A stretch of DNA of 64,000 bases from NCBI GenBank assembly GCA_905182615.1, contig CAJJCG010000016.1:114250-178249 (forward strand), read 5' to 3'. The DNA comes from Alphaproteobacteria bacterium UBA2964. Its GTDB lineage: Bacteria > Pseudomonadota > Alphaproteobacteria > MPNO01 > UBA2964. Both the position numbers and the translations under genes were made by a program. The notes below the pieces were generated by a model. It made no database searches, was not told the DNA's origin, and saw only the letters and a list, made by a program, of their open reading frames with translations. How positions within the stretch are numbered: the first letter of the stretch is position 1; each line of letters opens with the position of its first letter. This document shows, one piece after another, positions 1 through 64,000 of this stretch.

Positions 1-735
1 GCGCTGATAAAGCGCGCCCAAACAATCGAAGCGGAGCTTAACAACGCGCTTAACGAAATTGAAAACATCGAGGGCGTAATGACCGGCGATATCAGCGTCA
101 GCGCGTCACCGACCGTCGCCATCAATTTGATGCCGACCGCTATCCTTAATCTCAAGACGGCACGACCGCGGATGACTGTGCATATAGAGGAGATGGTCTA
201 TCCGCATGTCCTGCCCGCCGTGCGATCCGGCGAGATCGATGTTGCGGTGTGCCTTATGCCGGAACAGCCAGTTGCTGATGATTTGGAAGTCGACGTGCTG
301 GTTGAAGATGTGCTGACCCCGGCGGTTCGATCAGATCATCCCCTGGTCACGACACCCGGACTCAGGCTCAATGATTTACTGGAAGAAGAATGGCTGGTCT
401 TTGGCCGACGCGGTGAAAGCCGGGACATTTACGAGCAGACGTTCCGACTCAATGGTTTGGAGCCGCCCAAGAGCACGATTGAATGTACGTCCTTTACCTG
501 CGCCCTCGCGCTGGTCGAAAAAAGCGATTACCTCGTGCTGGTTCCAAAACAGATCTTTGCTGACCGGCCTCAAGCCTGGCCCATTACGCCGTTGGATCTA
601 CAGACCCCGATGCAGCCCTGGACCATCGCTGCGATCACCAGGTCGAATGTTGTTATGTCCGCTGCCAGCCGGGTGTTTTTGGAAGAACTCCGCAAGGCTG
701 TACCGTCGAGTGCAAATCAGGCGCCACGAACATAA
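1..735 (+). CDS. LysR-family transcriptional regulator, effector-binding part (5' end off-window)
   Basis: Frame 1 is open from base 1 (ALIKRAQTIEAELNNALNEIENIEGV...), so the tracked Met at 79 is internal. The linker plus two-lobed effector domain pattern (ISVSASPTVA, RSGEIDVAVC) is typical of LysR-type regulators. The N-terminal HTH is not in the window. Confidence 0.75.
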   Translation, partial: ALIKRAQTIEAELNNALNEIENIEGVMTGDISVSASPTVAINLMPTAILNLKTARPRMTVHIEEMVYPHVLPAVRSGEIDVAVCLMPEQPVADDLEVDVLVEDVLTPAVRSDHPLVTTPGLRLNDLLEEEWLVFGRRGESRDIYEQTFRLNGLEPPKSTIECTSFTCALALVEKSDYLVLVPKQIFADRPQAWPITPLDLQTPMQPWTIAAITRSNVVMSAASRVFLEELRKAVPSSANQAPRT

Positions 736-780
736 TCCAACAGTGCCTGCGCGTCCCCTGGCAAAGCATCTCCCCGCTAC

Positions 781-850
781 GCAGACCAAGCGATATTGCC
801 AGCGTCAGACCAACCGGTCCGGCGCCGACGATAAGAACCTTTGTTCTGTC
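781..850 (-). pseudogene. Relic of the N-terminus of an FAD-dependent monooxygenase
   Basis: The minus-strand translation DRTKVLIVGAGPVGLTLAISLG carries a classic GxGxxG Rossmann dinucleotide-binding motif. An in-frame TAG lies just upstream and there is no start codon. Similarity decays after about 25 codons and the frame runs into the LysR 3' end. Confidence 0.5.
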
Positions 851-861
851 GCTGTCCTACA

Positions 862-1656
862 TTACGCAGCCGGGTGCAAATCGTATTTGGTCAGAAACTC
901 AATCATAAAACGATCAAACAGCCAGGGTTGTTCCAACTGACAGGCGTGACCCGCCCCCGGCAGCGTCTTTAATTCACAGCCCGGAATACGTTCCTGCAAA
1001 GCAAATGCCCGCTGATGGGTATTATCCTCGCTACCGGTCAGAATAATCGCCGGGCATTTGATCCCGGCATGATGTTCTTCGGTCTCCTCCGCCATCATCG
1101 CTTCAAACTGATAGATGATCGTCTGCGCATCTGCAGTGTCGTTACGCTCGGCAAATAAATCAGCAAAATAATGTGCCATCGATGTCGTGCGGAACGCAGC
1201 ACTCATATCCTGAAAACTATATTCCCAGCGATAATCAACGCCCTTATTTTCGTATTGCTGGATACGTTCCGGCGCAAACGGTTTTCCGGGATTATAGCCC
1301 GTACCGGACAATACCATTGCCGCACTCGCGTCGGGCCGCTGATGATACATATAAGGGACAATCGCCGAACCTACCGAGCAACCGACCAGTATGACAGGTT
1401 CGCCGTCACCGACGGCTTCATCAACAGCTTCCCAGCACCCTGCCGCCATATCGTCCATGGTCAGGCCTTTGTCGGCCGACGGCGACCGGCCATAACCCGG
1501 AATATCGATGCCGACGCAACGGTACCAGCTGGAAAAATGCGCCATCTGATAGAGCCAACAGGACTGATCCATCGGGTTGGGGTGAACAAAGGCAATCACC
1601 GGTCCCTTGCGGCCCATGCGTTCGAAATAAAGTGGTCCGTGAATTCTATCTGCCAT
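862..1656 (-). CDS. Alpha/beta-fold hydrolase
   Basis: It has the nucleophile elbow GCSVGS (GxSxG) and the HPNPMDQSCW / GIDIPGYGRSP pattern. The ATG at 1656 has GGGAG 8 nt upstream; the tracked start at 1701 is probably an extension. Confidence 0.8.
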   Translation of the reverse strand: MADRIHGPLYFERMGRKGPVIAFVHPNPMDQSCWLYQMAHFSSWYRCVGIDIPGYGRSPSADKGLTMDDMAAGCWEAVDEAVGDGEPVILVGCSVGSAIVPYMYHQRPDASAAMVLSGTGYNPGKPFAPERIQQYENKGVDYRWEYSFQDMSAAFRTTSMAHYFADLFAERNDTADAQTIIYQFEAMMAEETEEHHAGIKCPAIILTGSEDNTHQRAFALQERIPGCELKTLPGAGHACQLEQPWLFDRFMIEFLTKYDLHPAA

Positions 1657-1815
1657 GTTTCTGACTCCCAAACAGGTGATCTTTGAAATCACCCTAGGCA
1701 AGGTCGCCTAATCCGGCAAGGTAACGCCGTCGATTGACCACCCTGATTGGACGTTGAGACCGCTTCGCGTTACCGTTCTGCCACATGGAATAACTAACAA
1801 GAAAAGTGGGCAGAC

Positions 1816-3531
1816 ATGGCTGAGTTTGAGAACCAGAAATTTGATTATGTGATTGTCGGTGGCGGCTCCGCAGGCTGTGTTGTTGCCAGCCGGTTAAGTG
1901 AACGCTCACAGAATAACGTGCTCCTGCTGGAGGCCGGAGAGGATTTCATCCCCGGAACCGAGCCGATGGAAATCCGCGACACCTTTGCCGGCACCGCCCA
2001 CAGCAATCCGCGCTTTACCTGGCTCGGCCAAACCGTCGCCTGGGGCCCCCGCCCGAGCAACGCCCCGGATAATCGCAAGCGAGTCCGCTATGCCCAGGGC
2101 CGGGTTATCGGTGGCGGCTCTTCGGTCAATGGCATGATCTCCATCCGGGGTGTGCCGACCGATTATGATGGGTGGGTCGAACGCGGCGCCAAGGGCTGGG
2201 GCTGGGACGACGTCCTGCCCTATTTCAAGAAACAGGAAACCGATGTCGATTTCGATGGTCCTCTGCATGGCCAGGATGGCCCGATGGCAGTGCGGCGGAT
2301 TTTTGAAGATCGCTGGCCGGGCTTCACCAAGGGCTTTGTCGAGGCCGCCAGAGAAGATGGTTGGAATGATCTGAAAGACAAGAACGCGGTGTTTAGCGAT
2401 GGCTACTTCCCGATCGCAGTCGCCAATCAGGAAGGGCGCCGTACCTCGACGGCGACTGCCTATCTAACGACCGACGTCCGGGCACGACCCAATTTCAATA
2501 TTCTTGGTGAGGCCCGCGTGGAGAAAGTTCTGTTCTCCGGTACCAAAGCCACCGGCGTGCGAGTCCACCGCCGTGGTGAAGTATTCGATATTCAGGCCAA
2601 TGAGGTGATCGTCAGTTCAGGCGCGTTGCAGTCGCCCGCCTTGCTGCTGCGCTCCGGTATCGGACCGGCGGCGGAACTCACCGAAAGCGGTATTGATATC
2701 GTGGCGGACCGTGCCGGTGTCGGCAAGCATCTGATGGAACATCCCGGCGTCAATTTCGGCTGTTATATGAAGAAAGACTCGCGGCTGCCGCCAGATTTGC
2801 GCCTGCCAATGTATGCCGGGATGCGCTGGTCGTCGGGTGTCGAAGGCTGCCCGGCGGGTGACATGTATATGATCCCGATGAACAAGTCGTTCTGGCACGC
2901 GGTCGGCGAACGGGTCGGGCTGATGATGCTGTGGGTCAATAAATCATACTCAACCGGTGAGGTCCGTCTGAACGCCAATGACCCAATGGGTGTACCCAAG
3001 GTTGATTTCAACATGTGTTCTGATGAGCGCGATCTCGAACGGCTAAAGATCGGCACTCGTTTTATGGCCAAGCTATGCGAAAAACACGGGCTGCAGGACA
3101 AGCTGCACGATGTTTTCCCGATCAGCTATAGCGACCGGGCGCGGCGCTATGCAGTCTATAACACCCCCAACAAATTCCAAACCTGGGTTGGTGGGCAGGC
3201 AATGGATATGTCTGGCCCGCTACGACGCTGGGTCATCCGCAACTTTATCTCCGATGGGCTGACGGTCAGGGACATTCTGGAAGACGACGACACCATGACC
3301 CAGTGGATACAGAAAACCGTACTCGGCCATTTCCACGCCTCCTGTTCAAACCGGATGGGCGCGGCAGATGATCCTGGTGCGGTGACCGATCCGTCTGCAC
3401 GGGTCTATGGCGTCGAAGGCCTACGCGTCGCCGACGCCTCAATCATGCCAGCGGTACCCTGCGCTAATACAAACTTTCCGACCATTATGATTGGTGAGAA
3501 GGTCGCCGGGACGATATTGGCGGAAGGGTAA
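1816..3531 (+). CDS. GMC-family FAD oxidoreductase (choline/alcohol dehydrogenase-like)
   Basis: The N-terminal FDYVIVGGGSAGCVVASRLSE is an FAD-binding motif. The C-terminal HASCSNRMG...VYGVEGLRVADASIMP is the GMC signature region. Confidence 0.9.
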   Translation: MAEFENQKFDYVIVGGGSAGCVVASRLSERSQNNVLLLEAGEDFIPGTEPMEIRDTFAGTAHSNPRFTWLGQTVAWGPRPSNAPDNRKRVRYAQGRVIGGGSSVNGMISIRGVPTDYDGWVERGAKGWGWDDVLPYFKKQETDVDFDGPLHGQDGPMAVRRIFEDRWPGFTKGFVEAAREDGWNDLKDKNAVFSDGYFPIAVANQEGRRTSTATAYLTTDVRARPNFNILGEARVEKVLFSGTKATGVRVHRRGEVFDIQANEVIVSSGALQSPALLLRSGIGPAAELTESGIDIVADRAGVGKHLMEHPGVNFGCYMKKDSRLPPDLRLPMYAGMRWSSGVEGCPAGDMYMIPMNKSFWHAVGERVGLMMLWVNKSYSTGEVRLNANDPMGVPKVDFNMCSDERDLERLKIGTRFMAKLCEKHGLQDKLHDVFPISYSDRARRYAVYNTPNKFQTWVGGQAMDMSGPLRRWVIRNFISDGLTVRDILEDDDTMTQWIQKTVLGHFHASCSNRMGAADDPGAVTDPSARVYGVEGLRVADASIMPAVPCANTNFPTIMIGEKVAGTILAEG

Positions 3532-3608
3532 TCAAAAACACTTGGCCCCTCCGCCCTTTCGCTGCTACGTAATTGCCAACAAACAAAACACTCAGGGATG
3601 AATTCACG

Positions 3609-4355
3609 ATGAGCGAAGAACCGAAATCAGGCGGGCCGGTCTCCAATGAATTTTTGGCCAATTTAGCGGCGGCGAGCCGTATTCTGGCGGCGCGCGGTGT
3701 GGTCGATGCGTTTGGTCATGTGTCGCAGCGCCATCCTGATAGAGCGGACCGCTATTTCATGTGTCGTGCCAAAGCCCCGGCGCTCGCCACACCAGAAGAC
3801 ATCATCGAATATGATCTCGACAGCAACCCGGTGGATGCCGACGGACGCGGCAGCTTTCTGGAGCGCTTCATCCATGGCGAAATTTTCAAGGCCCGGCCAG
3901 ATCTTAACTCAGTCGTCCATAGCCATTCACCATCAGTCATTCCGTTCGGACTGGTCGACACCAAAATTCAGGCAATGTTCCATAACGCCGCGTTTCTTGC
4001 GGCGGGCGTGCCGGTGTTTGATATCAGCAAGAAATATGGCGCGACCGACATGCTGGTGAGCGATAGCGATAAGGGTGAGACCTTTGCCGAATGTCTGGCA
4101 GACAAAGACGTCGCGCTGATGCGGGCGCATGGCTCGGTTGCCTGTGGCTCAACCTTGCAGCTGGCGGTGTTCCGTGCAGTGTTTACCGAGGTAAACTCGC
4201 GAGTACAGCACTGGACGATGGATCTCGCCAATGGCAGGCCTATCGCGGCGCTCAACGAAGAAGAAGGCCGCTTGGCCGATGTACCGAATAATGGTGCCTG
4301 TATGCGGGCTTGGGATTTGTGGCGCCGCGAGATCCGTGCCGAGACCAATTGGTGA
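3609..4355 (+). CDS. Class II aldolase/adducin-domain protein (paralog 1)
   Basis: GVVDAFGHVSQRH and VVHSHSPSVIPF are the metal-binding His patterns of the class II aldolase fold. The in-frame ATG at 3609 is preferred over the TTG at 3573. Confidence 0.8.
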   Translation: MSEEPKSGGPVSNEFLANLAAASRILAARGVVDAFGHVSQRHPDRADRYFMCRAKAPALATPEDIIEYDLDSNPVDADGRGSFLERFIHGEIFKARPDLNSVVHSHSPSVIPFGLVDTKIQAMFHNAAFLAAGVPVFDISKKYGATDMLVSDSDKGETFAECLADKDVALMRAHGSVACGSTLQLAVFRAVFTEVNSRVQHWTMDLANGRPIAALNEEEGRLADVPNNGACMRAWDLWRREIRAETNW

Positions 4356-4375
4356 TTTGAGGAAGGAATTTCCAC

Positions 4376-5056
4376 ATGAGTGACCTAGACGAACAAAAGC
4401 AGCAGCTGGTGCAATGCATCCGGATGCTCGAGCGCGGTGGGATTGTTGATTATAACGGCCATGCCAGTATCCGCCTTCCCGGCGACCAAATTCTGATCAA
4501 TATCGGCAATCGCACGCGCAGCACGCTGACGGTTGATGATCTCTGCATCATTGATTTTGACGGCAATGTGATCGAGGGCGACGGCAAGCCGCCGCTGGAA
4601 TTTCACCTCCATGCCGGTGTCTATAAAGCACGCCCGGAAGCCGGTGGTGTTATTCATTGCCATCCGAAATGGTCAACGGTCTTGTCGACCGCCGGGCAGG
4701 AATACTTGCCGGTCTATGCCCAGGGATCACTGGTCTATCCGCTGCCGGTGCTCGATTCACCGGATTCAATCAACAATATCAAAATGGCAACGGCGCTGAC
4801 CGATACACTCGGTGACCGGCCTGCAGCGCTGATGAAAGCGCATGGCGCGGTAACGCTCGGCGAGACCATCATCGATGCGTTCGTGTTGATGAACTATCTC
4901 GAAGACAATGCCGAGCGCCAATATATGGCAGCCCAAATAGGCACGCCCTACTCCTTCACTCAGGCAGAGCTGGATTTGTGCCGTGAGAAATTGTGGACGC
5001 CGGGCCTGTTCCAGCGCACCTGGGATCATTTTAGCGCCAAGATGGCCGAGAGCTAA
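4376..5056 (+). CDS. Class II aldolase/adducin-domain protein (paralog 2)
   Basis: IVDYNGHASIRLP and VIHCHPKWSTVL match the same fold. A GAGGAAGG RBS lies upstream, and the gene starts 20 nt after paralog 1. Confidence 0.8.
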   Translation: MSDLDEQKQQLVQCIRMLERGGIVDYNGHASIRLPGDQILINIGNRTRSTLTVDDLCIIDFDGNVIEGDGKPPLEFHLHAGVYKARPEAGGVIHCHPKWSTVLSTAGQEYLPVYAQGSLVYPLPVLDSPDSINNIKMATALTDTLGDRPAALMKAHGAVTLGETIIDAFVLMNYLEDNAERQYMAAQIGTPYSFTQAELDLCREKLWTPGLFQRTWDHFSAKMAES

Positions 5057-5075
5057 TAGAGAGTCTGAGACGAAG

Positions 5076-5927
5076 ATGGCACATCCAGACAAATTTCTGA
5101 TGGCTGGAGTTATGGGCTGGCCGGTGATGCATTCGCGCTCACCAATGATGCATAATTACTGGATGGAGCAGCAGGGGCTGGCCGGAACATACGTGTTCCT
5201 GGAAATCAAACCTGGTGAGCTGGAATCAGCGCTTAGAGCATTACATCCATTAGGGTTTTCGGGATGCAATCTGACCATTCCGCATAAGCTGGACGCCATG
5301 TCCATCGTTGATGAGGTTGATGACACCGCCAGGAAGATCGGCGCCATCAGCTGTGTTGTGGTGCGCGAAGACGGCTCACTGTTTGGCACCAATAATGACT
5401 GGCTGGGGTTTCTCGGGAATCTGAAACATCAGCAACCCGACTGGCGGGCCGATACAGGACCCTGCACTGTCATCGGTGCTGGCGGTGGTGGCCGCGCAGT
5501 GATTTATGGATTACTGCAGGAAGGTGCCAAGGAACTACGACTGGTGAACCGTACCCAGGCAAAAGCCGAGAGGATCGCCGAGGAATATGGCGGACCGATT
5601 ACTGTCTACCCATGGGAAGAACGCCATGCGCTACTCCAAGGCGCAACGACAGTCGTCAATGTCACCAATCAAGGCATGATTGATGAAACGCCACTCGATA
5701 TCAATCTGGACAAACTGTCGCCCACTGCCCTCGTCGCCGACATCATCTATACGCCGTTGGAATCACCGTTCCTTGCCGCAGCGGCTGAGTGTCAAAACAA
5801 AACCGTCAACGGACTCGGCATGTTGCTGTTTCAGGGGCCACCGGCCTGGAAGCGCTGGTTCGGGGTCGAGCCTACGGTCACAGATGAACTACGGGTGATG
5901 ATGGAGAAAAGCATCCTCGCGGATTAA
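5076..5927 (+). CDS. aroE: Shikimate/quinate dehydrogenase family protein
   Basis: SRSPMMHN, NLTIPHK, GTNNDWLG and GAGGGGRAVIYGL match the AroE family motifs. The start is the internal ATG at 5076; the tracked 4983 start overlaps the upstream gene. Confidence 0.75.
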   Translation: MAHPDKFLMAGVMGWPVMHSRSPMMHNYWMEQQGLAGTYVFLEIKPGELESALRALHPLGFSGCNLTIPHKLDAMSIVDEVDDTARKIGAISCVVVREDGSLFGTNNDWLGFLGNLKHQQPDWRADTGPCTVIGAGGGGRAVIYGLLQEGAKELRLVNRTQAKAERIAEEYGGPITVYPWEERHALLQGATTVVNVTNQGMIDETPLDINLDKLSPTALVADIIYTPLESPFLAAAAECQNKTVNGLGMLLFQGPPAWKRWFGVEPTVTDELRVMMEKSILAD

Positions 5928-6024
5928 GGATGGGTGTTATCCTGTTTATCTATGCGTTGCTCGGCTATAACGCTGAGCATAACAGTGATATTTAACGGCC
6001 TCACCCTGTTGCATCGGAATTTTA

Positions 6025-6267
6025 ATGAAGATAATCGCCCTTAATCTGCCCCGCGATTTGAGCGAAGACGAGCTTGCCAAGTTATTCAAAGAGCATGGCG
6101 CCGTCGATTCCTGTGACCTCGTCATGGATACCAATACCGGCATATCGAAAGGCTTTGGATTCATAGAAATGCCGGTAGCGGAAGAAGCGGAAGCCGCCAT
6201 CGCCGCCCTGCACGGCACCAAGATTAATAAAAGCAAGATCAGAGTAAAGCCGTCGACACAGAATTAG
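6025..6267 (+). CDS. Single-RRM RNA-binding protein
   Basis: The 80-aa protein has RNP-2-like KIIALNL and RNP-1 KGFGFIEM, the canonical RRM_1 layout. Confidence 0.8.
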   Translation: MKIIALNLPRDLSEDELAKLFKEHGAVDSCDLVMDTNTGISKGFGFIEMPVAEEAEAAIAALHGTKINKSKIRVKPSTQN

Positions 6268-6273
6268 CCTAAT

Positions 6274-6729
6274 TCAGGCGGCAACCTGCCACTGGCTAAT
6301 GATAACCGGGTGCATCGCATAGATAGCCTCATATTCAACTTCAAAGGCTTCACTAACCGATATGCCTTCCGCGTCTGCCCGGTCACCGGCTAAATCTGCG
6401 GCGACCTTGCGAGCGTGAGTGTCGCGTTCTCCTTCGGTCCAACAACGATAAAGCGGCCACTGTTCGGAAAATTCGTTCACCCATTCGCAGCCTGTCATGT
6501 CCGACAGCAGGAGATAAACCAGATGATCGTGGGTCTCGCCCAGCAAGGTCGCACCGCGGATAAACCCATTATCGTCGGTTGATGCAAGAAACTCCATGCC
6601 GCTCGCCTGATCCCGAATGAGACAACCGCGATGGCTCAAATCAATTTTGAGTGGAAACGCGCGTTGGCTGTTCCAGGCGTAGAGTTGGCTCACAGGAATC
6701 TTCCGCGTCGGTAAAAAGTCGGTATGCAT
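6274..6729 (-). CDS. Hypothetical protein (no recognisable domain), divergent from the WYL regulator
   Basis: This is a clean 151-153 codon ORF. An AGGAG sits 6 nt upstream of the second ATG (6729). I recognise no motif in it. Confidence 0.55.
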   Translation of the reverse strand: MHTDFLPTRKIPVSQLYAWNSQRAFPLKIDLSHRGCLIRDQASGMEFLASTDDNGFIRGATLLGETHDHLVYLLLSDMTGCEWVNEFSEQWPLYRCWTEGERDTHARKVAADLAGDRADAEGISVSEAFEVEYEAIYAMHPVIISQWQVAA

Positions 6730-6856
6730 AATCATCTCCTACTACTGTAGTGGCCTGATGCTCGTTCCGCCTGGCCACCGTTTATCCAATGATTGAAGGA
6801 TATTCTTCTTATTCGTCGTTTTACGGGGTATAAGAATACGGACAGGAGACGGACCA

Positions 6857-7828
6857 ATGGCATACACCAAGCTACGCGATATGTTGGAACTTGCGCTAGA
6901 GCTGCAGGTCAGTTCTCTCGGTCTGACCATCGACCAGCTTATGACGCGAACCGGCCGCAGCCGCAAAACCGTGGAGCGCATGCTGCAAGGGCTTGATGAA
7001 ATTGGCTTAGAGGTAGAATTTAGTCGACTGGAAAGCGACCATCATCTGACCAAGCGCTGGCGGCTACAGGCTAATATGCCGGAGACGCTATTGATGTTGC
7101 AATCCAATGAGCGTGCCGCCCTCGAACGTCATCTCCAAACTTTGCCAGAAGGCATAGCGGCGATGGCATTGACCAAATTGCTGGGCAACCAGAAGCCGCT
7201 TTCCAAACATCTGGCGATCGATGAAGAGGAACTGATTAATCGCACGGCCCATATCGACCGTACCGGCCCGCGCACCCAGGCCAATGAGGCCCAAATGGCT
7301 ATCTTTGAACGGGCCATCCAGGGATTTGAAAAGCTGGAAATCCGATACCGAGCTTTGGGTCGCCACCGCGCGAGCTGGCGAACAGTTGACCCCCTCGGGC
7401 TACTCTTCGGGCGGTTTGGATATTTGGTGGCGGCGCGGGGCGATATCCCAGTCACCTATCGGCTCGACACCATTGAGGAGGTTAAACCGACCGGCACGAT
7501 TTTTGAAGCGCGCACAGATTGGAACCTGAAAAATTGGGCCGCCGATAGTTTTGGTATATATCACGGCGACGATATTCTCGAGGTCCACCTGCGTTTTACC
7601 GGCGAAGCCGCCAAGCGCGCCGAGAAAGTCCGTTTTCACCGAAGTCAAAAGATGCGCCGAGTTCGCGGCGGGCTGGTTGTTGAGCTTCACTGTCAGGGAC
7701 ACCGCGAACTGATCCACGAGCTGTGCCACCCGGACTGGCTCGGCCAGGTGCAGATAGAGGCGCCAGAATCACTGTGTGTTGAATTCAAGGACTATCTGGA
7801 ACAACTGCGCAGCGTGACTTCATTATAA
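6857..7828 (+). CDS. WYL-domain transcriptional regulator (wHTH-WYL-WCX architecture)
   Basis: The N-terminal HTH is GLTIDQLMTRTGRSRKTVERMLQGL. The WYL core is RTVDPLGLLFGRFGYLVAARGDIPVTYRLDTIEEV. The C-terminal WCX-like part is FHRSQKM...VQIEAPESL. Confidence 0.8.
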   Translation: MAYTKLRDMLELALELQVSSLGLTIDQLMTRTGRSRKTVERMLQGLDEIGLEVEFSRLESDHHLTKRWRLQANMPETLLMLQSNERAALERHLQTLPEGIAAMALTKLLGNQKPLSKHLAIDEEELINRTAHIDRTGPRTQANEAQMAIFERAIQGFEKLEIRYRALGRHRASWRTVDPLGLLFGRFGYLVAARGDIPVTYRLDTIEEVKPTGTIFEARTDWNLKNWAADSFGIYHGDDILEVHLRFTGEAAKRAEKVRFHRSQKMRRVRGGLVVELHCQGHRELIHELCHPDWLGQVQIEAPESLCVEFKDYLEQLRSVTSL

Positions 7829-7906
7829 CACAACGCTCTACCTCGTTAATACAAGTTTGCCTCAAAGGTAGAGGGCGGCCGAAACATCATTCTAACTGCT
7901 GTTATA

Positions 7907-8215
7907 TTATGAAAAGTTTTGAGCGCGTATTCTGGCAGCCAAATTTATAGCGCTGTACGGGAGAAGTCGAAGGATTGACTTTCTCAGCTTATAGCTGATC
8001 AGTGAAATGTCTTTTAAATCCGCAGCTTCATTGACCATCGTATCAGCGATCGCAGACGGAAATTGAGCCAGTTTAGTCTGCTCCACATAAAAGAAGATAT
8101 TGTACCGATACCAAGATAGAACTTCATCGCCAGAATGGCCGGACATAGTCGATAGCAACATAACCATGCTGCGCAAATAGCGTTCTCCAATAACTGTATG
8201 GCCTCTTATTAACAT
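7907..8215 (-). CDS. Orphan hypothetical protein in an AT-rich patch
   Basis: The ORF is open to 8341, but the ATG at 8215 has a GGTGAG-like RBS. It sits in locally AT-richer sequence, has no recognisable motif, and could be a relic. Confidence 0.3.
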   Translation of the reverse strand: MLIRGHTVIGERYLRSMVMLLSTMSGHSGDEVLSWYRYNIFFYVEQTKLAQFPSAIADTMVNEAADLKDISLISYKLRKSILRLLPYSAINLAARIRAQNFS

Positions 8216-8472
8216 GATGCTCACCGCCTTGCCTGGGAGGGGTGAATTTTGAGGTTCGCCGACTTCAAATCGCCGGCGTCGTTCGTCCCGAGGATATAAC
8301 AGCCGACAGCGCAATTTCATACGAAAAGGTCGCAGAAGCACGCATTTCCTATGGCGGCAAAGGCCATATTACGGATGTTCAGCAGCCGCGCTATGGAACG
8401 CAGATTCTAGATGTTGTCTTCCCATTCTAGCTAGATGATCAATGAAGCCCTGTAACGAAGGACCCCACAGCG

Positions 8473-8889
8473 TTATTCGTCCCTGTGGACCCGTTCCATC
8501 CGTTCGTGCTGCTCCTGGGCTTCCAGGCTCAACGTGGCGATCGGTCGTGCTTCGAGACGGCGCAACCCGATGGGCTCACCGGTTTCTTCACAATAGCCGA
8601 ATTGACCTTGTTCGATTCGGTTAAGCGCTTCATCGATCTTCTGAACCAACTTGCGTTCGCGGTCTCGCGTCCTTAACTCAACAGCCCGATCGGTCTCCGC
8701 CGAAGCCCGATCTCCAATATCCGGTGCCTGTAGTGAGTCTTCCTGAAGATTTTGAAGGGTTTGACTGGTTTCGCGCAGGAGCTCTCCCCGCCATTGTGAC
8801 AAGCGTTGCCGGAAATACTCCCGCTGCTTGGCGTTCATGAAAGGCTCTTTTTCTGATGGCCTGTAATTCTTTGTTAGTTTCGGCGGCAT
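8473..8889 (-). CDS. dksA: RNA polymerase-binding factor DksA (zinc-finger-less type)
   Basis: It has the coiled-coil tip DIGDRASAE (DxxDxA), LRTRDRERKL, and FGYCEETGEPIGLRRLEARP. The four Zn-finger Cys positions read C/T/S/A. A GGAGGTGAC RBS precedes the ATG. Confidence 0.9.
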   Translation of the reverse strand: MPPKLTKNYRPSEKEPFMNAKQREYFRQRLSQWRGELLRETSQTLQNLQEDSLQAPDIGDRASAETDRAVELRTRDRERKLVQKIDEALNRIEQGQFGYCEETGEPIGLRRLEARPIATLSLEAQEQHERMERVHRDE

Positions 8890-9189
8890 GTCACCTCCAG
8901 ACGCTCAGATTTCGGCGCGGAGTATATGAACCGTTTCTTGTGACCGCAAGTGCCATGAAGAAATTTACGAAATTATCCTAAGCGCATGATAATACGCTAT
9001 TTTTTATGCCATTCGCCCTAGCTTTGCCAATTCAACTGCCGCTCGGAGCTCTATCTCACCCACAATTCCCTTTAATCGCGGGGCGGTAAGACGTCCTTGC
9101 TGTTATTTGACCAACGCAAGAATCCGATTGAGTTTTTCTTCTGGCTTGTCTGCCGTCAGCGCCTATGGAAAAAATTAGCGAGATTGTAT

Positions 9190-9425
9190 AAGGGAGGATT
9201 TCTGGTTCATTGGCTGGGGCTGGATGTATCTGTCGACAATCCTTGATGATTACTCGCGTTACCTCAATGCTTGAAAGCTATGCACGACCATAAAGGCGAG
9301 TGATGTCACTGAGATCTTGGACCTTGCCCTACTAGCATCAGGTTGTGGTCAGGTCCACGCTGAGCACAAGCCGAGACTGTTGTCTGACAACGGCTCCAGC
9401 TAGGTCTCTGGTGAGCTGGCTGCAA
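9190..9425 (+). pseudogene. Fragment of a DDE (rve integrase-core) transposase, IS3/IS481-like
   Basis: The translation WFIGWGWMYLSTILDDYSRYLNA*KLCTTIKASDVTEILDLALLASGCGQVHAEHKPRLLSDNGSS*VSGELA has the typical rve-core pattern. It carries two in-frame stops (the first at 9272-9274), and both N- and C-terminal parts are missing. Confidence 0.7.
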
Positions 9426-9492
9426 GGACATTTGTCCCAATAAACGGAGCTATAAATTTGGCCGAGTTAGTCATCTGAGATGTTATGAAGGG

Positions 9493-9624
9493 CTATCTTG
9501 CTCTTCCGCGACCCAAAGTGGCTAGCGTAACCCCTTTCATTATTGCCCCAAAGGGGTCTTTTGGATGATCCACCCAACCTCCTTCATAGGCCAGCACATA
9601 CTTGGGTGAATGCTTAAAATTCAT
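9493..9624 (-). pseudogene. N-terminal fragment of a GH108-type lysozyme
   Basis: MNFKHSPKYVLAYEGGWVDHPKDPFGAIMKGVTLATLG resembles the EGGYVNHPKDPGG..GIT start of glycoside hydrolase family 108. It terminates after 43 codons. Confidence 0.5.
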
Positions 9625-9640
9625 TGGCACAATACCTTCT

Positions 9641-11455
9641 TCAGTCCTCGGTTCCGGTGGATTCGCCACCGCGCGCGCGGGTAAGCAAGGGTGCCGCATA
9701 ACCCGGCACCACATGTAGATCCATCAAATAGGGCGCGCCCGATTCGACCACGTTTATAGCGCGTTCCAGAGCCTCCGCGACCTGGTTGGCACGGGTGACA
9801 GGGCCAGATGCCTCAACGCCCTGACCCTTCGCGATGGCGCTGAGATCCAGCGGCGGGTCATCAATGCGCATGCCAATCCACTTGTTATCAACATTGCGGC
9901 CGCGGTCCTTCGCGACTACGGCCTGATGAATTTCATCATTGAAGTTTGACCGGTTGTTGATGACCACGATCAGCGCTGGGATACGATAATGCGCCGCCGT
10001 CCAGAGTGATGTTGCGCCCTGCATGAAATCGCCATCGCCGATAAGCGTGATAGGGATACGACCAGTGCCGCGCAGCGCGAGCCCCGCCCCGATCGCCATG
10101 CCCGGCCCAGAACCCAATCCGCCACCACCGTCATAACCGAGGTAATCCAGTGGCTCGTAAAAGTCATAGAGATCGCTTGCCCAGCCTAGCCCGACACGTA
10201 CCAGGGTAAATTTTCGGCCTTCACGCGCTTGTTCGATAAAGCGCGAGACATCCGGTGCGGTAATCGCGCGGTCCAGGTCGCCCTCCGCCGTCGGCTTTGC
10301 CGCACGGTCAATTGGCACTTCATCGACCCATTTCTTGTCACACCCCGCCATAGCGTCTTCGATCAGTGGTAGGAGAGGACGGATCATCGCATCAGGTTCG
10401 ACGAGAACCCGGAGATCAACGGCCGGGAGCACCTGATGATCCTTGCTCCAGCCGTTATGGCTATAAGAATCTACCGAGCAATTGACAATCTTGCCAGTTA
10501 CCGGCCCTTCGATTTCGATCAAATTTATCGCCCCACCGAGATCGATACAGTCAAACGCGACGATGACATCAGCGCGGCGGATCATCGCCTTGCTTTCAGC
10601 AGGAAAATGACTCAGCGGAGGCGGGCCGTGCAGCGGATGATTTGTTGGAAAGGCGGCACCGACACGCAGATCTGTCAGAACGCGGGCGCCCAGTGCTTCG
10701 GCTAAACGAATCCGCCGGTCCCAATCCTCCTGATTGCGTGAAACCCGGCCCATCAGAAATAGCGGGCGTTCCGCCGCCATCAGCATATTAGTAAGATCAG
10801 CGAGAGTATCGGCGCCAGGTTCCGGTAGCGGGCCCGGTTGGTAGCGCGCGGGATCAGGCAGAACAGTATCGGCGTCTAAGGGAAGTTCCTGAATACCCGC
10901 ATCGAGACAAACATAAGTCGGTCCCTGTGGTGCAGTGCGGCAGATCTGGTTAGCCCGCAGCATCGCCTCAAACGTTGCCTCGACCGACGCCGGCTGATCA
11001 TCCCATTTGGTATAATGACGAAGCAGCGCGCCTTGATCCTGGGCAGTATGAACCCAATCGACCCACGGGCGGCGTTCCGCCGCGTCGACGGGTCCGGTCG
11101 CCCCCATCAAGAAAATCGGCACCCGCCCGCACCAGGCATTAAATATCTGCAACAGCCCATGCATCAACCCGACATTACTGTGCACAATTGCGCCCATTGG
11201 TTTGTCAGTGACACGAGCATAGCCGTGGGCGATCGCTACCACGTGATCCTCGTGCAGACATAGCAGCATCTGCGGATTACGGTTGCCAAGGTAATTCACG
11301 AGGCTGTCATGAAGTCCGCGATAACTCGCGCCCGGATTCATCGCAATGTATTTGAGATCGAGCTTGCGCAGCATTTCCGCAATGGCATCGCTCACCCATT
11401 CCATCTCGGCATTGCCCGAAGGTTCTGATTTTTCGATATCTTCCAGTTTTTTCAT
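9641..11455 (-). CDS. Thiamine-diphosphate-dependent enzyme (acetolactate synthase / benzoylformate decarboxylase superfamily)
   Basis: The N-terminal TPP-pyrimidine domain reads HEDHVVAIAHGYARVTDKPMGAIVHSNVGLMHG. The C-terminal diphosphate-binding motif reads GDGDFMQGATSLWTAAHY...NNRS. The ATG at 11455 is preferred over the TTG at 11503. Confidence 0.85.
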   Translation of the reverse strand: MKKLEDIEKSEPSGNAEMEWVSDAIAEMLRKLDLKYIAMNPGASYRGLHDSLVNYLGNRNPQMLLCLHEDHVVAIAHGYARVTDKPMGAIVHSNVGLMHGLLQIFNAWCGRVPIFLMGATGPVDAAERRPWVDWVHTAQDQGALLRHYTKWDDQPASVEATFEAMLRANQICRTAPQGPTYVCLDAGIQELPLDADTVLPDPARYQPGPLPEPGADTLADLTNMLMAAERPLFLMGRVSRNQEDWDRRIRLAEALGARVLTDLRVGAAFPTNHPLHGPPPLSHFPAESKAMIRRADVIVAFDCIDLGGAINLIEIEGPVTGKIVNCSVDSYSHNGWSKDHQVLPAVDLRVLVEPDAMIRPLLPLIEDAMAGCDKKWVDEVPIDRAAKPTAEGDLDRAITAPDVSRFIEQAREGRKFTLVRVGLGWASDLYDFYEPLDYLGYDGGGGLGSGPGMAIGAGLALRGTGRIPITLIGDGDFMQGATSLWTAAHYRIPALIVVINNRSNFNDEIHQAVVAKDRGRNVDNKWIGMRIDDPPLDLSAIAKGQGVEASGPVTRANQVAEALERAINVVESGAPYLMDLHVVPGYAAPLLTRARGGESTGTED

Positions 11456-11567
11456 AATCACCGGCGGGTTAATAACAGTAGTAACTGTCTTAAACTTAAA
11501 CAAACTACGCGTGCGAGCAAATTAGAGCCGTCACTGGCCGTGAGTGAAACGTTTGGTTTCTAATGAT

Positions 11568-13169
11568 TTAAGGTCCGTGTCCTGTCGTGAGAGGGCTTGT
11601 ATCCGTTAAATCCATCATGCGCCGCGCGAGCTGCTCAACCAACGCCGCGCGCTTGGCGGCGTGGGCGGGGTCATGCCAAAGATTGTCGAACTCCAGCGGA
11701 TCATTCTCGAGATCATAAAGCTCGCCCCAGTCGGTATCCGAATAGAAGGTCAATCGCCATTTGTCGGCAATCATGGTTCTGGCCCGGAAGCTGGGCTCTA
11801 ACCCCATATAGCCGCGCTGCTGGCTTTCCTCGATGACCACTGAATCATGAACCTCGTCACCGGCAGCAATCGCGGACAGGTTCTTGCCCTGCATACCGTT
11901 GAACCGCCCGACACCAGCGCGATCGAGGATGGAGGTCGGTAGATCGATGGTGCCCGCGAGATTATCAGTGGAGGCGGGCTGGTGATGGTCGGCGGGGTCC
12001 GACCAAATACAAGGCACCCGAATGACGCCCTGATAGTGGACGGCGGCCTTTAAAAGCAGCTGGTGATCGCCCATGAAATCGCCGTGGTCGGTGGTGAAGA
12101 TCACAACCGTGTTCTCTGCTAGCCCGGACGATTGCAGCGTCGACAGAACACGGCCAATAACGTCGTCAATCATAGTGATGGAGCCGTAATTCAGCGCGAT
12201 GGCTTCCCGTACTTCCTCTTCGGAACATCCAAAAGCGCGCTGACCGCCCATGTTGGCCCGACCCTCTTCCCGCTCAGCCAGCAGGGCGGCGACCTGCGGT
12301 GGGAGTTTTTCAATCGGGTGATTGAAGGCGTCCGGTAACGGAATATCCGCCGGGTCATACATGTCGAAATACTTGCCCGGCGGTGTGAAGGGGTGATGTG
12401 GATCGGGGAAGGAGCATTGAATGAAAAACGGGTTATCGTTCTTTTCTCTACCTTCAAGAAAGGAAATGGTCTCCTCGGCCACATAGGTGGTTGGGTAGAG
12501 CTCTTCGGGAATGGCCGTGCGCCATGCCTGCGGCGCGTGAATTTCTCGGTTCGCTGGCAGTGCGTTGTCCGGCCCGCGCAGGGAATCTGGATCAGAATGC
12601 CGTTCACCAATCCATCGGTCATAGTGTCCGCGCACACGATCGCTATGACCGATGGCGAGCGCCAGATAATCGAAACCATAAAATGGCATTTTCGGTTCGA
12701 AACCCGGTTCGCCGCTCCAAGTGGGCGGCAATTCCTGGTCATAGCGTCCGTCACCCCATTGGTTCTGCCTTGCCTCGGCGTTTGCTTCGCTGGGTTCGGC
12801 CTTTTCTGGATCGGAAACCGGTAGGCTGATCTCGGTCTTGTTGGGTGAGACGCTTTGCAGGTGGCACTTGCCGACCAGCGCCGTGTCATAGCCGGCATCA
12901 CTTAGTAATTGTGTGAAGGTGGTTGCCTGCAGCGACAACGGAATGCCGTTCTGGCGGACGCCGTGAAGCGATGGCATGCGCCCTGTCATCAACGTCGCGC
13001 GGTTGGGCATACAGATGGGACAGGAGACATAGAAACGGTCAAACCGCGTGCCCCCTTTGGCGATGGAATCGATGTTTGGGGTCTGGACGATTTCATTGCC
13101 GTAGCAGCCGAGATGATCAGCGCGATGCTGATCGGTAATGATCAGCAAAAAATTGGGTCGGTCGGACAT
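11568..13169 (-). CDS. Cys-type sulfatase (arylsulfatase family)
   Basis: NFLLIITDQHRADHLGCYG is followed by the CMPNRATLMTGR (C-x-P-x-R) formylglycine motif. Confidence 0.9.
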   Translation of the reverse strand: MSDRPNFLLIITDQHRADHLGCYGNEIVQTPNIDSIAKGGTRFDRFYVSCPICMPNRATLMTGRMPSLHGVRQNGIPLSLQATTFTQLLSDAGYDTALVGKCHLQSVSPNKTEISLPVSDPEKAEPSEANAEARQNQWGDGRYDQELPPTWSGEPGFEPKMPFYGFDYLALAIGHSDRVRGHYDRWIGERHSDPDSLRGPDNALPANREIHAPQAWRTAIPEELYPTTYVAEETISFLEGREKNDNPFFIQCSFPDPHHPFTPPGKYFDMYDPADIPLPDAFNHPIEKLPPQVAALLAEREEGRANMGGQRAFGCSEEEVREAIALNYGSITMIDDVIGRVLSTLQSSGLAENTVVIFTTDHGDFMGDHQLLLKAAVHYQGVIRVPCIWSDPADHHQPASTDNLAGTIDLPTSILDRAGVGRFNGMQGKNLSAIAAGDEVHDSVVIEESQQRGYMGLEPSFRARTMIADKWRLTFYSDTDWGELYDLENDPLEFDNLWHDPAHAAKRAALVEQLARRMMDLTDTSPLTTGHGP

Positions 13170-13247
13170 GGTTCCCTCACATTTTTTTATTCTAATCCGA
13201 GATGTCCCATATGGGTCTCTCCAAATTGGTTAAGCGTGGCTCAGAAC

Positions 13248-13284
13248 CGTTCAACGCGCAATCTCCCGGTGAGTTGCAACCGCT
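13248..13284 (-). repeat. Conserved 37-nt intergenic motif, copy A (upstream of the sulfatase)
   Basis: cgttcaacgcgcaatctcccggtgagttgcaaccgct matches copy B at 32 of 37 positions. It lies 79-115 nt upstream of the sulfatase ATG and contains the imperfect inverted repeat GCAATCTC...GAGTTGC. Confidence 0.6.
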
Positions 13285-13308
13285 ACCCAACGGGTCAGAT
13301 GAAGATCA

Positions 13309-14382
13309 TCAGGATATAAGCGCGTCCGCCTCTTCTCCGCGGAGCTCCCGGTAGAGCCCGAGCTTTTGGTGCACGCCCTTGTCGGAGAAGCTGTAGAGGA
13401 AGCTCTGCGTGTCAGTCTCATGACGATGGGGATACCAGGCCGGCACGACGAAGATGTCGCGCGGACCCCATTCAAACGTCGCATCGCCGATGATGGTCCG
13501 CCCCTGCCCCTCGACCGCGTGATAGACCCAGGCTGCGGTCGTGCAATGGGTCTGGCCGCAAAACCCGGCGGGCATGAGCTGCATGAAGGCCGATAGGGTC
13601 GGCAGGACCGGACCCGCAGTCTCCGGGTTGATGTATTCCATTTTGACACCGTGGCTCGGATCCTGGTGGCTATCCACCTCGGCCAAGCGCAAGAGCGCAT
13701 CGCGGGTTTCGCTATACGGATAGCGGAAGATGGGCGAGGTCGGCGCGGTTGGCGCATGATCCATCGGCAACATGTTAGCGCCAAACCGCGCATGGGAATC
13801 ACCTTCTGGATTGCCGTCGGGAAAGACCGTATTGCCAGTCCAGGGCTCCGCGAACACAGGGCCCAGAAACCGAACCAGAGGCACATCGAGACAGGTCATG
13901 GAGATATGCGGGCCAGGCCCGTCATGGCCGTGGCCGTGCCAAGTCCAGGATGGGTTGAGAATCAGATCACCCGGCGCCATCGCGCATCTTTCGCCATTGA
14001 CCGAGGTGTAGCCGGTCTCGCTCTCGATCACCATCCGGAGTGCGGACGGCGTATGGCGATGCGGCTCGGCGATCTCGCCCGGCATGATGCATTGCAACCC
14101 GGAATAGAGCGCCTCGGTGATACACCGCTTACCGCGCATCGCGGGATTTTCCAGCATCAGCGTGCGCCGTTCGGCATCCTCGCCTGACACCAGACCGCCT
14201 GACTCGACGACGAAAGGACGGATATCATCGAATCGCCAAAGATGGGGCTGTGCGTCAGTCTGCGGGCCCTTGGTTATCATCTCCTTGACCGCTTCCCAGA
14301 CCGGATAAAGATTGTCGTCATCGATCCGCCGATAAAAATCCGCCTTTTCGGGATTGTCCGATTGCGCAAACGTCTCGTCCAT
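13309..14382 (-). CDS. Bicupin ring-cleavage dioxygenase, gentisate 1,2-dioxygenase-like
   Basis: Length and pattern fit gentisate / 1-hydroxy-2-naphthoate dioxygenases: PHLWRFDDIRP, AERRTLMLENP, HRHTPSALRMVIE...GDLILNPSWTWHGHGH, and a second cupin WYPHRHE. Confidence 0.8.
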   Translation of the reverse strand: MDETFAQSDNPEKADFYRRIDDDNLYPVWEAVKEMITKGPQTDAQPHLWRFDDIRPFVVESGGLVSGEDAERRTLMLENPAMRGKRCITEALYSGLQCIMPGEIAEPHRHTPSALRMVIESETGYTSVNGERCAMAPGDLILNPSWTWHGHGHDGPGPHISMTCLDVPLVRFLGPVFAEPWTGNTVFPDGNPEGDSHARFGANMLPMDHAPTAPTSPIFRYPYSETRDALLRLAEVDSHQDPSHGVKMEYINPETAGPVLPTLSAFMQLMPAGFCGQTHCTTAAWVYHAVEGQGRTIIGDATFEWGPRDIFVVPAWYPHRHETDTQSFLYSFSDKGVHQKLGLYRELRGEEADALIS

Positions 14383-14474
14383 CGACCACCTCTGAAATTT
14401 CGCCGCGCTCTTGGCGATCTTAGCCGGGGGTTCCTATATGTATCTCGCCGGATTTGATGATCGTGGTTTAAAAT

Positions 14475-14511
14475 CGTTCAAAACGCAATCTCCCAATGAG
14501 TTGCAGCCGCT
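14475..14511 (-). repeat. Conserved 37-nt intergenic motif, copy B (upstream of the cupin dioxygenase)
   Basis: cgttcaaaacgcaatctcccaatgagttgcagccgct lies 93-129 nt upstream of the dioxygenase ATG. It has the same orientation relative to its gene as copy A. Confidence 0.6.
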
Positions 14512-14875
14512 TTCCTGCCAACGCTATGAATTTGAGAGGTAATTAAATTGGGAGGCAGGGATGATGGCAACGAGTCATAACCAATATAACAGTTAGGCAG
14601 ACGGTGGTGAGGTTGCTCATAATCAGGGTTTGACAGATTTCTTATAAAATTCGTAGGTAAAGTTTGCGCAGATAGGCTGTAGTAGGTCAGTAAATCTAGT
14701 TAGTTGCCACTGAAAGCAGTTCCGCGTGATGAATATTTTAAAACTGGATTTGTTCAGCCGGGTTGGCATTACTAAAAGTAATAAGGGGCCCAACGCATTC
14801 AGGTAAAAAGCAAACGCCGAGATATTAGCCCTGGCTCATTCATTTTCTAACACTTGGGTATGAAAATAATTCTCT

Positions 14876-15511
14876 TCAGTCTGTATGTATCAAATCCATC
14901 AGCCGGCGCTCCATCACAGGGTCACTATCAAAGACTCCGGTCATAGTCCTCGTCACCATTGCCACACCGGGTTTGTTAACGCCACGCGTCGTCATACATT
15001 GGTGCTGCGCCTTGATGATGACCGCAACGCCTCGGGGTTGAAGTGCCTGTTCGATACAACGCGCTATTTGTGCCGTCATGGTTTCCTGCGTTTGTAACCG
15101 GCGCGCAAAACCATCAACAACCCGCGCCAGCTTGCTGATACCAACAACTCGTTCAGAGGGTAAATAAGCGACATGTGCAGTACCTGTGATCGGCACGACA
15201 TGATGCTCGCAGTGAGACTGGAATGTAATATCGCGCAGCAGCACAATATCGTTATAGCCCTGAACCTCTTCAAACGTCCGCTCAAGATGTTCCGCCGGAT
15301 CAAAATTATAGCCACTAAAAAACTCGGCATACGCCTTCGTCACGCGTGCAGGCGTATCGCGCAATCCCTCCCTGTTGGGGTTATCGCCTGCCCAGATCAA
15401 AAGCGTCCGAACAGCCTCTTCAGCTTGATCTCGGGTCACCTCTTCTGTATTCGGTGCACCCTTCGGCATAGCTGCGTTTTCGTTTTTTCCAAATTGATCT
15501 AAAGGCGCCAT
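14876..15511 (-). CDS. folE: GTP cyclohydrolase I (FolE type 1)
   Basis: [24 protein letters not shown] and [12 protein letters not shown] are canonical FolE motifs. Confidence 0.9.
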
Positions 15512-15612
15512 AATTTATTTCCTAATAATTTAATAAAAACCAATTTAGCGGAACGTAAGTATAGTAATGAGACGCTACTTCTACGTCGCGAAGAGAGCCA
15601 AGTTATCTTGCC

Positions 15613-16215
15613 CTATTTGTCACCCAAGACCTGTCCCACAGCAGCGACGCCACCTTCTTCTCCCCATCGAGGGGATGATTCCAGGTTTACGCCCAATTGA
15701 TCGAGCATCCGCATACAACTCTGATCGACGATGTCTTCTAGAGTCTTCGGACGATTATAAAAGGCCGGAACCGGCGGAAAGATTACAGCCCCAAGATTAG
15801 CTAGCTTTGACATGCTCTCCAGATGTCCCGCATGCAGCGGTGTCTCCCGTACGGCCACGACAAGTTTACGGCGTTCTTTCAAGATAACGTCTGCGGCGCG
15901 GGTAATCAGATCACCCGTATTACCCATCGCTATATTGGACATGGTCTTGATGGAACACGGCGCGATGATCATCCCTTCGCTAAAAAACGAGCCAGAAGAT
16001 ATCGCCGCTCCTATATTTCCAGGAGCATGGACCTCATGAGCTAGGGAACTAATACGCTCTAGTTCGACATCATGTTCCATCTTCAGCGTTAGCTTGGCCG
16101 ATGGACTCATCACAAGATGTATCTCAGTTTGGCCTTCGCTGCGGAGCAACTCCATCAAACGCCAACCATATATCGTTCCAGTGGCACCCGTTATGCCTAT
16201 AATTATTCTTTTCAT
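15613..16215 (-). CDS. ubiX: Flavin prenyltransferase UbiX
   Basis: MKRIIIGITGATGTIYG, PCSIKTMSNIAMG and VAVRETPLH match UbiX. The ATG at 16215 follows a GAGGGAG RBS. Confidence 0.9.
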   Translation of the reverse strand: MKRIIIGITGATGTIYGWRLMELLRSEGQTEIHLVMSPSAKLTLKMEHDVELERISSLAHEVHAPGNIGAAISSGSFFSEGMIIAPCSIKTMSNIAMGNTGDLITRAADVILKERRKLVVAVRETPLHAGHLESMSKLANLGAVIFPPVPAFYNRPKTLEDIVDQSCMRMLDQLGVNLESSPRWGEEGGVAAVGQVLGDK

Positions 16216-16311
16216 TGTTCTACTCCCTCTGGTCATTGTTGAACGAAAGATCGACTAGCAAAGAATGCCAGCCCGGCCAATTGGCAAGACCAGCATCCCT
16301 TAATAAATCAA

Positions 16312-16800
16312 TCACATGTTTGGCATAATGACCGTGTCGATGACGTGGATAACGCCGTTTGAGGCTTCGACATCTGCCTTAACCACCTTCGCTTTATCGA
16401 CCATGACGCCGCTATGGGCTTCGACCGATATCTTGCTGCCTTGCACCGACGCAACTTTCAGGGACTTGCCAGCAATATCGCTCGCCATCACTTTGCCGGG
16501 CACTACGTGGTAGGTAAGGATCGCCACTAACTTCGCTTTGTTTTCTGGCTTGAGCAAAGAAGCGAGCGTTCCAGCCGGCAACTTGGCAAATGCTGCATCG
16601 GTAGGGGCGAACACCGTGAAAGGGCCCTTGCTCTTGAGCGTACCGACAAGATCGGCAGCCTTCACTGCAGCTACGAGTGTTTTGAATGAACCAGCCGAAA
16701 TAGCGGTATCGACAATATCGCCAGCTCGGACAGTGGTTGCGGCGAGTATCATCGCCAGGGCAACGGATACAGTTCGGATAATCGTTTTGGGGGATTTCAT
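16312..16800 (-). CDS. Secreted fasciclin (FAS1) domain protein
   Basis: It has a signal peptide ([26 protein letters not shown]), then [24 protein letters not shown] and [13 protein letters not shown]. Confidence 0.85.
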
Positions 16801-17030
16801 GCAATTAGTTCCTTTGAGAGAAAAAATACTATTCTATTACGAACAGAACCCGAGAATTTTCTAATCAAAAAAAGTCATCTCTATTATCGGGCGTTCGGAA
16901 TTTTTACGGCACAGACAGGGGTTCAGATCACTTGCGTTCAGAAATAAAGACAACGTTTAGAACGGGCATTCCCTGACCCTCCCCGCCAACTGGATTGTCA
17001 GGCATATAATCATGGGCCGCACAGCTGCAA

Positions 17031-17384
17031 TTGCAAGATGGCAACTACGCAGAGCCTCTTGCTGCGACCGAGGGGCCGGGGCCAGTAATAGTTCTCAAAC
17101 ACCCCAAAATGCTTAAGAGCTTGCATTCGCCTATCGATATTTTCATTGCCTTTGAGCCGGGTGAGAGCGGTAAACCCGCGGACATGGAAACACTGAAAGT
17201 GACGCTTGTCGGCTTCATCAATATCAACATCACGGATCGCCTTCGTGAATATATCAAGGGGAGTAATTTAGATGTTGAGGAAGCGAAGCTACCAAGTGGA
17301 AAGCATCGATTGAGGATGCGGATAAAAGACATTGATGGCAACGCGAATGAACGTGATGTGGTTGTGACGGTGTTGAATGATTAA
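17031..17384 (+). CDS. Hypothetical protein (possibly 5'-truncated)
   Basis: The 117-codon ORF has only a TTG start and an in-frame stop 8 codons upstream. I see no signal peptide or known motif. Confidence 0.4.
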   Translation: MQDGNYAEPLAATEGPGPVIVLKHPKMLKSLHSPIDIFIAFEPGESGKPADMETLKVTLVGFININITDRLREYIKGSNLDVEEAKLPSGKHRLRMRIKDIDGNANERDVVVTVLND

Positions 17385-17693
17385 GATGTCAGGCCTCTTA
17401 ACAAACCATTAATTAAAGTTTCGGAGCCGCGTTTTTAGCGGGCTGCAGCGCCCTCGCCCACGGTCGCGAATGGGCAGGCTTGTGGCCTTTGGCCAGCAAG
17501 TAGCCCGCGAATGAAGCCTGGCGCTCCCGGCGCTTCGTTCTCAGATTAATATTCTGCAAGACGTAATCCCTCATAGCCATATAGGCTACGCGTGTGCCAA
17601 CAGTGATTTCCCACCCCGCGAACGCATGGACCATTGAAGCCGAGATTGTAAAATTGCCTTTACGTTGTATCGTTGATGGGGAAAAACTTGTAA

Positions 17694-18314
17694 ATGGTCG
17701 GAGATTACCCGGAACTGGAAGCTGCTCTTAAACGGGTGGGTGCGGATCAATCTGTGGGGCTGTACATTTCGATTATCGATTTGCAAGCCGAACGGGCCGA
17801 TATCGAAGATCACAAGCCACGAACGGACAACGACCCTTACGGTCCCATCCTCGGCGCGCTGAACGCATTCCTGCGCAGCCTCCGCCGAAGCACGCCCTCA
17901 CCCGGGAAGATAGCCAAGAAGCTCTCTAGCCTGCCCGAGCCGGTATTCCCGTTCATCAGACTTGAACTGGCTCGCCGTCTTGACCAAGAAATAGATCTCG
18001 AGAACGAAGACTGGTCGAAGCCCGAACTACGTGACGCATTAGAAGTGTCGGTAAGCCACGTTCGTCTCTGGTTCCGCAAGCACCCCGGCCCTGCGGAAGC
18101 TGTCGGCCTTGCCGGGTTCAGCCGCTCCGTCGCCCTGCTCTATAGGCAAATTGCGGGCAAGCCTCCCGGTCTTGGCAATCAGCTAGGCCGCAAAGGCTAC
18201 ATGACACCATTCGAGGAACTATGGCTTGCCAGCCTGCGGCTATTGAGCACCGATGCAACGCTTGACCAGGCCCGCGAGATATACCGGAAGTCCCCTCTGC
18301 CAACGAAGACCTGA
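17694..18314 (+). CDS. Hypothetical protein of the recombinase unit (possible HTH around ELRDALEVSVSHVRLWFRKH)
   Basis: This is a 206-codon ORF with an ATG start and coding-like composition. The only feature is a weak HTH-like segment. Confidence 0.5.
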   Translation: MVGDYPELEAALKRVGADQSVGLYISIIDLQAERADIEDHKPRTDNDPYGPILGALNAFLRSLRRSTPSPGKIAKKLSSLPEPVFPFIRLELARRLDQEIDLENEDWSKPELRDALEVSVSHVRLWFRKHPGPAEAVGLAGFSRSVALLYRQIAGKPPGLGNQLGRKGYMTPFEELWLASLRLLSTDATLDQAREIYRKSPLPTKT

Positions 18315-18552
18315 TACAGAGATACCTGACCTCACAATTGGTCGAGTAATTCCACAGCTTTTTATTGTTCGAGGCGCCACCATCTCGGATGTATGAGCAA
18401 TGTCCGCCTTCGGCTAACCAACAAATCCCGCGACCGGAGTCCGAGCACTCAACCCTGTTCGGTGTTGAGCGAATTCGCACGCCTTCTCGCGCGCCAGGCA
18501 GCCCGAGAAGCGTTCGCCCCACAGCAACCATCCAGCGATCACACTACACGAA

Positions 18553-18774
18553 TTGAGCCAGGTGGCCGCGATGCCTGAAATAAACCCCGACTTGCAAACC
18601 CGCTTACTGACACCAAGGGAGGCCGCCGGCTTTTTAAGCATCTCGACGCGAACACTGAGCCGCATCGTCCAACATGGTGACTTGCCAATTATACGCGTCG
18701 GCGGCTCGAACCGCTTCACCATGACCGATCTGACGGACTACATCGCTCGTAACCGGGTGCTTGGCCATGATTGA
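18553..18774 (+). CDS. Excisionase-family / AlpA-like HTH DNA-binding protein
   Basis: LLTPREAAGFLSISTRTLSRIVQHGDLPIIRVGGSNRFTMTDLTDYI is the typical excisionase-type (HTH_17) pattern. The real start may be the ATG at 18571. Confidence 0.7.
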   Translation: MSQVAAMPEINPDLQTRLLTPREAAGFLSISTRTLSRIVQHGDLPIIRVGGSNRFTMTDLTDYIARNRVLGHD

Positions 18775-18952
18775 AGCGGCTTGTCTTGTTATGGCGCAAT
18801 TTAGCATATGCAAACCAAGTATTAGTGAAAATATAATGCAAGTAATCAAAACGATTACCGGTCCTTTATTTTCACGATTACTTATAAGATTCTCCTTTTG
18901 TCTTCATTTGTCATAATTTGTCTATTATAATACTTCACGAAAGGATTACGCC

Positions 18953-20689
18953 ATGAGCTCAAGCAATGGTTTCGCCGATCCATCAATCCCCACGTTCGAG
19001 CAGGTACGAGACCAAATCGCATCTGATTATTCAATCGTCCACCAGGATCGTATGGACATGGTCTCTGCAATTAATCGGTTGGAGAACTGGTTCGGCCAGC
19101 CACTCTCTATGATCCCGGCGAGCGCCAAATTCCTGCGCCAGAAATTTAAAGCCTTTCATCATGACCAGGTCGGCGTAACTCGCAGGCGTGTACAGAACGT
19201 CAGATCATTGGTGCTTCGGGCCATGCGCACGGTTGGTCTTACGACCAAGCTCGCGCCATACCAATTTCCCATGACCAAAGAATGGAAAGCACTGTTTGAT
19301 GCTTTGCCAGATCGTTATGCGAAGACCTCCCTTTCCCGGATCATGCGCTATTGCTCAAAGCAAGGCATTCTGCCCGATGAGGTAAATGATGCCGTTGCAG
19401 CAGACTTTCTCTCTGCACTTGAGACAGAAAGTCTCGTGAAACACTGCAAGCGAGACCACCAGACTGTCTGTAGGGTCTGGAACAGGATGGCGGACACAAT
19501 GGAAGGTTGGCCCCAATCCAGGCTTGCCGTTCCCCGTTATGACCTGGGCCGTATTTACGCCATCGATGACGACTTGATCCATCCTGCACTTCATAGCGAG
19601 ATAGCAGGATATTTGAAATTTCTGGAGGGCAAGGAGCTGTTTGGCGGGCTCGCAAAGCCATTCCGCCCCATTAGCATCGATGCCGCCAGAGGCAACATTC
19701 GCCGCTATCTTTCAGCCCTGCATCTGGGTGGCTTCGACGTCATGTCCCTCCACAGCCTTCAAACCATGGTCGCATTTGACGTTTTCAAGCTCGCCATGGA
19801 ATGGTTCTGGCAGCGCAACGGACAAAAAACTTCCAAGCATATTGGTGAGGTGGCCTGGACGGTCCGCTGTATCGCCGTAAAACATCTTGAATGCGATGAC
19901 GCGACGAACGAACGCTACCGCAACGCGATAGGAAACCTGCGGGTTCAACACACCGGTCTCAGTACAAAGAACACCTCGGCCCTAAAACAATTCGATGACC
20001 CAAAGGTTGTCCATCGGTTGTTGAATTACCCTGACGACTTGTTCGGGACCGCTGAGAAGGCCAGCGGTCAGAAATCTTGCCTGCTGGCTCAGGCAGCCGT
20101 CGCCACTCTGATCCTTATCTTTGCACCCATGCGGATTAAGAATCTTGGTAGTCTCCGCATTGACGAGGACCTCAACTGGATTGATGGCCGACTTCACCTC
20201 CACATTCCTGCCGAGCAGGTAAAAAATAACGAGGAACTGAACTTCCTCCTGCCCCGTGGGCCGTCGGACAGGGTTCGGGAATATATCGACCGCTATCGCT
20301 CCATGTCCCTGCCACAAGCAAACCCTCATCTGTTCCCAGGCCGAAATGGGAAAGCCAAGGACATCACCGCCCTTCGGCGACTGATCTCCAATAGCCTGTT
20401 TAAACATACGGGCATCTGTCTCACGCCCCATCAGTTCCGCCATCTTGCAGCCAAGTTGTTGCTTGAAGCACGACCGGGTCATTACGAAGTCGTTCGCAAG
20501 CTCCTCGGTCATAAAAATCTGAGCACGGCATATAACCACTATACCGGCACCGAGACCCAGGCCGCGATTGATCTCTACGACAGCGTAATCCTGGATCGTA
20601 AGCGCGGCCTGTCGGGCAAACTCGAGGTGGACGACAATATGCCCTTCCTTGACCCCTTTAATCCTTTTCTAAAGGGGAATAAGCGATGA
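18953..20689 (+). CDS. Tyrosine recombinase (long, 578 aa)
   Basis: The catalytic pattern is present: R in APMRIKNLGSL, HQFRHLAAK, LLGHKNLSTAYNHYTG (R..HxxR..H..Y). Confidence 0.9.
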   Translation: MSSSNGFADPSIPTFEQVRDQIASDYSIVHQDRMDMVSAINRLENWFGQPLSMIPASAKFLRQKFKAFHHDQVGVTRRRVQNVRSLVLRAMRTVGLTTKLAPYQFPMTKEWKALFDALPDRYAKTSLSRIMRYCSKQGILPDEVNDAVAADFLSALETESLVKHCKRDHQTVCRVWNRMADTMEGWPQSRLAVPRYDLGRIYAIDDDLIHPALHSEIAGYLKFLEGKELFGGLAKPFRPISIDAARGNIRRYLSALHLGGFDVMSLHSLQTMVAFDVFKLAMEWFWQRNGQKTSKHIGEVAWTVRCIAVKHLECDDATNERYRNAIGNLRVQHTGLSTKNTSALKQFDDPKVVHRLLNYPDDLFGTAEKASGQKSCLLAQAAVATLILIFAPMRIKNLGSLRIDEDLNWIDGRLHLHIPAEQVKNNEELNFLLPRGPSDRVREYIDRYRSMSLPQANPHLFPGRNGKAKDITALRRLISNSLFKHTGICLTPHQFRHLAAKLLLEARPGHYEVVRKLLGHKNLSTAYNHYTGTETQAAIDLYDSVILDRKRGLSGKLEVDDNMPFLDPFNPFLKGNKR

Positions 20690-21741
20690 AACGGGTCCGC
20701 ACCTCATTGCTCCTTACGGAATGGCCTGCAAAAGACCAGGCCCTCTGGCAGGCTGCAAACAGCACTGGTGGGTTCCTTGCGCCCAACGGTAAGGCCGCGC
20801 ATTGGAAGAACAAAACCCGCAAGGGTGTTGTTAAACGATATAGCCTGTGGCTCGGATATCTTTCTTCGACGGATCAACTTGATCCGGATAAATCCCCCTG
20901 CGAGCGCATCACCGAGGAGACCCTCGCCGGTTACGTTCACTGGTTGGAAGCCCGGGGGAACGCCTCCACAACGGTCTCATCCTGTGTTCGTGACATTTAC
21001 GAGGCCCTTCGCGTCATGGACCCCGATGCCAATCATAGTGTGATTAAGAAACTAATGATCACCCTGCATGCCCGTGAAACGCCTGTCCGCGCCAAGCATA
21101 CCCGGATCCTGCATCCCGATGATCTTCTCTCAGGTGCCCTGGCGTTTCTCGACGATATTCTCAATCGTGAATTCTACAATGAAGCTTCACGTGCAGGTAA
21201 GTACCGCGATGGCCTGATCGTTGCCTTTCTTGCCTGTCGCCCTATCCGCCTTGGGAACTTGAGTGCAATCACCCTTGGGCAGCACCTGATACAGGATGGA
21301 GAGCGATGGATCTGTCAGTTTGAAGCGTCCGAGATGAAAGATCATTGCTCCATCTCCTTCTCATTTCCCGACCGGCTTATCCCTTATCTTCAGATCTACC
21401 TCGGCCGTTACAGACCCTTGCTTCTAAAGGGCAACGGGTTTGCGAACCTGTGGATATCAGCGCGCGGCACGCCCATGAAGGAGCAATCGGTATACTGCAA
21501 TACCTGCAGCATGACCGAAAAACTCTTTGGCAGAGAGCTTAACCCTCATCTGTTTCGTGATTGTGCAGCATCCGCTTTGGCCACTGATGACCCCGAGCAT
21601 ATTCTCGCCATCGCCCGCATTCTTGGCCACGCCTCAATTAACACCACCCAGCGTCATTACAACCAGTCCCAGATGATAGCCGCCACTGTCATCTACCATC
21701 AGGTCATGAAAGACCTGATGAAGGAGGAGTACAGTTTATGA
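20686..21741 (+). CDS. Tyrosine recombinase (351 aa)
   Basis: The catalytic pattern is present: RPIRLGNLSAI, HLFRDCAAS, ILGHASINTTQRHYNQ. The start ATG overlaps the upstream TGA (ATGA at 20686-20689). Confidence 0.9.
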   Translation: MKRVRTSLLLTEWPAKDQALWQAANSTGGFLAPNGKAAHWKNKTRKGVVKRYSLWLGYLSSTDQLDPDKSPCERITEETLAGYVHWLEARGNASTTVSSCVRDIYEALRVMDPDANHSVIKKLMITLHARETPVRAKHTRILHPDDLLSGALAFLDDILNREFYNEASRAGKYRDGLIVAFLACRPIRLGNLSAITLGQHLIQDGERWICQFEASEMKDHCSISFSFPDRLIPYLQIYLGRYRPLLLKGNGFANLWISARGTPMKEQSVYCNTCSMTEKLFGRELNPHLFRDCAASALATDDPEHILAIARILGHASINTTQRHYNQSQMIAATVIYHQVMKDLMKEEYSL

Positions 21742-23399
21742 GAGCCGTCATTTACGCCCGATACTCGACAGATCTGCAGTCCGCAACATCCGTCGACGAC
21801 CAGGTCCGGGAATGCCGGAAACGAGCCGAGGCGGACGGGCATGCAGTCGTCAACGTCTTCAGCGACCATGCGATCAGTGGCAGCACGCTCGGCAACAGGC
21901 CAGGCATGCTGTCTCTGATGGAAGCTGCCAAAGATGGCGGGGTCAATCTCGTATATGCTGAGGCACTAGACCGCCTCAGCCGCGATCAGGAAGACATCGC
22001 TGGCATCTACAAGCGTTTAAACCATGCTGGCGTCAGCATTAACACGCTTTCCGAAGGCCTGATCAACGAACTGCATATCGGCCTCAAGGGCACCATGAAT
22101 GCGCTATTCCTCAAGGACCTGGCCCTTAAGACCAAACGTGGCCTCGAAGGCCGGGTCCGTAAAGGAAAATCAGCAGGGGGGAATGCCTATGGCTATGACG
22201 TGGTCAAAAAAGTCGACGTTAATGGCGAGCCTGTTCGCGGAGACAGGAATGTTAACGCGCCGGAAGCCATTGTCGTTCACCGGGTCTTTGAGGCATTCGC
22301 GTCAGGAACCTCACCACGTTCCATTGCACACACCTTGAATGATGAGAATATCTCAGGACCTCGTGCTGGTGTGTGGGGTCCGTCCACCATCCATGGTAAC
22401 TGGCGACGCGGCACAGGTATTTTGAACAACGAACTGTATATCGGACGATTGATCTGGAACCGCCAGAGGTTCATCAAAGATCCGCAAACCGGCAAACGTC
22501 AGGCGCGGCTGAATCCTGAGAGCGAGTGGATCATCGAAGATGTTCCAGCTCTGCGCATTATCGACGATGAACTGTGGCTACGCGTCAAAGCCCGCCAAAA
22601 GAGGTCCCGCCATCCGGTCGCCGAGGAACATCACGGCATTCGTCCTGAGCGCGCCCGGCGACCTAAGTATCTATTATCAGGTCTTGTTCAATGTGGTGTC
22701 TGCGGTGGGGGATATTCAAAGATCAGCCAGCAACATTACGGCTGCTCGACGGCCCGCAATAAGGGCACCTGCGACAACATGCTGACAATCCGTCGGGATA
22801 TAGTGGAAGAGACAGTGTTGTCTGGCCTCAAAGACCGAATGATGCAGCCCGACGCCTACAAAGAATTCGTATCCGAGTTCAATCGCGAGCTGAACCGACT
22901 TGGCGCATCCGAAGACCAGGAACGCACCCGCCTCGCTGCAGACCTTAGCCACATCGACCGAAATCTTACTCGCCTGATCGACGCTATAAAGTCTGGTGTT
23001 CCGGGCTCCACCGTCAAAGACGAAATCTCGACACTTGAACTCCGCAAAACAGAGCTGAAGAACAAGCTGGAAGTCGTCCCTGCACCGCAACCGCGCCTGC
23101 ACCCACGTCTGGCCGATGTGTACCGCGACAAAGTCGCTAACCTGGTTGAAGCGCTAAACGCCCAAGATACGGTAGCCGACGCCGCCGAAGCAATCCGCGG
23201 TCTGATCGATGCTGTCCGTCTCGTGCCGGAGGAGGGTGAGCTTAAGATAGAGATATATGGCGAACTCGCGGCCCTTATAACACTTGGCCAAGAGCACAAA
23301 AGAAAACACCCCAGAGGGGATACCTCTGGGGTGCAAATAACGTTGGTTGCGGGGGCTCGCAACCGCCGTTACTTGCACCTTGATTATGCAAGGATTTAA
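21738..23399 (+). CDS. Large serine recombinase
   Basis: The resolvase N-terminus is MRAVIYARYSTDLQS...LDRLSRD. The recombinase domain reads YGYDV...WNRQRF, the Zn ribbon reads CGVCGG...GCS...C, and a coiled-coil tail follows. The start overlaps the upstream TGA (ATGA at 21738-21741). Confidence 0.9.
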   Translation: MRAVIYARYSTDLQSATSVDDQVRECRKRAEADGHAVVNVFSDHAISGSTLGNRPGMLSLMEAAKDGGVNLVYAEALDRLSRDQEDIAGIYKRLNHAGVSINTLSEGLINELHIGLKGTMNALFLKDLALKTKRGLEGRVRKGKSAGGNAYGYDVVKKVDVNGEPVRGDRNVNAPEAIVVHRVFEAFASGTSPRSIAHTLNDENISGPRAGVWGPSTIHGNWRRGTGILNNELYIGRLIWNRQRFIKDPQTGKRQARLNPESEWIIEDVPALRIIDDELWLRVKARQKRSRHPVAEEHHGIRPERARRPKYLLSGLVQCGVCGGGYSKISQQHYGCSTARNKGTCDNMLTIRRDIVEETVLSGLKDRMMQPDAYKEFVSEFNRELNRLGASEDQERTRLAADLSHIDRNLTRLIDAIKSGVPGSTVKDEISTLELRKTELKNKLEVVPAPQPRLHPRLADVYRDKVANLVEALNAQDTVADAAEAIRGLIDAVRLVPEEGELKIEIYGELAALITLGQEHKRKHPRGDTSGVQITLVAGARNRRYLHLDYARI

Positions 23400-23424
23400 A
23401 AGTTCCGCCGTTCGTACCAATACC

Positions 23425-23684
23425 TCATCTTCCGCATATCTCGCGACATCGCATCGGACCGAACCGGTTCCACCAGAACCGGACCGTCTCGTGGCAAATG
23501 TCGATGCCGCGCTCGAACAGCAGATCCTCGACCTCGCGGAGCGACAGTGGGTAGCGCACATACATCATCACCGTCAGGCGAATGATCTCGGGCGACGAGT
23601 TGAAATAGCGGAACGGATTTTTCATCCGCCGAAGCTAAGAGGCGGACCGGATCCACTCAAGCTATTTTGCTCTGACAATGCCCC
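23425..23684 (-). pseudogene. Truncated IS6-family insertion sequence (transposase N-terminus plus one terminal inverted repeat)
   Basis: MKNPFRYFNSSPEIIRLTVMMYVRYPLSLREVEDLLFERGIDICHETVRFWWNRFGPM is an IS6-type transposase N-terminus that ends after about 60 codons. The candidate IR is GGGGCATTGTCAGAGCAAAAT (reverse complement of 23664-23684), similar to the IS26-type GGCACTGTTGCAAA. Confidence 0.7.
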
Positions 23685-23915
23685 ATCAAGGTCTTGCTTG
23701 ATCCCTATGATGAAAGTGGATCCACCCGGCATGTAAAATCTAGACTGCCAATATACCGGCAATCAGCGTTGACGATAAGGGCATGGTCCATTTTCAGGCT
23801 TTGTCAGTCAGGGATTGTTTGACTCTTCGCCGCAAAGCAGCATAACAAAAGTGGGTATAATTTAAAACAATACCAATCGACGATATTTTGGATGGAACGG
23901 AATAGGAATTCTCAA

Positions 23916-25007
23916 ATGATAAGAACATCAATCTTAACCCTGGCTGCCGCCGGGTTTGTTGCCACCACATTTGGTGCACCATCTCCCGTCGTCGCACAAA
24001 AGGTCGACTTCGCCGGCAAGCGTATCGAATGGATTATCCCTTACGGCACCGGCGGCGGCTCAAACCGTTGGGCACGTTTCTATGTGCCATGGCTGCAAAA
24101 GGCATTGCCAGGCAACCCAATCGTCGCCGTCAAGAACATGCCAGGCGCCAGCTCGACCAAGGGCACCAACTATTTCGCCCGCCGCGGCACCAAGGACGGT
24201 CTTTCCATTCTCGGAACATCTGGCTCAACCCAGTTTCCGTTCCTGCTTGGTGACCGCCGGGTCAAATACGACTACGCGGACTGGGAAGTCATTTTGGCCA
24301 CCCCGGTTGGCGGCGTCGTCTATATAAACAAAAGTCTCGGTGTGAAATCAGCATCCGACATGAAGAAGCTACAGAAAGCCAAGCTGAAGTTTGGGTCACA
24401 AGGTCCGACGTCGCTCGATCTCGTACCGCTTTTGGCCTTCGACATTCTTGGCCTGAACGTAAAGCCCGTTTTCGGCATGAAGGGCCGTGGTCCGTCGCGT
24501 CTCGCTTTTGAACGTGGTGAAGTCCGGATCGACTATCAAACCACACCAGCCTTTCTGAAACGCGTCACGCCGTTGGTCAAAAAAGGCATTGCTATACCGA
24601 TCATGACCTGGGGCACGCTGAATGAAAATGGCAAGCTGGTCCGGGATCCAACTTTCCCGAACCTCCCGCATGTTGGAGAAGTCTATAAGATGATGCACGG
24701 CAAGGCTCCAAAGGGTCCAGCATGGACCGCTTGGAAAGCCTTCATGGCTGCTGGCTTCCCGGCACAGAAAATGATCTTCGTCAAAAAGGGAACGCCGAAG
24801 AACATCGTTGCTGCATGGCGTGCTGCCGCTGCAAAAGCCATCGCGATGCCTGGCTTTGAAGCCGCCAAGAACAAGAAGCTTGGCAAGTACGAACAGGCCA
24901 CCGGGAAAAAAGCCCAGGCGCTCTATAAGGTAGCAACCAACGTACCGCCCGCTGCCAAAAAGTGGGTCCTTAATTGGTTGAAGACCCGTTACAACAAGGT
25001 ACCGTAA
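23916..25007 (+). CDS. tctC: Tripartite tricarboxylate transporter substrate-binding protein (TctC/Bug family)
   Basis: It has a signal peptide (MIRTSILTLAAAGFVATTFGAPSPVVAQ) and the IIPYGTGGGSNRWARF / NMPGASSTKG pattern. It lies directly upstream of tctA. The ATG at 23916 is preferred over 23892. Confidence 0.7.
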   Translation: MIRTSILTLAAAGFVATTFGAPSPVVAQKVDFAGKRIEWIIPYGTGGGSNRWARFYVPWLQKALPGNPIVAVKNMPGASSTKGTNYFARRGTKDGLSILGTSGSTQFPFLLGDRRVKYDYADWEVILATPVGGVVYINKSLGVKSASDMKKLQKAKLKFGSQGPTSLDLVPLLAFDILGLNVKPVFGMKGRGPSRLAFERGEVRIDYQTTPAFLKRVTPLVKKGIAIPIMTWGTLNENGKLVRDPTFPNLPHVGEVYKMMHGKAPKGPAWTAWKAFMAAGFPAQKMIFVKKGTPKNIVAAWRAAAAKAIAMPGFEAAKNKKLGKYEQATGKKAQALYKVATNVPPAAKKWVLNWLKTRYNKVP

Positions 25008-25030
25008 CGCGTTAGACTATTAACGAACGA

Positions 25031-25065
25031 AGGGCGGAGAGACTTACCTATCTCCGCCCTTTTTC
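25031..25065 (+). terminator. Rho-independent terminator/attenuator between tctC and tctA
   Basis: A perfect 10-bp stem AGGGCGGAGA / TCTCCGCCCT with a 10-nt loop is followed by TTTTT. Confidence 0.7.
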
Positions 25066-25104
25066 GTAAGCTTTCGTTATTTCGGGAAATCCGGGGACAC
25101 CGTA

Positions 25105-27084
25105 ATGATTGAGTCCATGATTTCTGCCTTTGCTGAAATCACCAGCGGTACGCATCTGCTGTATCTGTTCGGCGGTGTCATCATGGGGCTGGTGGTCGGC
25201 ATCTTCCCCGGGCTTGGCGGTATCGTCGGCTTGTCTCTGTTACTGCCCTTCCTCTATGGCATGGACCCAACCTCGGCATTGGCGATGCTGATCGGTTTGG
25301 TCGCCATCATCCCAACATCCGATACCTTTACCTCCGTCCTCATGGGCATCCCCGGCTCCAGCGCCTCACAAGCGACTGTGCTGGACGGGTTTCCACTCGC
25401 CAAAAAAGGCGAAGCGGCCCGCGCCCTTGGGGCCGCCTTTTCGGCCTCGCTCTATGGCGGGGTGATCGGCGCCATAGTCCTGACTTTCTTTATCGTTATC
25501 GCCCGACCGGTAATCCTACTGTTTACCTCGGCTGAGCTTTTCATGCTCACCATTCTGGGACTTTCAATGGTTGGCGTTCTGGCCGGCAATTGCCTGTCCA
25601 AGGGCCTGCTTGCCTGCGGCCTCGGCCTGATGTTTGGCGCCCTCGGTGGTGCCCCCGCGACCGGTGAATTCCGTATGTCATTCGACAACGCCTATCTTGG
25701 CGATGGATTGCCATTGGTCGTTGTCGGGCTTGCCATGTTTGCAGTACCCGAAATCATTGATCTGCTGCGCAGCGGCGGCTCAATCTCAAAAAGCGCCAAA
25801 CTTGGTTCCGGTTGGACGCAAGGCTTCAAAGATATGTGGGCCTATCGCTGGCTGTGCACCCGCTGCGCCGGGATCGGCTGCATCATTGGCGCCCTGCCCG
25901 GCCTCGGCGGCAGTGTCGTCGACTGGATCGCCTATGGCCACGTCAAACAAACTGCGAAAGATTCCTCGCAGTTCGGCAAGGGCGATATCCGCGGTGTGCT
26001 CGCACCAGAATCTGCCAATAACGCAAAAGAAGGTGGCGGGCTGATCCCAACCCTTTTATTTGCCATTCCTGGTTCCGGCAGCATGGCTGTGTTTCTCGGC
26101 GGCATGGAGCTTATCGGGCTGGAGCCCGGCCCCAGCATGGTCGATGGAAAGCTCAACCTCACCTATGTCATCATCTGGTCGCTCGCTTTAGCCAATGTTA
26201 TCGGCGCAGGCTGCTGTCTGCTGATTTCCCGCAACGTCGCCCAGCTCACCACGATCAAATACGTCTATCTAGCGCCATTCATGGTCATGGTAATTTGTTT
26301 CGCCGCTTTTCAGGCGACCCGTGATCTCGGCGATCTGATGGTGCTGTTCGCTGTCGGGCTCGTTGGCATTATGTTCAAACGGTTTGGCTGGCCGCGCCCT
26401 GCCTTTCTGATCGGCTTCGTGCTCGCCGACAACTCCGAGACCTATCTTTATCAGGCAGTTCAATTTTATGACTGGGGCTTCCTATTACGCCCCGGCGTCA
26501 TCATCATTTTCGTGCTGACGGTGATCTCAATCTGGTTCGGCGCCCGCAACGCCCCGACCGGCGAAACAGATTTAGCCGACGAAAACAAACCAAAACCCAC
26601 CAATATGAAACCACAGGCCTATTTCGCCGCTTTTGTGGTCTTCCTGTTTGCCTGGGGCCTGATCGACGGAGTCCAGCATTCCTTCCTCGGTGCTGTTTAT
26701 CCCGTTGGTATTTGCCTGGTGATGCTGCCAATCGCCGGACGGCTCTTCTATGTCACCGCAAAAAACAAAACCGAGCATGCCGCTAATTTCGACTATGAAA
26801 TCGAGGGCGACCACGCCGGAAAAGAAGGCGTTCCCGGCCTCGTCTATTATCTGACATGGCTTGCTGGCTTTATCGCTACCGTCATGCTCGTCGGGTTCTG
26901 GATCGCGATCACCGGCTTCTTCCTAACCTTCCTGCGGGTGCATTCTGATGCGTCCTGGACACGTATCCTCACGATGACAACATGCGGCGTCGGGTTTATC
27001 ACCAGCCTGTCCTGGATCATGGTACTGAACTTCCCGGGTGGCTTTCTCCAGTATTATTTCAAACTGCCCTGGCCATTGAGCTAA
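25105..27084 (+). CDS. tctA: TctA-family large permease with a C-terminal four-helix TctB-like extension
   Basis: The TctA pattern is GIFPGLGGIVGLSLLLPF...GIPGSSASQATVLDGFPLAKKGEA. The last ~170 aa add four hydrophobic helices. No separate tctB gene is present. Confidence 0.85.
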   Translation: MIESMISAFAEITSGTHLLYLFGGVIMGLVVGIFPGLGGIVGLSLLLPFLYGMDPTSALAMLIGLVAIIPTSDTFTSVLMGIPGSSASQATVLDGFPLAKKGEAARALGAAFSASLYGGVIGAIVLTFFIVIARPVILLFTSAELFMLTILGLSMVGVLAGNCLSKGLLACGLGLMFGALGGAPATGEFRMSFDNAYLGDGLPLVVVGLAMFAVPEIIDLLRSGGSISKSAKLGSGWTQGFKDMWAYRWLCTRCAGIGCIIGALPGLGGSVVDWIAYGHVKQTAKDSSQFGKGDIRGVLAPESANNAKEGGGLIPTLLFAIPGSGSMAVFLGGMELIGLEPGPSMVDGKLNLTYVIIWSLALANVIGAGCCLLISRNVAQLTTIKYVYLAPFMVMVICFAAFQATRDLGDLMVLFAVGLVGIMFKRFGWPRPAFLIGFVLADNSETYLYQAVQFYDWGFLLRPGVIIIFVLTVISIWFGARNAPTGETDLADENKPKPTNMKPQAYFAAFVVFLFAWGLIDGVQHSFLGAVYPVGICLVMLPIAGRLFYVTAKNKTEHAANFDYEIEGDHAGKEGVPGLVYYLTWLAGFIATVMLVGFWIAITGFFLTFLRVHSDASWTRILTMTTCGVGFITSLSWIMVLNFPGGFLQYYFKLPWPLS

Positions 27085-27108
27085 GGGACCGTCCGTAAAG
27101 GAGATTAA

Positions 27109-28143
27109 ATGACCCAACAGAGAATGCAGTTTGGCCTCGCCATTCGCGGCCAGTATGCTGCCAATCAGGACATCCAGACCTGTTTTGAAGAACTGATTAC
27201 CGAATGCAAGACGGCGGAAGATCTGGGCTTTGATTCCATCACCAAGACCTCGCATTACAGCACAGCACCGTTCCAAGCGTTTCAGCAATTCCCAATCCTG
27301 GCGCGGCTCAGTGCAGAAACGTCCCGCGTAAGGCTTAATGCCGGGATCATTCTGCTGTCATTGCATAAACCGCTCGATATCGCGGAGCAGCTGGCAACCA
27401 TCGACATCATGTCTGGCGGACGGGTGATCTGCGGTGTTGCGCTGGGCTATCGCGAAGTCGAGTTCGCGGCCTTTGGCAGCGAAGTTAAAAAACGCGGCAA
27501 GCTGCTCGAAGAAAACCTCATTGCCCTGAAACGGCTATGGACCGAAGAGTCTGTCACGATGGAGGGCAGTCACTTCGCGCTCAAAGACGCATCCTGCTGC
27601 CCCAAGCCATTACAGCGACCACACCCGCCAATCTGGATTGGCGCCAACGCCAACCCCGCCATTAAACGCGCCGCCCGGCTCGGCGACTGCTGGTACATAA
27701 ATCCGCATAACAAGATCAGCGACATCAAGGAACAGATCGAAGTTTATAAGCGCGCGCTGGATGAATGCGGCAAACCGTTCCCTGATGAGCTGCCCATGCG
27801 CCGCGAAGTATTTGTTGCGGAGACCCGCGAAGAGGCCTTGCGCATCGCCGGGCCCTATATCAAGAAAAAATACGACGCCTATCAGAGCTGGGGACAGGGT
27901 GACCAACTCCCCGAAGGCGACCGCAACCTCGCCCTCGCCTTTGACGAACTTGCCGGTGACCGGTTTATCATCGGATCACCCGACGACGTGACCGAACAGA
28001 TCGTCAATCTCCACAAAGAGATCGGCACCAATCATTTGATCATGTCGATCCAATGGGCCGACATGCCGCATTCGTTGACCATGGATACCCTCGCCATTCT
28101 CGGTGAAAAGGTGTTCCCGCAGGTACGACAGGCAATAGATTAA
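27109..28143 (+). CDS. LLM-class (luciferase-like) flavin-dependent oxidoreductase
   Basis: FGLAIRGQ..., AEDLGFDSI, LATIDIMSGGRVICGVALGY and HPPIWIGA match the family pattern. Confidence 0.85.
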   Translation: MTQQRMQFGLAIRGQYAANQDIQTCFEELITECKTAEDLGFDSITKTSHYSTAPFQAFQQFPILARLSAETSRVRLNAGIILLSLHKPLDIAEQLATIDIMSGGRVICGVALGYREVEFAAFGSEVKKRGKLLEENLIALKRLWTEESVTMEGSHFALKDASCCPKPLQRPHPPIWIGANANPAIKRAARLGDCWYINPHNKISDIKEQIEVYKRALDECGKPFPDELPMRREVFVAETREEALRIAGPYIKKKYDAYQSWGQGDQLPEGDRNLALAFDELAGDRFIIGSPDDVTEQIVNLHKEIGTNHLIMSIQWADMPHSLTMDTLAILGEKVFPQVRQAID

Positions 28144-28146
28144 GAG

Positions 28147-29172
28147 CTAAACACCCCGTTCCGCTTCAATATCACGGGCGACCATTCGGCGAGCGGCGAT
28201 GCCGGGGGCGTCGACATTGATATCGAGCAACTTTCTATCAGGTTCGGCATCGAGCATCTTTTGCTGCGCTTCCAGAATCACGACGTCTTCGTCAAAGGTC
28301 TGCGACACCATCTTGAAGAGATCTGCCGAAACCTTTTCATCACCGAGGGCAAAGTCTCTTGCATGACCAAAGAAATAGAAGGTTGAGGTTTCGGTTTCGG
28401 GCGTTGGCGCGTTGAGACTTCTTATATGCATACCGGTATCGGGCTCACCCTGCTCAGGATCACAACTTCCGGCATCGCTAGCCCCTGCCCTGATTTGCGT
28501 AAGACCGGGCGAGAACGTCTCGACGATCTGCCAACGATCAACCGTGCCTTCGAAATTGCCGAGCGCCTGAAACATCGGTGGGGCTGGCCGGTCGATAATC
28601 CAACGCGTCATTCGCACCATATCTTCTTCACGATCCGTCTTGATCGGAAACTCGCCGATATCACCAGTGCCCAGCGTATTGAGATGAACATAAGCGAGAT
28701 GTGACAAATCGAGCAAATTGTCGGTGATGAGTTCATAATTGCAATCGAGCTTGAGGTACTTGCCTTTGACCAGCTCCCATTCGGGGTGATCAAACCACCA
28801 CCAGTTAGGGATCAGACTTTCATCGGCCAGTGCAGGATCACCCATCCAAATCCAGAGCCATTTCCAGCGCTCGACCAGCGGATATGATTTCACGACGGCG
28901 CCGGGTGGAATCTTGTCCTGCCCCGGAATCTTCACACAAGCGCCGGAGTTATCAAACTCCAGCCCGTGATAGCCACATTGCAGCCGGTCACCAACAACCT
29001 GTCCCATAGAAAGCGGCAACGCCCGGTGACAGCAGCGATCTTCGAGCGCGACTGCCGTACCGTCTTCTGTTCGATAAAGAACGACCGGTTCGCATAAAAA
29101 AGTCCGGGCGAGCGGTGACTGCGTTACCTCATGATCCCACGCCGCGACATACCAGCAGTTTTTCCGGAACAT
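28147..29172 (-). CDS. Rieske [2Fe-2S] oxygenase, VanA-like (class IA alpha subunit)
   Basis: NCWYVAAWDHEV and the Rieske motif CCHRALPLSMGQVVGDRLQCGYHGLEF are present. The size (341 aa) is typical of VanA-type monooxygenases. Confidence 0.85.
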   Translation of the reverse strand: MFRKNCWYVAAWDHEVTQSPLARTFLCEPVVLYRTEDGTAVALEDRCCHRALPLSMGQVVGDRLQCGYHGLEFDNSGACVKIPGQDKIPPGAVVKSYPLVERWKWLWIWMGDPALADESLIPNWWWFDHPEWELVKGKYLKLDCNYELITDNLLDLSHLAYVHLNTLGTGDIGEFPIKTDREEDMVRMTRWIIDRPAPPMFQALGNFEGTVDRWQIVETFSPGLTQIRAGASDAGSCDPEQGEPDTGMHIRSLNAPTPETETSTFYFFGHARDFALGDEKVSADLFKMVSQTFDEDVVILEAQQKMLDAEPDRKLLDINVDAPGIAARRMVARDIEAERGV

Positions 29173-29185
29173 GTTTTTACTCTCC

Positions 29186-29953
29186 CTAGTACCCGACGAT
29201 AACCTCGCCGGAATTCGGGCTGATGACCTGCCCAGTAATCATCTCGGTTTCTGCCGAGGCCAGCCAGGCAACAGCGTAAGAAATGTCTTCGGGCGTCGTC
29301 AGGCGGCCGAGTGGCATCTTTTCTCCGCGGTCAGCGATCATCTCCGGCGTGTTACTGCCCTGCGTCATGCCGGTAAGAACAAAACCCGGCGCCACTGCAT
29401 TGACGCGGATTTTATGGGCTGAAAATTCACGCGCCCAGGCCTTGGTAAAGCCAGACAACGCAGCCTTGGCCGCTGCATAATGCGACGCAAAGTCACTACC
29501 GCCCATCGCGTAGATCGATGAAATCATAATGATGCTACCATGTTTCCTGGCCTTCATCCCGGGCAGTACCGCCTGAGTGGCAAAAAATGCCCCGCGCACC
29601 TGAACACCAAACATCTGATCAAAAATAGCCTCGTCGACATCTTCCATCGCGAGTTTATTGCCAGTAACTCCGGCATTGTTCACCAGAATGTCGATTTTGC
29701 CATGTTCGGCTTCCGCTTCCTTAATCTTGGCGGTGAAACCCGGCACGTCCCGGACATCGGCGATCAGGGTCGAGGCTTTCTGGCCATTCGCCCGCACTAA
29801 CTCCGCAGTCTCGTTGGCACCATCCTCATTAATATCGTGAACGATCACATCCGCGCCGCGTTCGGACATCAAAACCGCGTGGCTCCGACCCATGCCGCCA
29901 ACGGTACCGGAACCGGTGACCAACGCTGTCTTGCCTTCTAAAGTTACCGCCAT
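29186..29953 (-). CDS. Short-chain dehydrogenase/reductase (SDR)
   Basis: TALVTGSGTVGGMG, NNAG and the catalytic YAAAK are present. A GGAGG RBS precedes the ATG at 29953. Confidence 0.9.
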   Translation of the reverse strand: MAVTLEGKTALVTGSGTVGGMGRSHAVLMSERGADVIVHDINEDGANETAELVRANGQKASTLIADVRDVPGFTAKIKEAEAEHGKIDILVNNAGVTGNKLAMEDVDEAIFDQMFGVQVRGAFFATQAVLPGMKARKHGSIIMISSIYAMGGSDFASHYAAAKAALSGFTKAWAREFSAHKIRVNAVAPGFVLTGMTQGSNTPEMIADRGEKMPLGRLTTPEDISYAVAWLASAETEMITGQVISPNSGEVIVGY

Positions 29954-30056
29954 CTCTTTGCCTCCCAATCTTTCTCTTGTAATGTGCCGCTGATTTTAGA
30001 CGCGAATGCCGCCCAATTGAAACGGTGTGGCTCAAAAAGACTTAATCAGGGAGAGA

Positions 30057-31439
30057 ATGATGGCAGTGCAACCAGCACCCGGCGTGGGCCAGTACGATGT
30101 AAATAACCCCAAGCTCCGCAGCTTTCACGATGCGCGAGAAAAATTTCTGTCCGGTGACGACACGCCGCGGGATTATCTGGAACGCTGCATCGCGGTCATC
30201 GAAAAATGCAATGACGATGTAAAAGCCTGGGCTTTCCGCAATACCGACCGGGCCCGCGAAATGGCCGATGCCTCAACCAAGCGCTATGCCGAGGGCAAAC
30301 CACTCTCCCTCGTCGATGGCATGCCAATCGGAATCAAGGATCTCATCGAGACCTGCGACATGCCAACCGAATATAATTGTGAACTATTCAAGGGGAACCA
30401 ACCGATCCGCGATGCGGCCTCGGTTTACTTCCTGCGTCAGGGCGGTGCGGTTCTACTCGGCAAGACAGTGACCGTCACACTCGGCGGCGGCGATCCATCT
30501 ATGTCCCGCAACCCTTATGACACCACGCGCACACCGGGCGGTTCTTCTAGCGGCACCTGCGCTGCAATTGGCGCCGGTATGATGCCAGGCGGCCTCGGCA
30601 CCCACGCACGCGGTTCCACCATTCGGCCCGCGAGCTTCTGTGGCAATTACGGCCTCAAGGCAACATTTGGCGCGTTGAACCGTCAAGGTGGCTTCTCCGC
30701 TGCGGAGACCATGGATCATCTCGGCATTCTTGCCGGGTCCATCGAAGATATGTGGATCATGGCGCGTTATATTTCAGAGACTGCAGGCGGTGACCCCGGT
30801 CACCCCGGTCTCTATGGCAGCCGCACACCACCACCAGCCAAGAAGCCAGAGCGGTTGATTGTCCTTGAGACCGCCGGGTGGAACGAAACAGACGATGCCA
30901 GCAAAGCAGCCTTTAACGACGCTATTGGCAAGCTGTCCAACGCTGGATGCGAAATTTATACCCGTAAAGATGACCCCGCGATTGAGGCCTATGAAGCCGA
31001 GACCGCGCATTCGCCTGAACTGTGGCGTCAGCTGTATCGCTTCGAGATGCGCTGGCCGATGTATCAGTACCTCGATTATGACGCTGACAAAATTCCGCCG
31101 CGTCTCAAAGCGGGTATTCAAGAAGGCGCCGGTCTCACCCAGGCAGAATATCGTGCGGCCCTCGCCCGTCGTGTCTACTGGCGTGAAATGCATGACGCCC
31201 TCGCCCGGCGTTGTGATGCCATGGTCACTCTGGCCTCACCGGGTCCTGGCCCTGTCGGCATTGATCAAGGCAGCGCGATCTATAATGAGGCGTCTTCGAT
31301 TATTGGTATGCCTGCGATATCTCTACCCGTCATGACGGTGGAAGACATGCCACTTGGTATGCAGATCAAAGGCCGTGTTCATGGTGACGAAGCCCTGACC
31401 GCAGCCGGTCGCTGGATCAGTCAGGAATTGCTCCAATAG
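30057..31439 (+). CDS. Amidase-signature family amidase (paralog 1)
   Basis: GMPIGIKD, TPGGSSSGTCAAIGAG and GSTIRPASFCG give the Lys / cis-Ser / Ser triad context. The start is one of the tandem ATGs at 30057/30060, after GGGAGAG. Confidence 0.85.
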   Translation: MMAVQPAPGVGQYDVNNPKLRSFHDAREKFLSGDDTPRDYLERCIAVIEKCNDDVKAWAFRNTDRAREMADASTKRYAEGKPLSLVDGMPIGIKDLIETCDMPTEYNCELFKGNQPIRDAASVYFLRQGGAVLLGKTVTVTLGGGDPSMSRNPYDTTRTPGGSSSGTCAAIGAGMMPGGLGTHARGSTIRPASFCGNYGLKATFGALNRQGGFSAAETMDHLGILAGSIEDMWIMARYISETAGGDPGHPGLYGSRTPPPAKKPERLIVLETAGWNETDDASKAAFNDAIGKLSNAGCEIYTRKDDPAIEAYEAETAHSPELWRQLYRFEMRWPMYQYLDYDADKIPPRLKAGIQEGAGLTQAEYRAALARRVYWREMHDALARRCDAMVTLASPGPGPVGIDQGSAIYNEASSIIGMPAISLPVMTVEDMPLGMQIKGRVHGDEALTAAGRWISQELLQ

Positions 31440-31478
31440 GTTTCTTATTCGTCGCAATTATCGGGGGAAAATTTCGCC

Positions 31479-33548
31479 TTGGCTAAATACAGACTTGGTG
31501 TCGATGTCGGCGGCACCCACACCGATTTGGTGCTCGCCGATACCGAGACGAATGAAATCCTAATCGAAAAGGTTCACTCCACCCCGTCAAACCCATCGCT
31601 CGGGGTACTCGACGGGATACAGCGTTTCTTTATCCGGGGTGTATCGGCCACCGACATCGATTTCTTTAGCCACGGCACCACCGTGACGACCAACGCCTTG
31701 CTGGAAATGAAGGGCGCCACGATTGGTATGCTTATCACTAAAGGGTTTCGCGCTATTCAAGTGGTGCAAAGCCAAGCTCGTGAAAGCAATCAGTTCGACC
31801 TTAAATTCCAGCGCCCAACAATGCTCGCATCACAGCAGATGACCAGCGAGATTACTGGCCGGGTCGATTATGCCGGCGGCGAGGTCGAACCACTGAGCGA
31901 AGAAGATGTGCGGATTGCTGCCCGGGCGTTGCAAGCCAAAGGCGCAACGTCCTTTGCCGTCTGTTACATGTTTTCGTTTATGAATCCGGCGCATGAGCAG
32001 CGTACCGGAGAAATCATTCGCGAAGAAGTTCCCGGCGCCTATGTATCCCTCTCATCGGAAGTTCTGCCCCGTATTCGCGAATGGCCGCGCATGTCGACGA
32101 CGATGTTAAACGCCTATCTCGAGCCGGGCCTCGCCCGTTACGCCGACGATCTCGATAACGGCCTCGACACAGCAGGCGTTGAAACGGCGCGCCGCTTCTT
32201 AATGCAATCGAACGGCGGCGTCATGCCGCTCGGCGCAACAGCCGGCGGAGGCCGTACTGTACAAACATTACTGTCGGGTCCCGCGGCCGGTGTGCAGGCA
32301 ACCGGTTACGTTCTCGGAAAAAAGCAGGGCTGGGCACAGGTCGTCACCATGGATATGGGCGGCACCAGCTGCGATATCGCCTTTATTCAAGATAGCAAAC
32401 CGCTTGAGGTTACCGAAGGCATGATCGCCGAACGGCGCCTCGATGTTCCGGCCTTCGACATCAGCACGATTTCTGCGGGTGGCGGCACGATTGCCCGTCT
32501 GACTGCCGCAAATTTTATGAGCGTTGGGCCCGATAGCGCAGGTGCCGATCCAGGACCGGTTTGTTACAGCAACGGTGGTGACCGTCCAACGGTGACTGAT
32601 GCCGATTTGATCTGTGGTTTTTTAAATCCTGGCCATTTGCTCGGTGGCGAAACCACCTTGGATCGGGAAGGTGCGCTTGCCGCCGTGAGGAAGGCACTAG
32701 CCAACGACATGGGACTTTCAGCCGAAGAGGCCGCCGCCGGTATCGTACGGCTGATTAACGCGCGGATGGCCGATGAAATCCGCGTTCAGGCGGCAAAGAA
32801 AGTCATCGATCTCGCCTCCTTTACACTGGTGCCTTTTGGCGGAGCGGGTCCAGTCCACGCGGCGATGGTCGCAGATGAACTCAACATCCCTCGCATTCTG
32901 GTACCGCCGAACCCCGGCGCCTTTTCAGCCCTGGGCCTGCTTTGTTCGGACATTGTACATGATTACATTCGCTCGGATATTTGTGAGATCAACCAGCTGC
33001 CGCCCGACCGCGCAGAGTGTTATTTCACCGAACTCGAACGTCAGGCAGCAAAGGACCTCGCTGCTGAAGGTTTGGCCGACCATAATCGTGAATTCATCCG
33101 CGATCTCGATTTACGCTATGCTGGGCAAGGATATGAAATTCGAACCCCGCTGGACGGACTAAGTGCAAGCCCGCTAACATCAGATGGGCTCGCCCAAGTC
33201 CAGGAACGCTTCCACGAGCTACATCAAACTCTGCATGGCCACTCGGCGCGCGATCAGGAAATTGAAGTCGTCAGCTACCGGGTTCGGGTGCGCGTCCCTG
33301 TACAAAAACAGGACCTACCCGAAATTGGCATCCCGGAGGGCACTGCAGAACCCGTTGGCTCACGCGACGTGACCTTCGATGGCAAGAACTTTTACGAAGC
33401 GCCAGTCTATACCCGCGATACGCTGAAATCGTCCCCGATTGAAGGCCCTGCCATTATTGAACAGTTCGACTCAACCACTGTATTGCCACCGGGGTGGACC
33501 GCGAAGCTGGATCGCTTTGGCAATATCATTGGCGAAAGGAACGCGTAA
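31479..33548 (+). CDS. hyuA: Hydantoinase/oxoprolinase family, A (HyuA-like) subunit
   Basis: YRLGVDVGGTHTDLVL and MDMGGTSCD are present in a 689-aa protein. It has a TTG start. Confidence 0.9.
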   Translation: MAKYRLGVDVGGTHTDLVLADTETNEILIEKVHSTPSNPSLGVLDGIQRFFIRGVSATDIDFFSHGTTVTTNALLEMKGATIGMLITKGFRAIQVVQSQARESNQFDLKFQRPTMLASQQMTSEITGRVDYAGGEVEPLSEEDVRIAARALQAKGATSFAVCYMFSFMNPAHEQRTGEIIREEVPGAYVSLSSEVLPRIREWPRMSTTMLNAYLEPGLARYADDLDNGLDTAGVETARRFLMQSNGGVMPLGATAGGGRTVQTLLSGPAAGVQATGYVLGKKQGWAQVVTMDMGGTSCDIAFIQDSKPLEVTEGMIAERRLDVPAFDISTISAGGGTIARLTAANFMSVGPDSAGADPGPVCYSNGGDRPTVTDADLICGFLNPGHLLGGETTLDREGALAAVRKALANDMGLSAEEAAAGIVRLINARMADEIRVQAAKKVIDLASFTLVPFGGAGPVHAAMVADELNIPRILVPPNPGAFSALGLLCSDIVHDYIRSDICEINQLPPDRAECYFTELERQAAKDLAAEGLADHNREFIRDLDLRYAGQGYEIRTPLDGLSASPLTSDGLAQVQERFHELHQTLHGHSARDQEIEVVSYRVRVRVPVQKQDLPEIGIPEGTAEPVGSRDVTFDGKNFYEAPVYTRDTLKSSPIEGPAIIEQFDSTTVLPPGWTAKLDRFGNIIGERNA

Positions 33549-33549
33549 C

Positions 33550-35205
33550 ATGGCTGTCGATCCAATTACCGTCGAATTATTGCGCAACCGCATCGCCAGC
33601 CTGATGGAAGAGATGGATTACCATTTCTATCGTTCAGGCTATTCAACCATCGTCCGGGAAAGCCGTGATTTCAGCTGCGTGATCGTTGATCCCAATGGGC
33701 GCCTTTTGGTGGCTCCATGGATGTTCTTTCATTCACCGGTCTATTTCCATCTCGTCCAGCGCATCAAGGACATCTATGGCGTCGAGGCTCTCGCTGATGG
33801 CGATGTCTTCGTTACCAACCATCCGTATGAAGGCAATATGCCGCATGCCTCGGATATGGGTTTCATTGCACCTATCTTCTTCGAAGGCACTCTCGTCGCA
33901 TTCGCTGCAACCATCGCGCATAAGGCCGATATCGGCGGCACGGTGCCTGGCAGCACCTATGGCTCGGCAACCGAGCTTTATCACGAAGGCATGATGTTGC
34001 CACCAATCCGCATCCACCGTGCAGGGAAGCCGATTGACGATGTGATGCGACTGATCTCCGCCAATACGCGTGCACCCTATGTCGTACTTGGCGACATTTC
34101 AGGCCAGATCGGCGTCACCCGTATTGGCCGTAAACATATGCAGGAAATGTGTGCCCGCTTCGGCGTCAAGACGGTGTTGGAATCGATGGACGCGATGATT
34201 ACGGCATCAGGTGAAGAATTTAGCGCCGCGCTTAAAAGCATTCCGGACGGCATTGCAGAAGCGACAGGCTATCTCGATCATGACGGCGTTGATGAAACGA
34301 CCAAGGTCAAGCTTAACGTCAAGATCACCATCAAATCCGGCAAGCTGCATTTCGACTTCACCGGCTGCGATCCGCAAACTCAGGGGCCGGTCAATCTGCG
34401 GATCGCGATGGTCGAGGCATGTGTTTATTACTGCCTGATCGGCCTCATCGACCCGAACCTCCGCTATAGCGATGGTATCCGCGATCTCGTTTCCTTTGAA
34501 TTTACACCGCGTAGCGTGGTTAGCGCTGAACCCCCGCGCCCCTGCTCTAGCTATATGAAATGCTGTCTCAAACTATGCGACGTCATTCTGGAAGCGATGG
34601 ACCCGCTCTTGCCGGGTCGCGCGATTGCTCATTCAGGCGGCAGTGGTGGGTCAATCATTGTCGCGTGGAAAGGCGATACAAAGCCTAAGCGCGGCAATCA
34701 ATATGAGATCTTTGGATCAGCCTATGGCGCAGGTGTTGGTTCTGACGGTGCCTCCGGCGCCAGTGTCATGCTGGCAAACTTGTTTGCCGCGCCTGTCGAG
34801 ATCATCGAATCCGAATTTCCGTGCCGCATCCGCGAGTACAGCTTGAACACCGACTCTGGTGGCGCCGGAGAGTTTCGTGGTGGATTAAATTTTGTCCGCG
34901 AATATGAAATGCTGGAATCAGCAGAAATCGTCTACCGCGCCGACCGATCCATCGAATTACCTGCCGGAATACAGGGAGGTATGCCGGGTGGACCCAGCCG
35001 ATTTGTCGTCAATCCGGGAACACCAGACGAGCAACAGATGCCGTCGTCTGCCCGCATGACGTTAACCGCAGGCACGTCATTTCGGGTTAACGGTCCTGGG
35101 GGCGGAGGGTATGGCGATCCGAAGAAACGCGACGTCGAAGCACTCGCGAATGACGTCGCCGAAGGCTATGTCTCAGAAGCAGCTGCGGACAAGTTCTACA
35201 GATAG
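33550..35205 (+). CDS. hyuB: Hydantoinase/oxoprolinase family, B (HyuB-like) subunit
   Basis: DPITVELLRNRIASLMEEM, SRDFSCVIVDPNGRLL and GGGGYGDP are present. The ATG at 33550 is 1 nt after the hyuA TAA. Confidence 0.9.
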   Translation: MAVDPITVELLRNRIASLMEEMDYHFYRSGYSTIVRESRDFSCVIVDPNGRLLVAPWMFFHSPVYFHLVQRIKDIYGVEALADGDVFVTNHPYEGNMPHASDMGFIAPIFFEGTLVAFAATIAHKADIGGTVPGSTYGSATELYHEGMMLPPIRIHRAGKPIDDVMRLISANTRAPYVVLGDISGQIGVTRIGRKHMQEMCARFGVKTVLESMDAMITASGEEFSAALKSIPDGIAEATGYLDHDGVDETTKVKLNVKITIKSGKLHFDFTGCDPQTQGPVNLRIAMVEACVYYCLIGLIDPNLRYSDGIRDLVSFEFTPRSVVSAEPPRPCSSYMKCCLKLCDVILEAMDPLLPGRAIAHSGGSGGSIIVAWKGDTKPKRGNQYEIFGSAYGAGVGSDGASGASVMLANLFAAPVEIIESEFPCRIREYSLNTDSGGAGEFRGGLNFVREYEMLESAEIVYRADRSIELPAGIQGGMPGGPSRFVVNPGTPDEQQMPSSARMTLTAGTSFRVNGPGGGGYGDPKKRDVEALANDVAEGYVSEAAADKFYR

Positions 35206-35237
35206 GACTGAACCCGTATAAGTACGAAAGCCCACGG

Positions 35238-35603
35238 TTACGCAGATTTGGATTTCTGCAGAAGCTCACACCGAAGCCGGCCAGTCGACAATCCTTCAAG
35301 CGTATTGAGGATATCATCATCCAACTCAACGAAATTTGCCGCCAGCATTTTGCGCGTGAAATCAATTTGAACGATCTCCGACCGCACGACGTGCTGAAAA
35401 ACCGGCTCGCCGACCTCAGCCTGTATGCCAACCACTGGCGTCTCACCTATTTTGAAATCACCATAGAACGAGTAGAGCAGAAAACCGCCCAAGCTCCAGT
35501 TGGCCGTCACATAACTGCTGCCATTGAGATGTATTTTTAATGGAATCTCCTGGATACGCCGGTCCCGGCACCGCTCTTTACCCTTTGCTTTCACAACACG
35601 CAT
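35238..35603 (-). CDS. PilZ-domain protein (putative c-di-GMP receptor)
   Basis: RCRDRR (RxxxR) is followed ~22 residues later by NWSLGG ((D/N)xSxxG). The protein is a small, single-domain one. Confidence 0.55.
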   Translation of the reverse strand: MRVVKAKGKERCRDRRIQEIPLKIHLNGSSYVTANWSLGGFLLYSFYGDFKIGETPVVGIQAEVGEPVFQHVVRSEIVQIDFTRKMLAANFVELDDDILNTLEGLSTGRLRCELLQKSKSA

Positions 35604-35801
35604 GTCATCTACCTAATATTCCTCGGTAGAGTATCGGCCTAAATTAATGATAAATTGTTAACGATGACGAAGTCCTCACCGCCCCATTACAAGGCCTTTC
35701 GATCACGCGTTTCCTCTGTAGAATAGCGGCCATCACCTAAAGATCGATCTAATGCTCCATACCAACAAAATGAAAATTCGACCTATCGCCGGGACGTCCT
35801 T

Positions 35802-37055
35802 TTGACTCAGGAAAGTCCGGCGGGTCCGAGCAAGAAAGATCTTCATGCCGTCTATGCATTCGGCATATTCAGTATGGCGTTAATCGACATATTCGTGCTC
35901 CTGATCCCAATCTTCGCCAAAGAGTCATTAGGCATGTCTGATGGCGAGATCGGCATACTAGTCGGCGCCCGGTCGCTGCTCTCATTGTTTTTATCGATCC
36001 ATGGCGGCGCTCTTATGGATCGCTTCGGCACCCGTCGTATCACGCTGATGTTCACCGGAACGGTGATCCTTTGCGCTCCACTATTTCCACTTCTTTCAAC
36101 ATTTTGGGCGATATTCGCTCTTCAGGTCATTAGTGGCTTCGCGATTTCGCTGGGTTGGTCCGGAGCGCAAACGCTCATCGCCCGGGTTGCCAACGGCGAT
36201 GCCGAATATATCGGCCGCTTCAGCACCTTTGCCCGGATCGGCACGACAATCGCCCCAATCTGTGCGGGCTTTCTTTTCGATATCGGCGGCGCATGGTTCG
36301 CATACGGTTTCGGAATGCTATGGGCAGTCGGTGCGGTTTACGCGCTTTGGCGCGCCCCAGAACCCAACCCGCCTCCCGATCGTAAAACGACGTCGGAAGA
36401 TGTTCCTAAATTTAAGCTCATGGACATTATGCCGAAACTGTCTGATTACACGGCGACCTTCGCCCTCATGGCGATACCAGCTGTCGCGTTTACGGCAATG
36501 GCCATGCTGATCCGTAATTCGACCTACGGCATACAAACCACTGTTTACGTTACCTACGCTCAGGATGCAGGGCTTACCGCGACCAAAATCGGGCTTTTGT
36601 TCGCGGCCATCGAAATGGCCGGCGCGATAGGTTCCTGGTATTCCGGCAGAATCATGCGTCGTTTCGATCCAATCAGAGTTCTGGTCGTCACCACTTTCAT
36701 AACAGTGTCTCTGGTGAGCGCGACACCACTCCTCGGTGGGCTCGGCTCTACGACCTGGTCAATCTTTGGCTTCCTTCTGATTGGTCAGTTATTCCGAGGC
36801 ATGACACAAGGTGTATCGCAGCCAATTCTCTTTTCAGTACAGGCAATTTCCGTGACAAGAGACCAACAGGGCACAGTTGTAGGGCTCCGACAAACCATGA
36901 ACCGGTTCGGCGGCATCATTATTCCGCCAATTATCGGGTTCACCTCTGACTTTTATGGCCGGGAGGAGAGTTTCTATATTGTGGGTGGTGGGCTTCTGGT
37001 AATGCTACTGGCACTCGCCATTTACGCCCGATCTGTTCCAAGAATTGCGACTTGA
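35802..37055 (+). CDS. MFS transporter
   Basis: The 417-aa protein shows about 12 hydrophobic segments, and the loop motif GGALMDRFGTRR follows TM2. It has a TTG start. Confidence 0.8.
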   Translation: MTQESPAGPSKKDLHAVYAFGIFSMALIDIFVLLIPIFAKESLGMSDGEIGILVGARSLLSLFLSIHGGALMDRFGTRRITLMFTGTVILCAPLFPLLSTFWAIFALQVISGFAISLGWSGAQTLIARVANGDAEYIGRFSTFARIGTTIAPICAGFLFDIGGAWFAYGFGMLWAVGAVYALWRAPEPNPPPDRKTTSEDVPKFKLMDIMPKLSDYTATFALMAIPAVAFTAMAMLIRNSTYGIQTTVYVTYAQDAGLTATKIGLLFAAIEMAGAIGSWYSGRIMRRFDPIRVLVVTTFITVSLVSATPLLGGLGSTTWSIFGFLLIGQLFRGMTQGVSQPILFSVQAISVTRDQQGTVVGLRQTMNRFGGIIIPPIIGFTSDFYGREESFYIVGGGLLVMLLALAIYARSVPRIAT

Positions 37056-37093
37056 GAAGAATACCACTAATATGAGTGCCAGAATCTAAAAAA

Positions 37094-37126
37094 TCGATAT
37101 TTTATTGACTATTGTTTTTTTATCGA
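37094..37126 (+). promoter_or_regulatory. Shared promoter/operator block, site 1 (upstream of the FAH operon)
   Basis: TCGATATTTTATTGACTATTGTTTTTTTATCGA matches site 2 at 26 of 33 positions. It consists of TCGATATTT, then ATTGAC (-35-like), then a second TCGA box 29 nt after the first. Confidence 0.55.
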
Positions 37127-37154
37127 TATTTATGCTTACAAATAGGAGAGTTAA

Positions 37155-38030
37155 ATGCGGCTGATTGCTTTTGATAAAAATGGGACCGCCACACTGGGCG
37201 CACGCGATGGCGACAGCGTTGTCGATCTATCCATTGCCGCGCCGGATTTACCGGGCGACCTCACGGGTGTTATCAAGCTCGGCCAGGCGGGCATCGACAA
37301 AATTGCCGCCGCCGTAAGCAATGCCGGGGATGATGCCCGTGTATCACTCGACGGTATCAAGTATCTTCCGCCATCGACCAATGCTGGCAAACTTATTTGT
37401 CTCGGCCTCAACTATGCCGACCATGCCGCCGAAGGCGGGCATAATAAACCCGAATATCCCTCGTTCTTTTTACGAACCAACTCAACGCTGGTTGCCCATG
37501 GCGATCCCATTGTGCGGCCTGTTGTTTCCGAACAGCTGGACTATGAAGCTGAGATGGTTGCTATAGTTGGCAAACAAGCCCGACATGTAAAACGGGAAGA
37601 CGCGCTGGATTACATCTGGGGTTACTCAGTGTTTAACGAAGCCTCGATCCGTGAATATCAGCGCAAGACGGCGCAGTGGACCATCGGCAAAAACTTCGAC
37701 AATACCGGTGGCTTTGGACCGGAAGCCGTGACCGCCGACGAACTACCCCCGGGCGGTAATGGGCTACGTATTCAAACGCGTCTCAATGGTGAAATCCTGC
37801 AAGATGCCAACACTGATGACATGCTGTTTGACGTTGCTGAAACCGTTGAGCTGCTGACTGAGTGTCTAACATTGGAGCCCGGCGATATTCTGGTCATGGG
37901 TACACCGTCAGGTGTTGGTCATGCACGTCGTCCACAGCTTTGGATGAAAGCCGGCGATGTCTGTGAAATTGAAATCGAGAAAATCGGAATTCTACGGAAC
38001 CCGATTGAAGACGAAGTTTTGCCAGCCTAA
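37155..38030 (+). CDS. Fumarylacetoacetate hydrolase (FAH) family protein
   Basis: KLICLGLNYADHA, LDYEAEMVAIVGK and PGDILVMGTPSGVG are present. Confidence 0.9.
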   Translation: MRLIAFDKNGTATLGARDGDSVVDLSIAAPDLPGDLTGVIKLGQAGIDKIAAAVSNAGDDARVSLDGIKYLPPSTNAGKLICLGLNYADHAAEGGHNKPEYPSFFLRTNSTLVAHGDPIVRPVVSEQLDYEAEMVAIVGKQARHVKREDALDYIWGYSVFNEASIREYQRKTAQWTIGKNFDNTGGFGPEAVTADELPPGGNGLRIQTRLNGEILQDANTDDMLFDVAETVELLTECLTLEPGDILVMGTPSGVGHARRPQLWMKAGDVCEIEIEKIGILRNPIEDEVLPA

Positions 38031-38052
38031 GCAGTCGAGAAGAGGAAGAATA

Positions 38053-38691
38053 ATGGATCCCGTACAAGACGCGATTGCAACCGTAGAAGCCCTGCGGAAG
38101 CGGATAACTGACATTGGCGAAGACGGCCTGGATTTACTGTTCCGGGAAGCACGAACGCATAACGCGTGGACTGACAAGCCCGTCACTGACGAACAAATCC
38201 AAACACTTTATCAATCTGTCATTAATGGTCCAACCAGTGGTAATTGCCTGCCTTCACGATTCATTTTTTGTCAGACCCCCGAAGCCAAGGCGCGTCTCAT
38301 GCCCTGTGTCGCTCCCGGAAATGCCACAAAGATTGAAACGGCACCGGTTTGCGTGATCATCGGATATGACCCGATGTTCTGGGAACATCTGCCCAAGCTG
38401 TTCCCCCACAAAGACATGACAGGCCGTTATCGTGACGATCCGGAGGCTGCTGAAAGTGGCAGTTTTAGAAACAGCACATTGCAAGGGGCCTATCTCATAA
38501 TTGCAGCCCGCGCTATGGGCTTGGATATTGGGGCTATGTCTGGCTTCGACAACGAAGCTGTAGACAAGGAGTTCTTCGCAGGAACGACCGTGAAATCAAA
38601 CTTCCTGTGCAATATCGGCTATGGCGATACGTCAGGTCTATTCCAGAAACTGCCGCGCTTCGATTTCGACGAAATCTGCGACGTAATCTAA
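38053..38691 (+). CDS. Nitroreductase-family protein, RutE / malonic-semialdehyde-reductase-like
   Basis: REARTHNAWTDKPV, GPTSGNCLPSRF and the IGAMSGFD pattern are present. The start is the internal ATG at 38053. Confidence 0.75.
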   Translation: MDPVQDAIATVEALRKRITDIGEDGLDLLFREARTHNAWTDKPVTDEQIQTLYQSVINGPTSGNCLPSRFIFCQTPEAKARLMPCVAPGNATKIETAPVCVIIGYDPMFWEHLPKLFPHKDMTGRYRDDPEAAESGSFRNSTLQGAYLIIAARAMGLDIGAMSGFDNEAVDKEFFAGTTVKSNFLCNIGYGDTSGLFQKLPRFDFDEICDVI

Positions 38692-38710
38692 TCCATTTAG
38701 GAGATCAATT

Positions 38711-39175
38711 ATGGCCGACGCAAAACCCAAGATGATCGTTCAGTATACTTTGAACGGTGAGTCCATTTCCCATGCCCGTACCGACATCGAAACTCGCGAC
38801 GTCGATGTGACAATTGACGAACCGACCCAGCGCGGTGGGACGAATATGGGCCTGGCGCCAACAGAAACGCTTGTTGCGGCATTGATTGGTTGCACCAACG
38901 TGATCGGCCAACGCGCTGGCGAGAAACATGGCGTTCATTTCGAAGATTTAACCGTCGATGCGCTTGCAGATTTTGACCGCCGCGGCGTGATGTTTGAGGA
39001 AGAAATCGAAATCCCTTTTCCTAAGATTGTTCTGACAATCAAAGGAAAGTCAGATGTCGATGATGCTACCCTGGAGAAGGTCAAAACTGACCTCGCGAAA
39101 TTCTGTCCGATTGCGAAAGTAATCCGCGCTTCTGGTACAGTGATCGAAGAAATCTGGGAAATTTCCAAACCGTAA
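38711..39175 (+). CDS. OsmC/Ohr-family protein
   Basis: Two conserved Cys contexts (ALIGCTNV and KFCPIAK) occur in a 154-aa protein. Confidence 0.85.
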   Translation: MADAKPKMIVQYTLNGESISHARTDIETRDVDVTIDEPTQRGGTNMGLAPTETLVAALIGCTNVIGQRAGEKHGVHFEDLTVDALADFDRRGVMFEEEIEIPFPKIVLTIKGKSDVDDATLEKVKTDLAKFCPIAKVIRASGTVIEEIWEISKP

Positions 39176-39203
39176 AACTCGAAACATTACTTTATGTTTC
39201 TTT

Positions 39204-39232
39204 GACCGCCGTTGTCTCCGACTTCGGCGGTC
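39204..39232. terminator. Hairpin between the convergent OsmC and GntR genes
   Basis: An 8-bp GC-rich stem GACCGCCG / CGGCGGTC with a 13-nt loop is followed by ATTTCTATT on the + strand. Confidence 0.5.
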
Positions 39233-39271
39233 ATTTCTATTCCGGTAGAGCCGGTTGAGATTTACGACCGT

Positions 39272-39994
39272 TCAGTTCGCCGCAAATTCTGAGATAGATT
39301 CCAGGATAATACCAGCGGTGCGCTCATAATGCGCCATGAGAAGGGATATCGCGCTATCAGCATCGCGCGCTGTCGCCGCCTTCATCATTGCTTCATGCTC
39401 ATCCAATTCATTGCGCCTTGGATAGCTAACAACAATAGCAAGCTGCCGATATCGGTCAGCTTGATCATTCAACTGCGCACAATATTGCAACAACCAACGA
39501 GACCCACACGCTGACAGAAGGGCCAAATGAAACGCCCGATGCAGTCGTTCCCAATCTGGATTAACAGAATAATGGTCTTCGCTCGAAGAGCGGCGCACCC
39601 GCGACAGACGATGAAATGACAGGACAAGTCCCTCTTCCCAAGAGTCGTCGCCATTGGCGATTGATTCCCGCAGCGCAATCTGTTCAAGCCAACATCGAGT
39701 TTTAACCAGCTCTTCGAGGTCCGCTCGACTGGCAGCGGCAACCCGGAAACCTTTTTGGTCTTCACGTGTAACGAGACCGTCTGCCGATAATCGATTCAGA
39801 GCTTCACGAATGGGGCTATTGCCCACTTCATAGCGCGCGCGCAGCGCTTCAGTCCGAAGCTTCTCGCCGGGTGGCAGAGAACCGGTAAGGATATCCCCCC
39901 GCAATCGATCGTAAACCGAAGACGCCAACGTCCCTGCAGGCTCCGGCACTGCAAGGCCGGCTATTCGTGTCAGCACTTCATCGTTGGGTGGCAT
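39272..39994 (-). CDS. GntR-family regulator with an FCD effector domain
   Basis: VYDRLRGDILTGSLPPGEKLRTEALRARYEVGNSPIREALNRLSADGLV forms the GntR wHTH, followed by a helical FCD-type C-terminus. The ATG at 39994 is preferred over the TTG at 40066. Confidence 0.85.
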   Translation of the reverse strand: MPPNDEVLTRIAGLAVPEPAGTLASSVYDRLRGDILTGSLPPGEKLRTEALRARYEVGNSPIREALNRLSADGLVTREDQKGFRVAAASRADLEELVKTRCWLEQIALRESIANGDDSWEEGLVLSFHRLSRVRRSSSEDHYSVNPDWERLHRAFHLALLSACGSRWLLQYCAQLNDQADRYRQLAIVVSYPRRNELDEHEAMMKAATARDADSAISLLMAHYERTAGIILESISEFAAN

Positions 39995-40076
39995 TGCGAT
40001 TCCTGTATATCCAGCCTTCAGCGGTCCCTTTATCATATTAAAGCCGAAGCAGAGTCGGGAATACAATCAAATAATT

Positions 40077-40109
40077 TCGATATTTAATTGACAACAGTAT
40101 TTATTTCGA
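40077..40109 (+). promoter_or_regulatory. Shared promoter/operator block, site 2 (GntR / malonyl-CoA decarboxylase intergenic region)
   Basis: TCGATATTTAATTGACAACAGTATTTATTTCGA has the same box-TTGAC-box geometry as site 1. The second TCGA again lies 29 nt after the first. Confidence 0.55.
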
Positions 40110-40245
40110 CTTTCCTGTTAAAAAATCAGAGGAAGAAGCAAGCAAGTATGGGCTTAAGTCTCCATTCCTGACAGTAGAGTACGATTTCCGTCTACGCCCC
40201 CTTTAACACCGGCGCAGTTAACGTCAAAGAATAAGGAGTAATGGC

Positions 40246-41544
40246 ATGGGCCGGATCTGGATGAGCCAGGTCATTGATGCAATAGCCGACCTTGGCCGGA
40301 ACTATTTGGAGCGTCCATCCAGCAAGTCGCCGCTCAAAGCGGCTAAACGCTTGTGTGACGATCTCCTCTCTGATCGCGGCGAGGCATCTGGCACAGCGCT
40401 GGCACGTGAACTTGTTGATCGCTATCTCGCCATGGACGAAGCCGACCAGGACGGGTTCATCGACCTCCTAGCCTCAGATTACAGCTATGCGGCCGATAAA
40501 TTGCAAAACGCTGCCAGCGCGTATGCCCAAAACCCTGGTGACGATACCTACCGTGTTTTACGAAACGCCGTTGAGTCGCCGCGGCAAGAACTCTTACGCC
40601 GGATCAACATGGCGCCAGACGGCACAGCCACGATCGTCAAATTGCGGGAACGGTTACTAAACCGGATAGCGGAAGCTCCCCATCTTAAAACGCTCGACAC
40701 CGACCTCCGGCACTTGTTGAGCTCCTGGTTCAATCGCGGATTCCTGCAGTTTGAGAGAATCGAATGGCGAACCCCTGCCGCCATTCTCGAAAAATTGATC
40801 ACTTATGAAGCGGTGCATGAAATTAAGGGATGGGGCGATCTTCGGCGACGCTTGGCAGATGACCGCCGTTGCTTCGCCTTCTTCCATCCGGCGCTCACCG
40901 ACGAACCCCTAATTTTTGTCGAAGTCGCCCTCACAAACGAACTGTCGGGACAGATCGGGCCTTTACTCGACACGCCGCCAGAGAGCTCCGGGGGCAATCC
41001 GACAACAGCGATCTTTTATTCCATCAGTAATTGCCAGACCGGACTGGCGGGAATTTCCTTTGGCAATTTCCTGATCAAACAAGTGGTGGATGTGCTGTCA
41101 CAGGAGTTACCCACCATCAAAACATTCTCGACATTGTCACCCATTCCCGGGTTCCGTCGCTGGCTCACATCAACACCCGCCGAATTTCGGCCTGATTTTG
41201 TCAGCGACAGTGATTTCGCCGCATTGAGTTCTTCAGGAACATTAGATGACGCCGACAAAAGGTCAGAAATGAAAAAACTGATCACCAAACTTTGCGCGAC
41301 CTACCTTACATCCACCAATAGCCGTAACTTGCCGCTGGACCCTGTCGCCCGCTTTCACCTAGGAAATAGTGCCTCGGTTGAACGTATCAACTGGGATGGT
41401 GATCTCTCCGACAAGAGGATAAGTCAATCGGCAGGACTCATGGTCAATTATCTGTATGCACCAGATCAAATTGTCGGCAACCACGAAGCATTTGTGAATG
41501 AGGGAAAAATCGCAACTTCCTCCAAAGTCCGGGGGTTTCTTTAA
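40246..41544 (+). CDS. Malonyl-CoA decarboxylase
   Basis: LLSSWFNRGFL, YEAVHEI, CFAFFHPALTDEPLIFVEVAL and FYSISNCQTGLAGISFGNFLIKQVV match the MCD family pattern. An AAGGAG RBS is present. Confidence 0.9.
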   Translation: MGRIWMSQVIDAIADLGRNYLERPSSKSPLKAAKRLCDDLLSDRGEASGTALARELVDRYLAMDEADQDGFIDLLASDYSYAADKLQNAASAYAQNPGDDTYRVLRNAVESPRQELLRRINMAPDGTATIVKLRERLLNRIAEAPHLKTLDTDLRHLLSSWFNRGFLQFERIEWRTPAAILEKLITYEAVHEIKGWGDLRRRLADDRRCFAFFHPALTDEPLIFVEVALTNELSGQIGPLLDTPPESSGGNPTTAIFYSISNCQTGLAGISFGNFLIKQVVDVLSQELPTIKTFSTLSPIPGFRRWLTSTPAEFRPDFVSDSDFAALSSSGTLDDADKRSEMKKLITKLCATYLTSTNSRNLPLDPVARFHLGNSASVERINWDGDLSDKRISQSAGLMVNYLYAPDQIVGNHEAFVNEGKIATSSKVRGFL

Positions 41545-41843
41545 CGCTCGCGAAAAGCTTCAGATTTGAGCTTGAGAACCGGCCGCAGAAAATATTCAAG
41601 CACGGAACGTTTACCTGTATGAATATCAACCGTTGCTTCCATACCCGGCAGAATGTCCAGCGCGCCAGCCTTGTTACGGAGATAGGATTTATCTGTTTCA
41701 TAAAGCGGCCAGCGTGCCGCCGACCACAACAACGACGCGGTGATATAGCTTTCCCGGGCAGGAATCAGTCTGCCCTCTTCTTCGTATTGTTTTGCGAGCC
41801 CTTTCACCCGCTTGCCAGCGGTGGCGAACCCACGATGGGGCAT
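41541..41843 (-). pseudogene. C-terminal relic of an HlyD-family type I secretion adaptor
   Basis: LPGMEATVDIHTGKRSVLEYFLRPVLKLKSEAFRER is the characteristic HlyD C-terminal end. Only about 75-100 codons remain and no N-terminal part lies upstream. Confidence 0.55.
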
Positions 41844-42094
41844 CGGTGAACTTTTTCATCCACGCACAAGCAGGCCGGAAAACACCTGCCGCGGCAGGAC
41901 CGGCAGGCCGCGCATAATGCGCTAAACGTTCCTGGTCCCATTCGATGCCGATAGTCTCGACTAACGTATCTATCAGCCAGCATTGCTGATACCGCCGATT
42001 AACGGCGGATGACTTCTCCGCGCATGGAGGCCTCCTCTATCCCTATTACTAATACGGCCAGCCCTCTTTGCGGGGCCGGTATGCGAACTCCTAC

Positions 42095-43042
42095 TTAGTG
42101 CTTGCCTGCAGCAGACACTGACGGCCGTACTTTCCCATCCGGAACTTGCTTGATCCCGTCCGGCAAATGCCATTCCGAGAAAAGGTTGTTCCGGTAATTA
42201 TGCGGTTTCCAGTTTTCCGTCAGATAGTCTGAGTCGGTGAAGTATTCAATGGCACCACCACAGGGTGCCTTGAAATACCAGAAATAGGCCGATGAAATCG
42301 GATGTCGACCGGGACCCACTTCGGTTGCCCAGCCCTTTTTGTCGAATGCGACGCCACCACCAAAGACTTCATGGATATCTCGAACTTCAAAGGCTGTATG
42401 GTGATAACTTATATTACCCGCCTCACTCCAAATCATGAACAGATTATGGTGTTGGCTCTTCGCCGAACAGCGTAAAAACAGCGCAGACTTGCCATAGCGA
42501 TCAGACAGCCAGAAACCCAACCGGTCCTTATAAAACTTCTCCGCCGCTTTCAAATCCGGGAGAATAAACCCGATATGACCCATCCGAATAGGATGAGCGT
42601 CTTTATAGAATGTACTGATTTCATCGACCCGTTCTTGTATATCGAACGAGTTGATCTTAGTTCGAGCGCCATCGATTTTAGTTCGTGGTTTCCATACTTT
42701 GAACCCAACACCGAGTCCGTTGGGATCGGTACAATGCAGCGTGCCGTCTTGCTCTTCGATGACCTCGCGGTCTTTGGACAACTCCCTCTTTATTTTGGCG
42801 AGATGTTTCTTGGAGGACACGCCCCAGATCATTTCACGGAAATGCATGTCAGGCGCTGCGGCTAGCGGCAAACCTTCTGCTTTGGGTGATTTCAGCTCAA
42901 CGCGACTGCCAATCTTGGTCTCATAAATTGAATGGGTCGGCGTCGCCTTAACTTTGCGCAACCCCCAGTCAGCATAGAAACGCTGCGCCTCTTTCATGTC
43001 CGGCGCCGCAAAGAGAGTTGAATATAAACCTGTAAAAGCCAT
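42095..43042 (-). CDS. Two-domain VOC-superfamily protein, type I extradiol dioxygenase-like
   Basis: It has tandem glyoxalase/VOC modules (second module: RMGHIGFILPDLKAAEKFYKDRLGF). HHTAFEV and AIEYFTD fit the His/His/Glu metal ligands of extradiol dioxygenases. Confidence 0.75.
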   Translation of the reverse strand: MAFTGLYSTLFAAPDMKEAQRFYADWGLRKVKATPTHSIYETKIGSRVELKSPKAEGLPLAAAPDMHFREMIWGVSSKKHLAKIKRELSKDREVIEEQDGTLHCTDPNGLGVGFKVWKPRTKIDGARTKINSFDIQERVDEISTFYKDAHPIRMGHIGFILPDLKAAEKFYKDRLGFWLSDRYGKSALFLRCSAKSQHHNLFMIWSEAGNISYHHTAFEVRDIHEVFGGGVAFDKKGWATEVGPGRHPISSAYFWYFKAPCGGAIEYFTDSDYLTENWKPHNYRNNLFSEWHLPDGIKQVPDGKVRPSVSAAGKH

Positions 43043-43148
43043 CTTGCCCCCTCGACCGGAAATCCAGCCTTAATTACCCAGAGAAAAACTGTTAATCACA
43101 CGCTACGGGAGGCAGAAACCAACAGCAAGGGTGGCTTTGCGCTTTCCC

Positions 43149-44675
43149 TTACTGTGGCAAGCCTCCATCGCCATATCCGGTCCTGGCAATAAAGCGGCGC
43201 AGACCGATATCGGTATCCCAAACCCGTTGATGCGCTTCCATCAGATAGGGCAAGGCGACTTGGCGCTGTTTCACGACGTCTTCATATTCCGGAATAAAGC
43301 TTTTCATCAGATCAGCCACTTCCTCGCGGAGCGCTTCTTCGTCAATGGTCTGCACAACACGATCTTTCATGACCACCTTACCATCGATGATAACCGTATC
43401 GATCGAACGCCCAGTCTCGGAATAGACCAGCTGGCGGGCAGCACTGTTATACGGCAGATAGGCCGTGTCGTTCATGTCGAGCAGCATCATATCTGCTTTG
43501 AACCCTGGCTTAAGAGCACCAAGCTGATCATCCATACAAGCAGATCGCGCGCTCCCTATCGTGCCGTGACGCAGCGCCTCATGCGCCAAAGGAGTACCAG
43601 GAACCGGGTCACTCACCGCGCCCAACATGCAATAAGCCTTCATCGCCTGGAACATATTTTGGACATCACTGCCCGAGCAGTTATCGCAGCCAAGGCCAAC
43701 CCGCATACCAGCGTCGCGCATATCCCGCATTGGCGAGATGCCGCTCTTAAGCTTCATATTACTATTGTAGCAGAGGACAGCCCCAGCATCGGCTTCCGCC
43801 ATCTGATCCATCTCTTCGCGGCTAATCCACACCGAGTGGGCGATATTGAGTCGGTGATTAAGCATCCCCGCAGCATCGAGATAATTGATAAACGACCCGC
43901 CATATTCGCCATACATCTCACGTGCCATGACCACCTGACCGCGGGTTTCATATACATGGATATAAATACCAAGATCATGGCGTTCCGCAAAATCAGCACA
44001 GCCAGATAATAGCTCCAGCGAACAGCGTTGTGGTGCAAACGGCCCGACCGCCCAATGAGTGACGCCCTTAGCAGGACGGCGCTGAATCTGTGCCTCCAAC
44101 ATATCGAGCTGTTGTTTTGGATTATTCGCCTGATTGCCCATCATTTCCTGGATTTCAGGCGGTAACAGGTCTTTATGTCGAAGCATCCCAACGGCTGGGA
44201 TATCGAACACCATCGGAGAGAAAACCACGCGTTCGCCGATTTCCTCATAAGCGTCGAGAACGACATCGATATTCTCTTCGGTCATCGGAATAAGCCCGAG
44301 CATATCCTGCACAGTGGTAATCCCGCAGCGCATCGATTCCAGCGCACCCACCAAGGTCCGGATTCGGATTTCTTCTTTTGAGCGGAAAGTGCCCATTGGC
44401 AAAGTATAGAGAAGCCAGAACTCCAGCGGGATATCCTCAAACATCCCGCGGCACAGCGTGTCATGCGAATGGTAATGAGCGTTGATCAATCCCGGGACGA
44501 CAAGATGATTGGACGCATCGACGACTTCCGCACCGGCAGTCTGCTCTGGTGAAAAATCAGTACCAATGGCGGAGATATCAGAGCCCTCTACCAGTATATC
44601 CGCAATCGATGGTCGATGCACATCGCCATCATGATCATAAACCAGACCACCCTTAATCAGCAGCTTATCGGCCAT
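43149..44675 (-). CDS. Amidohydrolase-superfamily deaminase/chlorohydrolase (ATZ/TRZ-SsnA-like)
   Basis: LLIKGGLVYD...VPGLINAHYHSHD carries the HxH metal motif. Later HVYE, AHSVW and GCDN motifs also fit the family. Confidence 0.85.
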   Translation of the reverse strand: MADKLLIKGGLVYDHDGDVHRPSIADILVEGSDISAIGTDFSPEQTAGAEVVDASNHLVVPGLINAHYHSHDTLCRGMFEDIPLEFWLLYTLPMGTFRSKEEIRIRTLVGALESMRCGITTVQDMLGLIPMTEENIDVVLDAYEEIGERVVFSPMVFDIPAVGMLRHKDLLPPEIQEMMGNQANNPKQQLDMLEAQIQRRPAKGVTHWAVGPFAPQRCSLELLSGCADFAERHDLGIYIHVYETRGQVVMAREMYGEYGGSFINYLDAAGMLNHRLNIAHSVWISREEMDQMAEADAGAVLCYNSNMKLKSGISPMRDMRDAGMRVGLGCDNCSGSDVQNMFQAMKAYCMLGAVSDPVPGTPLAHEALRHGTIGSARSACMDDQLGALKPGFKADMMLLDMNDTAYLPYNSAARQLVYSETGRSIDTVIIDGKVVMKDRVVQTIDEEALREEVADLMKSFIPEYEDVVKQRQVALPYLMEAHQRVWDTDIGLRRFIARTGYGDGGLPQ

Positions 44676-44763
44676 TTTATCCTCACCCGTTTCGTTCCTG
44701 TGAGCGTGACGCTATCATGCGCACAGCGCTGCTTCAAACCATCGAAACCCAAAAGAAGAATTT

Positions 44764-46056
44764 ATGTCCACAGATATATTGAATGAGCTCCCGGCTACCG
44801 AAATTGTTGAAAAAATTGGCAATGGCTCGATTACCGCCGAAGCGGTAACCCAAGCCTGTCTCGACCGCATCGCGGTACGGGAGGACACCGTCAAAGCCTG
44901 GGCCTATATTGACCCAGATTATGCCCTGGCACAGGCGCGTATTCTCGATGACACGGAGGTAAAAGGTCCGCTGCACGGTCTGCCGATTGGGGTGAAGGAC
45001 GTTATCGACACGTCCGACATGCCGACCCAAATGCAATCACCTGCCTATGAGGATCATCAGCCTAAAACCGATGCGGCCTGTGTCGCAATGCTGCGGGCTG
45101 CGGGGGCGGTTATCCTCGGCAAAACCGTGACCTGCGAATTTGCCGGTTCTTTCCCGGGACCGACAACCAATCCTCAGAACCCGGCCCATACGCCAGGTGG
45201 TTCCTCCAGTGGCTCAGGCGCGGCGGTTGCCGACTTTATGGTGCATGGCGCTTTCGGCACGCAAACCGGAGGGTCGGTCCTCCGCCCGGCGAGCTTCTGC
45301 GGAACGGTCGGCTACAAACCAACTTATAATCTAATTAACCGCTCCGGCTTGATGTTCGCTGCAGAGAATCTCGACACAATCGGGCTACTAACCCGGACAG
45401 TCGATGATGCCGACCTACTCATGAGTGTCCTGCTTAACCGCCCACGCTCAAAAGTCATCCCAAACGATGCCAATCCCAAGATCGGGCTGTGCCGCACACA
45501 TCATTGGAATTCCGCCTTGCCCGAGACTATTGCCGCTATGGATGACAGCGTCGTGAGACTGACAGCGGCAGGGGCCGAGATTGTCGACATTACCCTGCCC
45601 GACTCCTTTGCCGATTTGAGCCCCGCACGCAATGTCCTCAACGATTTTGAACGCAGCCGCGTGATGGCTGATCTGTGGCAAAACGAGCGCGACCAGCTTA
45701 GCGACAACATTGCCAAGCAACTCGGAAATGGCACACCGATGGATTTTGCGACATATCGCGACGCAGTCGTCCTTGCTAATGACAGTCGCATGCAGCTCGA
45801 TGATGTGTTTGGCGACGTTGATTTCATCCTTGCACCATCGGCAACCGGGGAAGCCCCTATCGGGCTCGACTATACCGGCAATCCGCAATTTCAAGGCTGC
45901 TGGACCATCCTGCATGTTCCAACGATTTCCCTGCCAACCCATACTGGTCCCACGGGATTACCCGTGGGCATCCAGCTAGTCGGCCGCCGTTGGCAGGACG
46001 AAACCATGCTCAGCTGGTCGCGCTGGGTAATGGATAAATTGGGAACAGCGCGCTAG
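44764..46056 (+). CDS. Amidase-signature family amidase (paralog 2)
   Basis: GLPIGVKD, TPGGSSSGSGAAVAD and GGSVLRPASFCG are present. Confidence 0.9.
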   Translation: MSTDILNELPATEIVEKIGNGSITAEAVTQACLDRIAVREDTVKAWAYIDPDYALAQARILDDTEVKGPLHGLPIGVKDVIDTSDMPTQMQSPAYEDHQPKTDAACVAMLRAAGAVILGKTVTCEFAGSFPGPTTNPQNPAHTPGGSSSGSGAAVADFMVHGAFGTQTGGSVLRPASFCGTVGYKPTYNLINRSGLMFAAENLDTIGLLTRTVDDADLLMSVLLNRPRSKVIPNDANPKIGLCRTHHWNSALPETIAAMDDSVVRLTAAGAEIVDITLPDSFADLSPARNVLNDFERSRVMADLWQNERDQLSDNIAKQLGNGTPMDFATYRDAVVLANDSRMQLDDVFGDVDFILAPSATGEAPIGLDYTGNPQFQGCWTILHVPTISLPTHTGPTGLPVGIQLVGRRWQDETMLSWSRWVMDKLGTAR

Positions 46057-46072
46057 CGCTAGCGTCTTGGAG

Positions 46073-46942
46073 TTAAGCAGAAACTGATGGAGCGGCGATC
46101 AAACGATCGCCCTCGACCTTGCCGCGTTTGAGAAGACGGCGCTCGTTGGCCGGAAAATCCCGCCGCGCATGCACCGAGCATCGATTATCCCAGATGACGA
46201 AATCACCAAGCCGCCATTCATGTTCGTAATCAGTACGTTCGATATAGGGAAATAGCTGCGCCAATAGCGCATCGCTTTCAGCTTCGCTGCAGCCATCTAT
46301 CGCTGCCGTCATCAACCGATCGAGGTAGAGCGCTTTACGCCCGGTGATTGGATGCTGCACCACGGCGGGCTGCCAGCAATGCGGTACACCTTTAAGGTCA
46401 TCGCGCGCCGGTTTCTCCCGGATCGTATAGTCGTAAACCTGCAGAACCTTGCGGCCTTCGATCTCTCGTTTTAGATCCTCTGGCAAAGCGTTATAGGATT
46501 CGTAACAATTCCCAAACAAGGTGTTACCACCGGATGACGGCAGTTCTACCGCATAGAGCCAGGTCGCTTTATCCGGCGCTTCGGTGAACGAATTATCGTG
46601 GTGAAACCACATCTCCCCGTCACCAAGCGCACCGATGGGTTTACCCGCCTGATCGAGAATGTTTGAGACCTTTTGTATCTCAACATCATCATCACCACGG
46701 CGTTCTGTCGGCATGGAAATCTGTGAGGTTTCGCCAAGCCAGGCGGCGCTGCTTTTAAGCTGTTGATTATCCATGTCCTGATCACGAAACAGCAGCAGCA
46801 CATATTGATGCCAGGCGGCAGAAAGCTGAGCCGCCATTTCGGTACCAACCGGTTGGCTAAGATCGACACCGCGGATCTCCGCCGCCATCGTCGCACTGCA
46901 AGGAATGATTTCTACGCCCATCCCCATACGGTAATGCGACAA
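46073..46942 (-). CDS. TauD/TfdA-family Fe(II)/2-oxoglutarate dioxygenase (paralog 1)
   Basis: MAAEIRGVDLSQP, WHHDNSF (HxD) and VIWDNRCSVHARRDF are present. The exact start among several N-terminal Mets is uncertain. Confidence 0.85.
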   Translation of the reverse strand: MSHYRMGMGVEIIPCSATMAAEIRGVDLSQPVGTEMAAQLSAAWHQYVLLLFRDQDMDNQQLKSSAAWLGETSQISMPTERRGDDDVEIQKVSNILDQAGKPIGALGDGEMWFHHDNSFTEAPDKATWLYAVELPSSGGNTLFGNCYESYNALPEDLKREIEGRKVLQVYDYTIREKPARDDLKGVPHCWQPAVVQHPITGRKALYLDRLMTAAIDGCSEAESDALLAQLFPYIERTDYEHEWRLGDFVIWDNRCSVHARRDFPANERRLLKRGKVEGDRLIAAPSVSA

Positions 46943-47023
46943 GGGAAAAGCTGCAACGCGGTCTTGCGGGGTGGTTTAGGCAATGTCATTCTGCATCGGA
47001 AAACAGCCATAAAAGAGCCTGAA

Positions 47024-47929
47024 ATGGAACTCAAACAACACGGTCGCTACGACTACTCGCCGATCACCGAACGCCCCGATTATGACTGGCCCGATGGTAA
47101 ACGGCTGGCCTTTTACATCGGTATGAATATTGAACATTTCAGCTTTGGCGAAGGGTTGGGCCACACCCCTACTAATCCCGGCGTTCAGCCTGACGTCCGC
47201 AATTTTGCCTGGCGCGATTATGGTCTTCGCGTCGGTATCTGGCGGGTTTTTGAGTTGCTGGAAGAGCTTGGACTGCCAGCCTGTCACCTGATGAATACAT
47301 CTATCTATGATTATGCGCCGCAAATCCCGGCCCGCATTCGCGAACGCGGCGATGAGTTTGTGGGGCACGGCATTACCAACTCAGAACAGCAGGGAGATTA
47401 CCCTGAAGACGAAGAGCGCGCCTTAATTAACGACGCTACGGAAGCGTTTAAGAAATATGAAGGCTGTGGCCCGGGCGGCTGGATGGGACCGTGGATTTCT
47501 GAAAGCGATTATACACCGGACCTCCTCGAAGAGGCCGGCTACCGTTTCATCATGGATTGGTCTTGCGATGATCAACCGACCTGGATGCGGACCCGCAACG
47601 GCCGGCTGTTGATGATCCCCTATCATATTGAGATCAATGACTCCCCTGCCCAACTATCACGCCGTCATACAGCCAGCCAGTTTACCGAGATAGTTTGCGG
47701 ACATTTCGATGAGCAGATGCGGCAAAGCCAGAAACAACCACTGGTCTTCTCCCTCGCCCTGCACACATTCGTAGTTGGGCAACCCTATCGTCTCGCAGGG
47801 TTACGGAACATCCTGACCCATATCGTCAATCACACGGATGCCGACAGAATCTGGTTTACCAAACCAGGGGAAATCTATGGTCACGTCGCTGCCCTGCCGC
47901 CCGGCACCGTGCCAGGCGACGGCAGCTAA
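47024..47929 (+). CDS. Polysaccharide-deacetylase-fold hydrolase (PuuE-allantoinase-like)
   Basis: RPDYDWPDGKRLAFYIGMNIEHF, WRDYGLRVGIWRVFELLEE and FVGHGITN are present. The start is the internal ATG at 47024; the tracked 46763 start is antisense to the TauD gene. Confidence 0.75.
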   Translation: MELKQHGRYDYSPITERPDYDWPDGKRLAFYIGMNIEHFSFGEGLGHTPTNPGVQPDVRNFAWRDYGLRVGIWRVFELLEELGLPACHLMNTSIYDYAPQIPARIRERGDEFVGHGITNSEQQGDYPEDEERALINDATEAFKKYEGCGPGGWMGPWISESDYTPDLLEEAGYRFIMDWSCDDQPTWMRTRNGRLLMIPYHIEINDSPAQLSRRHTASQFTEIVCGHFDEQMRQSQKQPLVFSLALHTFVVGQPYRLAGLRNILTHIVNHTDADRIWFTKPGEIYGHVAALPPGTVPGDGS

Positions 47930-47938
47930 CCAATCGGA

Positions 47939-48886
47939 TCAAACACCGTGTGAGGCGGCGACCAACGGGTCCCATTCGATATCGTCATCGCGGACCGCAC
48001 CGATCAACTCGGAGATTTCTTTGATACCGCGTTCATCACACCATTCTTCGAGATCATCAATAATGGTGGTTAGCGCCGTTGGGTTACGGAAACCGGCATA
48101 GCCGATCCCGACACCGGAAGCACCGGCGAGCATATATTCAACGACATCTTCCGCCTTGGTCACACCGCCGATGCCGATAACCGGGATCGAGCATTCCTGA
48201 GCGACCTGATAGACCATCCGCATCACAATCGGTTTGAGCGCAGGCGATACCAGCCCACCAAATTTATTACCCAATGCCGGGCGGAAATTGTCGGTCCTGA
48301 TTTTCAGGCTCAAGAAGGTGTTGCACAGCACCACCGCATCGGCACCGGCTTCTTCCGCCGCGACGGCGATTGAGACGATATCTCCAGCATTTGGCGACAG
48401 CTTCGCCCAGACCGGTTTATCAGTTGCCGCACGAATGCCATCCATCACTAATTTAGTGTGTTCGGAATGCATCGCGAAGTTGCCACCGCTCGGCGCTTTG
48501 GTCGGGCAGGAAATATTGACTTCGATCACATCAACGCCATCAACCGAGAGGTCACGAGTCATCGCCGCAAAATCCTCAGCCGTATCAGCGGAAACACTGA
48601 CGATCAGCGGCGGTTCCCATTTGTTATATTCAGGAACAATATTTTCGAGAAAATAATCGATGCCTTTTCCGGGCAGTCCGATCGACTGGATGATGCCAGC
48701 TTCGGTTTCCGCCATGCGCGGTGTTGGATTGCCAAGACGCGGCTCGCGGCAAATGGTTTTGGCGACCAGTCCACCGAGCCGATTGAGGTCAATGACATCG
48801 CCGTATTCCCACGAAAATGCGCCCGACGCCGGCATGATTGGGTTCTGAAGGGTGATATCCCCTATTTTTACGGAAAGATCTACCAT
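47939..48886 (-). CDS. Dihydroorotate-dehydrogenase-fold (class 1B PyrD-like) flavoenzyme
   Basis: LQNPIMPASGAF, QSIGLPGKG, IEVNISCPT, and the GIGGV / GIGYAGF pattern are present. The ATG at 48886 overlaps the upstream TAG (ATGGTAG). Confidence 0.85.
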   Translation of the reverse strand: MVDLSVKIGDITLQNPIMPASGAFSWEYGDVIDLNRLGGLVAKTICREPRLGNPTPRMAETEAGIIQSIGLPGKGIDYFLENIVPEYNKWEPPLIVSVSADTAEDFAAMTRDLSVDGVDVIEVNISCPTKAPSGGNFAMHSEHTKLVMDGIRAATDKPVWAKLSPNAGDIVSIAVAAEEAGADAVVLCNTFLSLKIRTDNFRPALGNKFGGLVSPALKPIVMRMVYQVAQECSIPVIGIGGVTKAEDVVEYMLAGASGVGIGYAGFRNPTALTTIIDDLEEWCDERGIKEISELIGAVRDDDIEWDPLVAASHGV

Positions 48887-49752
48887 CCGACGGCCTCCTG
48901 CATATTGAAACACGGTCCATCGCGACACACCCGGCGCAGCGTCTTTTCGCCATCGACTTCGAATGTCCGCATACAAATGTAACAAGCGCCCAGCGCACAG
49001 CACATGTTTTGTTCCATCGCCACCTGACCAGCGACATCATGTGATTTGCCGAGACGCTTCATCAGGGTCAGCAGCCGGTTCGATCCACAGGTAAAGAAGG
49101 CGTCCGCCTTACCGTCCGCGATCAGGCCTTCGAGGATCTTCTCGACATTATCGACATTGCTGCTGTCATCGGTATCGACAACTTCAATCACGTTGGCGCC
49201 AAGCCCTTCAAACAGGTCGCGCGACATGACAACTTCCGGGTTCCGCGCACTTAGGATCGCGGTGACGCCGACATTGTGTTCTGCCGCCAATTGAGACAGT
49301 GGGGCGAGCGTCGCCAAGCCAACACCGCGACCAAGCACGACAATGTTCTTCCAGCCTTCCTCCAGCCAGAAGCCTACGCCGAGCGGTCCAACGATATTGA
49401 ATTCATCGTCCGGTTCGAGCATCGCCATGCCCTGAGTGCCACGACCCTCTTTCTTATAAAGAAACTCGAGACGTTTATTCTCGCTATCGACCCGATATAT
49501 ACTCATCGGCCGGCGCATCCAAACTTCGGCGCCATCCGGCGTCGGGCACAGAAGATGAAAGAACTGCCCGGCCTTAGCGGTAAGGGCACGATCCGGCACA
49601 TCGACCACCATCTTAAGGTACTCGTCATTGACGTAATCATTCGACACGACAATCGAAATAAACTCTCCGGCGGGTTTATCCGGATGAGGGTCAACCTCTC
49701 CAATACGGATAGGCTTGGCGGAGTATTTATCCTCCGGCGTCAGATCAGTCAT
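48880..49752 (-). CDS. PyrK-like FAD/NAD(P)-binding electron-transfer subunit with a C-terminal 2Fe-2S cluster
   Basis: RRPMSIY (FAD-binding RxxS), GRGVGLATLAPL, and the C-terminal cluster motif MCCALGACYIC...VCRDGPCF are present. Confidence 0.85.
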   Translation of the reverse strand: MTDLTPEDKYSAKPIRIGEVDPHPDKPAGEFISIVVSNDYVNDEYLKMVVDVPDRALTAKAGQFFHLLCPTPDGAEVWMRRPMSIYRVDSENKRLEFLYKKEGRGTQGMAMLEPDDEFNIVGPLGVGFWLEEGWKNIVVLGRGVGLATLAPLSQLAAEHNVGVTAILSARNPEVVMSRDLFEGLGANVIEVVDTDDSSNVDNVEKILEGLIADGKADAFFTCGSNRLLTLMKRLGKSHDVAGQVAMEQNMCCALGACYICMRTFEVDGEKTLRRVCRDGPCFNMQEAVGW

Positions 49753-49849
49753 GACTTATTGGCCCTTATTGCTTCTCTCTTGATCGCGTTTATAGCACTT
49801 AATTGTAACAAAATAAAGACATGTTCCATTTTTGGCACAGCCTTTATCG

Positions 49850-51193
49850 CTATCGCGTTCCGAACAGCATGGTGATGTTAATCCGGTGATTTTCATAACC
49901 AGCCGCGAAGTTTGGCGCATCAGTACCGTGAAACAAGCGGGAATCAAACAAAACTGCCCGGTTCTCACCATAAGGGATAGCGATCTTCTGATCTCTCTGC
50001 CCCTCCAGGTACGTCTTGATCGCAGCTTTATCCTGATCGTAATCCGTTACCGCCCAGTCATCGAGTGGCAGCACGGTGTAAATCTCCAGACCACCCTGCT
50101 TTGACGCGAGATTGGCACTGTCAGGCGTGACCCAAAAATTAAGACTGACCGCAGCATCGTCAGCATGGACATCAATAGGTATGTCGCCCACCAAACCTTT
50201 AAAGGCCCAAGCCTGAGTCAGCGGATGATCACCAAGAATCTGTGGAAACTTTTTCTTAACGTCTTCGGCGATCTGCAACAGAAGAGGACAGGCCAAACCA
50301 TCTTCGAGATAGGCCGCCAAAAACCCAGTGATATGAGAAAAATCGAACCAGACGGTGCTGCACAGCAGATAACGTTGCAAACGCGCCAAGGCCTCAACTG
50401 TTAGAAAGTCATCAAACGATGCGATTCTAGGGGTCCCGGTTTGAAAGGCCTTTGAAATTTCATCCACTGCCAATTGCGAGTTTACGGTGCCGGAAGGAAG
50501 CTCCGCCGCATCGGCAATGAAATTTGGATAGTTATAACTCTCACCGAACAAAGTGAGTTGCTCAGAAGATAACTCCACGACGGCGTTATCATCGTTGGGC
50601 CAGTCAATCCGCTTCATCGCGAATTCATACGCCCGCGCCAATGAGTCTACTCGTTCAGTGTCGCGTTTCTGAGTCGCGAGATAACGGAACTGATCAATAT
50701 CGTGAAGCAGCTTTGCCCGTGTTGTCGATGCCAGCGACGGATCCAAATTGCCTGCCCGGTTTTCGCCGCGCCGCAAATCCATCGTACGAGCGAAGAAATC
50801 CATCGCCCGGTCACGCTTTCCAAGCCGAAGCCATAACTTTCCCAAGGCCAGTTGTGCGCCGTAGTGTTCAGGATTGATGACAATGACCTCCGCATAGGCT
50901 TCCGCAGCTTCTTCATACCGCCCAGCCTGTTGCAAAGCTTTGGCCCCACTCCACAGCGCCGGCTCATAGTCAGGATCAACAGCGCTTGCCTTTTGGAATT
51001 CAACAATCGCTTCGTCAACTCGACCTGAACTAGCAAGTAGGACACCGAGATTATGCAACACCGCCGGATAATCGGGTCGTTCGGCGAGCACTGCCCGATA
51101 GGCTATTTCCGCCTCCTCCAACTTGCCCTCGCTGTGATAGCCAACGCCTTGTGCTGCACGTTCAATGATATCGCTCGACATGATAGAGATCAC
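49850..51193 (-). CDS. TPR-repeat protein fused to a 2OG/Fe(II)-oxygenase-like domain
   Basis: The N-terminus has TPRs (GKLEEAEIAYRAVLAERPDYPAVLHNLG...). The C-terminus has DVHADD (HxD), LFHGT and HRINITMLF. The GTG at 51193 overlaps the XRE stop; an alternative ATG is at 51181. Confidence 0.7.
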   Translation of the reverse strand: MISIMSSDIIERAAQGVGYHSEGKLEEAEIAYRAVLAERPDYPAVLHNLGVLLASSGRVDEAIVEFQKASAVDPDYEPALWSGAKALQQAGRYEEAAEAYAEVIVINPEHYGAQLALGKLWLRLGKRDRAMDFFARTMDLRRGENRAGNLDPSLASTTRAKLLHDIDQFRYLATQKRDTERVDSLARAYEFAMKRIDWPNDDNAVVELSSEQLTLFGESYNYPNFIADAAELPSGTVNSQLAVDEISKAFQTGTPRIASFDDFLTVEALARLQRYLLCSTVWFDFSHITGFLAAYLEDGLACPLLLQIAEDVKKKFPQILGDHPLTQAWAFKGLVGDIPIDVHADDAAVSLNFWVTPDSANLASKQGGLEIYTVLPLDDWAVTDYDQDKAAIKTYLEGQRDQKIAIPYGENRAVLFDSRLFHGTDAPNFAAGYENHRINITMLFGTR

Positions 51194-52074
51194 CCCGGCT
51201 GGCGCGCGATAAGCTGGCGCATGAATTTTGCTGCCTCAGCACCGCGCAGGGCCCGCCGCCAAAGATCCTGCACTGTGCGTTCGTGCAACTCGAGTGCCTC
51301 AGGTGCAGCGGTAATCATCGCGATCCCGCCATGCACGTTGGGTTGTTCGCCGAGGCGGAATGGACTCATGGCTAACACTTTGCGATCAGCCTGACGAAAA
51401 ATCTGAAAACTAGTATGTGGCAAAGTACCGGGCACGATGCCGATCTGAACGGCAATCGGCTCGTCCTCCATCATGGCGACGAGATGCTCTGCCTCTGCTC
51501 GCGCCCGCGCCCGGCGTTCGCACATCACATTTTCGGGCAGGTCGAGCCGCCCGACGAGACCGTTCTGCAGAAACCGTTCGATCTCCGCGCCTGAAATCAA
51601 ATTCAAGATTCCTGGCTGCCGTTCAAGATACGTCTCTTTGCGTTGCTTCAAGATCGGCAGGAGCCCGTGAACCTGTTCTTCTGCCCTATCGCGATCAATT
51701 TCTTCCGCCGGAATACTTTCGATCAAACATTGTTCGAGGGTCTGATCAAAAACATCGGAGGCCAGCAGGAAAGAAACTGGACCGGCCAATACGACGATAT
51801 GCTCTGTAGTTTCTTCGATTTGCCGAAGGCGTTCAAAGAATGCGACCGCCGATGGGATATACTCAACACCGACACCGAGCAAGGTGGGTACCGATACATC
51901 TAGCAAATCGGCCAGTTTCTCCAGTGTCTCGATCTTGGCGACATCGCCTTTTTCAAATCGATAAAGCGCGGTCCGTGAAATACCGATACGCGTGGCGATC
52001 TCATCAGCACTTAGCCCGGAGGCAAGCCGGAAGGCCTTGAGCCGGTCACCAATATCGTCAAATCGGATCGTCAA
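51190..52074 (-). CDS. XRE-family HTH regulator with a ~220-aa C-terminal domain (DUF5753-like by eye)
   Basis: The HTH is LSADEIATRIGISRTALYRFEKG. The TTG start overlaps the upstream TGA (TTGA at 52071-52074). No in-frame ATG precedes the HTH. Confidence 0.8.
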   Translation of the reverse strand: MTIRFDDIGDRLKAFRLASGLSADEIATRIGISRTALYRFEKGDVAKIETLEKLADLLDVSVPTLLGVGVEYIPSAVAFFERLRQIEETTEHIVVLAGPVSFLLASDVFDQTLEQCLIESIPAEEIDRDRAEEQVHGLLPILKQRKETYLERQPGILNLISGAEIERFLQNGLVGRLDLPENVMCERRARARAEAEHLVAMMEDEPIAVQIGIVPGTLPHTSFQIFRQADRKVLAMSPFRLGEQPNVHGGIAMITAAPEALELHERTVQDLWRRALRGAEAAKFMRQLIARQPG

Positions 52075-54413
52075 GCAGCACCCGAGTTTTTAGCTCCGGC
52101 AATCGCCTCAATAATTTCAGACGGCATGAGAGGCGCCCGCGTCAGATGAACATCGAAAGGCTTCAAGGCATCTTCAACCGCAGAAATAATCGCCGACGGT
52201 GCCGGCACGACGCCACATTCTCCAACGCCCTTCACACCGAGCGGGTTTAAGGGCGACGGCGATTCATGATGGATGATATCAATATTGGGCATCTCGGTTG
52301 ACGAGATCAGCAGATACTCAGCAAAATTCGTGGTTACCGGATTGGCATCAGCGTCATACCCCATCCATTCGTACAAGGTATTGCCGATACCATGCGCGGT
52401 GCCGCCCTGAACCTGACCGTCGACAATCATCGGATTGATAATCGTGCCGCTGTCATGCGAGATCACATAGTTCAAGATCTTCACCCCACCGGTCTCAATA
52501 TCGACCTCGACTTCGACCACCGCAGTACCACAGGCAAAAGCTAAGTTATCGAGAACGACATGCTCGGTTGCTTCCATTCCAGGCTCAATCCCGCCCGGCA
52601 ACGCATAACCGGGCGTCCCGCCGACAGCATGGGCGACCTGTCCTAACGTCACCTTCAGATCAGGTACTCCACGAACATGGATTTCGCCATTCTCGATCTC
52701 GAGATCCTCTTCCGAGGCTTCCAGCATATGCGCCGCGACCTTGAGCGCCTTATCGCGCACTTTCTCGGCCGCGACATGCGCCGACGACCCGGCGACCACG
52801 GCGAGGCGGCTATTCGAAGTTCCGATGCCCAATGAGATCGTTCCAGTATCGCCAGCGGTCACAGTGATATTCTCCATATCGCCGCCAAATTTCTCGCCGA
52901 CGATCTGAGCCATCATCGTATGCGTGCCCTGCCCAATCGCAGTACCACCAGTATAGACATGGATTTTCCCGGACGGCCCTATCCGAACGGTAACTGATTC
53001 AAAAGGCCCACGACCGGTACCTTTTACGTAGTTGGCGAGACCGATGCCGATATAGCGACCCTCAGCGCGGGCCTGTTTCTGACGCGCGCGGAAACCAGCC
53101 CAATCGGCTTTGTCCAAAGCGCTCTGCTGACACACCGGGTAGTCACCCGAGTCCAGCACCACCGGCATGCCGCCACGTGTTTTGAGCGGTTTTTCGTAAG
53201 GCATTTTATCGCCGGGGATCAGATTTCGGCGGCGCACCTCATCGCGTTCGATGCCCAGCTCTGATGCGACACGATCCATCAACCGTTCCATGACGAACAC
53301 ACCCTGTGGGTGACCAGCGCCGCGCACCGGCGTTACCGGTACCTTATTGGTCAGCGCCAGCCGGACATGGGTACTGAACGCAGGGACTTCATAAGGTAAA
53401 GGAATGGTTTCCGCCGCGTTATACGGCAAATTCACACCACGCGCGGTAAACGCGCCATGGTCATGAATAACGGCGCTTTTAATGCCAAGGATTAGGCCTT
53501 CTTCATCCACAGCAATTTCTGCTTCCCAGTATTGGTCGCGTTCCTGGGTCGTCGTGATGAAATGCTCGCGACGGTCTTCCGCCCATTTGATCGGGCTATT
53601 GATCATCCGGGTGGCGAGCGTCAGCACAATGTCTTCTTGATAAACCACCAGCTTGGGGCCAAACCCGCCACCAACATCGGGGGTAATTACCCGTATCTGG
53701 TTTTCATTATGGCCGGTCATGTCGGTGAAAGTCGTTCGCAGAGAATGCGGCATTTGAGTCGAGCTCCACAGCGTCACCTGGTCAGCAAACTCGTCAAACG
53801 ACGCAACACAGCCTCGACATTCGATAGAATGCGACCCCCCGCGATGAATCCAAAGCGATTCCGAAAAAGTATGAGCCGCATTGGCAAAGGCGCCAGCGAC
53901 GTCGCCATAATCCATGTTGAATTCAGCGAGGAGATTATGTTCGGCATCCCGATGCGCAACAGGAGCGCCCGGCGCCATCGCATCGCGACAATCGGCAGAC
54001 GCGGGCAACGGGTCATAATCAACATCGACCAATGTCGCAGCATCTTCAGCAATATATCTGTTGTCAGCAATTACGACGGCGACTGGCTCACCGACATAAG
54101 TCACTTCATCATAGGCAAGTGCCGGACGATCCCGGTTCTGCTTGTAAGATGCGCTCGGCATGCCAACGACCAACCGCTCATTGATTAAATGGGGTCGGAT
54201 ATCATCCATCGTGAAGACAGCATGAACACCCGGATGTGCCAGCGCGGCGTCGGTATTAATGCCGTTGATCGCGGCATGAGCGAAGGGGCTGCGGACGAAC
54301 GCTGCCTGCAACATGCCGGGAAGACGGATATCGTCGATAAAGTTGGCTTCCCCCCGTAACAACGTAGGGTCTTCCAGCCGTTTGGCACGGGTTCCAAATA
54401 CTTTCCAAGCCAT
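52071..54413 (-). CDS. Molybdopterin-dependent hydroxylase large subunit (xanthine dehydrogenase / CoxL family), orphan
   Basis: RLEDPTLLRGEANFIDDI, HAAINGINTDAA and VRGAGHPQGVFVMERLMD are present in a 780-aa protein. No adjacent FAD or 2Fe-2S subunit gene is present. Confidence 0.9.
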   Translation of the reverse strand: MAWKVFGTRAKRLEDPTLLRGEANFIDDIRLPGMLQAAFVRSPFAHAAINGINTDAALAHPGVHAVFTMDDIRPHLINERLVVGMPSASYKQNRDRPALAYDEVTYVGEPVAVVIADNRYIAEDAATLVDVDYDPLPASADCRDAMAPGAPVAHRDAEHNLLAEFNMDYGDVAGAFANAAHTFSESLWIHRGGSHSIECRGCVASFDEFADQVTLWSSTQMPHSLRTTFTDMTGHNENQIRVITPDVGGGFGPKLVVYQEDIVLTLATRMINSPIKWAEDRREHFITTTQERDQYWEAEIAVDEEGLILGIKSAVIHDHGAFTARGVNLPYNAAETIPLPYEVPAFSTHVRLALTNKVPVTPVRGAGHPQGVFVMERLMDRVASELGIERDEVRRRNLIPGDKMPYEKPLKTRGGMPVVLDSGDYPVCQQSALDKADWAGFRARQKQARAEGRYIGIGLANYVKGTGRGPFESVTVRIGPSGKIHVYTGGTAIGQGTHTMMAQIVGEKFGGDMENITVTAGDTGTISLGIGTSNSRLAVVAGSSAHVAAEKVRDKALKVAAHMLEASEEDLEIENGEIHVRGVPDLKVTLGQVAHAVGGTPGYALPGGIEPGMEATEHVVLDNLAFACGTAVVEVEVDIETGGVKILNYVISHDSGTIINPMIVDGQVQGGTAHGIGNTLYEWMGYDADANPVTTNFAEYLLISSTEMPNIDIIHHESPSPLNPLGVKGVGECGVVPAPSAIISAVEDALKPFDVHLTRAPLMPSEIIEAIAGAKNSGAA

Positions 54414-54449
54414 GGGTGCAGCGCTTTCCTATATAGAGAATAACAATTG

Positions 54450-54465
54450 TCTATTGACCAATAGA
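54450..54465. promoter_or_regulatory. Perfect 7-2-7 palindrome, candidate operator upstream of the orphan large-subunit operon
   Basis: TCTATTG-AC-CAATAGA lies 36 nt upstream of the ATG at 54413, in an AT-rich divergent promoter region. Confidence 0.4.
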
Positions 54466-54554
54466 TCTATCAGAATTCGGTGATTTTGTAAAAAAAAGGA
54501 AGATTATATCTTTTTTTGTTACATCTCCCTGTTTTACTGGCACATCCAATTCAT

Positions 54555-54574
54555 AATGTTATATTATAACGATT
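54555..54574. promoter_or_regulatory. Zur-box-like operator upstream of znuA
   Basis: AATGTTATATTATAACGATT has a perfect palindromic core GTTATA-T-TATAAC (54558-54570). It resembles the proteobacterial Zur consensus GAAATGTTATAnTATAACATTTC and lies ~50 nt upstream of the znuA ATG. Confidence 0.65.
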
Positions 54575-54623
54575 TATATCGAATTGGCCGTGAAAACACG
54601 TCATCAACACATTGGGGTAACTT

Positions 54624-55571
54624 ATGAAGTTTAAGCGGGTCGTCTGTTTAGGAGTCGGGTTAACGTTAGTTTCCGGGCTGGCGGCGCCTGTTTCGGCCAC
54701 GGACAATATCGTAGTATCGATCAAGCCGATCCATTCACTGGTCGCGTCAGTTACCAAAGGGGTCAGTGAACCGTTTCTGATATTGCAGCGCCAAACGTCA
54801 CCTCACACCTACAGCCTGCGACCCTCAGAAGCCAGAAAGCTGCACAACGCCAAAGTTGTTTTCTGGATCGGCGAAGAGTTCGAAAACTTTCTGGTGAAAC
54901 CGCTAAAGACGTTGGGCCGCCGGGCGCAGATCGTGACTTTATCCAAGACGGAACAGCTAACCCGCCATAAATTCCGTAAAGCCGTTCAATTCAAATCGAG
55001 AAATGCTAAAACAAAGAAGCATAATCATGGACACCACCACGGAAATACCGATCAACATTTCTGGCTCGACCCAGTCAACGCCATAGCGTTCTCTCGAGAA
55101 ATAGAAACCACGCTGAAGAGCATCGACCCTGCAAATACGCGGATTTATATATCAAATGCCAACCAGCTCCGCGCGCGCCTCAAGACATTGCAAAAAAAGA
55201 CCGCTGCCAGATTAATGCCCCTGCGCCAGGGACGCTTTTATGTTTTTCACGATGCTTATCAATATTTCGAAAACCGTTTCGGCTTATCCGCGCAGGGCGC
55301 CATCATATTCCACCCGGATATTCCGTTAAGCGCCAAACGAGTGTCACAAATTCAGAACAGCATCAAGAAAGCCGGGCCGGTCTGCGTTTTCTCCGAACCC
55401 CAATTCAATCCGAAAACGGTGAAACTGGTTACCAGAGGTACCGCGGCACGCTTGGCAATCCTCGACCCCATCGGGTCGGCGCTGTCAGCTGGCCCGGATC
55501 TCTATTTTCAGCTAATTGAAAAAATCAGCAGCTCATTCGAAAAATGCCTTTCCGACGCGCGTCGCAACTAA
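54624..55571 (+). CDS. znuA: Zinc ABC transporter substrate-binding protein ZnuA
   Basis: It has a signal peptide, IVVSIKPIHSLV, a His-rich loop KKHNHGHHHGNTDQHFWLDP, and FHDAYQYF. Confidence 0.9.
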   Translation: MKFKRVVCLGVGLTLVSGLAAPVSATDNIVVSIKPIHSLVASVTKGVSEPFLILQRQTSPHTYSLRPSEARKLHNAKVVFWIGEEFENFLVKPLKTLGRRAQIVTLSKTEQLTRHKFRKAVQFKSRNAKTKKHNHGHHHGNTDQHFWLDPVNAIAFSREIETTLKSIDPANTRIYISNANQLRARLKTLQKKTAARLMPLRQGRFYVFHDAYQYFENRFGLSAQGAIIFHPDIPLSAKRVSQIQNSIKKAGPVCVFSEPQFNPKTVKLVTRGTAARLAILDPIGSALSAGPDLYFQLIEKISSSFEKCLSDARRN

Positions 55572-55673
55572 TAGCGACCTTGCGATGATGCTTTCTCCGG
55601 GCAGCCTCATTTGATAAAACATTTCAAACAAGAGTGAAACATTCGCTCCTCTCACGGGGACACCGGAGGAAAC

Positions 55674-56507
55674 ATGGACGGCACAGGCAGCAATACAGCC
55701 TATCAGGCAATCACCGTAACGCCCGCGAGCCCGACTGTTGGTGCAGAGATCAGCAATATAGATCTGACCCGCCCACTTTCGGATATAGAGCTCGCAGAGA
55801 TCAAACGGGCCTTCACGGAACATTGCATTTTGTTTTTCCGTGAACAGCACATCAGCTTTGAAGATCATGTCCGGCTCGGTGAATATTTCGGTCCGATTGG
55901 TTCTCATGTCGGGACGAATACAAACAGCAAGCTCACCGAAGACCCACGGGTTCGCAAGTTTCATTTCGATGAAAATTCACCCACAGTGTCCGGCCATATC
56001 TGGCATACCGACCAGTCCTGCGCAGAATTACCGCCGCTCGGCAGCATCCTGTATAACCAAATCATCCCACCAAATGGCGGTGGTGATACGATGTTCGCTA
56101 GTATGTACGCGGCCTATGAAGGCCTGTCCGACCGGATGCAGAATTATCTGGAAGGGCTCACGGCCTGGCACGATGGGGTTCCGACCTTTGGCCCGGGAAC
56201 GCCTAACGCCACCCATCCGGTTATCGTCAAACATCCGGAAAGCGGCCGTAAGCTTATCTATGTAAACCGGGGATTCACTAAGCGGATCAACGAGGTCTCT
56301 TCGACCGAGAGCGAAGGGATCCTGCGCTTCCTGTGGGATCACTGCGTTCTGCCAGAATATTGCCATCGCTTCCGCTGGGAGCCACATTCCATAGCATTTT
56401 GGGATAATCGCTGTGCCCAACATCGGGCAACCAACGATTACCTACCCAATGTCCGTTCGGGGTATAGGGTTCAGATTGAGGGTGTTGTCAGTCCGGTCGC
56501 GGCCTAA
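55674..56507 (+). CDS. TauD/TfdA-family Fe(II)/2-oxoglutarate dioxygenase (paralog 2)
   Basis: VGAEISNIDLTRPL, WHTDQSC (HxD) and AFWDNRCAQHRA are present. Confidence 0.9.
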   Translation: MDGTGSNTAYQAITVTPASPTVGAEISNIDLTRPLSDIELAEIKRAFTEHCILFFREQHISFEDHVRLGEYFGPIGSHVGTNTNSKLTEDPRVRKFHFDENSPTVSGHIWHTDQSCAELPPLGSILYNQIIPPNGGGDTMFASMYAAYEGLSDRMQNYLEGLTAWHDGVPTFGPGTPNATHPVIVKHPESGRKLIYVNRGFTKRINEVSSTESEGILRFLWDHCVLPEYCHRFRWEPHSIAFWDNRCAQHRATNDYLPNVRSGYRVQIEGVVSPVAA

Positions 56508-56510
56508 ACG

Positions 56511-57326
56511 CTAGTCCTTAAATGCAGCGATATATTCCTGACGCCGTTCGCCAATGCGAGTGCTGATTTTGGCACCAGACTCGATCATCTCATCAATCTC
56601 TTCCTGTTTGAGCTTGGTGGCAATCTCCGCCTGATAACAAGGACGATCCTTTACCCGCTGCCACCAGTTTTGCACCAGCGGTCGCTCGGCAACCCAATGA
56701 TCGAGAATTTGCAAATATTCGAGCCGTGCCACGAAAGGAGCGAGATTAATCTCTGCTAGGCTAAACATATTATCGGACAGCCAGTCATCACCTCCGGCAA
56801 GCGCTTCATCCATCAGCTTGAACGCTATCTCATAGGCCCCTATGCCGCGCAGTACGTAAGGCGATTCCACCCCATCGTCATAGGTCGACATAAAGCGGTC
56901 GCGCCGCGCCGCATCGCCGACATTGCGAAAGCGCTGCTGCCGCTGCTCCCGTGTCTGGTTCTTCATCCGGTCACGGAACATCGCTGAGAATGAAAAGACC
57001 ACGACACCTTCGAATAAACCCTCATCAACCGCTTTGCCCCAGAGCCGCATCTGGGCGCGTTCCGCCGGCCGCGCAGAGCTCAACGGCGGTTCGGGATAGA
57101 TTTCGTCAAGATATTCGCAAATCAGTGTCGATTCCCGTATCGCATGGCCGTCATGGATCAGCGTCGGCACATAGGCCTTGGGGTTCAGTTTGAGGTATTC
57201 CGGATCATACTGTGCATTGGCGAACAAATTAACTTCATGGCTTTCCCATTCGACGCCTTTCTCGAACAGAGTCATCCGGACTTTCTGGGCACAAACTGAA
57301 TTCTCGAAATGGTAGAGCTTAAGCAT
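56511..57326 (-). CDS. Glutathione S-transferase family protein
   Basis: The thioredoxin-like N-domain is MLKLYHFENSVCAQKVRMTLFEKG...VPTLIHDGHAIRESTLICEYLDE. The ATG at 57326 follows GAGGAA. Confidence 0.85.
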   Translation of the reverse strand: MLKLYHFENSVCAQKVRMTLFEKGVEWESHEVNLFANAQYDPEYLKLNPKAYVPTLIHDGHAIRESTLICEYLDEIYPEPPLSSARPAERAQMRLWGKAVDEGLFEGVVVFSFSAMFRDRMKNQTREQRQQRFRNVGDAARRDRFMSTYDDGVESPYVLRGIGAYEIAFKLMDEALAGGDDWLSDNMFSLAEINLAPFVARLEYLQILDHWVAERPLVQNWWQRVKDRPCYQAEIATKLKQEEIDEMIESGAKISTRIGERRQEYIAAFKD

Positions 57327-57419
57327 GGCTTTCCTCATGCAGCGAAACTTAATTATTAGGACGACGCAACTTTATGGATGGGCTGTACTCCTGTCCATCA
57401 AGCGCACAAAAAACCGAAC

Positions 57420-58428
57420 ATGAACGACACCCCTAATCCAAACTAAATATTTGCCCGCGCCAAAGCGGCGCATGATGCTGACAACGTTACAGAGGCCGAG
57501 GCCCTTTATAAGTAGCTATTGGACATAGCACCCGGACACCCAGACGTTCTGCATTTACTGGGAGTCCTATACGGCCAAATAGGGCGGTTCGACGGCGACC
57601 GGCGTCGCCATTGCTAAAGTGTCTGGTGATCCCAGTTACCACAACAATTTTGGAAACGTTCTGTTGCAGATGAAACGGTGGGATAAAGCTGCAACAGCCT
57701 TTAGTAAATCCCTTGAGATAGCACCCTTACCAATCTTAATGAGACGCCAACAAATCAGCGCTGGCATGTATCTGCCCTCGCCGCCAAGGCCGTCACACAA
57801 CACGAGACCGGTGACGACGCTACAACCACACCTCTGCCATACATGGATGGTTTGATAACCCTTCCGGAATTAAGCCTGCCTGACGGAACCGACGTGCAAG
57901 CCCTTGGCGATTTACTGGCAAACCATCCGAGTTGTATCTGGGAGCGCAGCGACGCCACGACACGTGCCGGCGCACAGTTAAGCAACCTCGCCAAGGACAC
58001 TGACCCAACCATCGGGGTCTTTATTACAGCGCCGAAAGAAAAAATCGAAAGCTATATCAGCACGAAACAGCCTGACCCCGGCCATCCGTTCACGGCGCAT
58101 ATCCCCGAAAGTTGGGACTACAGCATCTGAGCAACGATTCTTGATCAAGACGGGCATCATGCATCCCGCCGCCTGAGTCTCAAGGGTATATTACCTCGAA
58201 GTGCCGGAAGCCATCACAGATCCGACGAATGAAGCGCAGTCTGGCTGGATTGAATTTAGCGCACCAGGCTATGGTATAACGCCTGTCCACCCACTAATTA
58301 TCCGCCGGATCATGCCCGAACCGAGCAAATTGATCTTTTTCCCTTCTTATTTATTCCATCGAACAGCCCCACTTTCGGGTACTGCCCGCCGGATCAGTAT
58401 TTCCTTTAATGTCATTCCGACAAAATAG
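57420..58428 (+). pseudogene. Degraded TPR + 2OG-Fe(II)-oxygenase (2OG-FeII_Oxy_5-like) gene
   Basis: The reading frame is broken into at least three frames (57619-57855, 57843-58130, 58201-58428). In-frame stops start at 57444, and a TGA at 58174-58176 lies where VSRVYYLEVPEA begins. The C-terminal end KLIFFPSYLFHRTAPL...RISISFNV is the family signature. Confidence 0.7.
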
Positions 58429-58532
58429 CGCAAATGAACCATCGTCGGTGAGTTTTACCTGCCGGTTTCTTCCTGTATAAACGTCCCACCGGTCAGCTCA
58501 TTTCCGGTAGAGAGACACATAAAGATAGAACG

Positions 58533-59390
58533 ATGAAACCTGCTGCTTTTGAATATCACGCACCGACCACAATCGATGAAGCCGTCGCCCTTCTGGCGGA
58601 ACATGCACCGAATGATGGTCGCATTCTTGCCGGTGGCCAAAGCTTGGTGCCAACCATGGCTTTCCGGCTGGCTCGGCCAACGCACCTCATAGACATTAAT
58701 AATGTCGCGAACCTCGACAAGCTCGCCATAGAAAGTGGCGCCCTGTGTATTGGCGCGACGGTACGGCATGCCCAGTTCCACACGCCGGCCTGTGATGGCG
58801 TGCTGGGACGCTTGCTGACTGACGTCGTGAGTAATATCGCCCATTACCCGATCCGCCAACGCGGTACGTTCTGTGGCAGTGTCGCCCATTCGGACCCGGC
58901 CTCGGAATGGTGCATGGTCGCCGCAACGCTGGATGCGACAATGATCGCTCAAAGTGCCTCCGGTGAAAGGCTCATTCCCGCCAAAGATTTTTTTGAAACC
59001 GTCATGACCACCGCGCTGAACGAAGACGAGCTGTTGCGGGAAGTCCGCATTCCAGTGCTTAGCGATGACACAGTCTACGGGTTTCAGGAATTCAACCGCC
59101 GAGCCGGTGACTTCGCTATTTCGATGACCCTCGTCACCTATCAGCTTGAGGGTGGTAAAATCGTTGATCCACATGTCGGTGTCGGTGGTGCCGAGGACCG
59201 GCCCCGCCGCATTGCAGAAGCAGAAGCCGCTCTTGCCGGACAAACCCCAGGTGATGACGCTTTCCGAGCTGCGGCAGATGCCGCCGCCGCTGCAATCGAC
59301 CCGATGGAAGACCACGCAACAAATGCTCAGTACCGCCGCGATCTTACCGCGACGCTGGTCCGCCGGGCGCTGGAGAATGCCGCATCATGA
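58533..59390 (+). CDS. Mo-hydroxylase FAD-binding (medium, CoxM-like) subunit
   Basis: FEYHAPTTIDEAVALL, ILAGGQSLVPTMAFR and GTFCGSVAHSDP are present. Confidence 0.9.
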   Translation: MKPAAFEYHAPTTIDEAVALLAEHAPNDGRILAGGQSLVPTMAFRLARPTHLIDINNVANLDKLAIESGALCIGATVRHAQFHTPACDGVLGRLLTDVVSNIAHYPIRQRGTFCGSVAHSDPASEWCMVAATLDATMIAQSASGERLIPAKDFFETVMTTALNEDELLREVRIPVLSDDTVYGFQEFNRRAGDFAISMTLVTYQLEGGKIVDPHVGVGGAEDRPRRIAEAEAALAGQTPGDDAFRAAADAAAAAIDPMEDHATNAQYRRDLTATLVRRALENAAS

Positions 59391-59869
59391 GTGACAAAAA
59401 AGACATAACGCTCACCATTAACGGACGGGACCATAACGTCTCGGTCGATCCACGCTGGACGCTCGCCGACGTCATCCGCGACCATTGCGGACAAACCGGT
59501 ACGCATCTTGGCTGCGAACATGGCATTTGCGGCGCTTGCACAATTCTCGTCGATGATTCTCCAGTCCGGTCCTGCCTGATGTTTGGCATTCAGGCCGATG
59601 GCAAAAAAATCCGCACGGTCGAAGGTCTCGCCAATGGCGATGAGTATCACCCGCTGCAAAGGGCCTTTATAGAAAATCACGCTTTGCAATGCGGCTATTG
59701 CACGCCAGGCTTCCTGATGTTGGCGACTGGAATTCTTGAAGCACAGCCCGATATCAGCGATGACGATTTGAACGATGTTCTCTCGTCAAATCTGTGTCGC
59801 TGCACCGGCTACGCCAATATCATCAAGGCCGTCCGCATCGCGCGCGACGAAATGAAGGCGGCAAGCTGA
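59387..59869 (+). CDS. Mo-hydroxylase [2Fe-2S] (small, CoxS-like) subunit
   Basis: GCEHGICGACTILVD and QCGYCTPGF...CRCTGY cluster motifs are present. It overlaps the upstream gene by 4 nt. Confidence 0.9.
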   Translation: MSDKKDITLTINGRDHNVSVDPRWTLADVIRDHCGQTGTHLGCEHGICGACTILVDDSPVRSCLMFGIQADGKKIRTVEGLANGDEYHPLQRAFIENHALQCGYCTPGFLMLATGILEAQPDISDDDLNDVLSSNLCRCTGYANIIKAVRIARDEMKAAS

Positions 59870-62190
59870 TGGCAACCGCAACAAACAGAATGCTCGGTCA
59901 TCTAGGCGATAGTGTCGAGCGGCTGGAAGATCCACCGCTGGTCACCGGCAAAGGTCGCTTTGTTGGTGACATCAATTTCCCTGACCAATTGCATATGCGG
60001 ATCGTCCGTAGTGACCACGCCCACGGTAAAATCATATCTGTCGACACATCGGCCGCCGAAGCGGTTCCCGGTGTCGTCGCGGTCTGGACCACCGAGAATA
60101 TTGACGACGTCCCCCCAATTGATTTTCGCGAAGGCAGCGATCCAACCCTGGCGTTGTTTCGCCAATATCCACTGGCCCGCGAGCTCGTACGCTATGTCGG
60201 TGATCCCGTGGTCGCGGTCTTTGCTGAAGATCCGTACACCGCCGAAGACGCGGCCGAGCTGGTTGTTATTGAAATCGAACCGCTACCGGTTCTGATTAAC
60301 GCCGACGACCCGCCACAAGATTTCAAAGGCCAAGCAACAACCGAAGCTGCCATTGTCGAACAAGGTTATGGTGACATTGATACAACTTTCGCCAACGCCT
60401 TTAAGGTCGTGGAAATCGACGTGAAGGTCAGCCGTCATACGGGTGTTCCCATGGAATGCCGCGGCGCGATTGGCCGCTATGATGAAGCCCGCGACGTTCT
60501 TGAAATGTATGGCGCGGCAAAAGTGCCGCATCGCAACCGGGACACGTTGTGCCGTATGTTAAACCGGCCAGCCTCTGGCCTTCATCTGTTTGAAGGCCAT
60601 ACCGGCGGCGGATTTGGTATCCGTGGCGAACTTTATCCAGAAGATGTCCTCGTCTGTGTCGCCGCTATGCGACTACGTAGACCGGTAAAATGGATTGAAG
60701 ACCGTCGGGAACATTTGATGGCAGCCAACCATTCCCGCCAGCAACGCCATATTATCCGCGCTGCTGTGGCGGAGGATGGTGAAGTTGTCGGGCTCGATGA
60801 CGAGCTTTATCTCGATCAGGGCGGCTATATCCGTACCCACGGCACCCGCGTCGCCAACATGACGACGGGCACACTGCCCGGCCCATACCGATTTCCGGTA
60901 TACCGGTCTATCTGTCACTTCCGCCTGACCAATAAAACACCAGCGGCGACCTATCGCTCGCCGGGCCGCTGCGAAAGCACCTTTGTGCGCGAACGCCTGA
61001 TGGATGCCGTCGCTGTCGCAATGGATATGGACCCCATCGCTTTACGCCGCCGCAACCTGATCTCGCTCGAGGAAATGCCCTATGGTCGCGCCCTCGATGT
61101 ATTGGGCGATTCCGTTGAACATGACCCAGGAGATTATGCCGGTCTGCTCGATCAGGGTCTGGCGCAAATCGGCTGGGACGATCTCCAGAAAAAACTCGCC
61201 AAACGCCGCGCCAATGGCGAGATGGTCGGCGCTGGTATTTCGATGTTCTTCGAGAAATCCGGTCTCGGCCCATCAGATGGCGCCAAGATTTTCGTCGACA
61301 ATGAAGGCTTTATTGAAGTCGTTACCGGCGGCGCCTCTATCGGCCAGGGTTTTGAAACCGCGATGGCGCAGATTGCCGCCGAAGACCTTGGGACTGACTA
61401 TCGCCGTATTCGCGTTGTTCATGGTCAGACGAACCGGATCGATTACGGAGTCGGCGCCCATGCGTCACGCGCCACCGTTTTGACCGGTACAGCAGTGAGC
61501 CTGACAGCGCAGGCCGTTCGCGCCAAGGCGCTGGATATGGCGGCAGAGCTGCTGCAAACATCAGCAGATTCTTTGACCATCACCGACGGCGTTGTCCATG
61601 CGAAGGACAACCCTACTGGTCCATCATTGACGCTTGGCGAAATCGCCGAAGCATTGATCCCGACCTCCAAACTTCGTGGTGATCGTGAGCCTTATTTGAA
61701 GGGCGAAGAGTGGTTCCACATTGAACATCAAACCTACCCGTATGGTCATCATATTGCGGTCGTAAAAGTTGATCCGGATACCGGTGGCGTCGAGATCGAA
61801 AAATATTTCATCGCCTATGATATTGGCCGGGCAATCAATCCAATGATGATTGAAGGCCAGCTGGTTGGTGGTTTAGCGCAAGGGGTGGGCGGCGCTCTGT
61901 TTGAAGAATTCACCTATTCCGAAACCGGTGACCCACAGGCAGTAACCTTTGCTGATTACCTGATACCTACCTTGCAGGAAGTTCCCGATCCGGAAATTCT
62001 GCTGACCGAAGATTTCCCGAGCATTCGCACACCCCTGGGTATTAAGGGCGCAGGCGAAGCTGGGATAACCGGTGCAGCGGGTGCCATTGCTTCCGCGATT
62101 GATAATGCCATTGGCATCCCCGGTGCTGTGACGGAAACACCCGTTTCACCGCAGCGCCTGAAGAAAATATTGAGCGAACACGGCAAATAA
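59869..62190 (+). CDS. Mo-hydroxylase molybdopterin-binding large (CoxL-like) subunit
   Basis: VERLEDPPLVTGKGRFVGDI and ATYRSPGRCESTFVRERLMD are present in a 773-aa protein. The ATG overlaps the coxS-like TGA (TGATG at 59867-59871). Confidence 0.9.
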   Translation: MATATNRMLGHLGDSVERLEDPPLVTGKGRFVGDINFPDQLHMRIVRSDHAHGKIISVDTSAAEAVPGVVAVWTTENIDDVPPIDFREGSDPTLALFRQYPLARELVRYVGDPVVAVFAEDPYTAEDAAELVVIEIEPLPVLINADDPPQDFKGQATTEAAIVEQGYGDIDTTFANAFKVVEIDVKVSRHTGVPMECRGAIGRYDEARDVLEMYGAAKVPHRNRDTLCRMLNRPASGLHLFEGHTGGGFGIRGELYPEDVLVCVAAMRLRRPVKWIEDRREHLMAANHSRQQRHIIRAAVAEDGEVVGLDDELYLDQGGYIRTHGTRVANMTTGTLPGPYRFPVYRSICHFRLTNKTPAATYRSPGRCESTFVRERLMDAVAVAMDMDPIALRRRNLISLEEMPYGRALDVLGDSVEHDPGDYAGLLDQGLAQIGWDDLQKKLAKRRANGEMVGAGISMFFEKSGLGPSDGAKIFVDNEGFIEVVTGGASIGQGFETAMAQIAAEDLGTDYRRIRVVHGQTNRIDYGVGAHASRATVLTGTAVSLTAQAVRAKALDMAAELLQTSADSLTITDGVVHAKDNPTGPSLTLGEIAEALIPTSKLRGDREPYLKGEEWFHIEHQTYPYGHHIAVVKVDPDTGGVEIEKYFIAYDIGRAINPMMIEGQLVGGLAQGVGGALFEEFTYSETGDPQAVTFADYLIPTLQEVPDPEILLTEDFPSIRTPLGIKGAGEAGITGAAGAIASAIDNAIGIPGAVTETPVSPQRLKKILSEHGK

Positions 62191-62223
62191 CCGTTTCGCG
62201 CCACCAAGAAAAAGGAGATATCC

Positions 62224-63648
62224 GTGGCCAACAAGGATTTAAGAGACTGGATTAGTGATCTGGAAGCAAACGGCCAGCTGCAGGTTGTATCCGGTGCAGA
62301 CCGTGAGGAAGAGATTGGCGGCATTGTCGATATCTATATGCGGCAAATGACCAACCCGGCCGTGATGTTCGATAATATTCCGGGCTACCCGAAGGACTTT
62401 CGGGTTCTCGCCAATATCCTGACATCCGTTCCGCGGATCAATCTCGCACTAGGCGAGCCGATTGATAAATCCGAAGTCGAGCTTGTCGATTATTGGCGGA
62501 AATACATGAAGGATCAACCGACCCATGCGCCGGTTGAGGTTAATGGCGGACCGATCTTAGACAACGTGTTCGAAGGCGCGGACATCGACATCACCAAGAT
62601 TCCGACCCCGAAATGGCACGAACATGACGGCGGCTATTTCATCGGAACGGCCTGCATGGTGATCATGAAAGATCCGGATTCAGGCTGGATCAACTATGGC
62701 GCCTATCGCGTCCAGTCACATGGCCCCAACACGGCATCACTGATGACGTCCAAGGGCAAACATGGTGACATAATTCGCGACAAATATCACGCCAAGGGCG
62801 AACCCTGCCCAATCGCTGTTGTTGTCGGCATGCATCCGGCTCTGTTCATGGTTGCCGGGCTTGAAATGCCTTATGGCAAAAATGAATATGACAGTGCTGG
62901 TGGCCTGCTCGGCGAAGGTGTTGAAATCATCAACATGCCAAAGACCGGACTACCGGTGCCCGCCAATGCCGAGATCGCCTTTGAGGGTTATATCCATCCC
63001 GATGACCGGGTTGACGAAGGGCCCCTTGGCGAATGGACCGGATATTACGCCGGTGGGGCAACGACCCAGCCCGCTATTAGGATCGAAACCTTTATGCATC
63101 GCGATGACCCCATTCTGATGGGCGCCATCCCGGCTGTACCGCCTAACGATGACACGTTCTATCGCGGCACCTATCGCTGTGGCGCCGTGTGGAACCAGCT
63201 CGAAGCCGCAGGCATTCCCGAAGTTAAAGGTGTCTGGGCGCATGAAGCTGGTGGCAGTCGGATGTGGCTTACCGTCTCGATTAAGCAGATGTATGGCGGC
63301 CATTCGAAACAAGCCGGGCTGATCGCTTCACAATGTCATGCCGGGGCCTATGCCAATCGCTGGGTCATTGTCGTCGATGACGATATCGATCCCGCTAATC
63401 TAAATGACGTGATCTGGTCAATGTGTACGCGCTGCGACCCGAAAGACGGAGTCGAAATCCTCAACGGTTGCTGGAGTACCCATCTCGATCCGATGAGCTA
63501 CAGCCACGAAGACCCGCGCAACTCGCGTGTCGTCGTCGATGCTTGTATTCCCTACCGCCGCAAGGACACATTCCCGATCGTCGCTCGGAACTCGAAAGAG
63601 CTCGATGACCGTATTTTCAAGAAGTTCGGCGACGTCCTTCCGAAATAA
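62224..63648 (+). CDS. UbiD-family (prenylated-FMN-dependent) decarboxylase
   Basis: DLRDWISDLEANGQL, HDGGYFIGTACMV and EGPLGEWTGYYAG are present. The GTG start lies 8 nt after an AAGGAG RBS and 33 nt after the large-subunit stop. Confidence 0.9.
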   Translation: MANKDLRDWISDLEANGQLQVVSGADREEEIGGIVDIYMRQMTNPAVMFDNIPGYPKDFRVLANILTSVPRINLALGEPIDKSEVELVDYWRKYMKDQPTHAPVEVNGGPILDNVFEGADIDITKIPTPKWHEHDGGYFIGTACMVIMKDPDSGWINYGAYRVQSHGPNTASLMTSKGKHGDIIRDKYHAKGEPCPIAVVVGMHPALFMVAGLEMPYGKNEYDSAGGLLGEGVEIINMPKTGLPVPANAEIAFEGYIHPDDRVDEGPLGEWTGYYAGGATTQPAIRIETFMHRDDPILMGAIPAVPPNDDTFYRGTYRCGAVWNQLEAAGIPEVKGVWAHEAGGSRMWLTVSIKQMYGGHSKQAGLIASQCHAGAYANRWVIVVDDDIDPANLNDVIWSMCTRCDPKDGVEILNGCWSTHLDPMSYSHEDPRNSRVVVDACIPYRRKDTFPIVARNSKELDDRIFKKFGDVLPK

Positions 63649-63681
63649 TCGATCTAATTGCGGCGTAAAACGCGCAAACAA

Positions 63682-63705
63682 AAACGGGGCCGCAAGGCCC
63701 CGTTT
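63682..63705. terminator. Bidirectional Rho-independent terminator
   Basis: AAACGGGGCC-GCAA-GGCCCCGTTT is a perfect 10-bp stem with a GCAA loop. A/T runs flank it on both sides, between convergent genes. Confidence 0.75.
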
Positions 63706-63729
63706 CCGTTTCAGCTTATGTAAACTGAC

Positions 63730-64000
63730 TTAGCCTTTGTAGACACCTTCTGCCTTGGCCTGCTCGATAATATCGAGCATCTTCGATGGAGACATCGGCA
63801 AGGACGTCGGGCGAATACCAATAGCATCACCAATTGCGTTACCGACAGCCGCCATGGTCGGTACCACTGGCACCTCACCAACACCACGGAGCCCAAACGG
63901 ATGGGCGGGATTTGGCACTTCAACCATGATCGTATCGACCATCGGCACGTCAGAGGCTACCGGCATGCGATAATCAAGGAAGCCCGCATTTTGCAGGCGA
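63730..64000 (-). CDS. C-terminal part of a third Mo-hydroxylase large subunit (5' part off-window)
   Basis: The frame is open to the window edge. ...FLDYRMPVASDVPMVDTIMVEVPNPAHPFGLRGVGEVPVVPTMAAVGNAIGDAIG is the conserved C-terminal end of aldehyde oxidase / xanthine dehydrogenase large subunits. Confidence 0.8.
   Translation of the reverse strand, partial: RLQNAGFLDYRMPVASDVPMVDTIMVEVPNPAHPFGLRGVGEVPVVPTMAAVGNAIGDAIGIRPTSLPMSPSKMLDIIEQAKAEGVYKG

Follow-up and report, generated by a model that had tools for sequence, protein, structure and literature searches.

We propose that the segment from about 17640 to 23356 of the window (the whole 64-kb stretch of DNA analysed here) is the integrase end of genomic islands that enter the tRNA-fMet gene closing rRNA operons, and that it is built of two parts, a reading to which we assign a probability of roughly 0.7. 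The segment contains three recombinase genes arranged head to tail on the + strand, termed here Y1 and Y2 (both tyrosine recombinases) and S (a large serine integrase), together with the following features:

17694-18314, + strand: 206-aa ORF that opens the conserved module, with homologues (28-88% identity) at the equivalent place in L100, L015, L011, L018, L019 and L023
18393-18578, + strand: small S-linked ORF of 61 aa with the motif FARLLARQAARE (the "ARQAA" protein)
18553-18774, + strand: HTH_17, excisionase-type DNA-binding protein (PF12728, 4e-10; TIGR01764, 1.2e-8; PHROG excisionase, 1e-6)
18823-18940, no strand: conserved non-coding site upstream of Y1, with inverted half-sites TAGTGAAAATA and TATTTTCACGA (GTGAA at 18825, TTCAC at 18871)
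18953-20689, + strand: Y1, large tyrosine recombinase, 578 aa (PF00589, 6e-15)
20686-21741, + strand: Y2, small tyrosine recombinase, 351 aa (PF00589, 5.5e-10)
21738-23399, + strand: S, large serine integrase, 553 aa (PF00239, 4e-22; PF07508, 5e-21; PF13408, 1.5e-11)
23306-23334, - strand (the tRNA-sense strand): predicted intrinsic terminator, antisense within the 3' end of the S ORF, a 12-bp stem (8 GC) followed by TTTTCTTTTGT
23331-23378, no strand: attP-type site, with P arm 23331-23351, core TGGTTGCGGGGGC 23344-23356, P' arm 23358-23378 and symmetry centre between 23354 and 23355
23425-23625, - strand: 66-aa ORF similar to the N-terminal HTH of IS6-family transposases (NF033587, 3e-13, profile positions 4-54 of 202)

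The three recombinase ORFs have the positions, sizes and orientation reported in the preliminary description and contain the expected domains: Phage_integrase (PF00589) in Y1 and Y2, and Resolvase (PF00239), Recombinase (PF07508) and Zn_ribbon_recom (PF13408) in S, which exceeds all three cut-offs and matches integrases in PHROGs (1e-87). Both junctions (GCGATGAAAC between Y1 and Y2, TTTATGAGAG between Y2 and S) are indeed 4-nt ATGA stop/start overlaps, and the trio is preceded, as described, by an excisionase-type HTH gene and by the 206-aa ORF, which has no match in Pfam, NCBIfam, PHROGs or PADLOC. None of the three enzymes has lost catalytic residues: invariant across diverged homologues are R394, K424, H493, R496, H520 and Y530 of Y1 and R188, K218, H288, R291 and Y325 of Y2, while in S the residues R8, S10, D78, R79, R82 and the zinc-ribbon C319/C322/C336/C345 are invariant in 15 homologues. 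With its Resolvase, Recombinase, zinc-ribbon and coiled-coil regions and catalytic Ser10, S resembles other large serine integrases (phiC31, Bxb1, A118, TnpX, CcrAB).

Of about 58 informative genomes counted at the species level, 28 contain the Y1-Y2-S adjacency; the junctions range from -4 to +5 nt, and that between Y1 and Y2 is mostly -4, -1 or 0 to +3 nt. The same order is present in many metagenome contigs. The adjacency is thus more than chance, and the serine recombinase is not confined to the company of this tyrosine pair in a single genome. Neither the literature nor sequence comparison turned up a named element family with the Y-Y-S architecture, in agreement with what had been supposed initially. 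The module is found in genomic islands and ICEs of Alphaproteobacteria and of some Gammaproteobacteria and Acidobacteria; it is widespread and apparently undescribed. Y-Y cassettes devoid of S are present in 30 genomes and on plasmids; in a tblastn search of Y1 against 72,556 plasmids (PLSDB), the matches comprise only alphaproteobacterial records, none of them of the Tn554 type.

The 13-nt core of the attP-type site (23344-23356) is the reverse complement of the tRNA-fMet 3' end, and both 21-nt arms match CGCAACCNNCGTTAYTTGCAC with 0 mismatches (0.02 expected per window). The locus L099 is 99.4% identical to the window over 21137-23355 and then continues into a complete tRNA-fMet where the window has P', the identity breaking between 23355 and 23356, so that one and the same element occurs in the P-P' state (window) and in the P-tRNA state (L099). 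L100 (92.6% identity over 17646-23356) and L102 are joined to tRNA-fMet likewise, and identity of the window with L088 starts at 23343. The tRNA-type and P'-type junctions part at the centre of the palindromic site; the P arm is conserved in the S genes of tRNA-integrated loci, and P' bears no relation to the B' side (the tRNA body). The S ORF terminates within a complete antisense tRNA-fMet in more than 15 independent loci. The next genes in L026, L033, L094, L095 and L102 are tRNA-Ala and tRNA-Ile, and 5S-like sequence adjoins the tRNA in L033, L094 and L095, which identifies the target as the tRNA at the end of an rrn operon. In metagenomes, X-core-P' sites are abundant, with varied flanks on either side. 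Judged from the sequence, the putative attP has the layout typical of large serine integrases (about 50 bp, two inverted half-sites, a central dinucleotide), in which an imperfectly palindromic site of about 50 bp with a non-palindromic centre is likewise found and the integrase gene lies at the end of the element; the breakpoints place the probable crossover between 23355 and 23356. Such a precise in silico attP/attB pair is directly testable in large-serine-integrase work, genome engineering included.

Members of the S clade also occur alone. In Paracoccus islands, S-clade genes without Y-Y occupy the equivalent place beside the rrn tRNA-fMet, and in Haematobacter such a gene heads a repA-parA-traG-trb ICE, as do some other large serine integrases. 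A serine recombinase at tRNA-Met has been reported in the Paracoccus phage vB_PamS_Pami6 (PMC6536676). These loci suggest that S is a self-sufficient integrase that places genomic islands into the initiator-tRNA gene. The Y1-Y2-S genes would be the tRNA-proximal integrase end of such islands.

The limits of the unit, given earlier as 17390-23684, need revision. Similarity to L100 starts at about 17640, some 50 nt upstream of the 206-aa ORF, and the conserved module extends from there to the crossover between 23355 and 23356; the window and L100 have this discrete 5.7-kb block in common and differ in the sequences that flank it to the left and to the right. The att site of the window is in the unrecombined, palindromic P-P' state, and its junction lies in apparently ordinary chromosomal DNA, with no second att site in the 64 kb and no plasmid or ICE genes in the window. 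No att sequence is present at the left end of the block, and the terminal repeats for which a search had been suggested are absent, as no flanking or terminal inverted repeats were found in 16700-24000. Upstream of the tRNA-integrated loci, 10-49 kb of sequence revealed no left end (attL) of the islands, none of which is delimited in full. The notion of a small, cargo-poor element is not supported, and the near absence of cargo is not a conclusion that this window permits.

In the S clade, the last ~35 codons overlap the integrase's own attachment site. The final 14-15 codons of S in the window lie beyond the crossover and derive from the P' side, while the 99%-identical version (P0121, in L099) has 549 aa and a tRNA-encoded tail. 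Almost every S locus, those of the S-only islands among them, has a GC-rich hairpin with a T-run at the place equivalent to the terminator. Three features distinguish S from other large serine integrases: its ORF crosses the att site, so that the C-terminus varies with the integration state; its coding region contains, in antisense, a terminator for the transcript of the target rrn/tRNA genes; and it stands in an operon behind two tyrosine recombinases.

According to our model, the S module comprises the ARQAA protein, S, and an attP that overlaps the S stop region. The 3' end of tRNA-fMet would be the partner with which S recombines the palindromic attP, the crossover falling within the common 13-nt core, probably at the central GG. 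Upon integration, the P side of the element would restore the 3' end of the tRNA and bring along a new terminator, which the S gene carries in antisense; the frame of the integrated S would continue into the tRNA and stop at the anticodon, so that the C-terminus of S would change with integration. The coding region of an integrase would thereby serve as att half-site, as the restored 3' end of an essential tRNA, and as the terminator of an rRNA operon.

The second part would be a cassette, translationally coupled to S, that comprises HTH_17, the conserved site, Y1 and Y2 and is nested between the ARQAA gene (18393-18578) and S. The motif L[AV]RLL[AG]RQAA occurs 475-550 nt upstream of Y1 in S-containing trios and was not matched, as a pattern, in the S-less loci scanned, and the S-only islands L094-L096 have a 74-78-aa ORF with the same ARQAA motif 20 nt upstream of S. 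The synonymous sites vary, which indicates a protein motif and not a DNA site, and we consider the 61-aa protein a candidate directionality factor, of the kind that large serine integrases require for excision, or a candidate regulator. The HTH_17 gene belongs to the block that travels with Y1-Y2; its start is likelier to be the ATG at 18571, which overlaps the stop of the preceding ARQAA ORF, and in L089 and L100 its predicted length is 67 aa.

The site upstream of Y1 has, in addition to its half-sites, three TTGTC repeats (18898, 18908 and 18918) and another TTCAC (18934). Its layout is kept in 14 loci, in which the proteins are only 45-57% identical, and even in a distant clade, with half-sites TTCGGGAAnAC ... 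GTnTTCCCGAA and TCCCGA repeats, the whole centred some 100 nt before the Y1 ATG; the sequence of the half-sites co-varies with the protein clade. Y1 consists of extra N-terminal helical domains and a Xer/Cre-like core-binding and catalytic region. Its best sequence matches in the PDB are XerC-like and XerD, its AlphaFold model (mean pLDDT 77.8) matches the folds of XerA, Xer, Cre, XerH and Tn1549 Int, and only Xer models of NCBIfam match Y1 and Y2. As in XerC/XerD-dif, Cre-loxP and ResD-rfsF, we find Xer-like recombinases, here a paralogous pair, and, as in multimer-resolution systems, a candidate site that lies beside the genes and is always intact. In contrast to Xer, Y1 has ~330 extra N-terminal residues, and, in contrast to dif, two inverted half-sites ~46 nt apart, along with direct repeats, take the place of an 11-6-11 core at the candidate site. 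Y1 and Y2, which co-evolve and keep their catalytic residues, most likely form a heteromeric Xer/Cre-like recombinase, and this would most likely act on the site just upstream of Y1; our best guess is that, on the plasmid or the excised island, it resolves multimers, tandem arrays or cointegrates.

The pair can also be compared with TnpA/TnpB of the Tn554 type and with the SE elements (intA-CDS2-intB-CDS4; PMC9345347), which share with Y1-Y2 two neighbouring recombinases, one greatly extended at its N-terminus and the other ordinary in size, along with small accessory proteins and R-H-R-Y in both recombinases. Y1-Y2 differs from them in the order (large, then small, with an excisionase-type HTH first) and in the attached serine integrase, and no terminal C/C' repeats of the SE type were found at Y1-Y2. 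Among plasmid-borne cassettes, that of a Pukyongiella plasmid adjoins toxin-antitoxin, par and rep genes. Fragments of tRNA genes form graveyards adjoining cassettes, and in L004 and L010 islands of other integrases are stacked at the same tRNA.

The two parts have separate histories. Pairwise identities of Y1 and Y2 are strongly correlated (Pearson r = 0.945), whereas those of S correlate poorly with Y1 (0.205) and Y2 (0.306). L102 and the window share 76% identity in S but 30% in Y1, and between L012 and L018 the proteins are 85% (Y1), 87% (Y2) and 40% (S) identical, with DNA identity dropping from ~90% to ~50% exactly at the S ATG. Since S is uncorrelated with Y1 and Y2, the break falls at the S start codon, and both S-only and S-less loci exist, Y1-Y2-S is not one co-evolved unit, contrary to the preliminary description, and consists of two separately evolving parts, the S module and the Y-Y cassette. 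Of the translationally coupled, non-chance array proposed there, the conserved tight packing stands and the single co-evolved unit does not. A serine and a tyrosine system can thus be joined in one translationally coupled operon yet evolve as separate modules, which bears on the exchange of integration functions between mobile elements. It also matters for annotation, in which loci with several integrases are mostly set aside as "composite".

This pattern, with the ~90% block of L012/L018 ending at the S start codon and one S lineage paired with very different cassettes, would also fit Y1-Y2 as integrases or transposases in their own right, serving either a second, independent island target or the movement of the HTH-Y1-Y2 unit to positions upstream of serine-integrase genes. 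We regard this main alternative as possible but unlikely. It is favored by the excisionase-type HTH partner, by several diverged copies in some MAGs, and by the intact attP of the window, which implies that the module was not placed there by S. Moreover, S-less copies directly abut other tRNA genes (tRNA-Pro in L054, tRNA-Ser in L082), with no room for another integrase, which favors Y1-Y2 as integrases rather than resolvases, and the S-less cassettes L044, L064, L067 and L073 retain core + P' about 100 nt past Y2, hence the arms may also be recognised by Y1/Y2. However, no ends, target duplications or high-identity empty/occupied pair were found, nor did the adjacent tRNAs recur as direct repeats; none of the loci examined has a split site upstream of Y1; and the copies within single MAGs, which share a unit of 3.0-3.3 kb, are only 84-89% identical, so that none is recent. 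Somewhat less likely still is that the cassette specifically targets serine-integrase genes, inserting at the start codon of tRNA-fMet-specific integrases, between integrase and accessory gene, so as to capture expression and ride the att site as parasite or partner; if true, this would, with the state-dependent S tail and the embedded rrn terminator, constitute a new kind of layered site-specific recombination system.

A single co-evolved, transposon-like element, small and cargo-poor, in which all three recombinases take part in one joint movement reaction, is improbable. GInt islands carry ginABCD, with three tyrosine recombinases. In RIT elements, three consecutive tyrosine recombinases, RitA, RitB and RitC, form the array (PMC3414803, PMC8138268). 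Both resemble Y1-Y2-S in being tightly packed, overlapping recombinase arrays that recur across genomes, and the tight ATGA overlaps conserved across 28 species, the intactness of all three enzymes and the 5.7-kb block with differing flanks would fit a RIT-like element. In Y1-Y2-S, however, there are two tyrosine recombinases and the third gene is a serine one with an independent history. The uncorrelated identities, the sharp breaks at the S ATG, the pairing of similar S with dissimilar Y1, islands and an ICE headed by S alone at the same target, and Y-Y alone in genomes and plasmids all argue against a single element, as does a block without a left-end att sequence and without the long terminal inverted repeats of RIT.

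It is very improbable that Y1 and/or Y2 are MOB_M relaxases (of the TcpM, MobK or MpsA type) nicking an oriT upstream of Y1 in an integrative mobilizable element integrated by S. MOB_M relaxases frequently carry an integrase annotation, and 96% are near an integrase (bioRxiv 10.64898/2026.01.13.699239); a repeat-rich non-coding site adjoins the genes here, and the cassette is also present on small plasmids typed as non-mobilizable. Nevertheless, in comparison with TcpM only, the Y1 profile gives an hhalign probability of 0.6% and Y2 an E-value of 2.8; NCBIfam yields Xer models and no MobM match, the fold matches are to Xer/Cre, and the co-evolving pair keeps the full R-K-H-R-H-Y set in Y1 and an invariant R-K-H-R-Y in Y2. 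Least probable of all is the absence of any functional link, i.e. two tRNA-favoring island types that piled up and were brought together by deletions, as the decoupled histories, stacked islands and tRNA fragments might suggest, since random deletions are unlikely to repeat a Y2/S junction of -4 to +5 nt at Y1 identities from 27 to 100%, all genes are intact, and the cassette invariably has the S-linked ARQAA gene on one side and S on the other.

Outside the module, on the P' side of the crossover, the 23425-23625 ORF was considered as an IS6-family insertion sequence and rejected, since it covers just positions 4-54 of the 202 in the profile, where a full-length DDE transposase of the family has about 230 aa between terminal inverted repeats, and the window has no second copy or TIR; L088 contains a 100% match to it.

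Domain assignment confirmed the three head-to-tail genes on the + strand reported in the preliminary description, with an ATGA overlap at both the Y1/Y2 and the Y2/S junction, and HMM classification placed Y1 and Y2 (the large and small tyrosine recombinases) and S (the large serine integrase) in the expected families. The ORFs of the module, and those between it and the fasciclin gene, are as follows.

17031-17384, + strand: 117-aa ORF between the fasciclin gene and the module
17413-17634, - strand: 73-aa ORF between the fasciclin gene and the module
18393-18578: ORF of the ARQAA protein, carrying the motif FARLLARQAARE
18553-18774, + strand: HTH, 73 aa, HTH_17 / excisionase-type
18953-20689, + strand: Y1, 578 aa, PF00589 (Pfam)
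20686-21741, + strand: Y2, 351 aa, PF00589 (Pfam)
21738-23399, + strand: S, 553 aa, Resolvase, Recombinase and Zn_ribbon_recom (Pfam)

The catalytic residues are kept in all three enzymes and invariant in homologues down to ~27-30% identity, namely R394, K424, H493, R496, H520 and Y530 in Y1, R188, K218, H288, R291 and Y325 in Y2, and R8, S10 and the zinc-ribbon cysteines in S (homologue alignments). The best sequence and fold matches of Y1 are Xer, XerA, XerH, Cre and Tn1549 Int, and its N-terminus comprises ~330 additional helical residues; the idea of a MOB_M relaxase was dropped, neither Y1 nor Y2 being similar to TcpM. The 206-aa ORF, placed before the recombinases in the preliminary description, has no match in any of four family libraries, and the genes examined include no defence-system families, save one weak HTH match. 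The 117-aa ORF was dropped as a module member, as it has no homologue in related loci.

All Y1 homologues (46-75% identity) examined on unrelated metagenome contigs lie in the order unknown gene-HTH_17-Y-Y-S. We carried out a profile scan using one genome per species, which gave 75 loci, followed by tblastn of those loci, and found Y1-Y2-S adjacent in 28: 16 of the 20 in the near clade (Y1-Y2 lineages close to the window copy) and 12 of the ~38 in the far clade; another 30 possess Y1-Y2 without S. The hosts are chiefly Alphaproteobacteria (Rhodospirillales, Rhodobacterales and Hyphomicrobiales, including the isolate Rhodobacter amnigenus HSP-20), with the trio also present in some Gammaproteobacteria and one Blastocatellia MAG. 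Cultured carriers include R. amnigenus HSP-20, the source of locus L023, and Paracoccaceae RE-M30, the source of L033. The Y1/Y2 junction is mostly -4, -1 or 0 to +3 nt and the Y2/S junction -4, -1, +1, +3 or +5 nt. The plasmids searched contain no DNA near-identical to the window element.

The proposal that the overlaps mark one co-evolved operon is not borne out by the 15 complete trios, in which S is decoupled from Y1-Y2: pairwise identities of Y1 and Y2 correlate with r = 0.945, while those of S are uncorrelated with Y1 and Y2 (r = 0.205 and 0.306, respectively). Identities between individual loci are:

L012 vs L018: Y1 85%, Y2 87%, S 40%
L023 vs L033: Y1 83%, Y2 73%, S 47%
L102 vs window: Y1 30%, Y2 33%, S 76%

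The DNA of L012 and L018 shares 85-93% identity over a stretch that begins ~505 nt before Y1 and ends with the Y2 stop, and identity drops to ~50% precisely at the S ATG. S-clade genes (~50% identity) without any Y-Y are found in the Paracoccus ferrooxidans chromid and Haematobacter massiliensis pOT1-2, and S-less HTH-Y1-Y2 on plasmids of Roseomonas and Pukyongiella; the cassette of the latter adjoins toxin-antitoxin, par and rep genes.

In S-containing trios the ARQAA motif precedes Y1 by 475-550 nt, in S-only islands it belongs to a 74-78-aa ORF that lies 20 nt before S, and a pattern search of the scanned S-less loci did not find it. It is a protein feature, because synonymous sites vary, and the same variability rules out a DNA core site. 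The distribution of the motif therefore yields the layout ARQAA - (HTH - site - Y1 - Y2) - S - attP, of which the HTH-site-Y1-Y2 unit is missing in S-only islands and stands alone elsewhere. Cassette copies within a single MAG have diverged: L048 and L049 have a ~3.0-kb common unit (84% identity), and L044, L064 and L067, of another MAG, one of ~3.3 kb that starts at HTH (85-89% identity). The HTH-Y1 spacer (170 nt) keeps its layout across loci. In the near clade it contains inverted half-sites TAGTGAAA...TTTCACTA centred ~100 nt before Y1, with extra TTCAC copies and TTGTC repeats; the distant clade keeps the layout with different half-sites (TTCGGGAAnAC...GTnTTCCCGAA). The candidate site is intact in every locus, and such conservation is the pattern expected for a cognate protein-binding site. 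A full 2x31-nt palindrome was ruled out as the conserved feature, since conservation is limited to the outer ~11-nt half-sites.

S-less loci show no direct repeats of the adjacent tRNAs, and L045, considered as a complete island with attL beside Y2, was dropped when its candidate site proved spurious. Two near-clade S-less loci (L022 and L040, 7989-8070) have a different tRNA-CAT gene on the + strand ~1.9 kb upstream of Y1, i.e. on the opposite side and in the opposite orientation to the tRNA of the trios. The soil MAG MFD03399.bin.1.125 possesses four Y-Y loci (L044, L064, L067 and L073), each with core + P' ~100 nt past Y2 followed by 3' fragments of other tRNAs (tRNA-Ser and another); these flanks are a graveyard of att remnants.

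In nearly all loci the S ORF enters a tRNA-fMet (CAT) gene antisense, so that the S tail ...LVAG(A/V)GFEP(A/T)TFRL* is coded by the tRNA 3' half, with its stop codon at the anticodon. Loci whose flanks reach far enough continue into tRNA-Ala, tRNA-Ile and 5S-like sequence, and because these come next, the target is the tRNA-fMet closing an rrn operon. The window copy has the core TGGTTGCGGGGGC (23344-23356), the reverse complement of the tRNA-fMet 3' end, followed by CTCGCAACCGCCGTTACTTGCAC instead of tRNA-fMet. Arms at 23358-23378 (right) and 23331-23351 (left, within the S ORF) both match CGCAACCNNCGTTAYTTGCAC with 0 mismatches (0.02 expected by chance), forming a 21+21-nt palindrome with a 6-nt centre. 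Judged from its sequence, this site is built like a serine-integrase attP. The decisive comparison for the S site is with L099, a contig 99.4% identical to window 21137-23355 and thereafter containing a complete tRNA-fMet; its S protein (P0121) is 549 aa long, with a tRNA-encoded tail. L100 (92.6% identity over 17646-23356) and L102 have the same tRNA-fMet junction, and rightwards from 23343 L088 matches the window at 99.9% identity, its left flank (X) being AT-rich and terminator-like. The P-P', P-tRNA and X-P' junctions therefore all break inside the common 13-nt core.

The P arm is kept in S genes of integrated loci, S-only islands included. Exact core + P' sites occur in >120 metagenome contigs, with S on the left in ~1/3 and highly diverse sequence on both flanks; a known RNA gene or conserved host locus was rejected, given the absence of an Rfam family and this diversity. 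The tRNA-integrated loci showed no attL in the 10 kb upstream, nor did the Paracoccus and Haematobacter records within 49 kb. Directly past the P arm, the tRNA-sense strand contains a 12-bp GC-rich hairpin with a T-run (23334-23306), and nearly all S loci, including S-only ones, have an equivalent at the same position. Integration would put this hairpin directly downstream of the rebuilt tRNA-fMet, where it would replace the native rrn terminator, itself moved to the far end of the island.

Comparison of the loci shows that S-type elements occupy the tRNA-fMet 3' end, that the breakpoint falls in the 13-nt core, that the tRNA end is rebuilt by the element side, which also supplies the terminator, and that the S C-terminus differs between the integrated and unintegrated states. 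S alone would catalyse attP x attB, with direction modulated by the ARQAA protein and/or HTH, and Y1-Y2 would be a heteromeric recombinase whose substrate is the site before Y1. We favour for Y1-Y2 a role in resolution of multimers, tandems or cointegrates, because the site beside the genes is intact, the pair is Xer-like and the context is one of plasmid maintenance. A serious alternative is that Y1-Y2 is an integrase or self-mobile cassette, as suggested by the break of identity at the S ATG, the S-less cassettes adjoining tRNA-Pro and tRNA-Ser genes, and the intact attP of the window.

In the window the module (~17640-23355) is intact and its att site unrecombined, the DNA rightwards being the P' side. 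The 64 kb contain no second core, P or P' site, no tRNA genes and no plasmid or ICE backbone genes, and a search for terminal repeats gave no convincing direct or inverted repeats around 16700-24000. The P-P' site may mark where two islands meet, belong to a large element that is episomal or excised, or have been placed by Y1-Y2. Exact-protein look-ups of flanking genes for an empty site found L090 and L088, which share one flank each, their other flanks being unmatched in the window. On the left, the fasciclin gene and the 117-aa ORF recur in three other contigs (L089, L091 and L092), which confirms this context, and at a seeming left break at 16850 similarity tails off gradually until ~16950. 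A patch of ~60 nt at 17420-17480 shows ~70% similarity to L100.

A literature search, mostly outside subscription journals, found no description of such a module and no named family with the Y-Y-S architecture, in agreement with the preliminary description. Cury et al. (PMC5587801) mention without analysis six ICEs with serine and tyrosine recombinases together, and a serine recombinase at tRNA-Met has been reported in a Paracoccus prophage (PMC6536676). Every part of the module is of a known kind; in the literature searched, the recurrent welded architecture and the overlapping att, tRNA-end, terminator and coding arrangement appear to be undescribed.

Fifty nt right of the P' arm, a 66-aa ORF (23425-23625, - strand) corresponds to the N-terminal ~50 residues of an IS6-family transposase. 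The P' site + IS6 fragment arrangement occurs again in L088 (4247-4444 and ~8370-8551, 71% identity), and L004 has a homologue (8372-8533, + strand, 68%) on the opposite side of the module; such fragments accompany 4 of 59 P' sites and are not general. L088 4162-8551, which matches window 23343-27092, has two direct X-core-P' sites 4.2 kb apart flanking the IS6 fragment and TctC and TctA transporter genes, and may be either a remnant lacking an integrase or a segment that can be mobilised in cis.

Among S-clade members, the Y-Y-free integrase of Haematobacter massiliensis pOT1-2 (L094 8597-8737 / L098) heads a repA-parA-traG-trb ICE adjoining an rrn operon, with P arm + core present twice, 51 nt apart, and a degenerate P'-like stretch in between. 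After the gene on the conjugative Bradyrhizobium barranii plasmid pBb323S2b (L096, 7001-8715), all that remains of tRNA-fMet is ~55 nt of its 3' end, beyond which lies an IS1380 element. The reading frame of another homologue (L072, 2637-4301) enters a different, elongator-type tRNA-CAT, and its core differs accordingly (TGGTAGCGGAGGA), which looks like retargeting inside the S clade. In two further loci (L004 14427-15871 and L010 14380-15897) S is followed by no more than the 45-nt 3' part of tRNA-fMet and then immediately by a P4-type integrase (Arm-DNA-bind_3), as if another island had entered that tRNA-fMet at its anticodon loop.

What the first reader, a model, noticed from the sequence alone, without database searches (positions are those of the whole stretch)
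49850..54465. Orphan Mo-hydroxylase large subunit, XRE regulator and TPR-oxygenase fusion joined by overlapping stop/start codons
On the minus strand a 780-aa molybdopterin hydroxylase large subunit (54413 to 52071) ends in a TGA that overlaps the TTG start of a 294-aa XRE-HTH protein (TTGA, 52071-52074). That protein's TGA overlaps the GTG start of a 447-aa protein (GTGA, 51190-51193; alternative ATG at 51181). The 447-aa protein combines N-terminal TPRs with a C-terminal 2-His-1-carboxylate-like domain (DVHADD ... LFHGT ... HRINITMLF).

No 2Fe-2S or FAD subunit accompanies this large subunit. A transcription factor wedged by codon overlaps between a redox subunit and a TPR-oxygenase is not a standard catabolic layout. 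It suggests a functionally linked three-gene unit of unknown role.

A perfect palindrome TCTATTG-AC-CAATAGA (54450-54465) sits 36 nt upstream of the first gene and is a candidate operator. The PyrK/PyrD-like pair follows about 100 nt downstream on the same strand.
Basis: partly seen in the sequence, partly recalled or inferred. Interest (0 to 1): 0.6.

Follow-up and report, generated by a model that had tools for sequence, protein, structure and literature searches.

The report
XRE-controlled N-heterocycle breakdown gene module
The three genes are real, but they belong to a wider conserved five-gene set in uncultured marine Alphaproteobacteria: a regulator, a dihydroorotate-dehydrogenase-like reductase, an oxygenase-like protein and a molybdenum hydroxylase subunit that probably break down a nitrogen-containing ring compound; the set is uncharacterised but of an ordinary kind.

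Summary
All ORFs exist as described.

- **CoxL/XRE overlap:** it is real and conserved. It reads ATGA in 10 of 12 relatives that carry the large subunit; the window's TTG replaces their ATG.
- **XRE/TPR overlap:** the GTGA overlap is not conserved. The homologous start is ATG 51181, giving 443 aa.
- **"Orphan" large subunit:** only locally orphan. A full coxM-coxS-coxL set lies 4 kb away, in the window and in 10 of 12 relatives. In this genome 22 of 33 large subunits lack an adjacent small subunit.
- **Conserved unit:** across 37 related loci it is XRE-(TPR protein)-PyrK-PyrD, not the proposed trio. XRE is followed by PyrK in all 34 loci with enough flank. The TPR gene is present in 30. The CoxL gene sits upstream in about 12.
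- **Palindrome 54450-54465:** neither unusual nor conserved.
- **Likely operator:** a 36-bp element, TGTAACAAAA-N16-TTTTGTTACA, lies upstream of pyrK in nearly all loci and again upstream of coxL. These are the two best matches in the whole genome.
- **TPR protein:** it keeps an invariant HxD...H...R motif in a C-terminal domain that has no Pfam model.
- **PyrD-like protein:** it keeps the catalytic Cys but has lost orotate-binding Asn residues. A housekeeping class-2 PyrD lies elsewhere.

Best reading: a locally regulated catabolic module for an orotate-like N-heterocycle. The substrate is unknown.

The parts
52071..54413 (-). CoxL-type (xanthine dehydrogenase/CODH family) molybdopterin large subunit, 780 aa; first gene of the coxL-xre-tpr unit
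   Evidence: Pfam finds Ald_Xan_dh_C, MoCoBD_1 and MoCoBD_2. The best NCBIfam match, CODH_aero_grp5, scores 728 bits, below its 950 cut-off. The loop reads PVRGAGH, not the form-I AYXCSFR, and GVGE and GGGFGPK are present (read). It is 65-97% identical in 12 relatives.
51190..52074 (-). XRE-family regulator, 294 aa: N-terminal HTH (about residues 8-66) plus a C-terminal domain of about 225 aa of unknown fold. It has a TTG start that overlaps the coxL stop (TTGA).
   Evidence: HTH_3 E=4.5e-12. There is a weak DUF5753 hit on the C-terminal part. It is 69-96% identical in 36 loci, with invariant SRTALYRFEKG. The start codon position is conserved.
49850..51181 (-). TPR protein, 443 aa counted from the conserved ATG. 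It has about 4 TPR pairs (residues 1-140) and a 300-aa C-terminal domain with the HxD...H...R motif (putative Fe(II)/2OG-oxygenase-like).
   Evidence: TPR families. Invariant H339, D341, H418 and R433. AF2 pLDDT is 81 with a beta-rich C-terminus. There are sub-threshold PF13640 hits in 6 family members. It is single-copy in three genomes.
48880..49752 (-). PyrK-like FAD/[2Fe-2S] electron-transfer subunit, 290 aa
   Evidence: DHODB_Fe-S_bind. Match to 5KSW_B/1EP1_B is 90 bits with the Cys ligands kept. NCBIfam score is 128 bits, below the 314 cut-off.
47939..48886 (-). PyrD-like FMN subunit, 315 aa. The true start is ATG 48886, which overlaps the pyrK stop (ATGGTAG).
   Evidence: DHO_dh 206 bits. 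Match to 1EP1_A is 228 bits. NISCPT replaces NISCPN and IQSIGLPGKG replaces LNAIGLQNPG. The start was read.
49804..49839 (-). 36-bp composite inverted repeat O2 (TGTGCCAAAAATGGAACATGTCTTTATTTTGTTACA). It begins 10 nt after the tpr stop and ends 52 nt before the pyrK ATG. A conserved TATAAA (49794-49789) follows it.
   Evidence: It is conserved in 28 loci plus variants in the TPR-less clade. It is the top PWM hit in the 2.45-Mb genome at 56 bits. It is the only pattern match outside the coxL site in five genomes.
54487..54523 (-). Second copy O1 (TGTAACAAAAAAAGATATAATCTTCCTTTTTTTTACA; one extra T in the spacer or arm), 74 nt upstream of the coxL ATG
   Evidence: It is the second-best PWM hit in the whole genome at 20.5 bits. 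It is conserved in all ten aligned coxL upstream regions. It scores 15-39 bits in 8 relatives.
54450..54465 (-).
   Evidence: It is perfect only in the window, 6 of 7 in L006, and lost in L009, L007, L012 and L014. The window has 6 such palindromes against 3.9 expected.
58533..62190 (+). coxM (FAD, 58533-59390), coxS (2x[2Fe-2S], 59387-59869) and coxL2 (to 62190). These are the likely source of the M and S subunits for the unaccompanied large subunit.
   Evidence: Pfam. The set is present within 6 kb in 10 of 12 CoxL-bearing relatives. CoxL2 is 35% identical to the orphan large subunit.

Best explanation
This is a locally regulated catabolic module of uncultured marine Alphaproteobacteria.

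**Regulation.** The 294-aa XRE protein has an HTH and a sensor-like C-terminal domain. It most likely binds the 36-bp element TGTAACAAAA-N16-TTTTGTTACA. That element occurs in front of pyrK-pyrD and in front of coxL, the first gene of coxL-xre-tpr. The regulator would therefore control its own unit and the reductase genes. xre is translationally coupled to coxL through the ATGA/TTGA overlap.

**Enzymes.**
- The CoxL-type subunit assembles with the CoxM and CoxS subunits encoded 4 kb away and hydroxylates an N-heteroaromatic, probably carboxylated, substrate.
- The PyrK/PyrD-like flavoprotein is a re-tooled class-1B dihydroorotate dehydrogenase. It reduces (dearomatises) the resulting orotate-like ring.
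- Neighbouring hydrolases (PuuE-like, amidase, ATZ/TRZ amidohydrolase) and TauD-type oxygenases finish the breakdown.
- The TPR protein is a divergent Fe(II)/2-oxoglutarate-type oxygenase that adds a hydroxylation step in most lineages.

**Shown:** gene content, starts, synteny, motif conservation, and the genome-wide uniqueness of the two DNA sites.

**Inferred:** that XRE binds these sites, whether it activates or represses, which subunits partner with CoxL, and the chemistry and substrate.
For: **Synteny.**
- XRE is followed by PyrK in all 34 loci with enough flank, and by PyrD wherever the contig reaches it.
- The TPR gene lies between XRE and PyrK in 30 loci.
- CoxL with a conserved overlap precedes XRE in 12 loci.
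- Mo-hydroxylase genes and/or UbiD genes flank most loci, in all three layout types.

**DNA element.**
- It is conserved at a fixed distance (83-90 nt) from the pyrK ATG in 28 loci.
- In the 2.45-Mb genome the two best PWM hits are exactly the pyrK and coxL upstream sites.
- A degenerate pattern finds only these cluster sites in five genomes of 2.5-4.5 Mb, with zero control hits.
- The coxL-upstream copy is conserved in 10 aligned relatives.
- The HTH recognition helix is invariant, as expected for a conserved operator.

**Enzymes.**
- PyrD-like keeps the catalytic Cys, but two Asn positions of the DHODB pocket are changed.
- PyrK keeps its Fe-S cysteines.
- A bona fide quinone-dependent PyrD lies on contig C122, scoring 425 bits against a 366 cut-off. 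The four related genomes searched each hold a second DHO_dh gene, scoring about 270-280 bits, away from this cluster.
- CoxM/CoxS are conserved neighbours.

**Precedent.** A Mo-hydroxylase homologue plus a DPD/DHOD-like flavin reductase that dearomatises an N-heterocycle is known from XdhD-YgfK in the reductive urate pathway (PMC12507026).
Against: - No binding, expression or enzyme data exist.
- CoxL is absent upstream of XRE in two thirds of loci and the TPR gene is absent in six, so neither is essential to the core.
- The XRE C-terminal domain has no recognisable ligand-binding fold (AF2 pLDDT 66; only the HTH matched).
- The oxygenase fold of the TPR protein rests on a motif and sub-threshold Pfam hits only. 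Fold search saw only the TPR part, and a PDB profile search found nothing.
- The 26-bp spacing between outer half-site centres is unusual for a simple HTH dimer.
- No known substrate fits uniquely.
Confidence: 0.55

Rival explanations
1. Loose neighbourhood rather than one pathway. XRE regulates only itself and pyrK-pyrD. The Mo-hydroxylase large subunit and the TPR protein are passengers that landed next to xre in some lineages and act in unrelated reactions.
For: CoxL precedes XRE in only about 12 of 37 loci. The TPR gene is missing in L016, L017, L024, L030, L033 and L035. Three of those six genomes have no such domain at all, and other family members lie in unrelated contexts without an XRE gene. 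The genome is crowded with 33 large-subunit genes.
Against: The ATGA overlap between coxL and xre is kept in 10 of 12 loci. The 36-bp element is duplicated in front of coxL. The TPR gene is single-copy and always in this cluster in three genomes. Mo-hydroxylase genes accompany most loci, in all three layout types.
Confidence: 0.2
2. XRE and the TPR-oxygenase form a signalling pair. The TPR domain recognises a protein, possibly XRE itself or a pathway enzyme, and the oxygenase domain hydroxylates it. Transcription of the module would then depend on O2, Fe(II) or 2-oxoglutarate.
For: TPR plus a double-stranded-beta-helix oxygenase is the architecture of protein hydroxylases such as AspH and collagen prolyl hydroxylase (established knowledge). 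The tpr gene follows xre within 4-8 nt in the loci inspected. It is single-copy. XRE is unusually conserved, with 77% mean column identity.
Against: XRE, the operator and pyrKD persist without the TPR gene in six loci. Unlinked family members have no XRE neighbour. The oxygenase fold is unverified.
Confidence: 0.08
3. The large subunit does not use CoxS/CoxM. Instead it hands electrons from ring hydroxylation directly to the PyrK [2Fe-2S]/FAD and on to the PyrD FMN, coupling hydroxylation and reduction in one complex. This idea was raised by an earlier agent for a related locus.
For: The genome has 33 large-subunit genes but only 10 small and 9 medium. L033 has large-subunit genes on both sides of xre-pyrK-pyrD and no S or M gene within 8 kb. 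PyrK-like has about 25 extra N-terminal residues compared with DHODB PyrK.
Against: In the window and in 10 of 12 CoxL-bearing relatives a coxM-coxS pair is a conserved neighbour. PyrK is unrelated to CoxS, and no such complex is known. Most loci have pyrKD without an adjacent large subunit.
Confidence: 0.05
4. pyrK-pyrD is simply the biosynthetic class-1B dihydroorotate dehydrogenase, and XRE is a pyrimidine-biosynthesis regulator.
For: PyrD-like passes the NCBIfam PRK07259 cut-off (328 bits against 269) and is 82-99% conserved in most of the related loci, falling to 62-64% in the clade without the TPR gene.
Against: A quinone-dependent PyrD is present on C122, and the four related genomes each hold a second DHO_dh gene elsewhere. 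Orotate-pocket Asn residues are replaced. PyrK scores far below its cut-offs. The neighbours are catabolic.
Confidence: 0.03

Closest known systems
XdhD-YgfK steps of the reductive uric-acid pathway of E. coli (PMC12507026)
   Same: A xanthine-dehydrogenase-family Mo enzyme acts together with an FMN/FAD/Fe-S reductase of the DHOD/DPD lineage to dearomatise an N-heterocycle. Ring-opening amidohydrolases follow, and the genes are clustered.
   Different: Here the reductase is a two-subunit PyrK/PyrD (class 1B) pair, not the fused YgfK. The Mo subunit is CoxL-type, with separate S and M subunits encoded apart. The hosts are aerobic marine Alphaproteobacteria. The substrate is unknown. An XRE regulator and a TPR/oxygenase-like protein are added.
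Class 1B dihydroorotate dehydrogenase PyrDB/PyrK (Lactococcus lactis, PDB 1EP1-1EP3, 5UE9)
   Same: Same two-subunit architecture, catalytic Cys (NISCP), FMN barrel, and PyrK Cys ligands for [2Fe-2S].
   Different: Pocket residues are changed (N to Q in LNAIGL, QN to PG, PN to PT). PyrK falls below family cut-offs and has an N-terminal extension. A housekeeping class-2 PyrD exists elsewhere. The context is catabolic.
Form-II CoxL-like / xanthine dehydrogenase family hydroxylases with L, M and S subunits
   Same: Same three Pfam domains, with the catalytic GVGE and GGGFG motifs. A neighbouring coxM-coxS-coxL operon is present.
   Different: It has no S or M gene of its own. It is not a CO dehydrogenase (no AYXCSFR; below the NCBIfam cut-off). 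It is one of 22 unaccompanied large-subunit genes in a genome with 33.
TPR-containing 2OG/Fe(II) oxygenases (AspH-type protein hydroxylases; bacterial TPR + PF13759 proteins)
   Same: An N-terminal TPR array followed by a C-terminal domain with HxD...H and a basic residue. A TPR+PF13759 paralogue lies in the same neighbourhood in relatives and survives as a pseudogene in the window.
   Different: The C-terminal 300 aa match no Pfam model. They show only sub-threshold PF13640 hits and no significant profile match to the PF13759 paralogue. The substrate is unknown.
XRE-family catabolic regulators with a C-terminal sensor domain (e.g. BzdR, MmyB-like regulators)
   Same: An N-terminal Cro/C1 HTH plus a larger C-terminal domain. 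The gene is embedded in the pathway it presumably controls. An inverted-repeat site lies at the promoter.
   Different: The C-terminal domain matches neither the shikimate-kinase-like nor the MmyB-like ligand domain. Only a weak DUF5753 hit was found. The 36-bp operator with 26-bp half-site spacing is unlike described sites.

Membership tests
Xanthine dehydrogenase / aerobic CODH family, Mo-binding large subunit | Ald_Xan_dh_C, MoCoBD_1 and MoCoBD_2 domains over the full length | tested here: met
   E-values 1e-28, 5e-73 and 6e-74
Aerobic CO dehydrogenase (form I CoxL) | Active-site loop AYXCSFR and a score above the NCBIfam cut-off | tested here: not met
   The loop reads PVRGAGH. TIGR02416 scores 534 bits against a cut-off of 991, and NF040766 scores 728 against 950.
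Mo-hydroxylase holoenzyme (L+M+S) | 2Fe-2S (Fer2_2) and FAD (FAD_binding_5) subunits encoded with the large subunit | tested here: not met
   There are none in the operon. The nearest are 5.3-6.4 kb away in genome coordinates, in a separate divergent operon. Sharing of these subunits is inferred.
XRE (Cro/C1) HTH transcription factors | HTH_3/HTH_31 domain | tested here: met
   46 bits against a cut-off of 23. Foldseek matches SinR, 434 repressor and HipB HTH domains.
2OG-Fe(II) oxygenase superfamily (DSBH) | Conserved HxD/E...H iron triad plus a basic 2OG-binding residue | tested here: met
   H339, D341, H418 and R433 are invariant in 22 sequences of 48-89% identity
2OG-Fe(II) oxygenase superfamily (DSBH) | Significant profile or fold match to a known DSBH oxygenase | tested here: inconclusive
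   No Pfam hit for the window protein. PF13640 hits at E=0.02-0.05 in 6 family members. The PDB profile search was empty. Foldseek was dominated by the TPR part.
Class 1B dihydroorotate dehydrogenase (PyrD subunit) | Score above the family cut-off and a catalytic Cys | tested here: met
   NF005574 scores 328 bits against a cut-off of 269. NISCP is aligned to 1EP1_A.
Class 1B dihydroorotate dehydrogenase (functional DHOD) | Orotate-binding Asn residues (LNAIGLQN, NISCPN) and a PyrK partner above its cut-off | tested here: not met
   The residues read IQSIGLPG and NISCPT. PyrK-like scores 128 bits against a cut-off of 314. The roles of these residues are taken from knowledge of the DHOD A/B structures.

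The most novel reading that the evidence does not exclude
The XRE regulator and the TPR/oxygenase-like protein form a bacterial hydroxylation switch. The TPR array docks a protein, either the regulator itself or a pathway enzyme, and the Fe(II)/2OG domain hydroxylates it. Expression or activity of the heterocycle-degrading module would then be gated by oxygen, iron or 2-oxoglutarate, a prokaryotic analogue of PHD/FIH-type control. A second unexcluded reading is direct electron hand-over from the unaccompanied Mo subunit to PyrK/PyrD.
Probability: 0.08. Interest if true: 0.8.

Novelty: new variant of a known kind. Interest (0 to 1): 0.4.

Why it matters
If the reading is right, it defines four things:
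1. An uncharacterised, very conserved XRE regulator subfamily together with its operator.
2. A re-tooled class-1B DHOD that works as a catabolic ring reductase next to Mo hydroxylases in abundant, uncultured marine Alphaproteobacteria.
3. A large TPR-linked oxygenase-like domain family, with about 2,400 clusters at 50% identity, that has no Pfam model.
4. A genome style in which many Mo large subunits share a few electron-transfer subunits.

It points to an unknown route for turnover of dissolved N-heterocyclic carboxylates in seawater. It is not a new principle. Catabolic clusters with a local regulator and the pairing of a Mo hydroxylase with a flavin reductase are both known.

Tried and rejected
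- **Foldseek on the full TPR-protein model (PDB and BFVD):** it returned only TPR matches, so it says nothing about the C-terminal domain.
- **Profile of the C-terminal domain against PDB sequences:** nothing found.
- **hhalign against the PF13759 paralogue:** only a 21-column motif match, E=0.16.
- **XRE model:** too poor (pLDDT 66), and only the HTH matched.
- **Rfam on 47900-54700:** nothing relevant, so the conserved intergenic element is not a known RNA.
- **Sigma-70 and terminator scans:** no minus-strand promoter consensus and no terminator between tpr and pyrK.
- **Literature searches:** searches for a PyrK/PyrD-like catabolic reductase, orphan CoxL and isonicotinate/citrazinate clusters gave no direct match.
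- **Biosynthetic DHODB reading:** rejected.
- **Sigma-54 promoter inside the 36-bp element:** rejected, because there is no GC at the -12 position (read from the sequence).
- **General XRE pairing of the TPR-oxygenase family:** rejected.
Full report
**1. Observation**

On the minus strand the window carries five ORFs:
- 54413-52071, 780 aa
- 52074-51190, 294 aa, TTG start
- 51193-49850, 447 aa from GTG, or 443 aa from ATG 51181
- 49752-48880, 290 aa
- an ORF ending at 47939

Pfam assigns them as follows:
- Ald_Xan_dh_C, MoCoBD_1 and MoCoBD_2 to the first
- HTH_3/HTH_31 to residues 8-66 of the second
- only TPR families to residues 1-145 of the third
- DHODB_Fe-S_bind to the fourth
- DHO_dh to the fifth

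The TTGA and GTGA overlaps, and the palindrome at 54465-54450, are in the sequence.

**2. Gene starts**

- **XRE.** In relatives fetched by exact-protein look-up and by a genome scan, XRE starts with ATG at the very codon that is TTG in the window. The N-terminus MTIRFDDIG is conserved. The ATGA overlap with the large-subunit stop occurs in 10 of 12 relatives that have this gene; the other two overlap by 17 nt and 1 nt. The first overlap is therefore real and conserved, and the refutation "XRE starts further downstream" fails.
- **TPR protein.** The second overlap is not conserved. Relatives start the TPR gene 4-8 nt after the XRE stop, at the position of window ATG 51181, and the common homologue length is 443 aa.
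- **PyrD.** It starts at ATG 48886, overlapping the pyrK stop (ATGGTAG). The 354-aa ORF listed is an over-extension.

**3. Is the large subunit an orphan?**

A complete coxM (58533-59390), coxS (59387-59869) and coxL2 (to 62190) set lies 4.1 kb away on the other strand, followed by a UbiD decarboxylase gene.

The whole assembly is 2.45 Mb and 73% complete. It has 33 MoCoBD_1 genes but only 10 Fer2_2 and 9 FAD_binding_5 genes. Of the 33 large-subunit genes, 22 have no small-subunit gene within 4 kb. An unaccompanied large subunit is therefore the rule here.

The neighbouring M/S pair is conserved next to 10 of 12 CoxL-bearing relatives. The two large subunits are 35% identical.

The protein is not a CO dehydrogenase. 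Its loop reads PVRGAGH and it falls below the NCBIfam cut-offs.

**4. Synteny**

The XRE protein has thousands of homologues, nearly all of 294 aa and 69-100% identical. All 36 genome loci are MAGs of uncultured marine Alphaproteobacteria, labelled Rhodospirillaceae, Alphaproteobacteria, or in one case Paracoccaceae.

tblastn of the window proteins on these loci, together with L004, gives the following:
- XRE is followed by PyrK in all 34 loci with enough flank, and by PyrD wherever the contig reaches it.
- The TPR gene lies between XRE and PyrK in 30 loci. It is absent in L016, L017, L024, L030, L033 and L035.
- The large subunit precedes XRE in about 12 loci.

Three layouts recur:
- coxL-xre-tpr-pyrKD with a divergent znuA, tauD and coxMSL, which is the window's type
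- xre-tpr-pyrKD with a CoA ligase and an alcohol dehydrogenase downstream, and a divergent MBL-fold protein, rhodanese, UbiD, amidohydrolase-2 and an IorAB-type Mo enzyme
- ubiD-xre-pyrKD with a divergent coxMSL

The invariant core is thus XRE-PyrK-PyrD. Mo hydroxylases and/or UbiD are near in most loci, in all three layouts.

**5. Regulatory DNA**

The 97-nt tpr-pyrK spacer is strikingly conserved even between loci whose XRE proteins are 75-78% identical. It holds TGTAACAAAA-N16-TTTTGTTACA, then 8-9 nt, then a TATAAA-like box.

A weight matrix built from 26 distinct sites was scanned over the whole genome:
- The best hit was the window site 49804-49839, at 56 bits.
- The second-best position in 2.45 Mb was 54488-54523, at 20.5 bits, 74 nt upstream of the coxL ATG.
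- Nothing else scored above 13 bits.

The coxL-upstream copy is conserved in all ten aligned upstream regions. It scores 15-39 bits in 8 relatives. In the ubiD-xre clade a copy sits upstream of ubiD (L030 and L038).

A degenerate pattern with up to 2 mismatches hits only these cluster sites in five genomes of 2.5-4.5 Mb. The reversed-pattern control gave zero hits.

Rfam finds no RNA family here. No terminator separates tpr from pyrK.

Palindromes of this kind occur 6 times in the window against 3.9 expected.

Two points are inference:
- XRE binds the 36-bp element. The invariant recognition helix SRTALYRFEKG fits a conserved site.
- If TATAAA (49794-49789) is the -10 box, the element's centre lies about 40 bp upstream of the start site and replaces a -35 hexamer. 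That is compatible with class-II-type activation or with repression by occlusion.

**6. The TPR protein**

H339-A-D341, H418 and R433 are invariant in 22 homologues down to 48% identity. The refutation "lacks metal ligands on alignment" therefore fails.

The AF2 model (pLDDT 81) has a TPR solenoid followed by a mixed, beta-rich domain. Fold searches returned only TPR matches.

The C-terminal 300 aa have no Pfam match and no PDB sequence match. There is only a motif-level match to the neighbouring PF13759 paralogue. Sub-threshold PF13640 hits that cover nearly the whole model recur in six family members.

A profile search finds 2,440 representative clusters at E<=1e-3, with the domain always C-terminal to variable TPR arrays. 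In three genomes it is single-copy and sits in this cluster.

Among the six genomes whose cluster lacks the gene, three have longer family members elsewhere, in unrelated contexts without an XRE gene, and three have none.

The protein is most likely a divergent Fe(II)/2OG-type oxygenase. Superfamily membership is not proven, and it is an accessory part of the module.

**7. The PyrK/PyrD pair**

- PyrD-like aligns over its full length with L. lactis DHODB (1EP1_A, 228 bits) and keeps NISCP.
- It reads IQSIGLPGKG where DHODB has LNAIGLQNPG, and NISCPT where DHODB has NISCPN. By knowledge of the DHOD structures, these Asn residues bind orotate.
- PyrK-like keeps the Fe-S cysteines and RRPMS but scores far below family cut-offs.
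- A genuine quinone-dependent PyrD is on C122 (425 bits against a 366 cut-off). The four related genomes searched each hold a second DHO_dh gene, scoring about 270-280 bits, away from this cluster.

The pair is therefore a paralogue with an altered pocket.

**8. Mechanism proposed**

Confidence in this proposal is 0.55.

- **Regulation.** XRE controls coxL-xre-tpr and pyrKD through O1 and O2.
- **Hydroxylation.** The large subunit works with the neighbouring CoxM/CoxS to hydroxylate an N-heteroaromatic carboxylate.
- **Reduction.** PyrKD-like enzyme reduces the orotate-like ring.
- **Ring opening.** The PuuE-like, amidase, ATZ/TRZ and TauD-type neighbours complete the breakdown.

The closest worked-out logic is XdhD-YgfK in reductive urate degradation (PMC12507026). 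The substrate is unknown. Hydroxylated pyridine or pyrimidine carboxylates are only a guess.

Earlier notes of this scan on a related locus reached a similar reading. They are not independent evidence.

**9. Verdict**

The finding is real, but it is an ordinary kind of thing: an uncharacterised catabolic gene cluster with a local regulator. Its most useful products are the conserved operator, the XRE subfamily, the re-tooled DHODB and the unannotated TPR-linked oxygenase-like domain.

Noticed in passing
window 54558-54570 and 54624-55571: A Zur-box-like palindrome GTTATAATATAAC lies about 55 nt upstream of a divergent znuA-like gene (ZnuA Pfam, His-rich loop). The box is conserved in 9 of 10 aligned relatives. 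znuA shares its intergenic region with the coxL promoter.
   Followed up: partly
window 57420-58434 (+): This is a decayed paralogue of a TPR + 2OG-FeII_Oxy_5 (PF13759) protein that is intact (436 aa) in relatives L001-L003. tblastn pieces fall in frames 3, 1, 3 and 1, and residues of about 107-199 are missing.
   Followed up: yes
whole genome G000: There are 33 Mo-hydroxylase large-subunit genes in a 2.45-Mb, 73%-complete MAG, against 10 small (2Fe-2S) and 9 medium (FAD) subunit genes. Of the 33 large-subunit genes, 22 have no S gene within 4 kb. This implies extensive sharing of electron-transfer subunits, or S/M-independent large subunits.
   Followed up: partly
window 52072-52074: This genome uses TTG as the xre start, where all 12 inspected CoxL-bearing relatives and L004 use ATG. 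Near-identical copies (99-100%) of the protein are seen on many contigs.
   Followed up: partly
L033 (JAKZTB010000106.1) 5710-13111: The layout is large subunit - xre - pyrK - pyrD - second large subunit (32% identical to the first), with no CoxS or CoxM gene within the 16.9-kb locus. This arrangement prompts the idea of direct Mo-subunit to PyrK electron transfer.
   Followed up: no
TPR protein residues 146-443 (window 49850-50746): The C-terminal 300-aa domain defines a large family with no Pfam model. It has 2,440 representative clusters at E<=1e-3 and 939 at E<=1e-30, and it is always C-terminal to TPR arrays, in proteins of 250-950 aa.
   Followed up: partly
window 47939-49003: The mechanical ORF list gives a 354-aa PyrD from GTG 49003. 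The conserved start is ATG 48886 (315 aa), overlapping the pyrK stop by 7 nt (ATGGTAG) in the window and in all four relatives inspected.
   Followed up: yes

Follow-up and report, generated by a model that had tools for sequence, protein, structure and literature searches.

A conserved operon that couples a molybdenum hydroxylase to a UbiD-family decarboxylase and probably acts on an N-heteroaromatic carboxylic acid

In a stretch of 64,000 nucleotides from the uncultured marine Alphaproteobacteria bacterium UBA2964 (the window) the genes of a three-subunit molybdenum hydroxylase are closely followed by the gene of a UbiD-family decarboxylase. This raises the question whether the two enzymes work on the same compound, and what kind of compound it could be. 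We favor, with moderate confidence and judging from sequence comparisons, a single catabolic operon whose two enzymes would act consecutively on one shared N-heteroaromatic acid. This substrate probably has two carboxyl groups and could, for example, be of the pyridine or quinoline type.

Table 1. Features of the operon and its surroundings (window coordinates)
Feature	Position	Strand	Evidence and remarks
ubiX (flavin prenyltransferase)	15613-16236	-	TIGR00421 234 bits (cut-off 109); Pfam Flavoprotein
Frameshifted TPR/2OG-oxygenase relic	57420-58434	+	tblastn; directly upstream of operon
FAD gene	58533-59390	+	ORF, 285 aa
2Fe-2S gene	59387-59869	+	ORF, 160 aa; start overlaps FAD-gene stop
Mo large-subunit gene	59869-62190	+	773 aa; open frame from 59794
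Shine-Dalgarno AGGAG	62213-62217	+	direct sequence reading; 6 nt 5' of GTG 62224
UbiD gene	62224-63648	+	ORF, 474 aa, GTG start
G+C-rich hairpin, putative bidirectional terminator	63682-63705	.	fold and sequence; between operon and convergent Mo-hydroxylase operon
Large-subunit 3' end of a second, convergent three-subunit Mo hydroxylase	63730-64000	-	open-ended ORF

The FAD and 2Fe-2S genes are joined by the 4-nt overlap ATGA (59387-59390), and TGATG at 59867-59871 links the 2Fe-2S stop to the start of the Mo gene. We therefore place the start of the Mo subunit at ATG 59869, which gives the same length as called in near-identical contigs. The Mo gene stops with TAA at 62188-62190, and the following 33 nt up to the GTG of the UbiD gene contain the AGGAG. 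The initial annotation had described these overlaps and this gap; the coordinates hold and Pfam agrees with the assignments. The natural reading of the overlaps, of the short gap with its ribosome binding site and of a gene order kept elsewhere is that the four genes would be transcribed as one unit. The spacing between the Mo and UbiD genes further suggests translational coupling, which argues against a mere chance neighborhood of the two enzymes.

A strong terminator had also been claimed to close the unit. At exactly this place there is a hairpin with a 10 bp stem and a 4 nt loop, and the region folds with -28 kcal/mol (z = -4.0 versus shuffles). On the plus strand, however, the following T-tract is interrupted (TTTCCGTTT), and a simple consensus terminator scan does not pick up the hairpin. 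The tract on the minus strand is better (TTTTTGTTTG), and thus the hairpin probably also serves the convergent gene beginning at 63730. The latter belongs to a different enzyme, of which the complete L'-S'-M' set is present in a near-identical contig and in locus L001; its L' resembles HcrA and XdhA, with model scores under the cut-offs. Upstream, the relic is outside the functional unit. Searched with the intact 436-aa gene of L001, it falls into four pieces in alternating frames with 40-68% identity. The operon itself carries no transporter, regulator or ring-cleavage gene and, as already remarked in the initial annotation, no CoA ligase.

All four operon proteins have Pfam matches far above the gathering cut-offs. 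The FAD subunit (FAD_binding_5, 138 bits; CO_deh_flav_C, 66 bits) can be classed by sequence as a CoxM/KdhM type medium subunit and matches no NCBIfam equivalog above cut-off. The small subunit (Fer2 and Fer2_2) keeps all eight cluster cysteines (C43, C48, C51, C63; C102, C105, C137, C139). The large subunit (Ald_Xan_dh_C, MoCoBD_1 and MoCoBD_2) is predicted to be a molybdopterin-binding, Kdh-like 'type A' subunit with the active-site loop TYRSPGR (361), GGGFGIRG (246) and the catalytic Glu in KGAGEAG (726). Among solved structures it is most similar to the pyridine-ring hydroxylase KdhL (7DQX, 575 bits), followed by QorL (370) and CoxL (369). KdhL is its nearest relative but not an ortholog, no cut-off of a curated protein family is attained, and we found no characterized ortholog of the large subunit. 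It retains the residues whose importance in KdhL is known from mutagenesis or structure (PMC8305194), namely Phe-Gly (F269/G270), two residues of the AYRAPG loop (Arg and Pro) and the catalytic glutamate (E748).

Public databases automatically annotate the orthologs as 'carbon-monoxide dehydrogenase large subunit', and the gene order resembles coxMSL. A CO dehydrogenase with an unrelated UbiD neighbor is nevertheless extremely unlikely, because TYRSPGR stands where the form-I signature AYRCSFR would be, the CO dehydrogenase models, whose cut-offs are 991 and 950, give 388 and 600 bits, and no coxDEFG-type accessory genes are adjacent.

More serious is the idea that the Mo enzyme oxidizes a (hetero)aromatic aldehyde to the acid, which the UbiD protein then decarboxylates, as happens when HMF is degraded along the FDCA branch. 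The best NCBIfam 'equivalog' similarity of the M, S and L subunits is indeed to the archaeal (glyceraldehyde) aldehyde dehydrogenase beta, gamma and alpha models (232, 194 and 559 bits), and aldehyde oxidation is therefore conceivable. The linkage data given below would fit a conversion of aldehyde to acid to CO2 and arene equally well. None of the three subunits, however, reaches its cut-off (350, 290 and 790), the Sulfolobus-type enzyme 4ZOH and PaoC score only 285 and 125 bits compared with 575 for KdhL, and the active-site loop YR(S/A)PGRxESTF is common to KdhL and the Mo enzyme. We thus regard this route as unlikely and retain hydroxylation of the ring as the preferred reaction.

The UbiD protein (UbiD_N, UbiD and UbiD_C) exceeds the TIGR00148 cut-off (273 versus 245 bits). 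Its nearest characterized relative is PhdA (7PDA; 371 bits, 40.8% identity), and the remaining relatives reach at most 180 bits. PhdA is not an ortholog, none of which we found among characterized proteins. In the tree the window's protein sits in an 82-member clade with 100% support, and PhdA lies outside that clade. The alignment with PhdA shows conservation of NYGAYR (157), KGKHG (177), NEYDSAGG (220) and EGPLGEW (265). We would assign these residues to Mn/K binding and to the catalytic Glu-Arg-Glu set, as in UbiD/Fdc1. The protein is thus predicted to be a prFMN-dependent decarboxylase of the PhdA-related 'clade X', and with their catalytic and cofactor residues kept both operon enzymes appear intact.

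UbiD reactions are reversible. The UbiD protein could hence be a carboxylase resembling phenylphosphate carboxylase, combined with a reductive dehydroxylase of the 4-hydroxybenzoyl-CoA reductase type, and the models of phenylphosphate carboxylase beta, HcrA and HcrC do give 265, 362 and 153 bits. These scores remain far below the respective cut-offs of 469, 995 and 258. Of the 321 positions of the 4-hydroxybenzoyl-CoA reductase beta model, the FAD subunit is matched only by its residues 132-281, and the extra, HcrB-specific Fe-S insertion is absent from it. Moreover, the operon has no CoA ligase, phenylphosphate synthase or small Ppc subunits, and the hosts of the Mo hydroxylase/UbiD pairing are pelagic (sea) and soil MAGs. 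Such an anaerobic type of metabolism is very improbable, and we continue with the UbiD protein as a decarboxylase.

Could the two enzymes simply be neighbors by chance and act on different compounds? The genome, a 2.45-Mb MAG, is crowded with such genes. It has 34 for UbiD proteins, 32 or more for Mo large subunits and 17 for PhtD-like proteins, and UbiD genes are expanded throughout the order. The operon is one among many such genes and not an isolated oddity. With so many copies, chance alone should place some UbiD and large-subunit genes side by side in this genome, about 2.5 pairs, and seven are found. We compared 80 loci encoding UbiD proteins 70-99% identical to the window's. In 44 the UbiD gene has a Mo large-subunit gene no more than 3.5 kb away, whereas gene density predicts about 6% linked loci (p about 2e-31). 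At 30 of the 44 linked loci the large subunit is orthologous to ours (at least 55% identity), and there the identities of UbiD and large subunit co-vary (Spearman rho 0.895, n = 30). The linkage survives rearrangements in distant genomes, with the gene orders M-S-L-D, L-D, M-L-D-S and L-S-M divergent from D (D, UbiD gene), and is spread over three subclades, one of them basal, of the UbiD clade. The order M-S-L-UbiD is kept even in genomes whose UbiD is just 73-74% identical, in one of which the stop of L and the start of UbiD overlap. The gene set recurs in dozens of further genomes, so the pairing is more than chance. The four-gene unit also occurs in unrelated surroundings, for example adjoining the tuf/nusG/rpl cluster in L105, and is a portable module. 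A 27-member sister subclade within this UbiD clade has no Mo hydroxylase nearby; in the one locus group whose surroundings were read (L081-L084) its UbiD gene is found behind genes for a CoA ligase, a metallo-beta-lactamase and a glyoxalase. The decarboxylase can thus work in other contexts. Altogether, mere adjacency appears quite improbable and joint action of the two enzymes is preferred.

About 3.8 kb 3' of the UbiD gene, 3.5 kb past the window end, lies a gene for a PhtD-like decarboxylase. The protein has no Pfam or NCBIfam match, and its putative function is derived from one solved homolog, PhtD (PDB 9JP7, 193 bits). A PhtD-like gene neighbors the gene of the orthologous Mo hydroxylase or UbiD protein in 19 of the 80 loci, and this recurrence suggests that the substrate carries two carboxyl groups. 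Genes for TctC carboxylate-binding proteins likewise recur at these loci.

We suggest the following roles for the enzymes. The Kdh-like M-S-L enzyme would use its Mo-pterin, two [2Fe-2S] clusters and FAD to put a water-derived hydroxyl on an electron-poor ring carbon next to the nitrogen and hand the electrons on to an acceptor. UbiX, encoded elsewhere in the genome, would load the UbiD protein with prFMN in trans; there are two ubiX genes, of which one is inside the window (TIGR00421 match at G000:C16:129913-130458, corresponding to 15664-16209). The PhdA-related UbiD protein would take off a ring carboxylate without oxygen, and the PhtD-like decarboxylase would probably take off a second one. 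The substrate class is inferred, and so would be any order of the steps. The nearest characterized relatives of both enzymes, KdhL and PhdA, act on N-heteroaromatic rings. They fit a hydroxylation beside a ring nitrogen combined with the decarboxylation of a heteroaromatic acid, and so support this part of the initial annotation.

Kdh (KdhLMS) of Paenarthrobacter nicotinovorans is the 6-hydroxypseudooxynicotine 2-oxidoreductase and hydroxylates C2 of a 6-hydroxypyridine (PDB 7DQX; PMC8305194). Like the window's enzyme it is composed of L, M and S subunits and has the YRxPGRxESTF loop together with the Phe-Gly, Arg and catalytic Glu. However, its substrate-holding residues are changed here (E345 to G325, W551 to H531), and therefore the substrate presumably differs; nor does Kdh have a linked UbiD decarboxylase. 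PhdA/PhdB of Mycolicibacterium fortuitum is a phenazine-1-carboxylate decarboxylase (PDB 7PDA; PMC10850782), and PhdA shares the EGP(F/L)GEW catalytic motif and the cofactor-binding motifs with our UbiD protein. A Streptomyces relative grouping with PhdA has its gene paired with ubiX, without a Mo hydroxylase. Chemically, phenazine offers no C-H next to nitrogen that is open to attack by a Mo hydroxylase.

The initial annotation had pointed to HmfABC and HmfFG, which in Cupriavidus basilensis HMF14 are the furoyl-CoA dehydrogenase and the 2,5-furandicarboxylate decarboxylase. Both enzyme families of our operon indeed serve one heteroaromatic-acid pathway there, with the hmf genes in two separate operons. 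HmfF-type UbiD structures are distant, however (146 bits versus 371 for PhdA), and HmfABC uses a CoA-thioester and requires a furoyl-CoA ligase and a hydratase, both absent from the operon. PhtD itself is a 4,5-dihydroxyphthalate decarboxylase, whose homolog in this genome lies outside the four-gene operon.

The best published analogy is lumazine/pterin cluster I of Cupriavidus sp. LA-1, which encodes LuDH (L-S-M), a DHL isomerase, the UbiD protein XCDC, UbiX and a pterin deaminase, and whose LuDH and XCDC/UbiX pathway is established biochemically (Doi, Maeda & Takaya 2025, PMC12391406). In both cases a three-subunit XOR-family Mo hydroxylase is coupled genetically to a prFMN UbiD and UbiX is supplied by the genome; in the cluster an N-heteroaromatic ring is broken down. 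As enzyme families are paired alike, our operon might be an ortholog of this cluster or of the Hmf system, which we consider highly improbable. A cluster-I-like locus on a Sinorhizobium meliloti megaplasmid (record label pSymA; two amidohydrolases, UbiD, UbiX, permease, GTPase, L-S-M, GntR) shows about 30% identity (UbiD 29.9%, large subunit 29.3%). Neither a DHL isomerase homolog nor an Amidohydro_2 isomerase pair is found anywhere in the genome, and the operon has no adjacent COG0523 GTPase, deaminase or permease. We rejected the assignments as lumazine LuDH/XCDC (for the low identity and the missing isomerase), as Hmf and as CO dehydrogenase. The operon has no characterized ortholog. Unlike in cluster I, its four genes link hydroxylase and decarboxylase directly, and for the pairing as such a precedent from another pathway has been published.

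The genes for the FAD (medium, M), [2Fe-2S] (small, S) and molybdenum (large, L) subunits of a Mo hydroxylase lie directly upstream of a gene for a UbiD-family decarboxylase (see the table). The initial annotation had read these genes as one operon with two overlaps, a 33-nt gap and a closing terminator, and ORF calls, the sequence itself and Pfam bear out the gene coordinates, both overlaps and the gap. M and S share the ATGA at 59387-59390 and S and L meet at the TGATG at 59867-59871. The stop of L at 62190 is followed by 33 nt and then by the GTG of the UbiD gene at 62224, with an AGGAG at 62213-62217, 6 nt upstream of the GTG. The four proteins have 285, 160, 773 and 474 amino acids, the same lengths as in gene calls on near-identical metagenome contigs, and their Pfam domains score far over threshold. 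At the place of the proposed terminator we found a hairpin with a 10-bp G+C stem and a 4-nt loop (surrounding fold -28 kcal/mol, z = -4.0). The minus strand has the better T-tract, and we therefore take the hairpin for a terminator common to the operon and to the convergent gene that starts at 63730. In a scan with the sigma-70 consensus, sites were no commoner than in shuffled sequence and none was found upstream of 58533. We infer that the genes of the operon are co-transcribed.

Features of the operon and its surroundings (window coordinates)
Feature	Position	Strand	Remarks
FAD (medium) subunit gene, M	58533-59390	+	FAD_binding_5 + CO_deh_flav_C (Pfam)
[2Fe-2S] small subunit gene, S	59387-59869	+	Fer2 + Fer2_2 (Pfam)
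Mo large subunit gene, L	59869-62190 (alternative GTG 59794)	+	Ald_Xan_dh_C + MoCoBD_1 + MoCoBD_2 (Pfam)
UbiD-family decarboxylase gene	62224-63648	+	UbiD_N + UbiD + UbiD_C (Pfam)
Hairpin	63682-63705		common terminator of operon and convergent gene (proposed)
Frameshifted relic of TPR/2OG-oxygenase gene	57420-58434	+	four pieces, alternating frames, 40-68% identity
3' part of L' (second Mo hydroxylase L'-S'-M')	63730-64000 and beyond	-	full set at L001:9507-13185
ubiX	15613-16236		over TIGR00421 cut-off
Malonyl-CoA decarboxylase gene	40246-41544
PyrD/PyrK-like pair	47939-49752		class 1B dihydroorotate dehydrogenase type
PyrD/PyrK-like pair, TPR protein, lone Mo large subunit	47939-54413		large subunit of 780 aa

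The three hydroxylase subunits have the features of the xanthine oxidase family. The large subunit contains the hammerhead and two MoCo-binding domains, the active-site loop and the catalytic glutamate; the small subunit carries both [2Fe-2S] motifs, with all eight cluster cysteines (C43/48/51/63 and C102/105/137/139); and the medium subunit, with its FAD domain, is of the plain CoxM/KdhM type. As to the characterised N-heterocycle enzymes against which the large subunit was to be placed, the nearest solved structure is KdhL of Paenarthrobacter nicotinovorans (PDB 7DQX, 575 bits), followed by quinoline 2-oxidoreductase (370), mycobacterial CoxL (369), a Sulfolobus enzyme (285) and 4-hydroxybenzoyl-CoA reductase (265). 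Kdh hydroxylates C2 of a 6-hydroxypyridine ring, and mutagenesis or the structure has shown the importance of F269/G270, of R383 and P385 in the AYRAPG loop, and of the catalytic E748 of KdhL (PMC8305194). All these residues are conserved in our large subunit, where TYRSPG at 361 aligns with R383/P385 and GAGE at 726-729 with E748. Two residues which hold the substrate in Kdh are exchanged (E345 to G325 and W551 to H531). None of the Mo hydroxylase subunits reaches an NCBIfam equivalog cut-off; the top matches below threshold are CO dehydrogenase "group 5" and archaeal glyceraldehyde dehydrogenase.

The UbiD protein scores 46, 206 and 103 bits for the three domains, each over the cut-off, and passes the general family model TIGR00148 (273 bits, cut-off 245) but no specific NCBIfam model. 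The highest score in the genome against the general UbiD Pfam model belongs to another paralog on contig C45 (260 bits). By far the nearest solved relative is the phenazine-1-carboxylate decarboxylase PhdA (PDB 7PDA), with 371 bits and 40.8% identity; the other structures follow with 180 (HudA), 163 (VdcC), 162 (TtnD), 146 (HmfF), 139 (E. coli UbiD), 134 (Fdc1), 133 (AroY), 124 (AnInD) and 49 bits (phthaloyl-CoA decarboxylase). NYGAYR (157), the histidine in KGKHG (177), the glutamate in NEYDSAGG (220) and EGPLGEW (265) align with PhdA and HudA. From what is known of Fdc1/UbiD, we take these motifs to be the metal- and prFMN-binding residues and the catalytic Glu-Arg-Glu set. For the supply of the prenylated cofactor, two ubiX genes of the genome score over the TIGR00421 cut-off and one of them lies in the window. 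Since the catalytic and cofactor motifs are kept and ubiX is present, both the hydroxylase and the decarboxylase look functional. A canonical ubiquinone UbiD can be dismissed (PRK10922 150 bits, cut-off 788). The protein is not a PhdA ortholog either: besides the 40.8% identity, PhdA groups with a Streptomyces protein in the FastTree phylogeny. In the suggested phylogenetic placement, PhdA, the nearest solved relative by score, stands in a separate clade.

We scanned one genome per species and retrieved 80 loci with a UbiD protein 70-99% identical to that of the window. All are from uncultured Alphaproteobacteria, namely marine "Rhodospirillaceae", Defluviicoccus-labelled genomes and soil MAGs of the Xanthobacteraceae and Stellaceae. 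Together with the window's protein and a single paralog encoded by the same MAG they form a clade of 82 members with 100% local support, PhdA being outside. In 44 of the 80 loci a Mo large subunit gene is found at most 3.5 kb from the UbiD gene, where about 6% would be expected from the gene density (p ~2e-31), and in 30 loci this large subunit is orthologous to ours (type A, 55-97% identity). The type-A linkage occurs in three subclades, a basal branch among them; over these loci the identities of UbiD and large subunit co-vary (Spearman 0.895, n = 30). The order of the genes is M-S-L-UbiD, L-UbiD alone, M-L-UbiD-S, or L-S-M divergent from UbiD. Complete M-S-L-UbiD units with 73-74% UbiD identity are present in unrelated surroundings; one lies beside the tuf-secE-nusG-rpl cluster and there the stop of L overlaps the start of UbiD. 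Frequent linkage, orthology, co-variation and portability are what one expects of a co-inherited functional module rather than of chance neighbours. In a search of 5.8 billion proteins we met no named or characterised homolog of the UbiD protein or the large subunit, and so none of the characterised orthologs in unrelated pathways which would speak against the pairing; the homologs (UbiD down to 71%, large subunit down to 64% identity) were from metagenomes, MAGs and unnamed assemblies only.

Other members of the UbiD clade have other neighbours. In a subclade of 13 members the partner is a different Mo hydroxylase (type B, about 30% identical), and in a subclade of 27 members no Mo hydroxylase is near. 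The one context read from the latter (L081-L084, UbiD 77% identical) has an AMP-dependent (CoA) ligase, a metallo-beta-lactamase and a glyoxalase followed by UbiD; a thioesterase, a tryptophan 2,3-dioxygenase and an FMN dehydrogenase are nearby. In this setting the same decarboxylase clade may serve another, CoA-linked purpose. The best match in the plasmid collection, with 45% identity, is the uncharacterised UbiD protein WP_011255029 on plasmid 2 of Aromatoleum aromaticum EbN1. In the anaerobic phthalate island its gene comes after an ABC importer and is flanked by two UbiX/UbiD pairs; the phthaloyl-CoA decarboxylase is one of these pairs.

The neighbouring ORFs of the 80 loci were clustered de novo with a crude ORF caller, noisy in high-GC soil contigs, and the only families recurring widely across the subclades were L, S, M and a protein of about 330 amino acids (19 of 80 loci). 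This protein has no Pfam or NCBIfam match; it matches the 4,5-dihydroxyphthalate decarboxylase structure 9JP7 with 193 bits, and we call it PhtD-like. One locus (L012) has the order PhtD-like, M, S, L, UbiD, all in one direction, and in three others (L039, L041, L059) M-S-L-PhtD-like is divergent from (TctC)-UbiD. TctC-type carboxylate-binding genes adjoin the UbiD gene in several loci, the TctC-like family recurring in six soil-type loci only. In the genome of the window a PhtD-like gene is found about 3.5 kb past the window end (C16:181738-182733), next to a lone large subunit gene whose product is 59% identical to that of the operon; in the related locus L001 (UbiD 98% identical) it is at 13262-14272. 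That a hydroxylase and a carboxylate-binding protein occur together with two kinds of decarboxylase suggests that the substrate carries at least two carboxyl groups.

The upstream neighbour of the operon is a pseudogene. In L001 the TPR/2OG-oxygenase gene is intact (436 aa) and stands co-directionally just 5' of the FAD subunit gene, and the relic in the window has no nucleotide-level match to it any more. The four-gene core was kept while its upstream neighbour decayed. On the other side the genes of a second, complete three-subunit Mo hydroxylase (L'-S'-M') run towards the operon, with the hairpin common to both. L' scores best with the HcrA and XdhA models, in both cases under the cut-off, and is 27% identical to the operon's large subunit. 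Further upstream are a PyrD/PyrK-like pair, whose PyrD-like protein is over the NCBIfam cut-off, a TPR protein and a lone large subunit. The same set surrounds the M-S-L-UbiD genes of L102 (UbiD 74% identical), where an isochorismatase-family gene and a dienelactone hydrolase are found as well.

The 30-kb stretch to which the operon belongs contains four Mo large-subunit genes, and the whole genome is rich in them. The MAG (2.45 Mb, 73% complete) encodes 34 UbiD-family proteins, 17 PhtD-like proteins and at least 32 large subunits of the XOR family, compared with only about 10 small and about 8 FAD subunits; most of the large subunits are therefore "orphans". Seven UbiD genes (on contigs C14, C16, C18, C59, C60, C66 and C120) are within 3 kb of a large subunit gene. 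We counted 26-41 UbiD genes in 26 of 30 related genomes; five families of the order were sampled, and these 26 genomes span four of them. Sixty genomes of other alphaproteobacterial families have 0-3 each, except for two with 8 and 11. The UbiD expansion is thus order-wide, with some 30-40 genes per genome of 2.5-6 Mb, in uncultured marine and soil Alphaproteobacteria. We found no description of it for marine Alphaproteobacteria in the literature.

We suggest, with some confidence, that one N-heteroaromatic (di)carboxylate is processed by the two enzymes in successive steps. The Kdh-like enzyme would introduce a water-derived hydroxyl at a ring carbon adjoining the nitrogen and the UbiD enzyme would remove a ring carboxylate with the help of prFMN. 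Hydroxylation could come first and activate the ring for decarboxylation, as the para- or ortho-hydroxyl does in the substrates of VdcC and PhtD. Alternatively decarboxylation could come first and expose a C-H for later hydroxylation. In the main rival reading the Mo enzyme would oxidise an aromatic aldehyde and UbiD would decarboxylate the resulting acid; we regard this as rather improbable. A route from orotate via uracil to barbiturate comes to mind because of the PyrD/PyrK-like pair, the malonyl-CoA decarboxylase and an amidase in the window. It is speculation, its one support being that the PyrD/PyrK pair and the TPR gene are also near the operon in L102. In the literature we met nothing relevant on uracil dehydrogenase/barbiturase at the gene level or on quinolinate/6-hydroxyquinolinate decarboxylase.

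Returning to consecutive hydroxylation and decarboxylation, the operon could be one cassette of a lineage-wide, oxygen-independent toolkit for both reactions. In this cassette the Kdh-like hydroxylase and the PhdA-like UbiD, aided by a PhtD-like enzyme, would strip the carboxyl groups from pyridine- or quinoline-type polycarboxylates. Its hosts would then be specialists which mineralise carboxyl-rich, nitrogen-containing aromatic dissolved organic matter, and their many "coxL" genes would be miscounted as CO oxidation genes. We offer this wider picture tentatively and think it may well prove wrong. Automatic annotation in public data gives the orthologs of our large subunit (P0126, P0150, P0199-P0206 and others) the name "carbon-monoxide dehydrogenase large subunit", yet the CODH active-site loop is missing from them; the name inflates estimates of the potential for marine CO oxidation and could mislead surveys. 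The order-wide UbiD expansion and, in this MAG, the many Mo large-subunit and PhtD-like genes point to an unrecognised guild that decarboxylates aromatic dissolved organic matter. That decarboxylase and hydroxylase genes have expanded throughout the lineage is a more surprising result than the operon itself. The operon is a defined entry point to a putative catabolic route for N-heteroaromatic acids, and UbiD enzymes are of interest in biocatalysis as reversible carboxylation catalysts.

Several known systems combine similar enzymes. Form-I CO dehydrogenase does not fit, as the loop reads TYRSPGR and not AYRCSFR and the models score 388 against a cut-off of 991 (TIGR02416) and 600 against 950 (NF040766). 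4-Hydroxybenzoyl-CoA reductase with phenylphosphate carboxylase is rejected as well, since HcrA (362, cut-off 995), HcrB (82, 405), HcrC (153, 258) and PpcB (265, 469) all stay under their cut-offs; moreover, the FAD subunit HcrB has an Fe-S insertion, whereas our 285-aa medium subunit aligns best with the HcrB model (321 positions) over residues 132-281 only. The furan cluster Hmf is set aside because HmfF-type structures give 146 bits compared with 371 for PhdA. Its furoyl-CoA ligase and hydratase would be an AMP-ligase and a crotonase, and neither is in or beside the operon, so that the unit is indeed free of a CoA ligase, as initially stated.

The only proven pathway with a Mo hydroxylase and a UbiD enzyme is that of cluster I of Cupriavidus sp. 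LA-1. There LuDH hydroxylates lumazine twice, an Amidohydro_2 isomerase converts the product to xanthine-8-carboxylate, and the UbiD enzyme XCDC decarboxylates the latter with the help of UbiX (PMC12391406). A tblastn search of plasmids led us to a cluster-I-like locus on a megaplasmid of Sinorhizobium meliloti; its architecture is the one that the same paper gives for Rhizobiales. Compared with this locus, as a stand-in for LA-1, our UbiD protein is 29.9% and our large subunit 29.3% identical. The two Amidohydro_2 DHL-isomerase subunits have no tblastn match at 1e-5 in the 73%-complete genome; the COG0523 GTPase of cluster I has its sole homolog on another contig. Because of the identities of about 30% and the isomerase without a homolog in the genome, the operon, judged by its genes, is similar to the lumazine system (LuDH-DHLI-XCDC) in outline and not a member of it. 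Thus there is one recent precedent for a Mo hydroxylase and a prFMN decarboxylase acting together, the lumazine pathway, whose biochemical demonstration in 2025 is the only one so far. What is uncharacterised here are the clades, the direct coupling in four genes and the PhtD-like partner: another pair of clades, Kdh-like and PhdA-like, is directly coupled in a portable four-gene module which many uncultured marine and soil Alphaproteobacteria carry.
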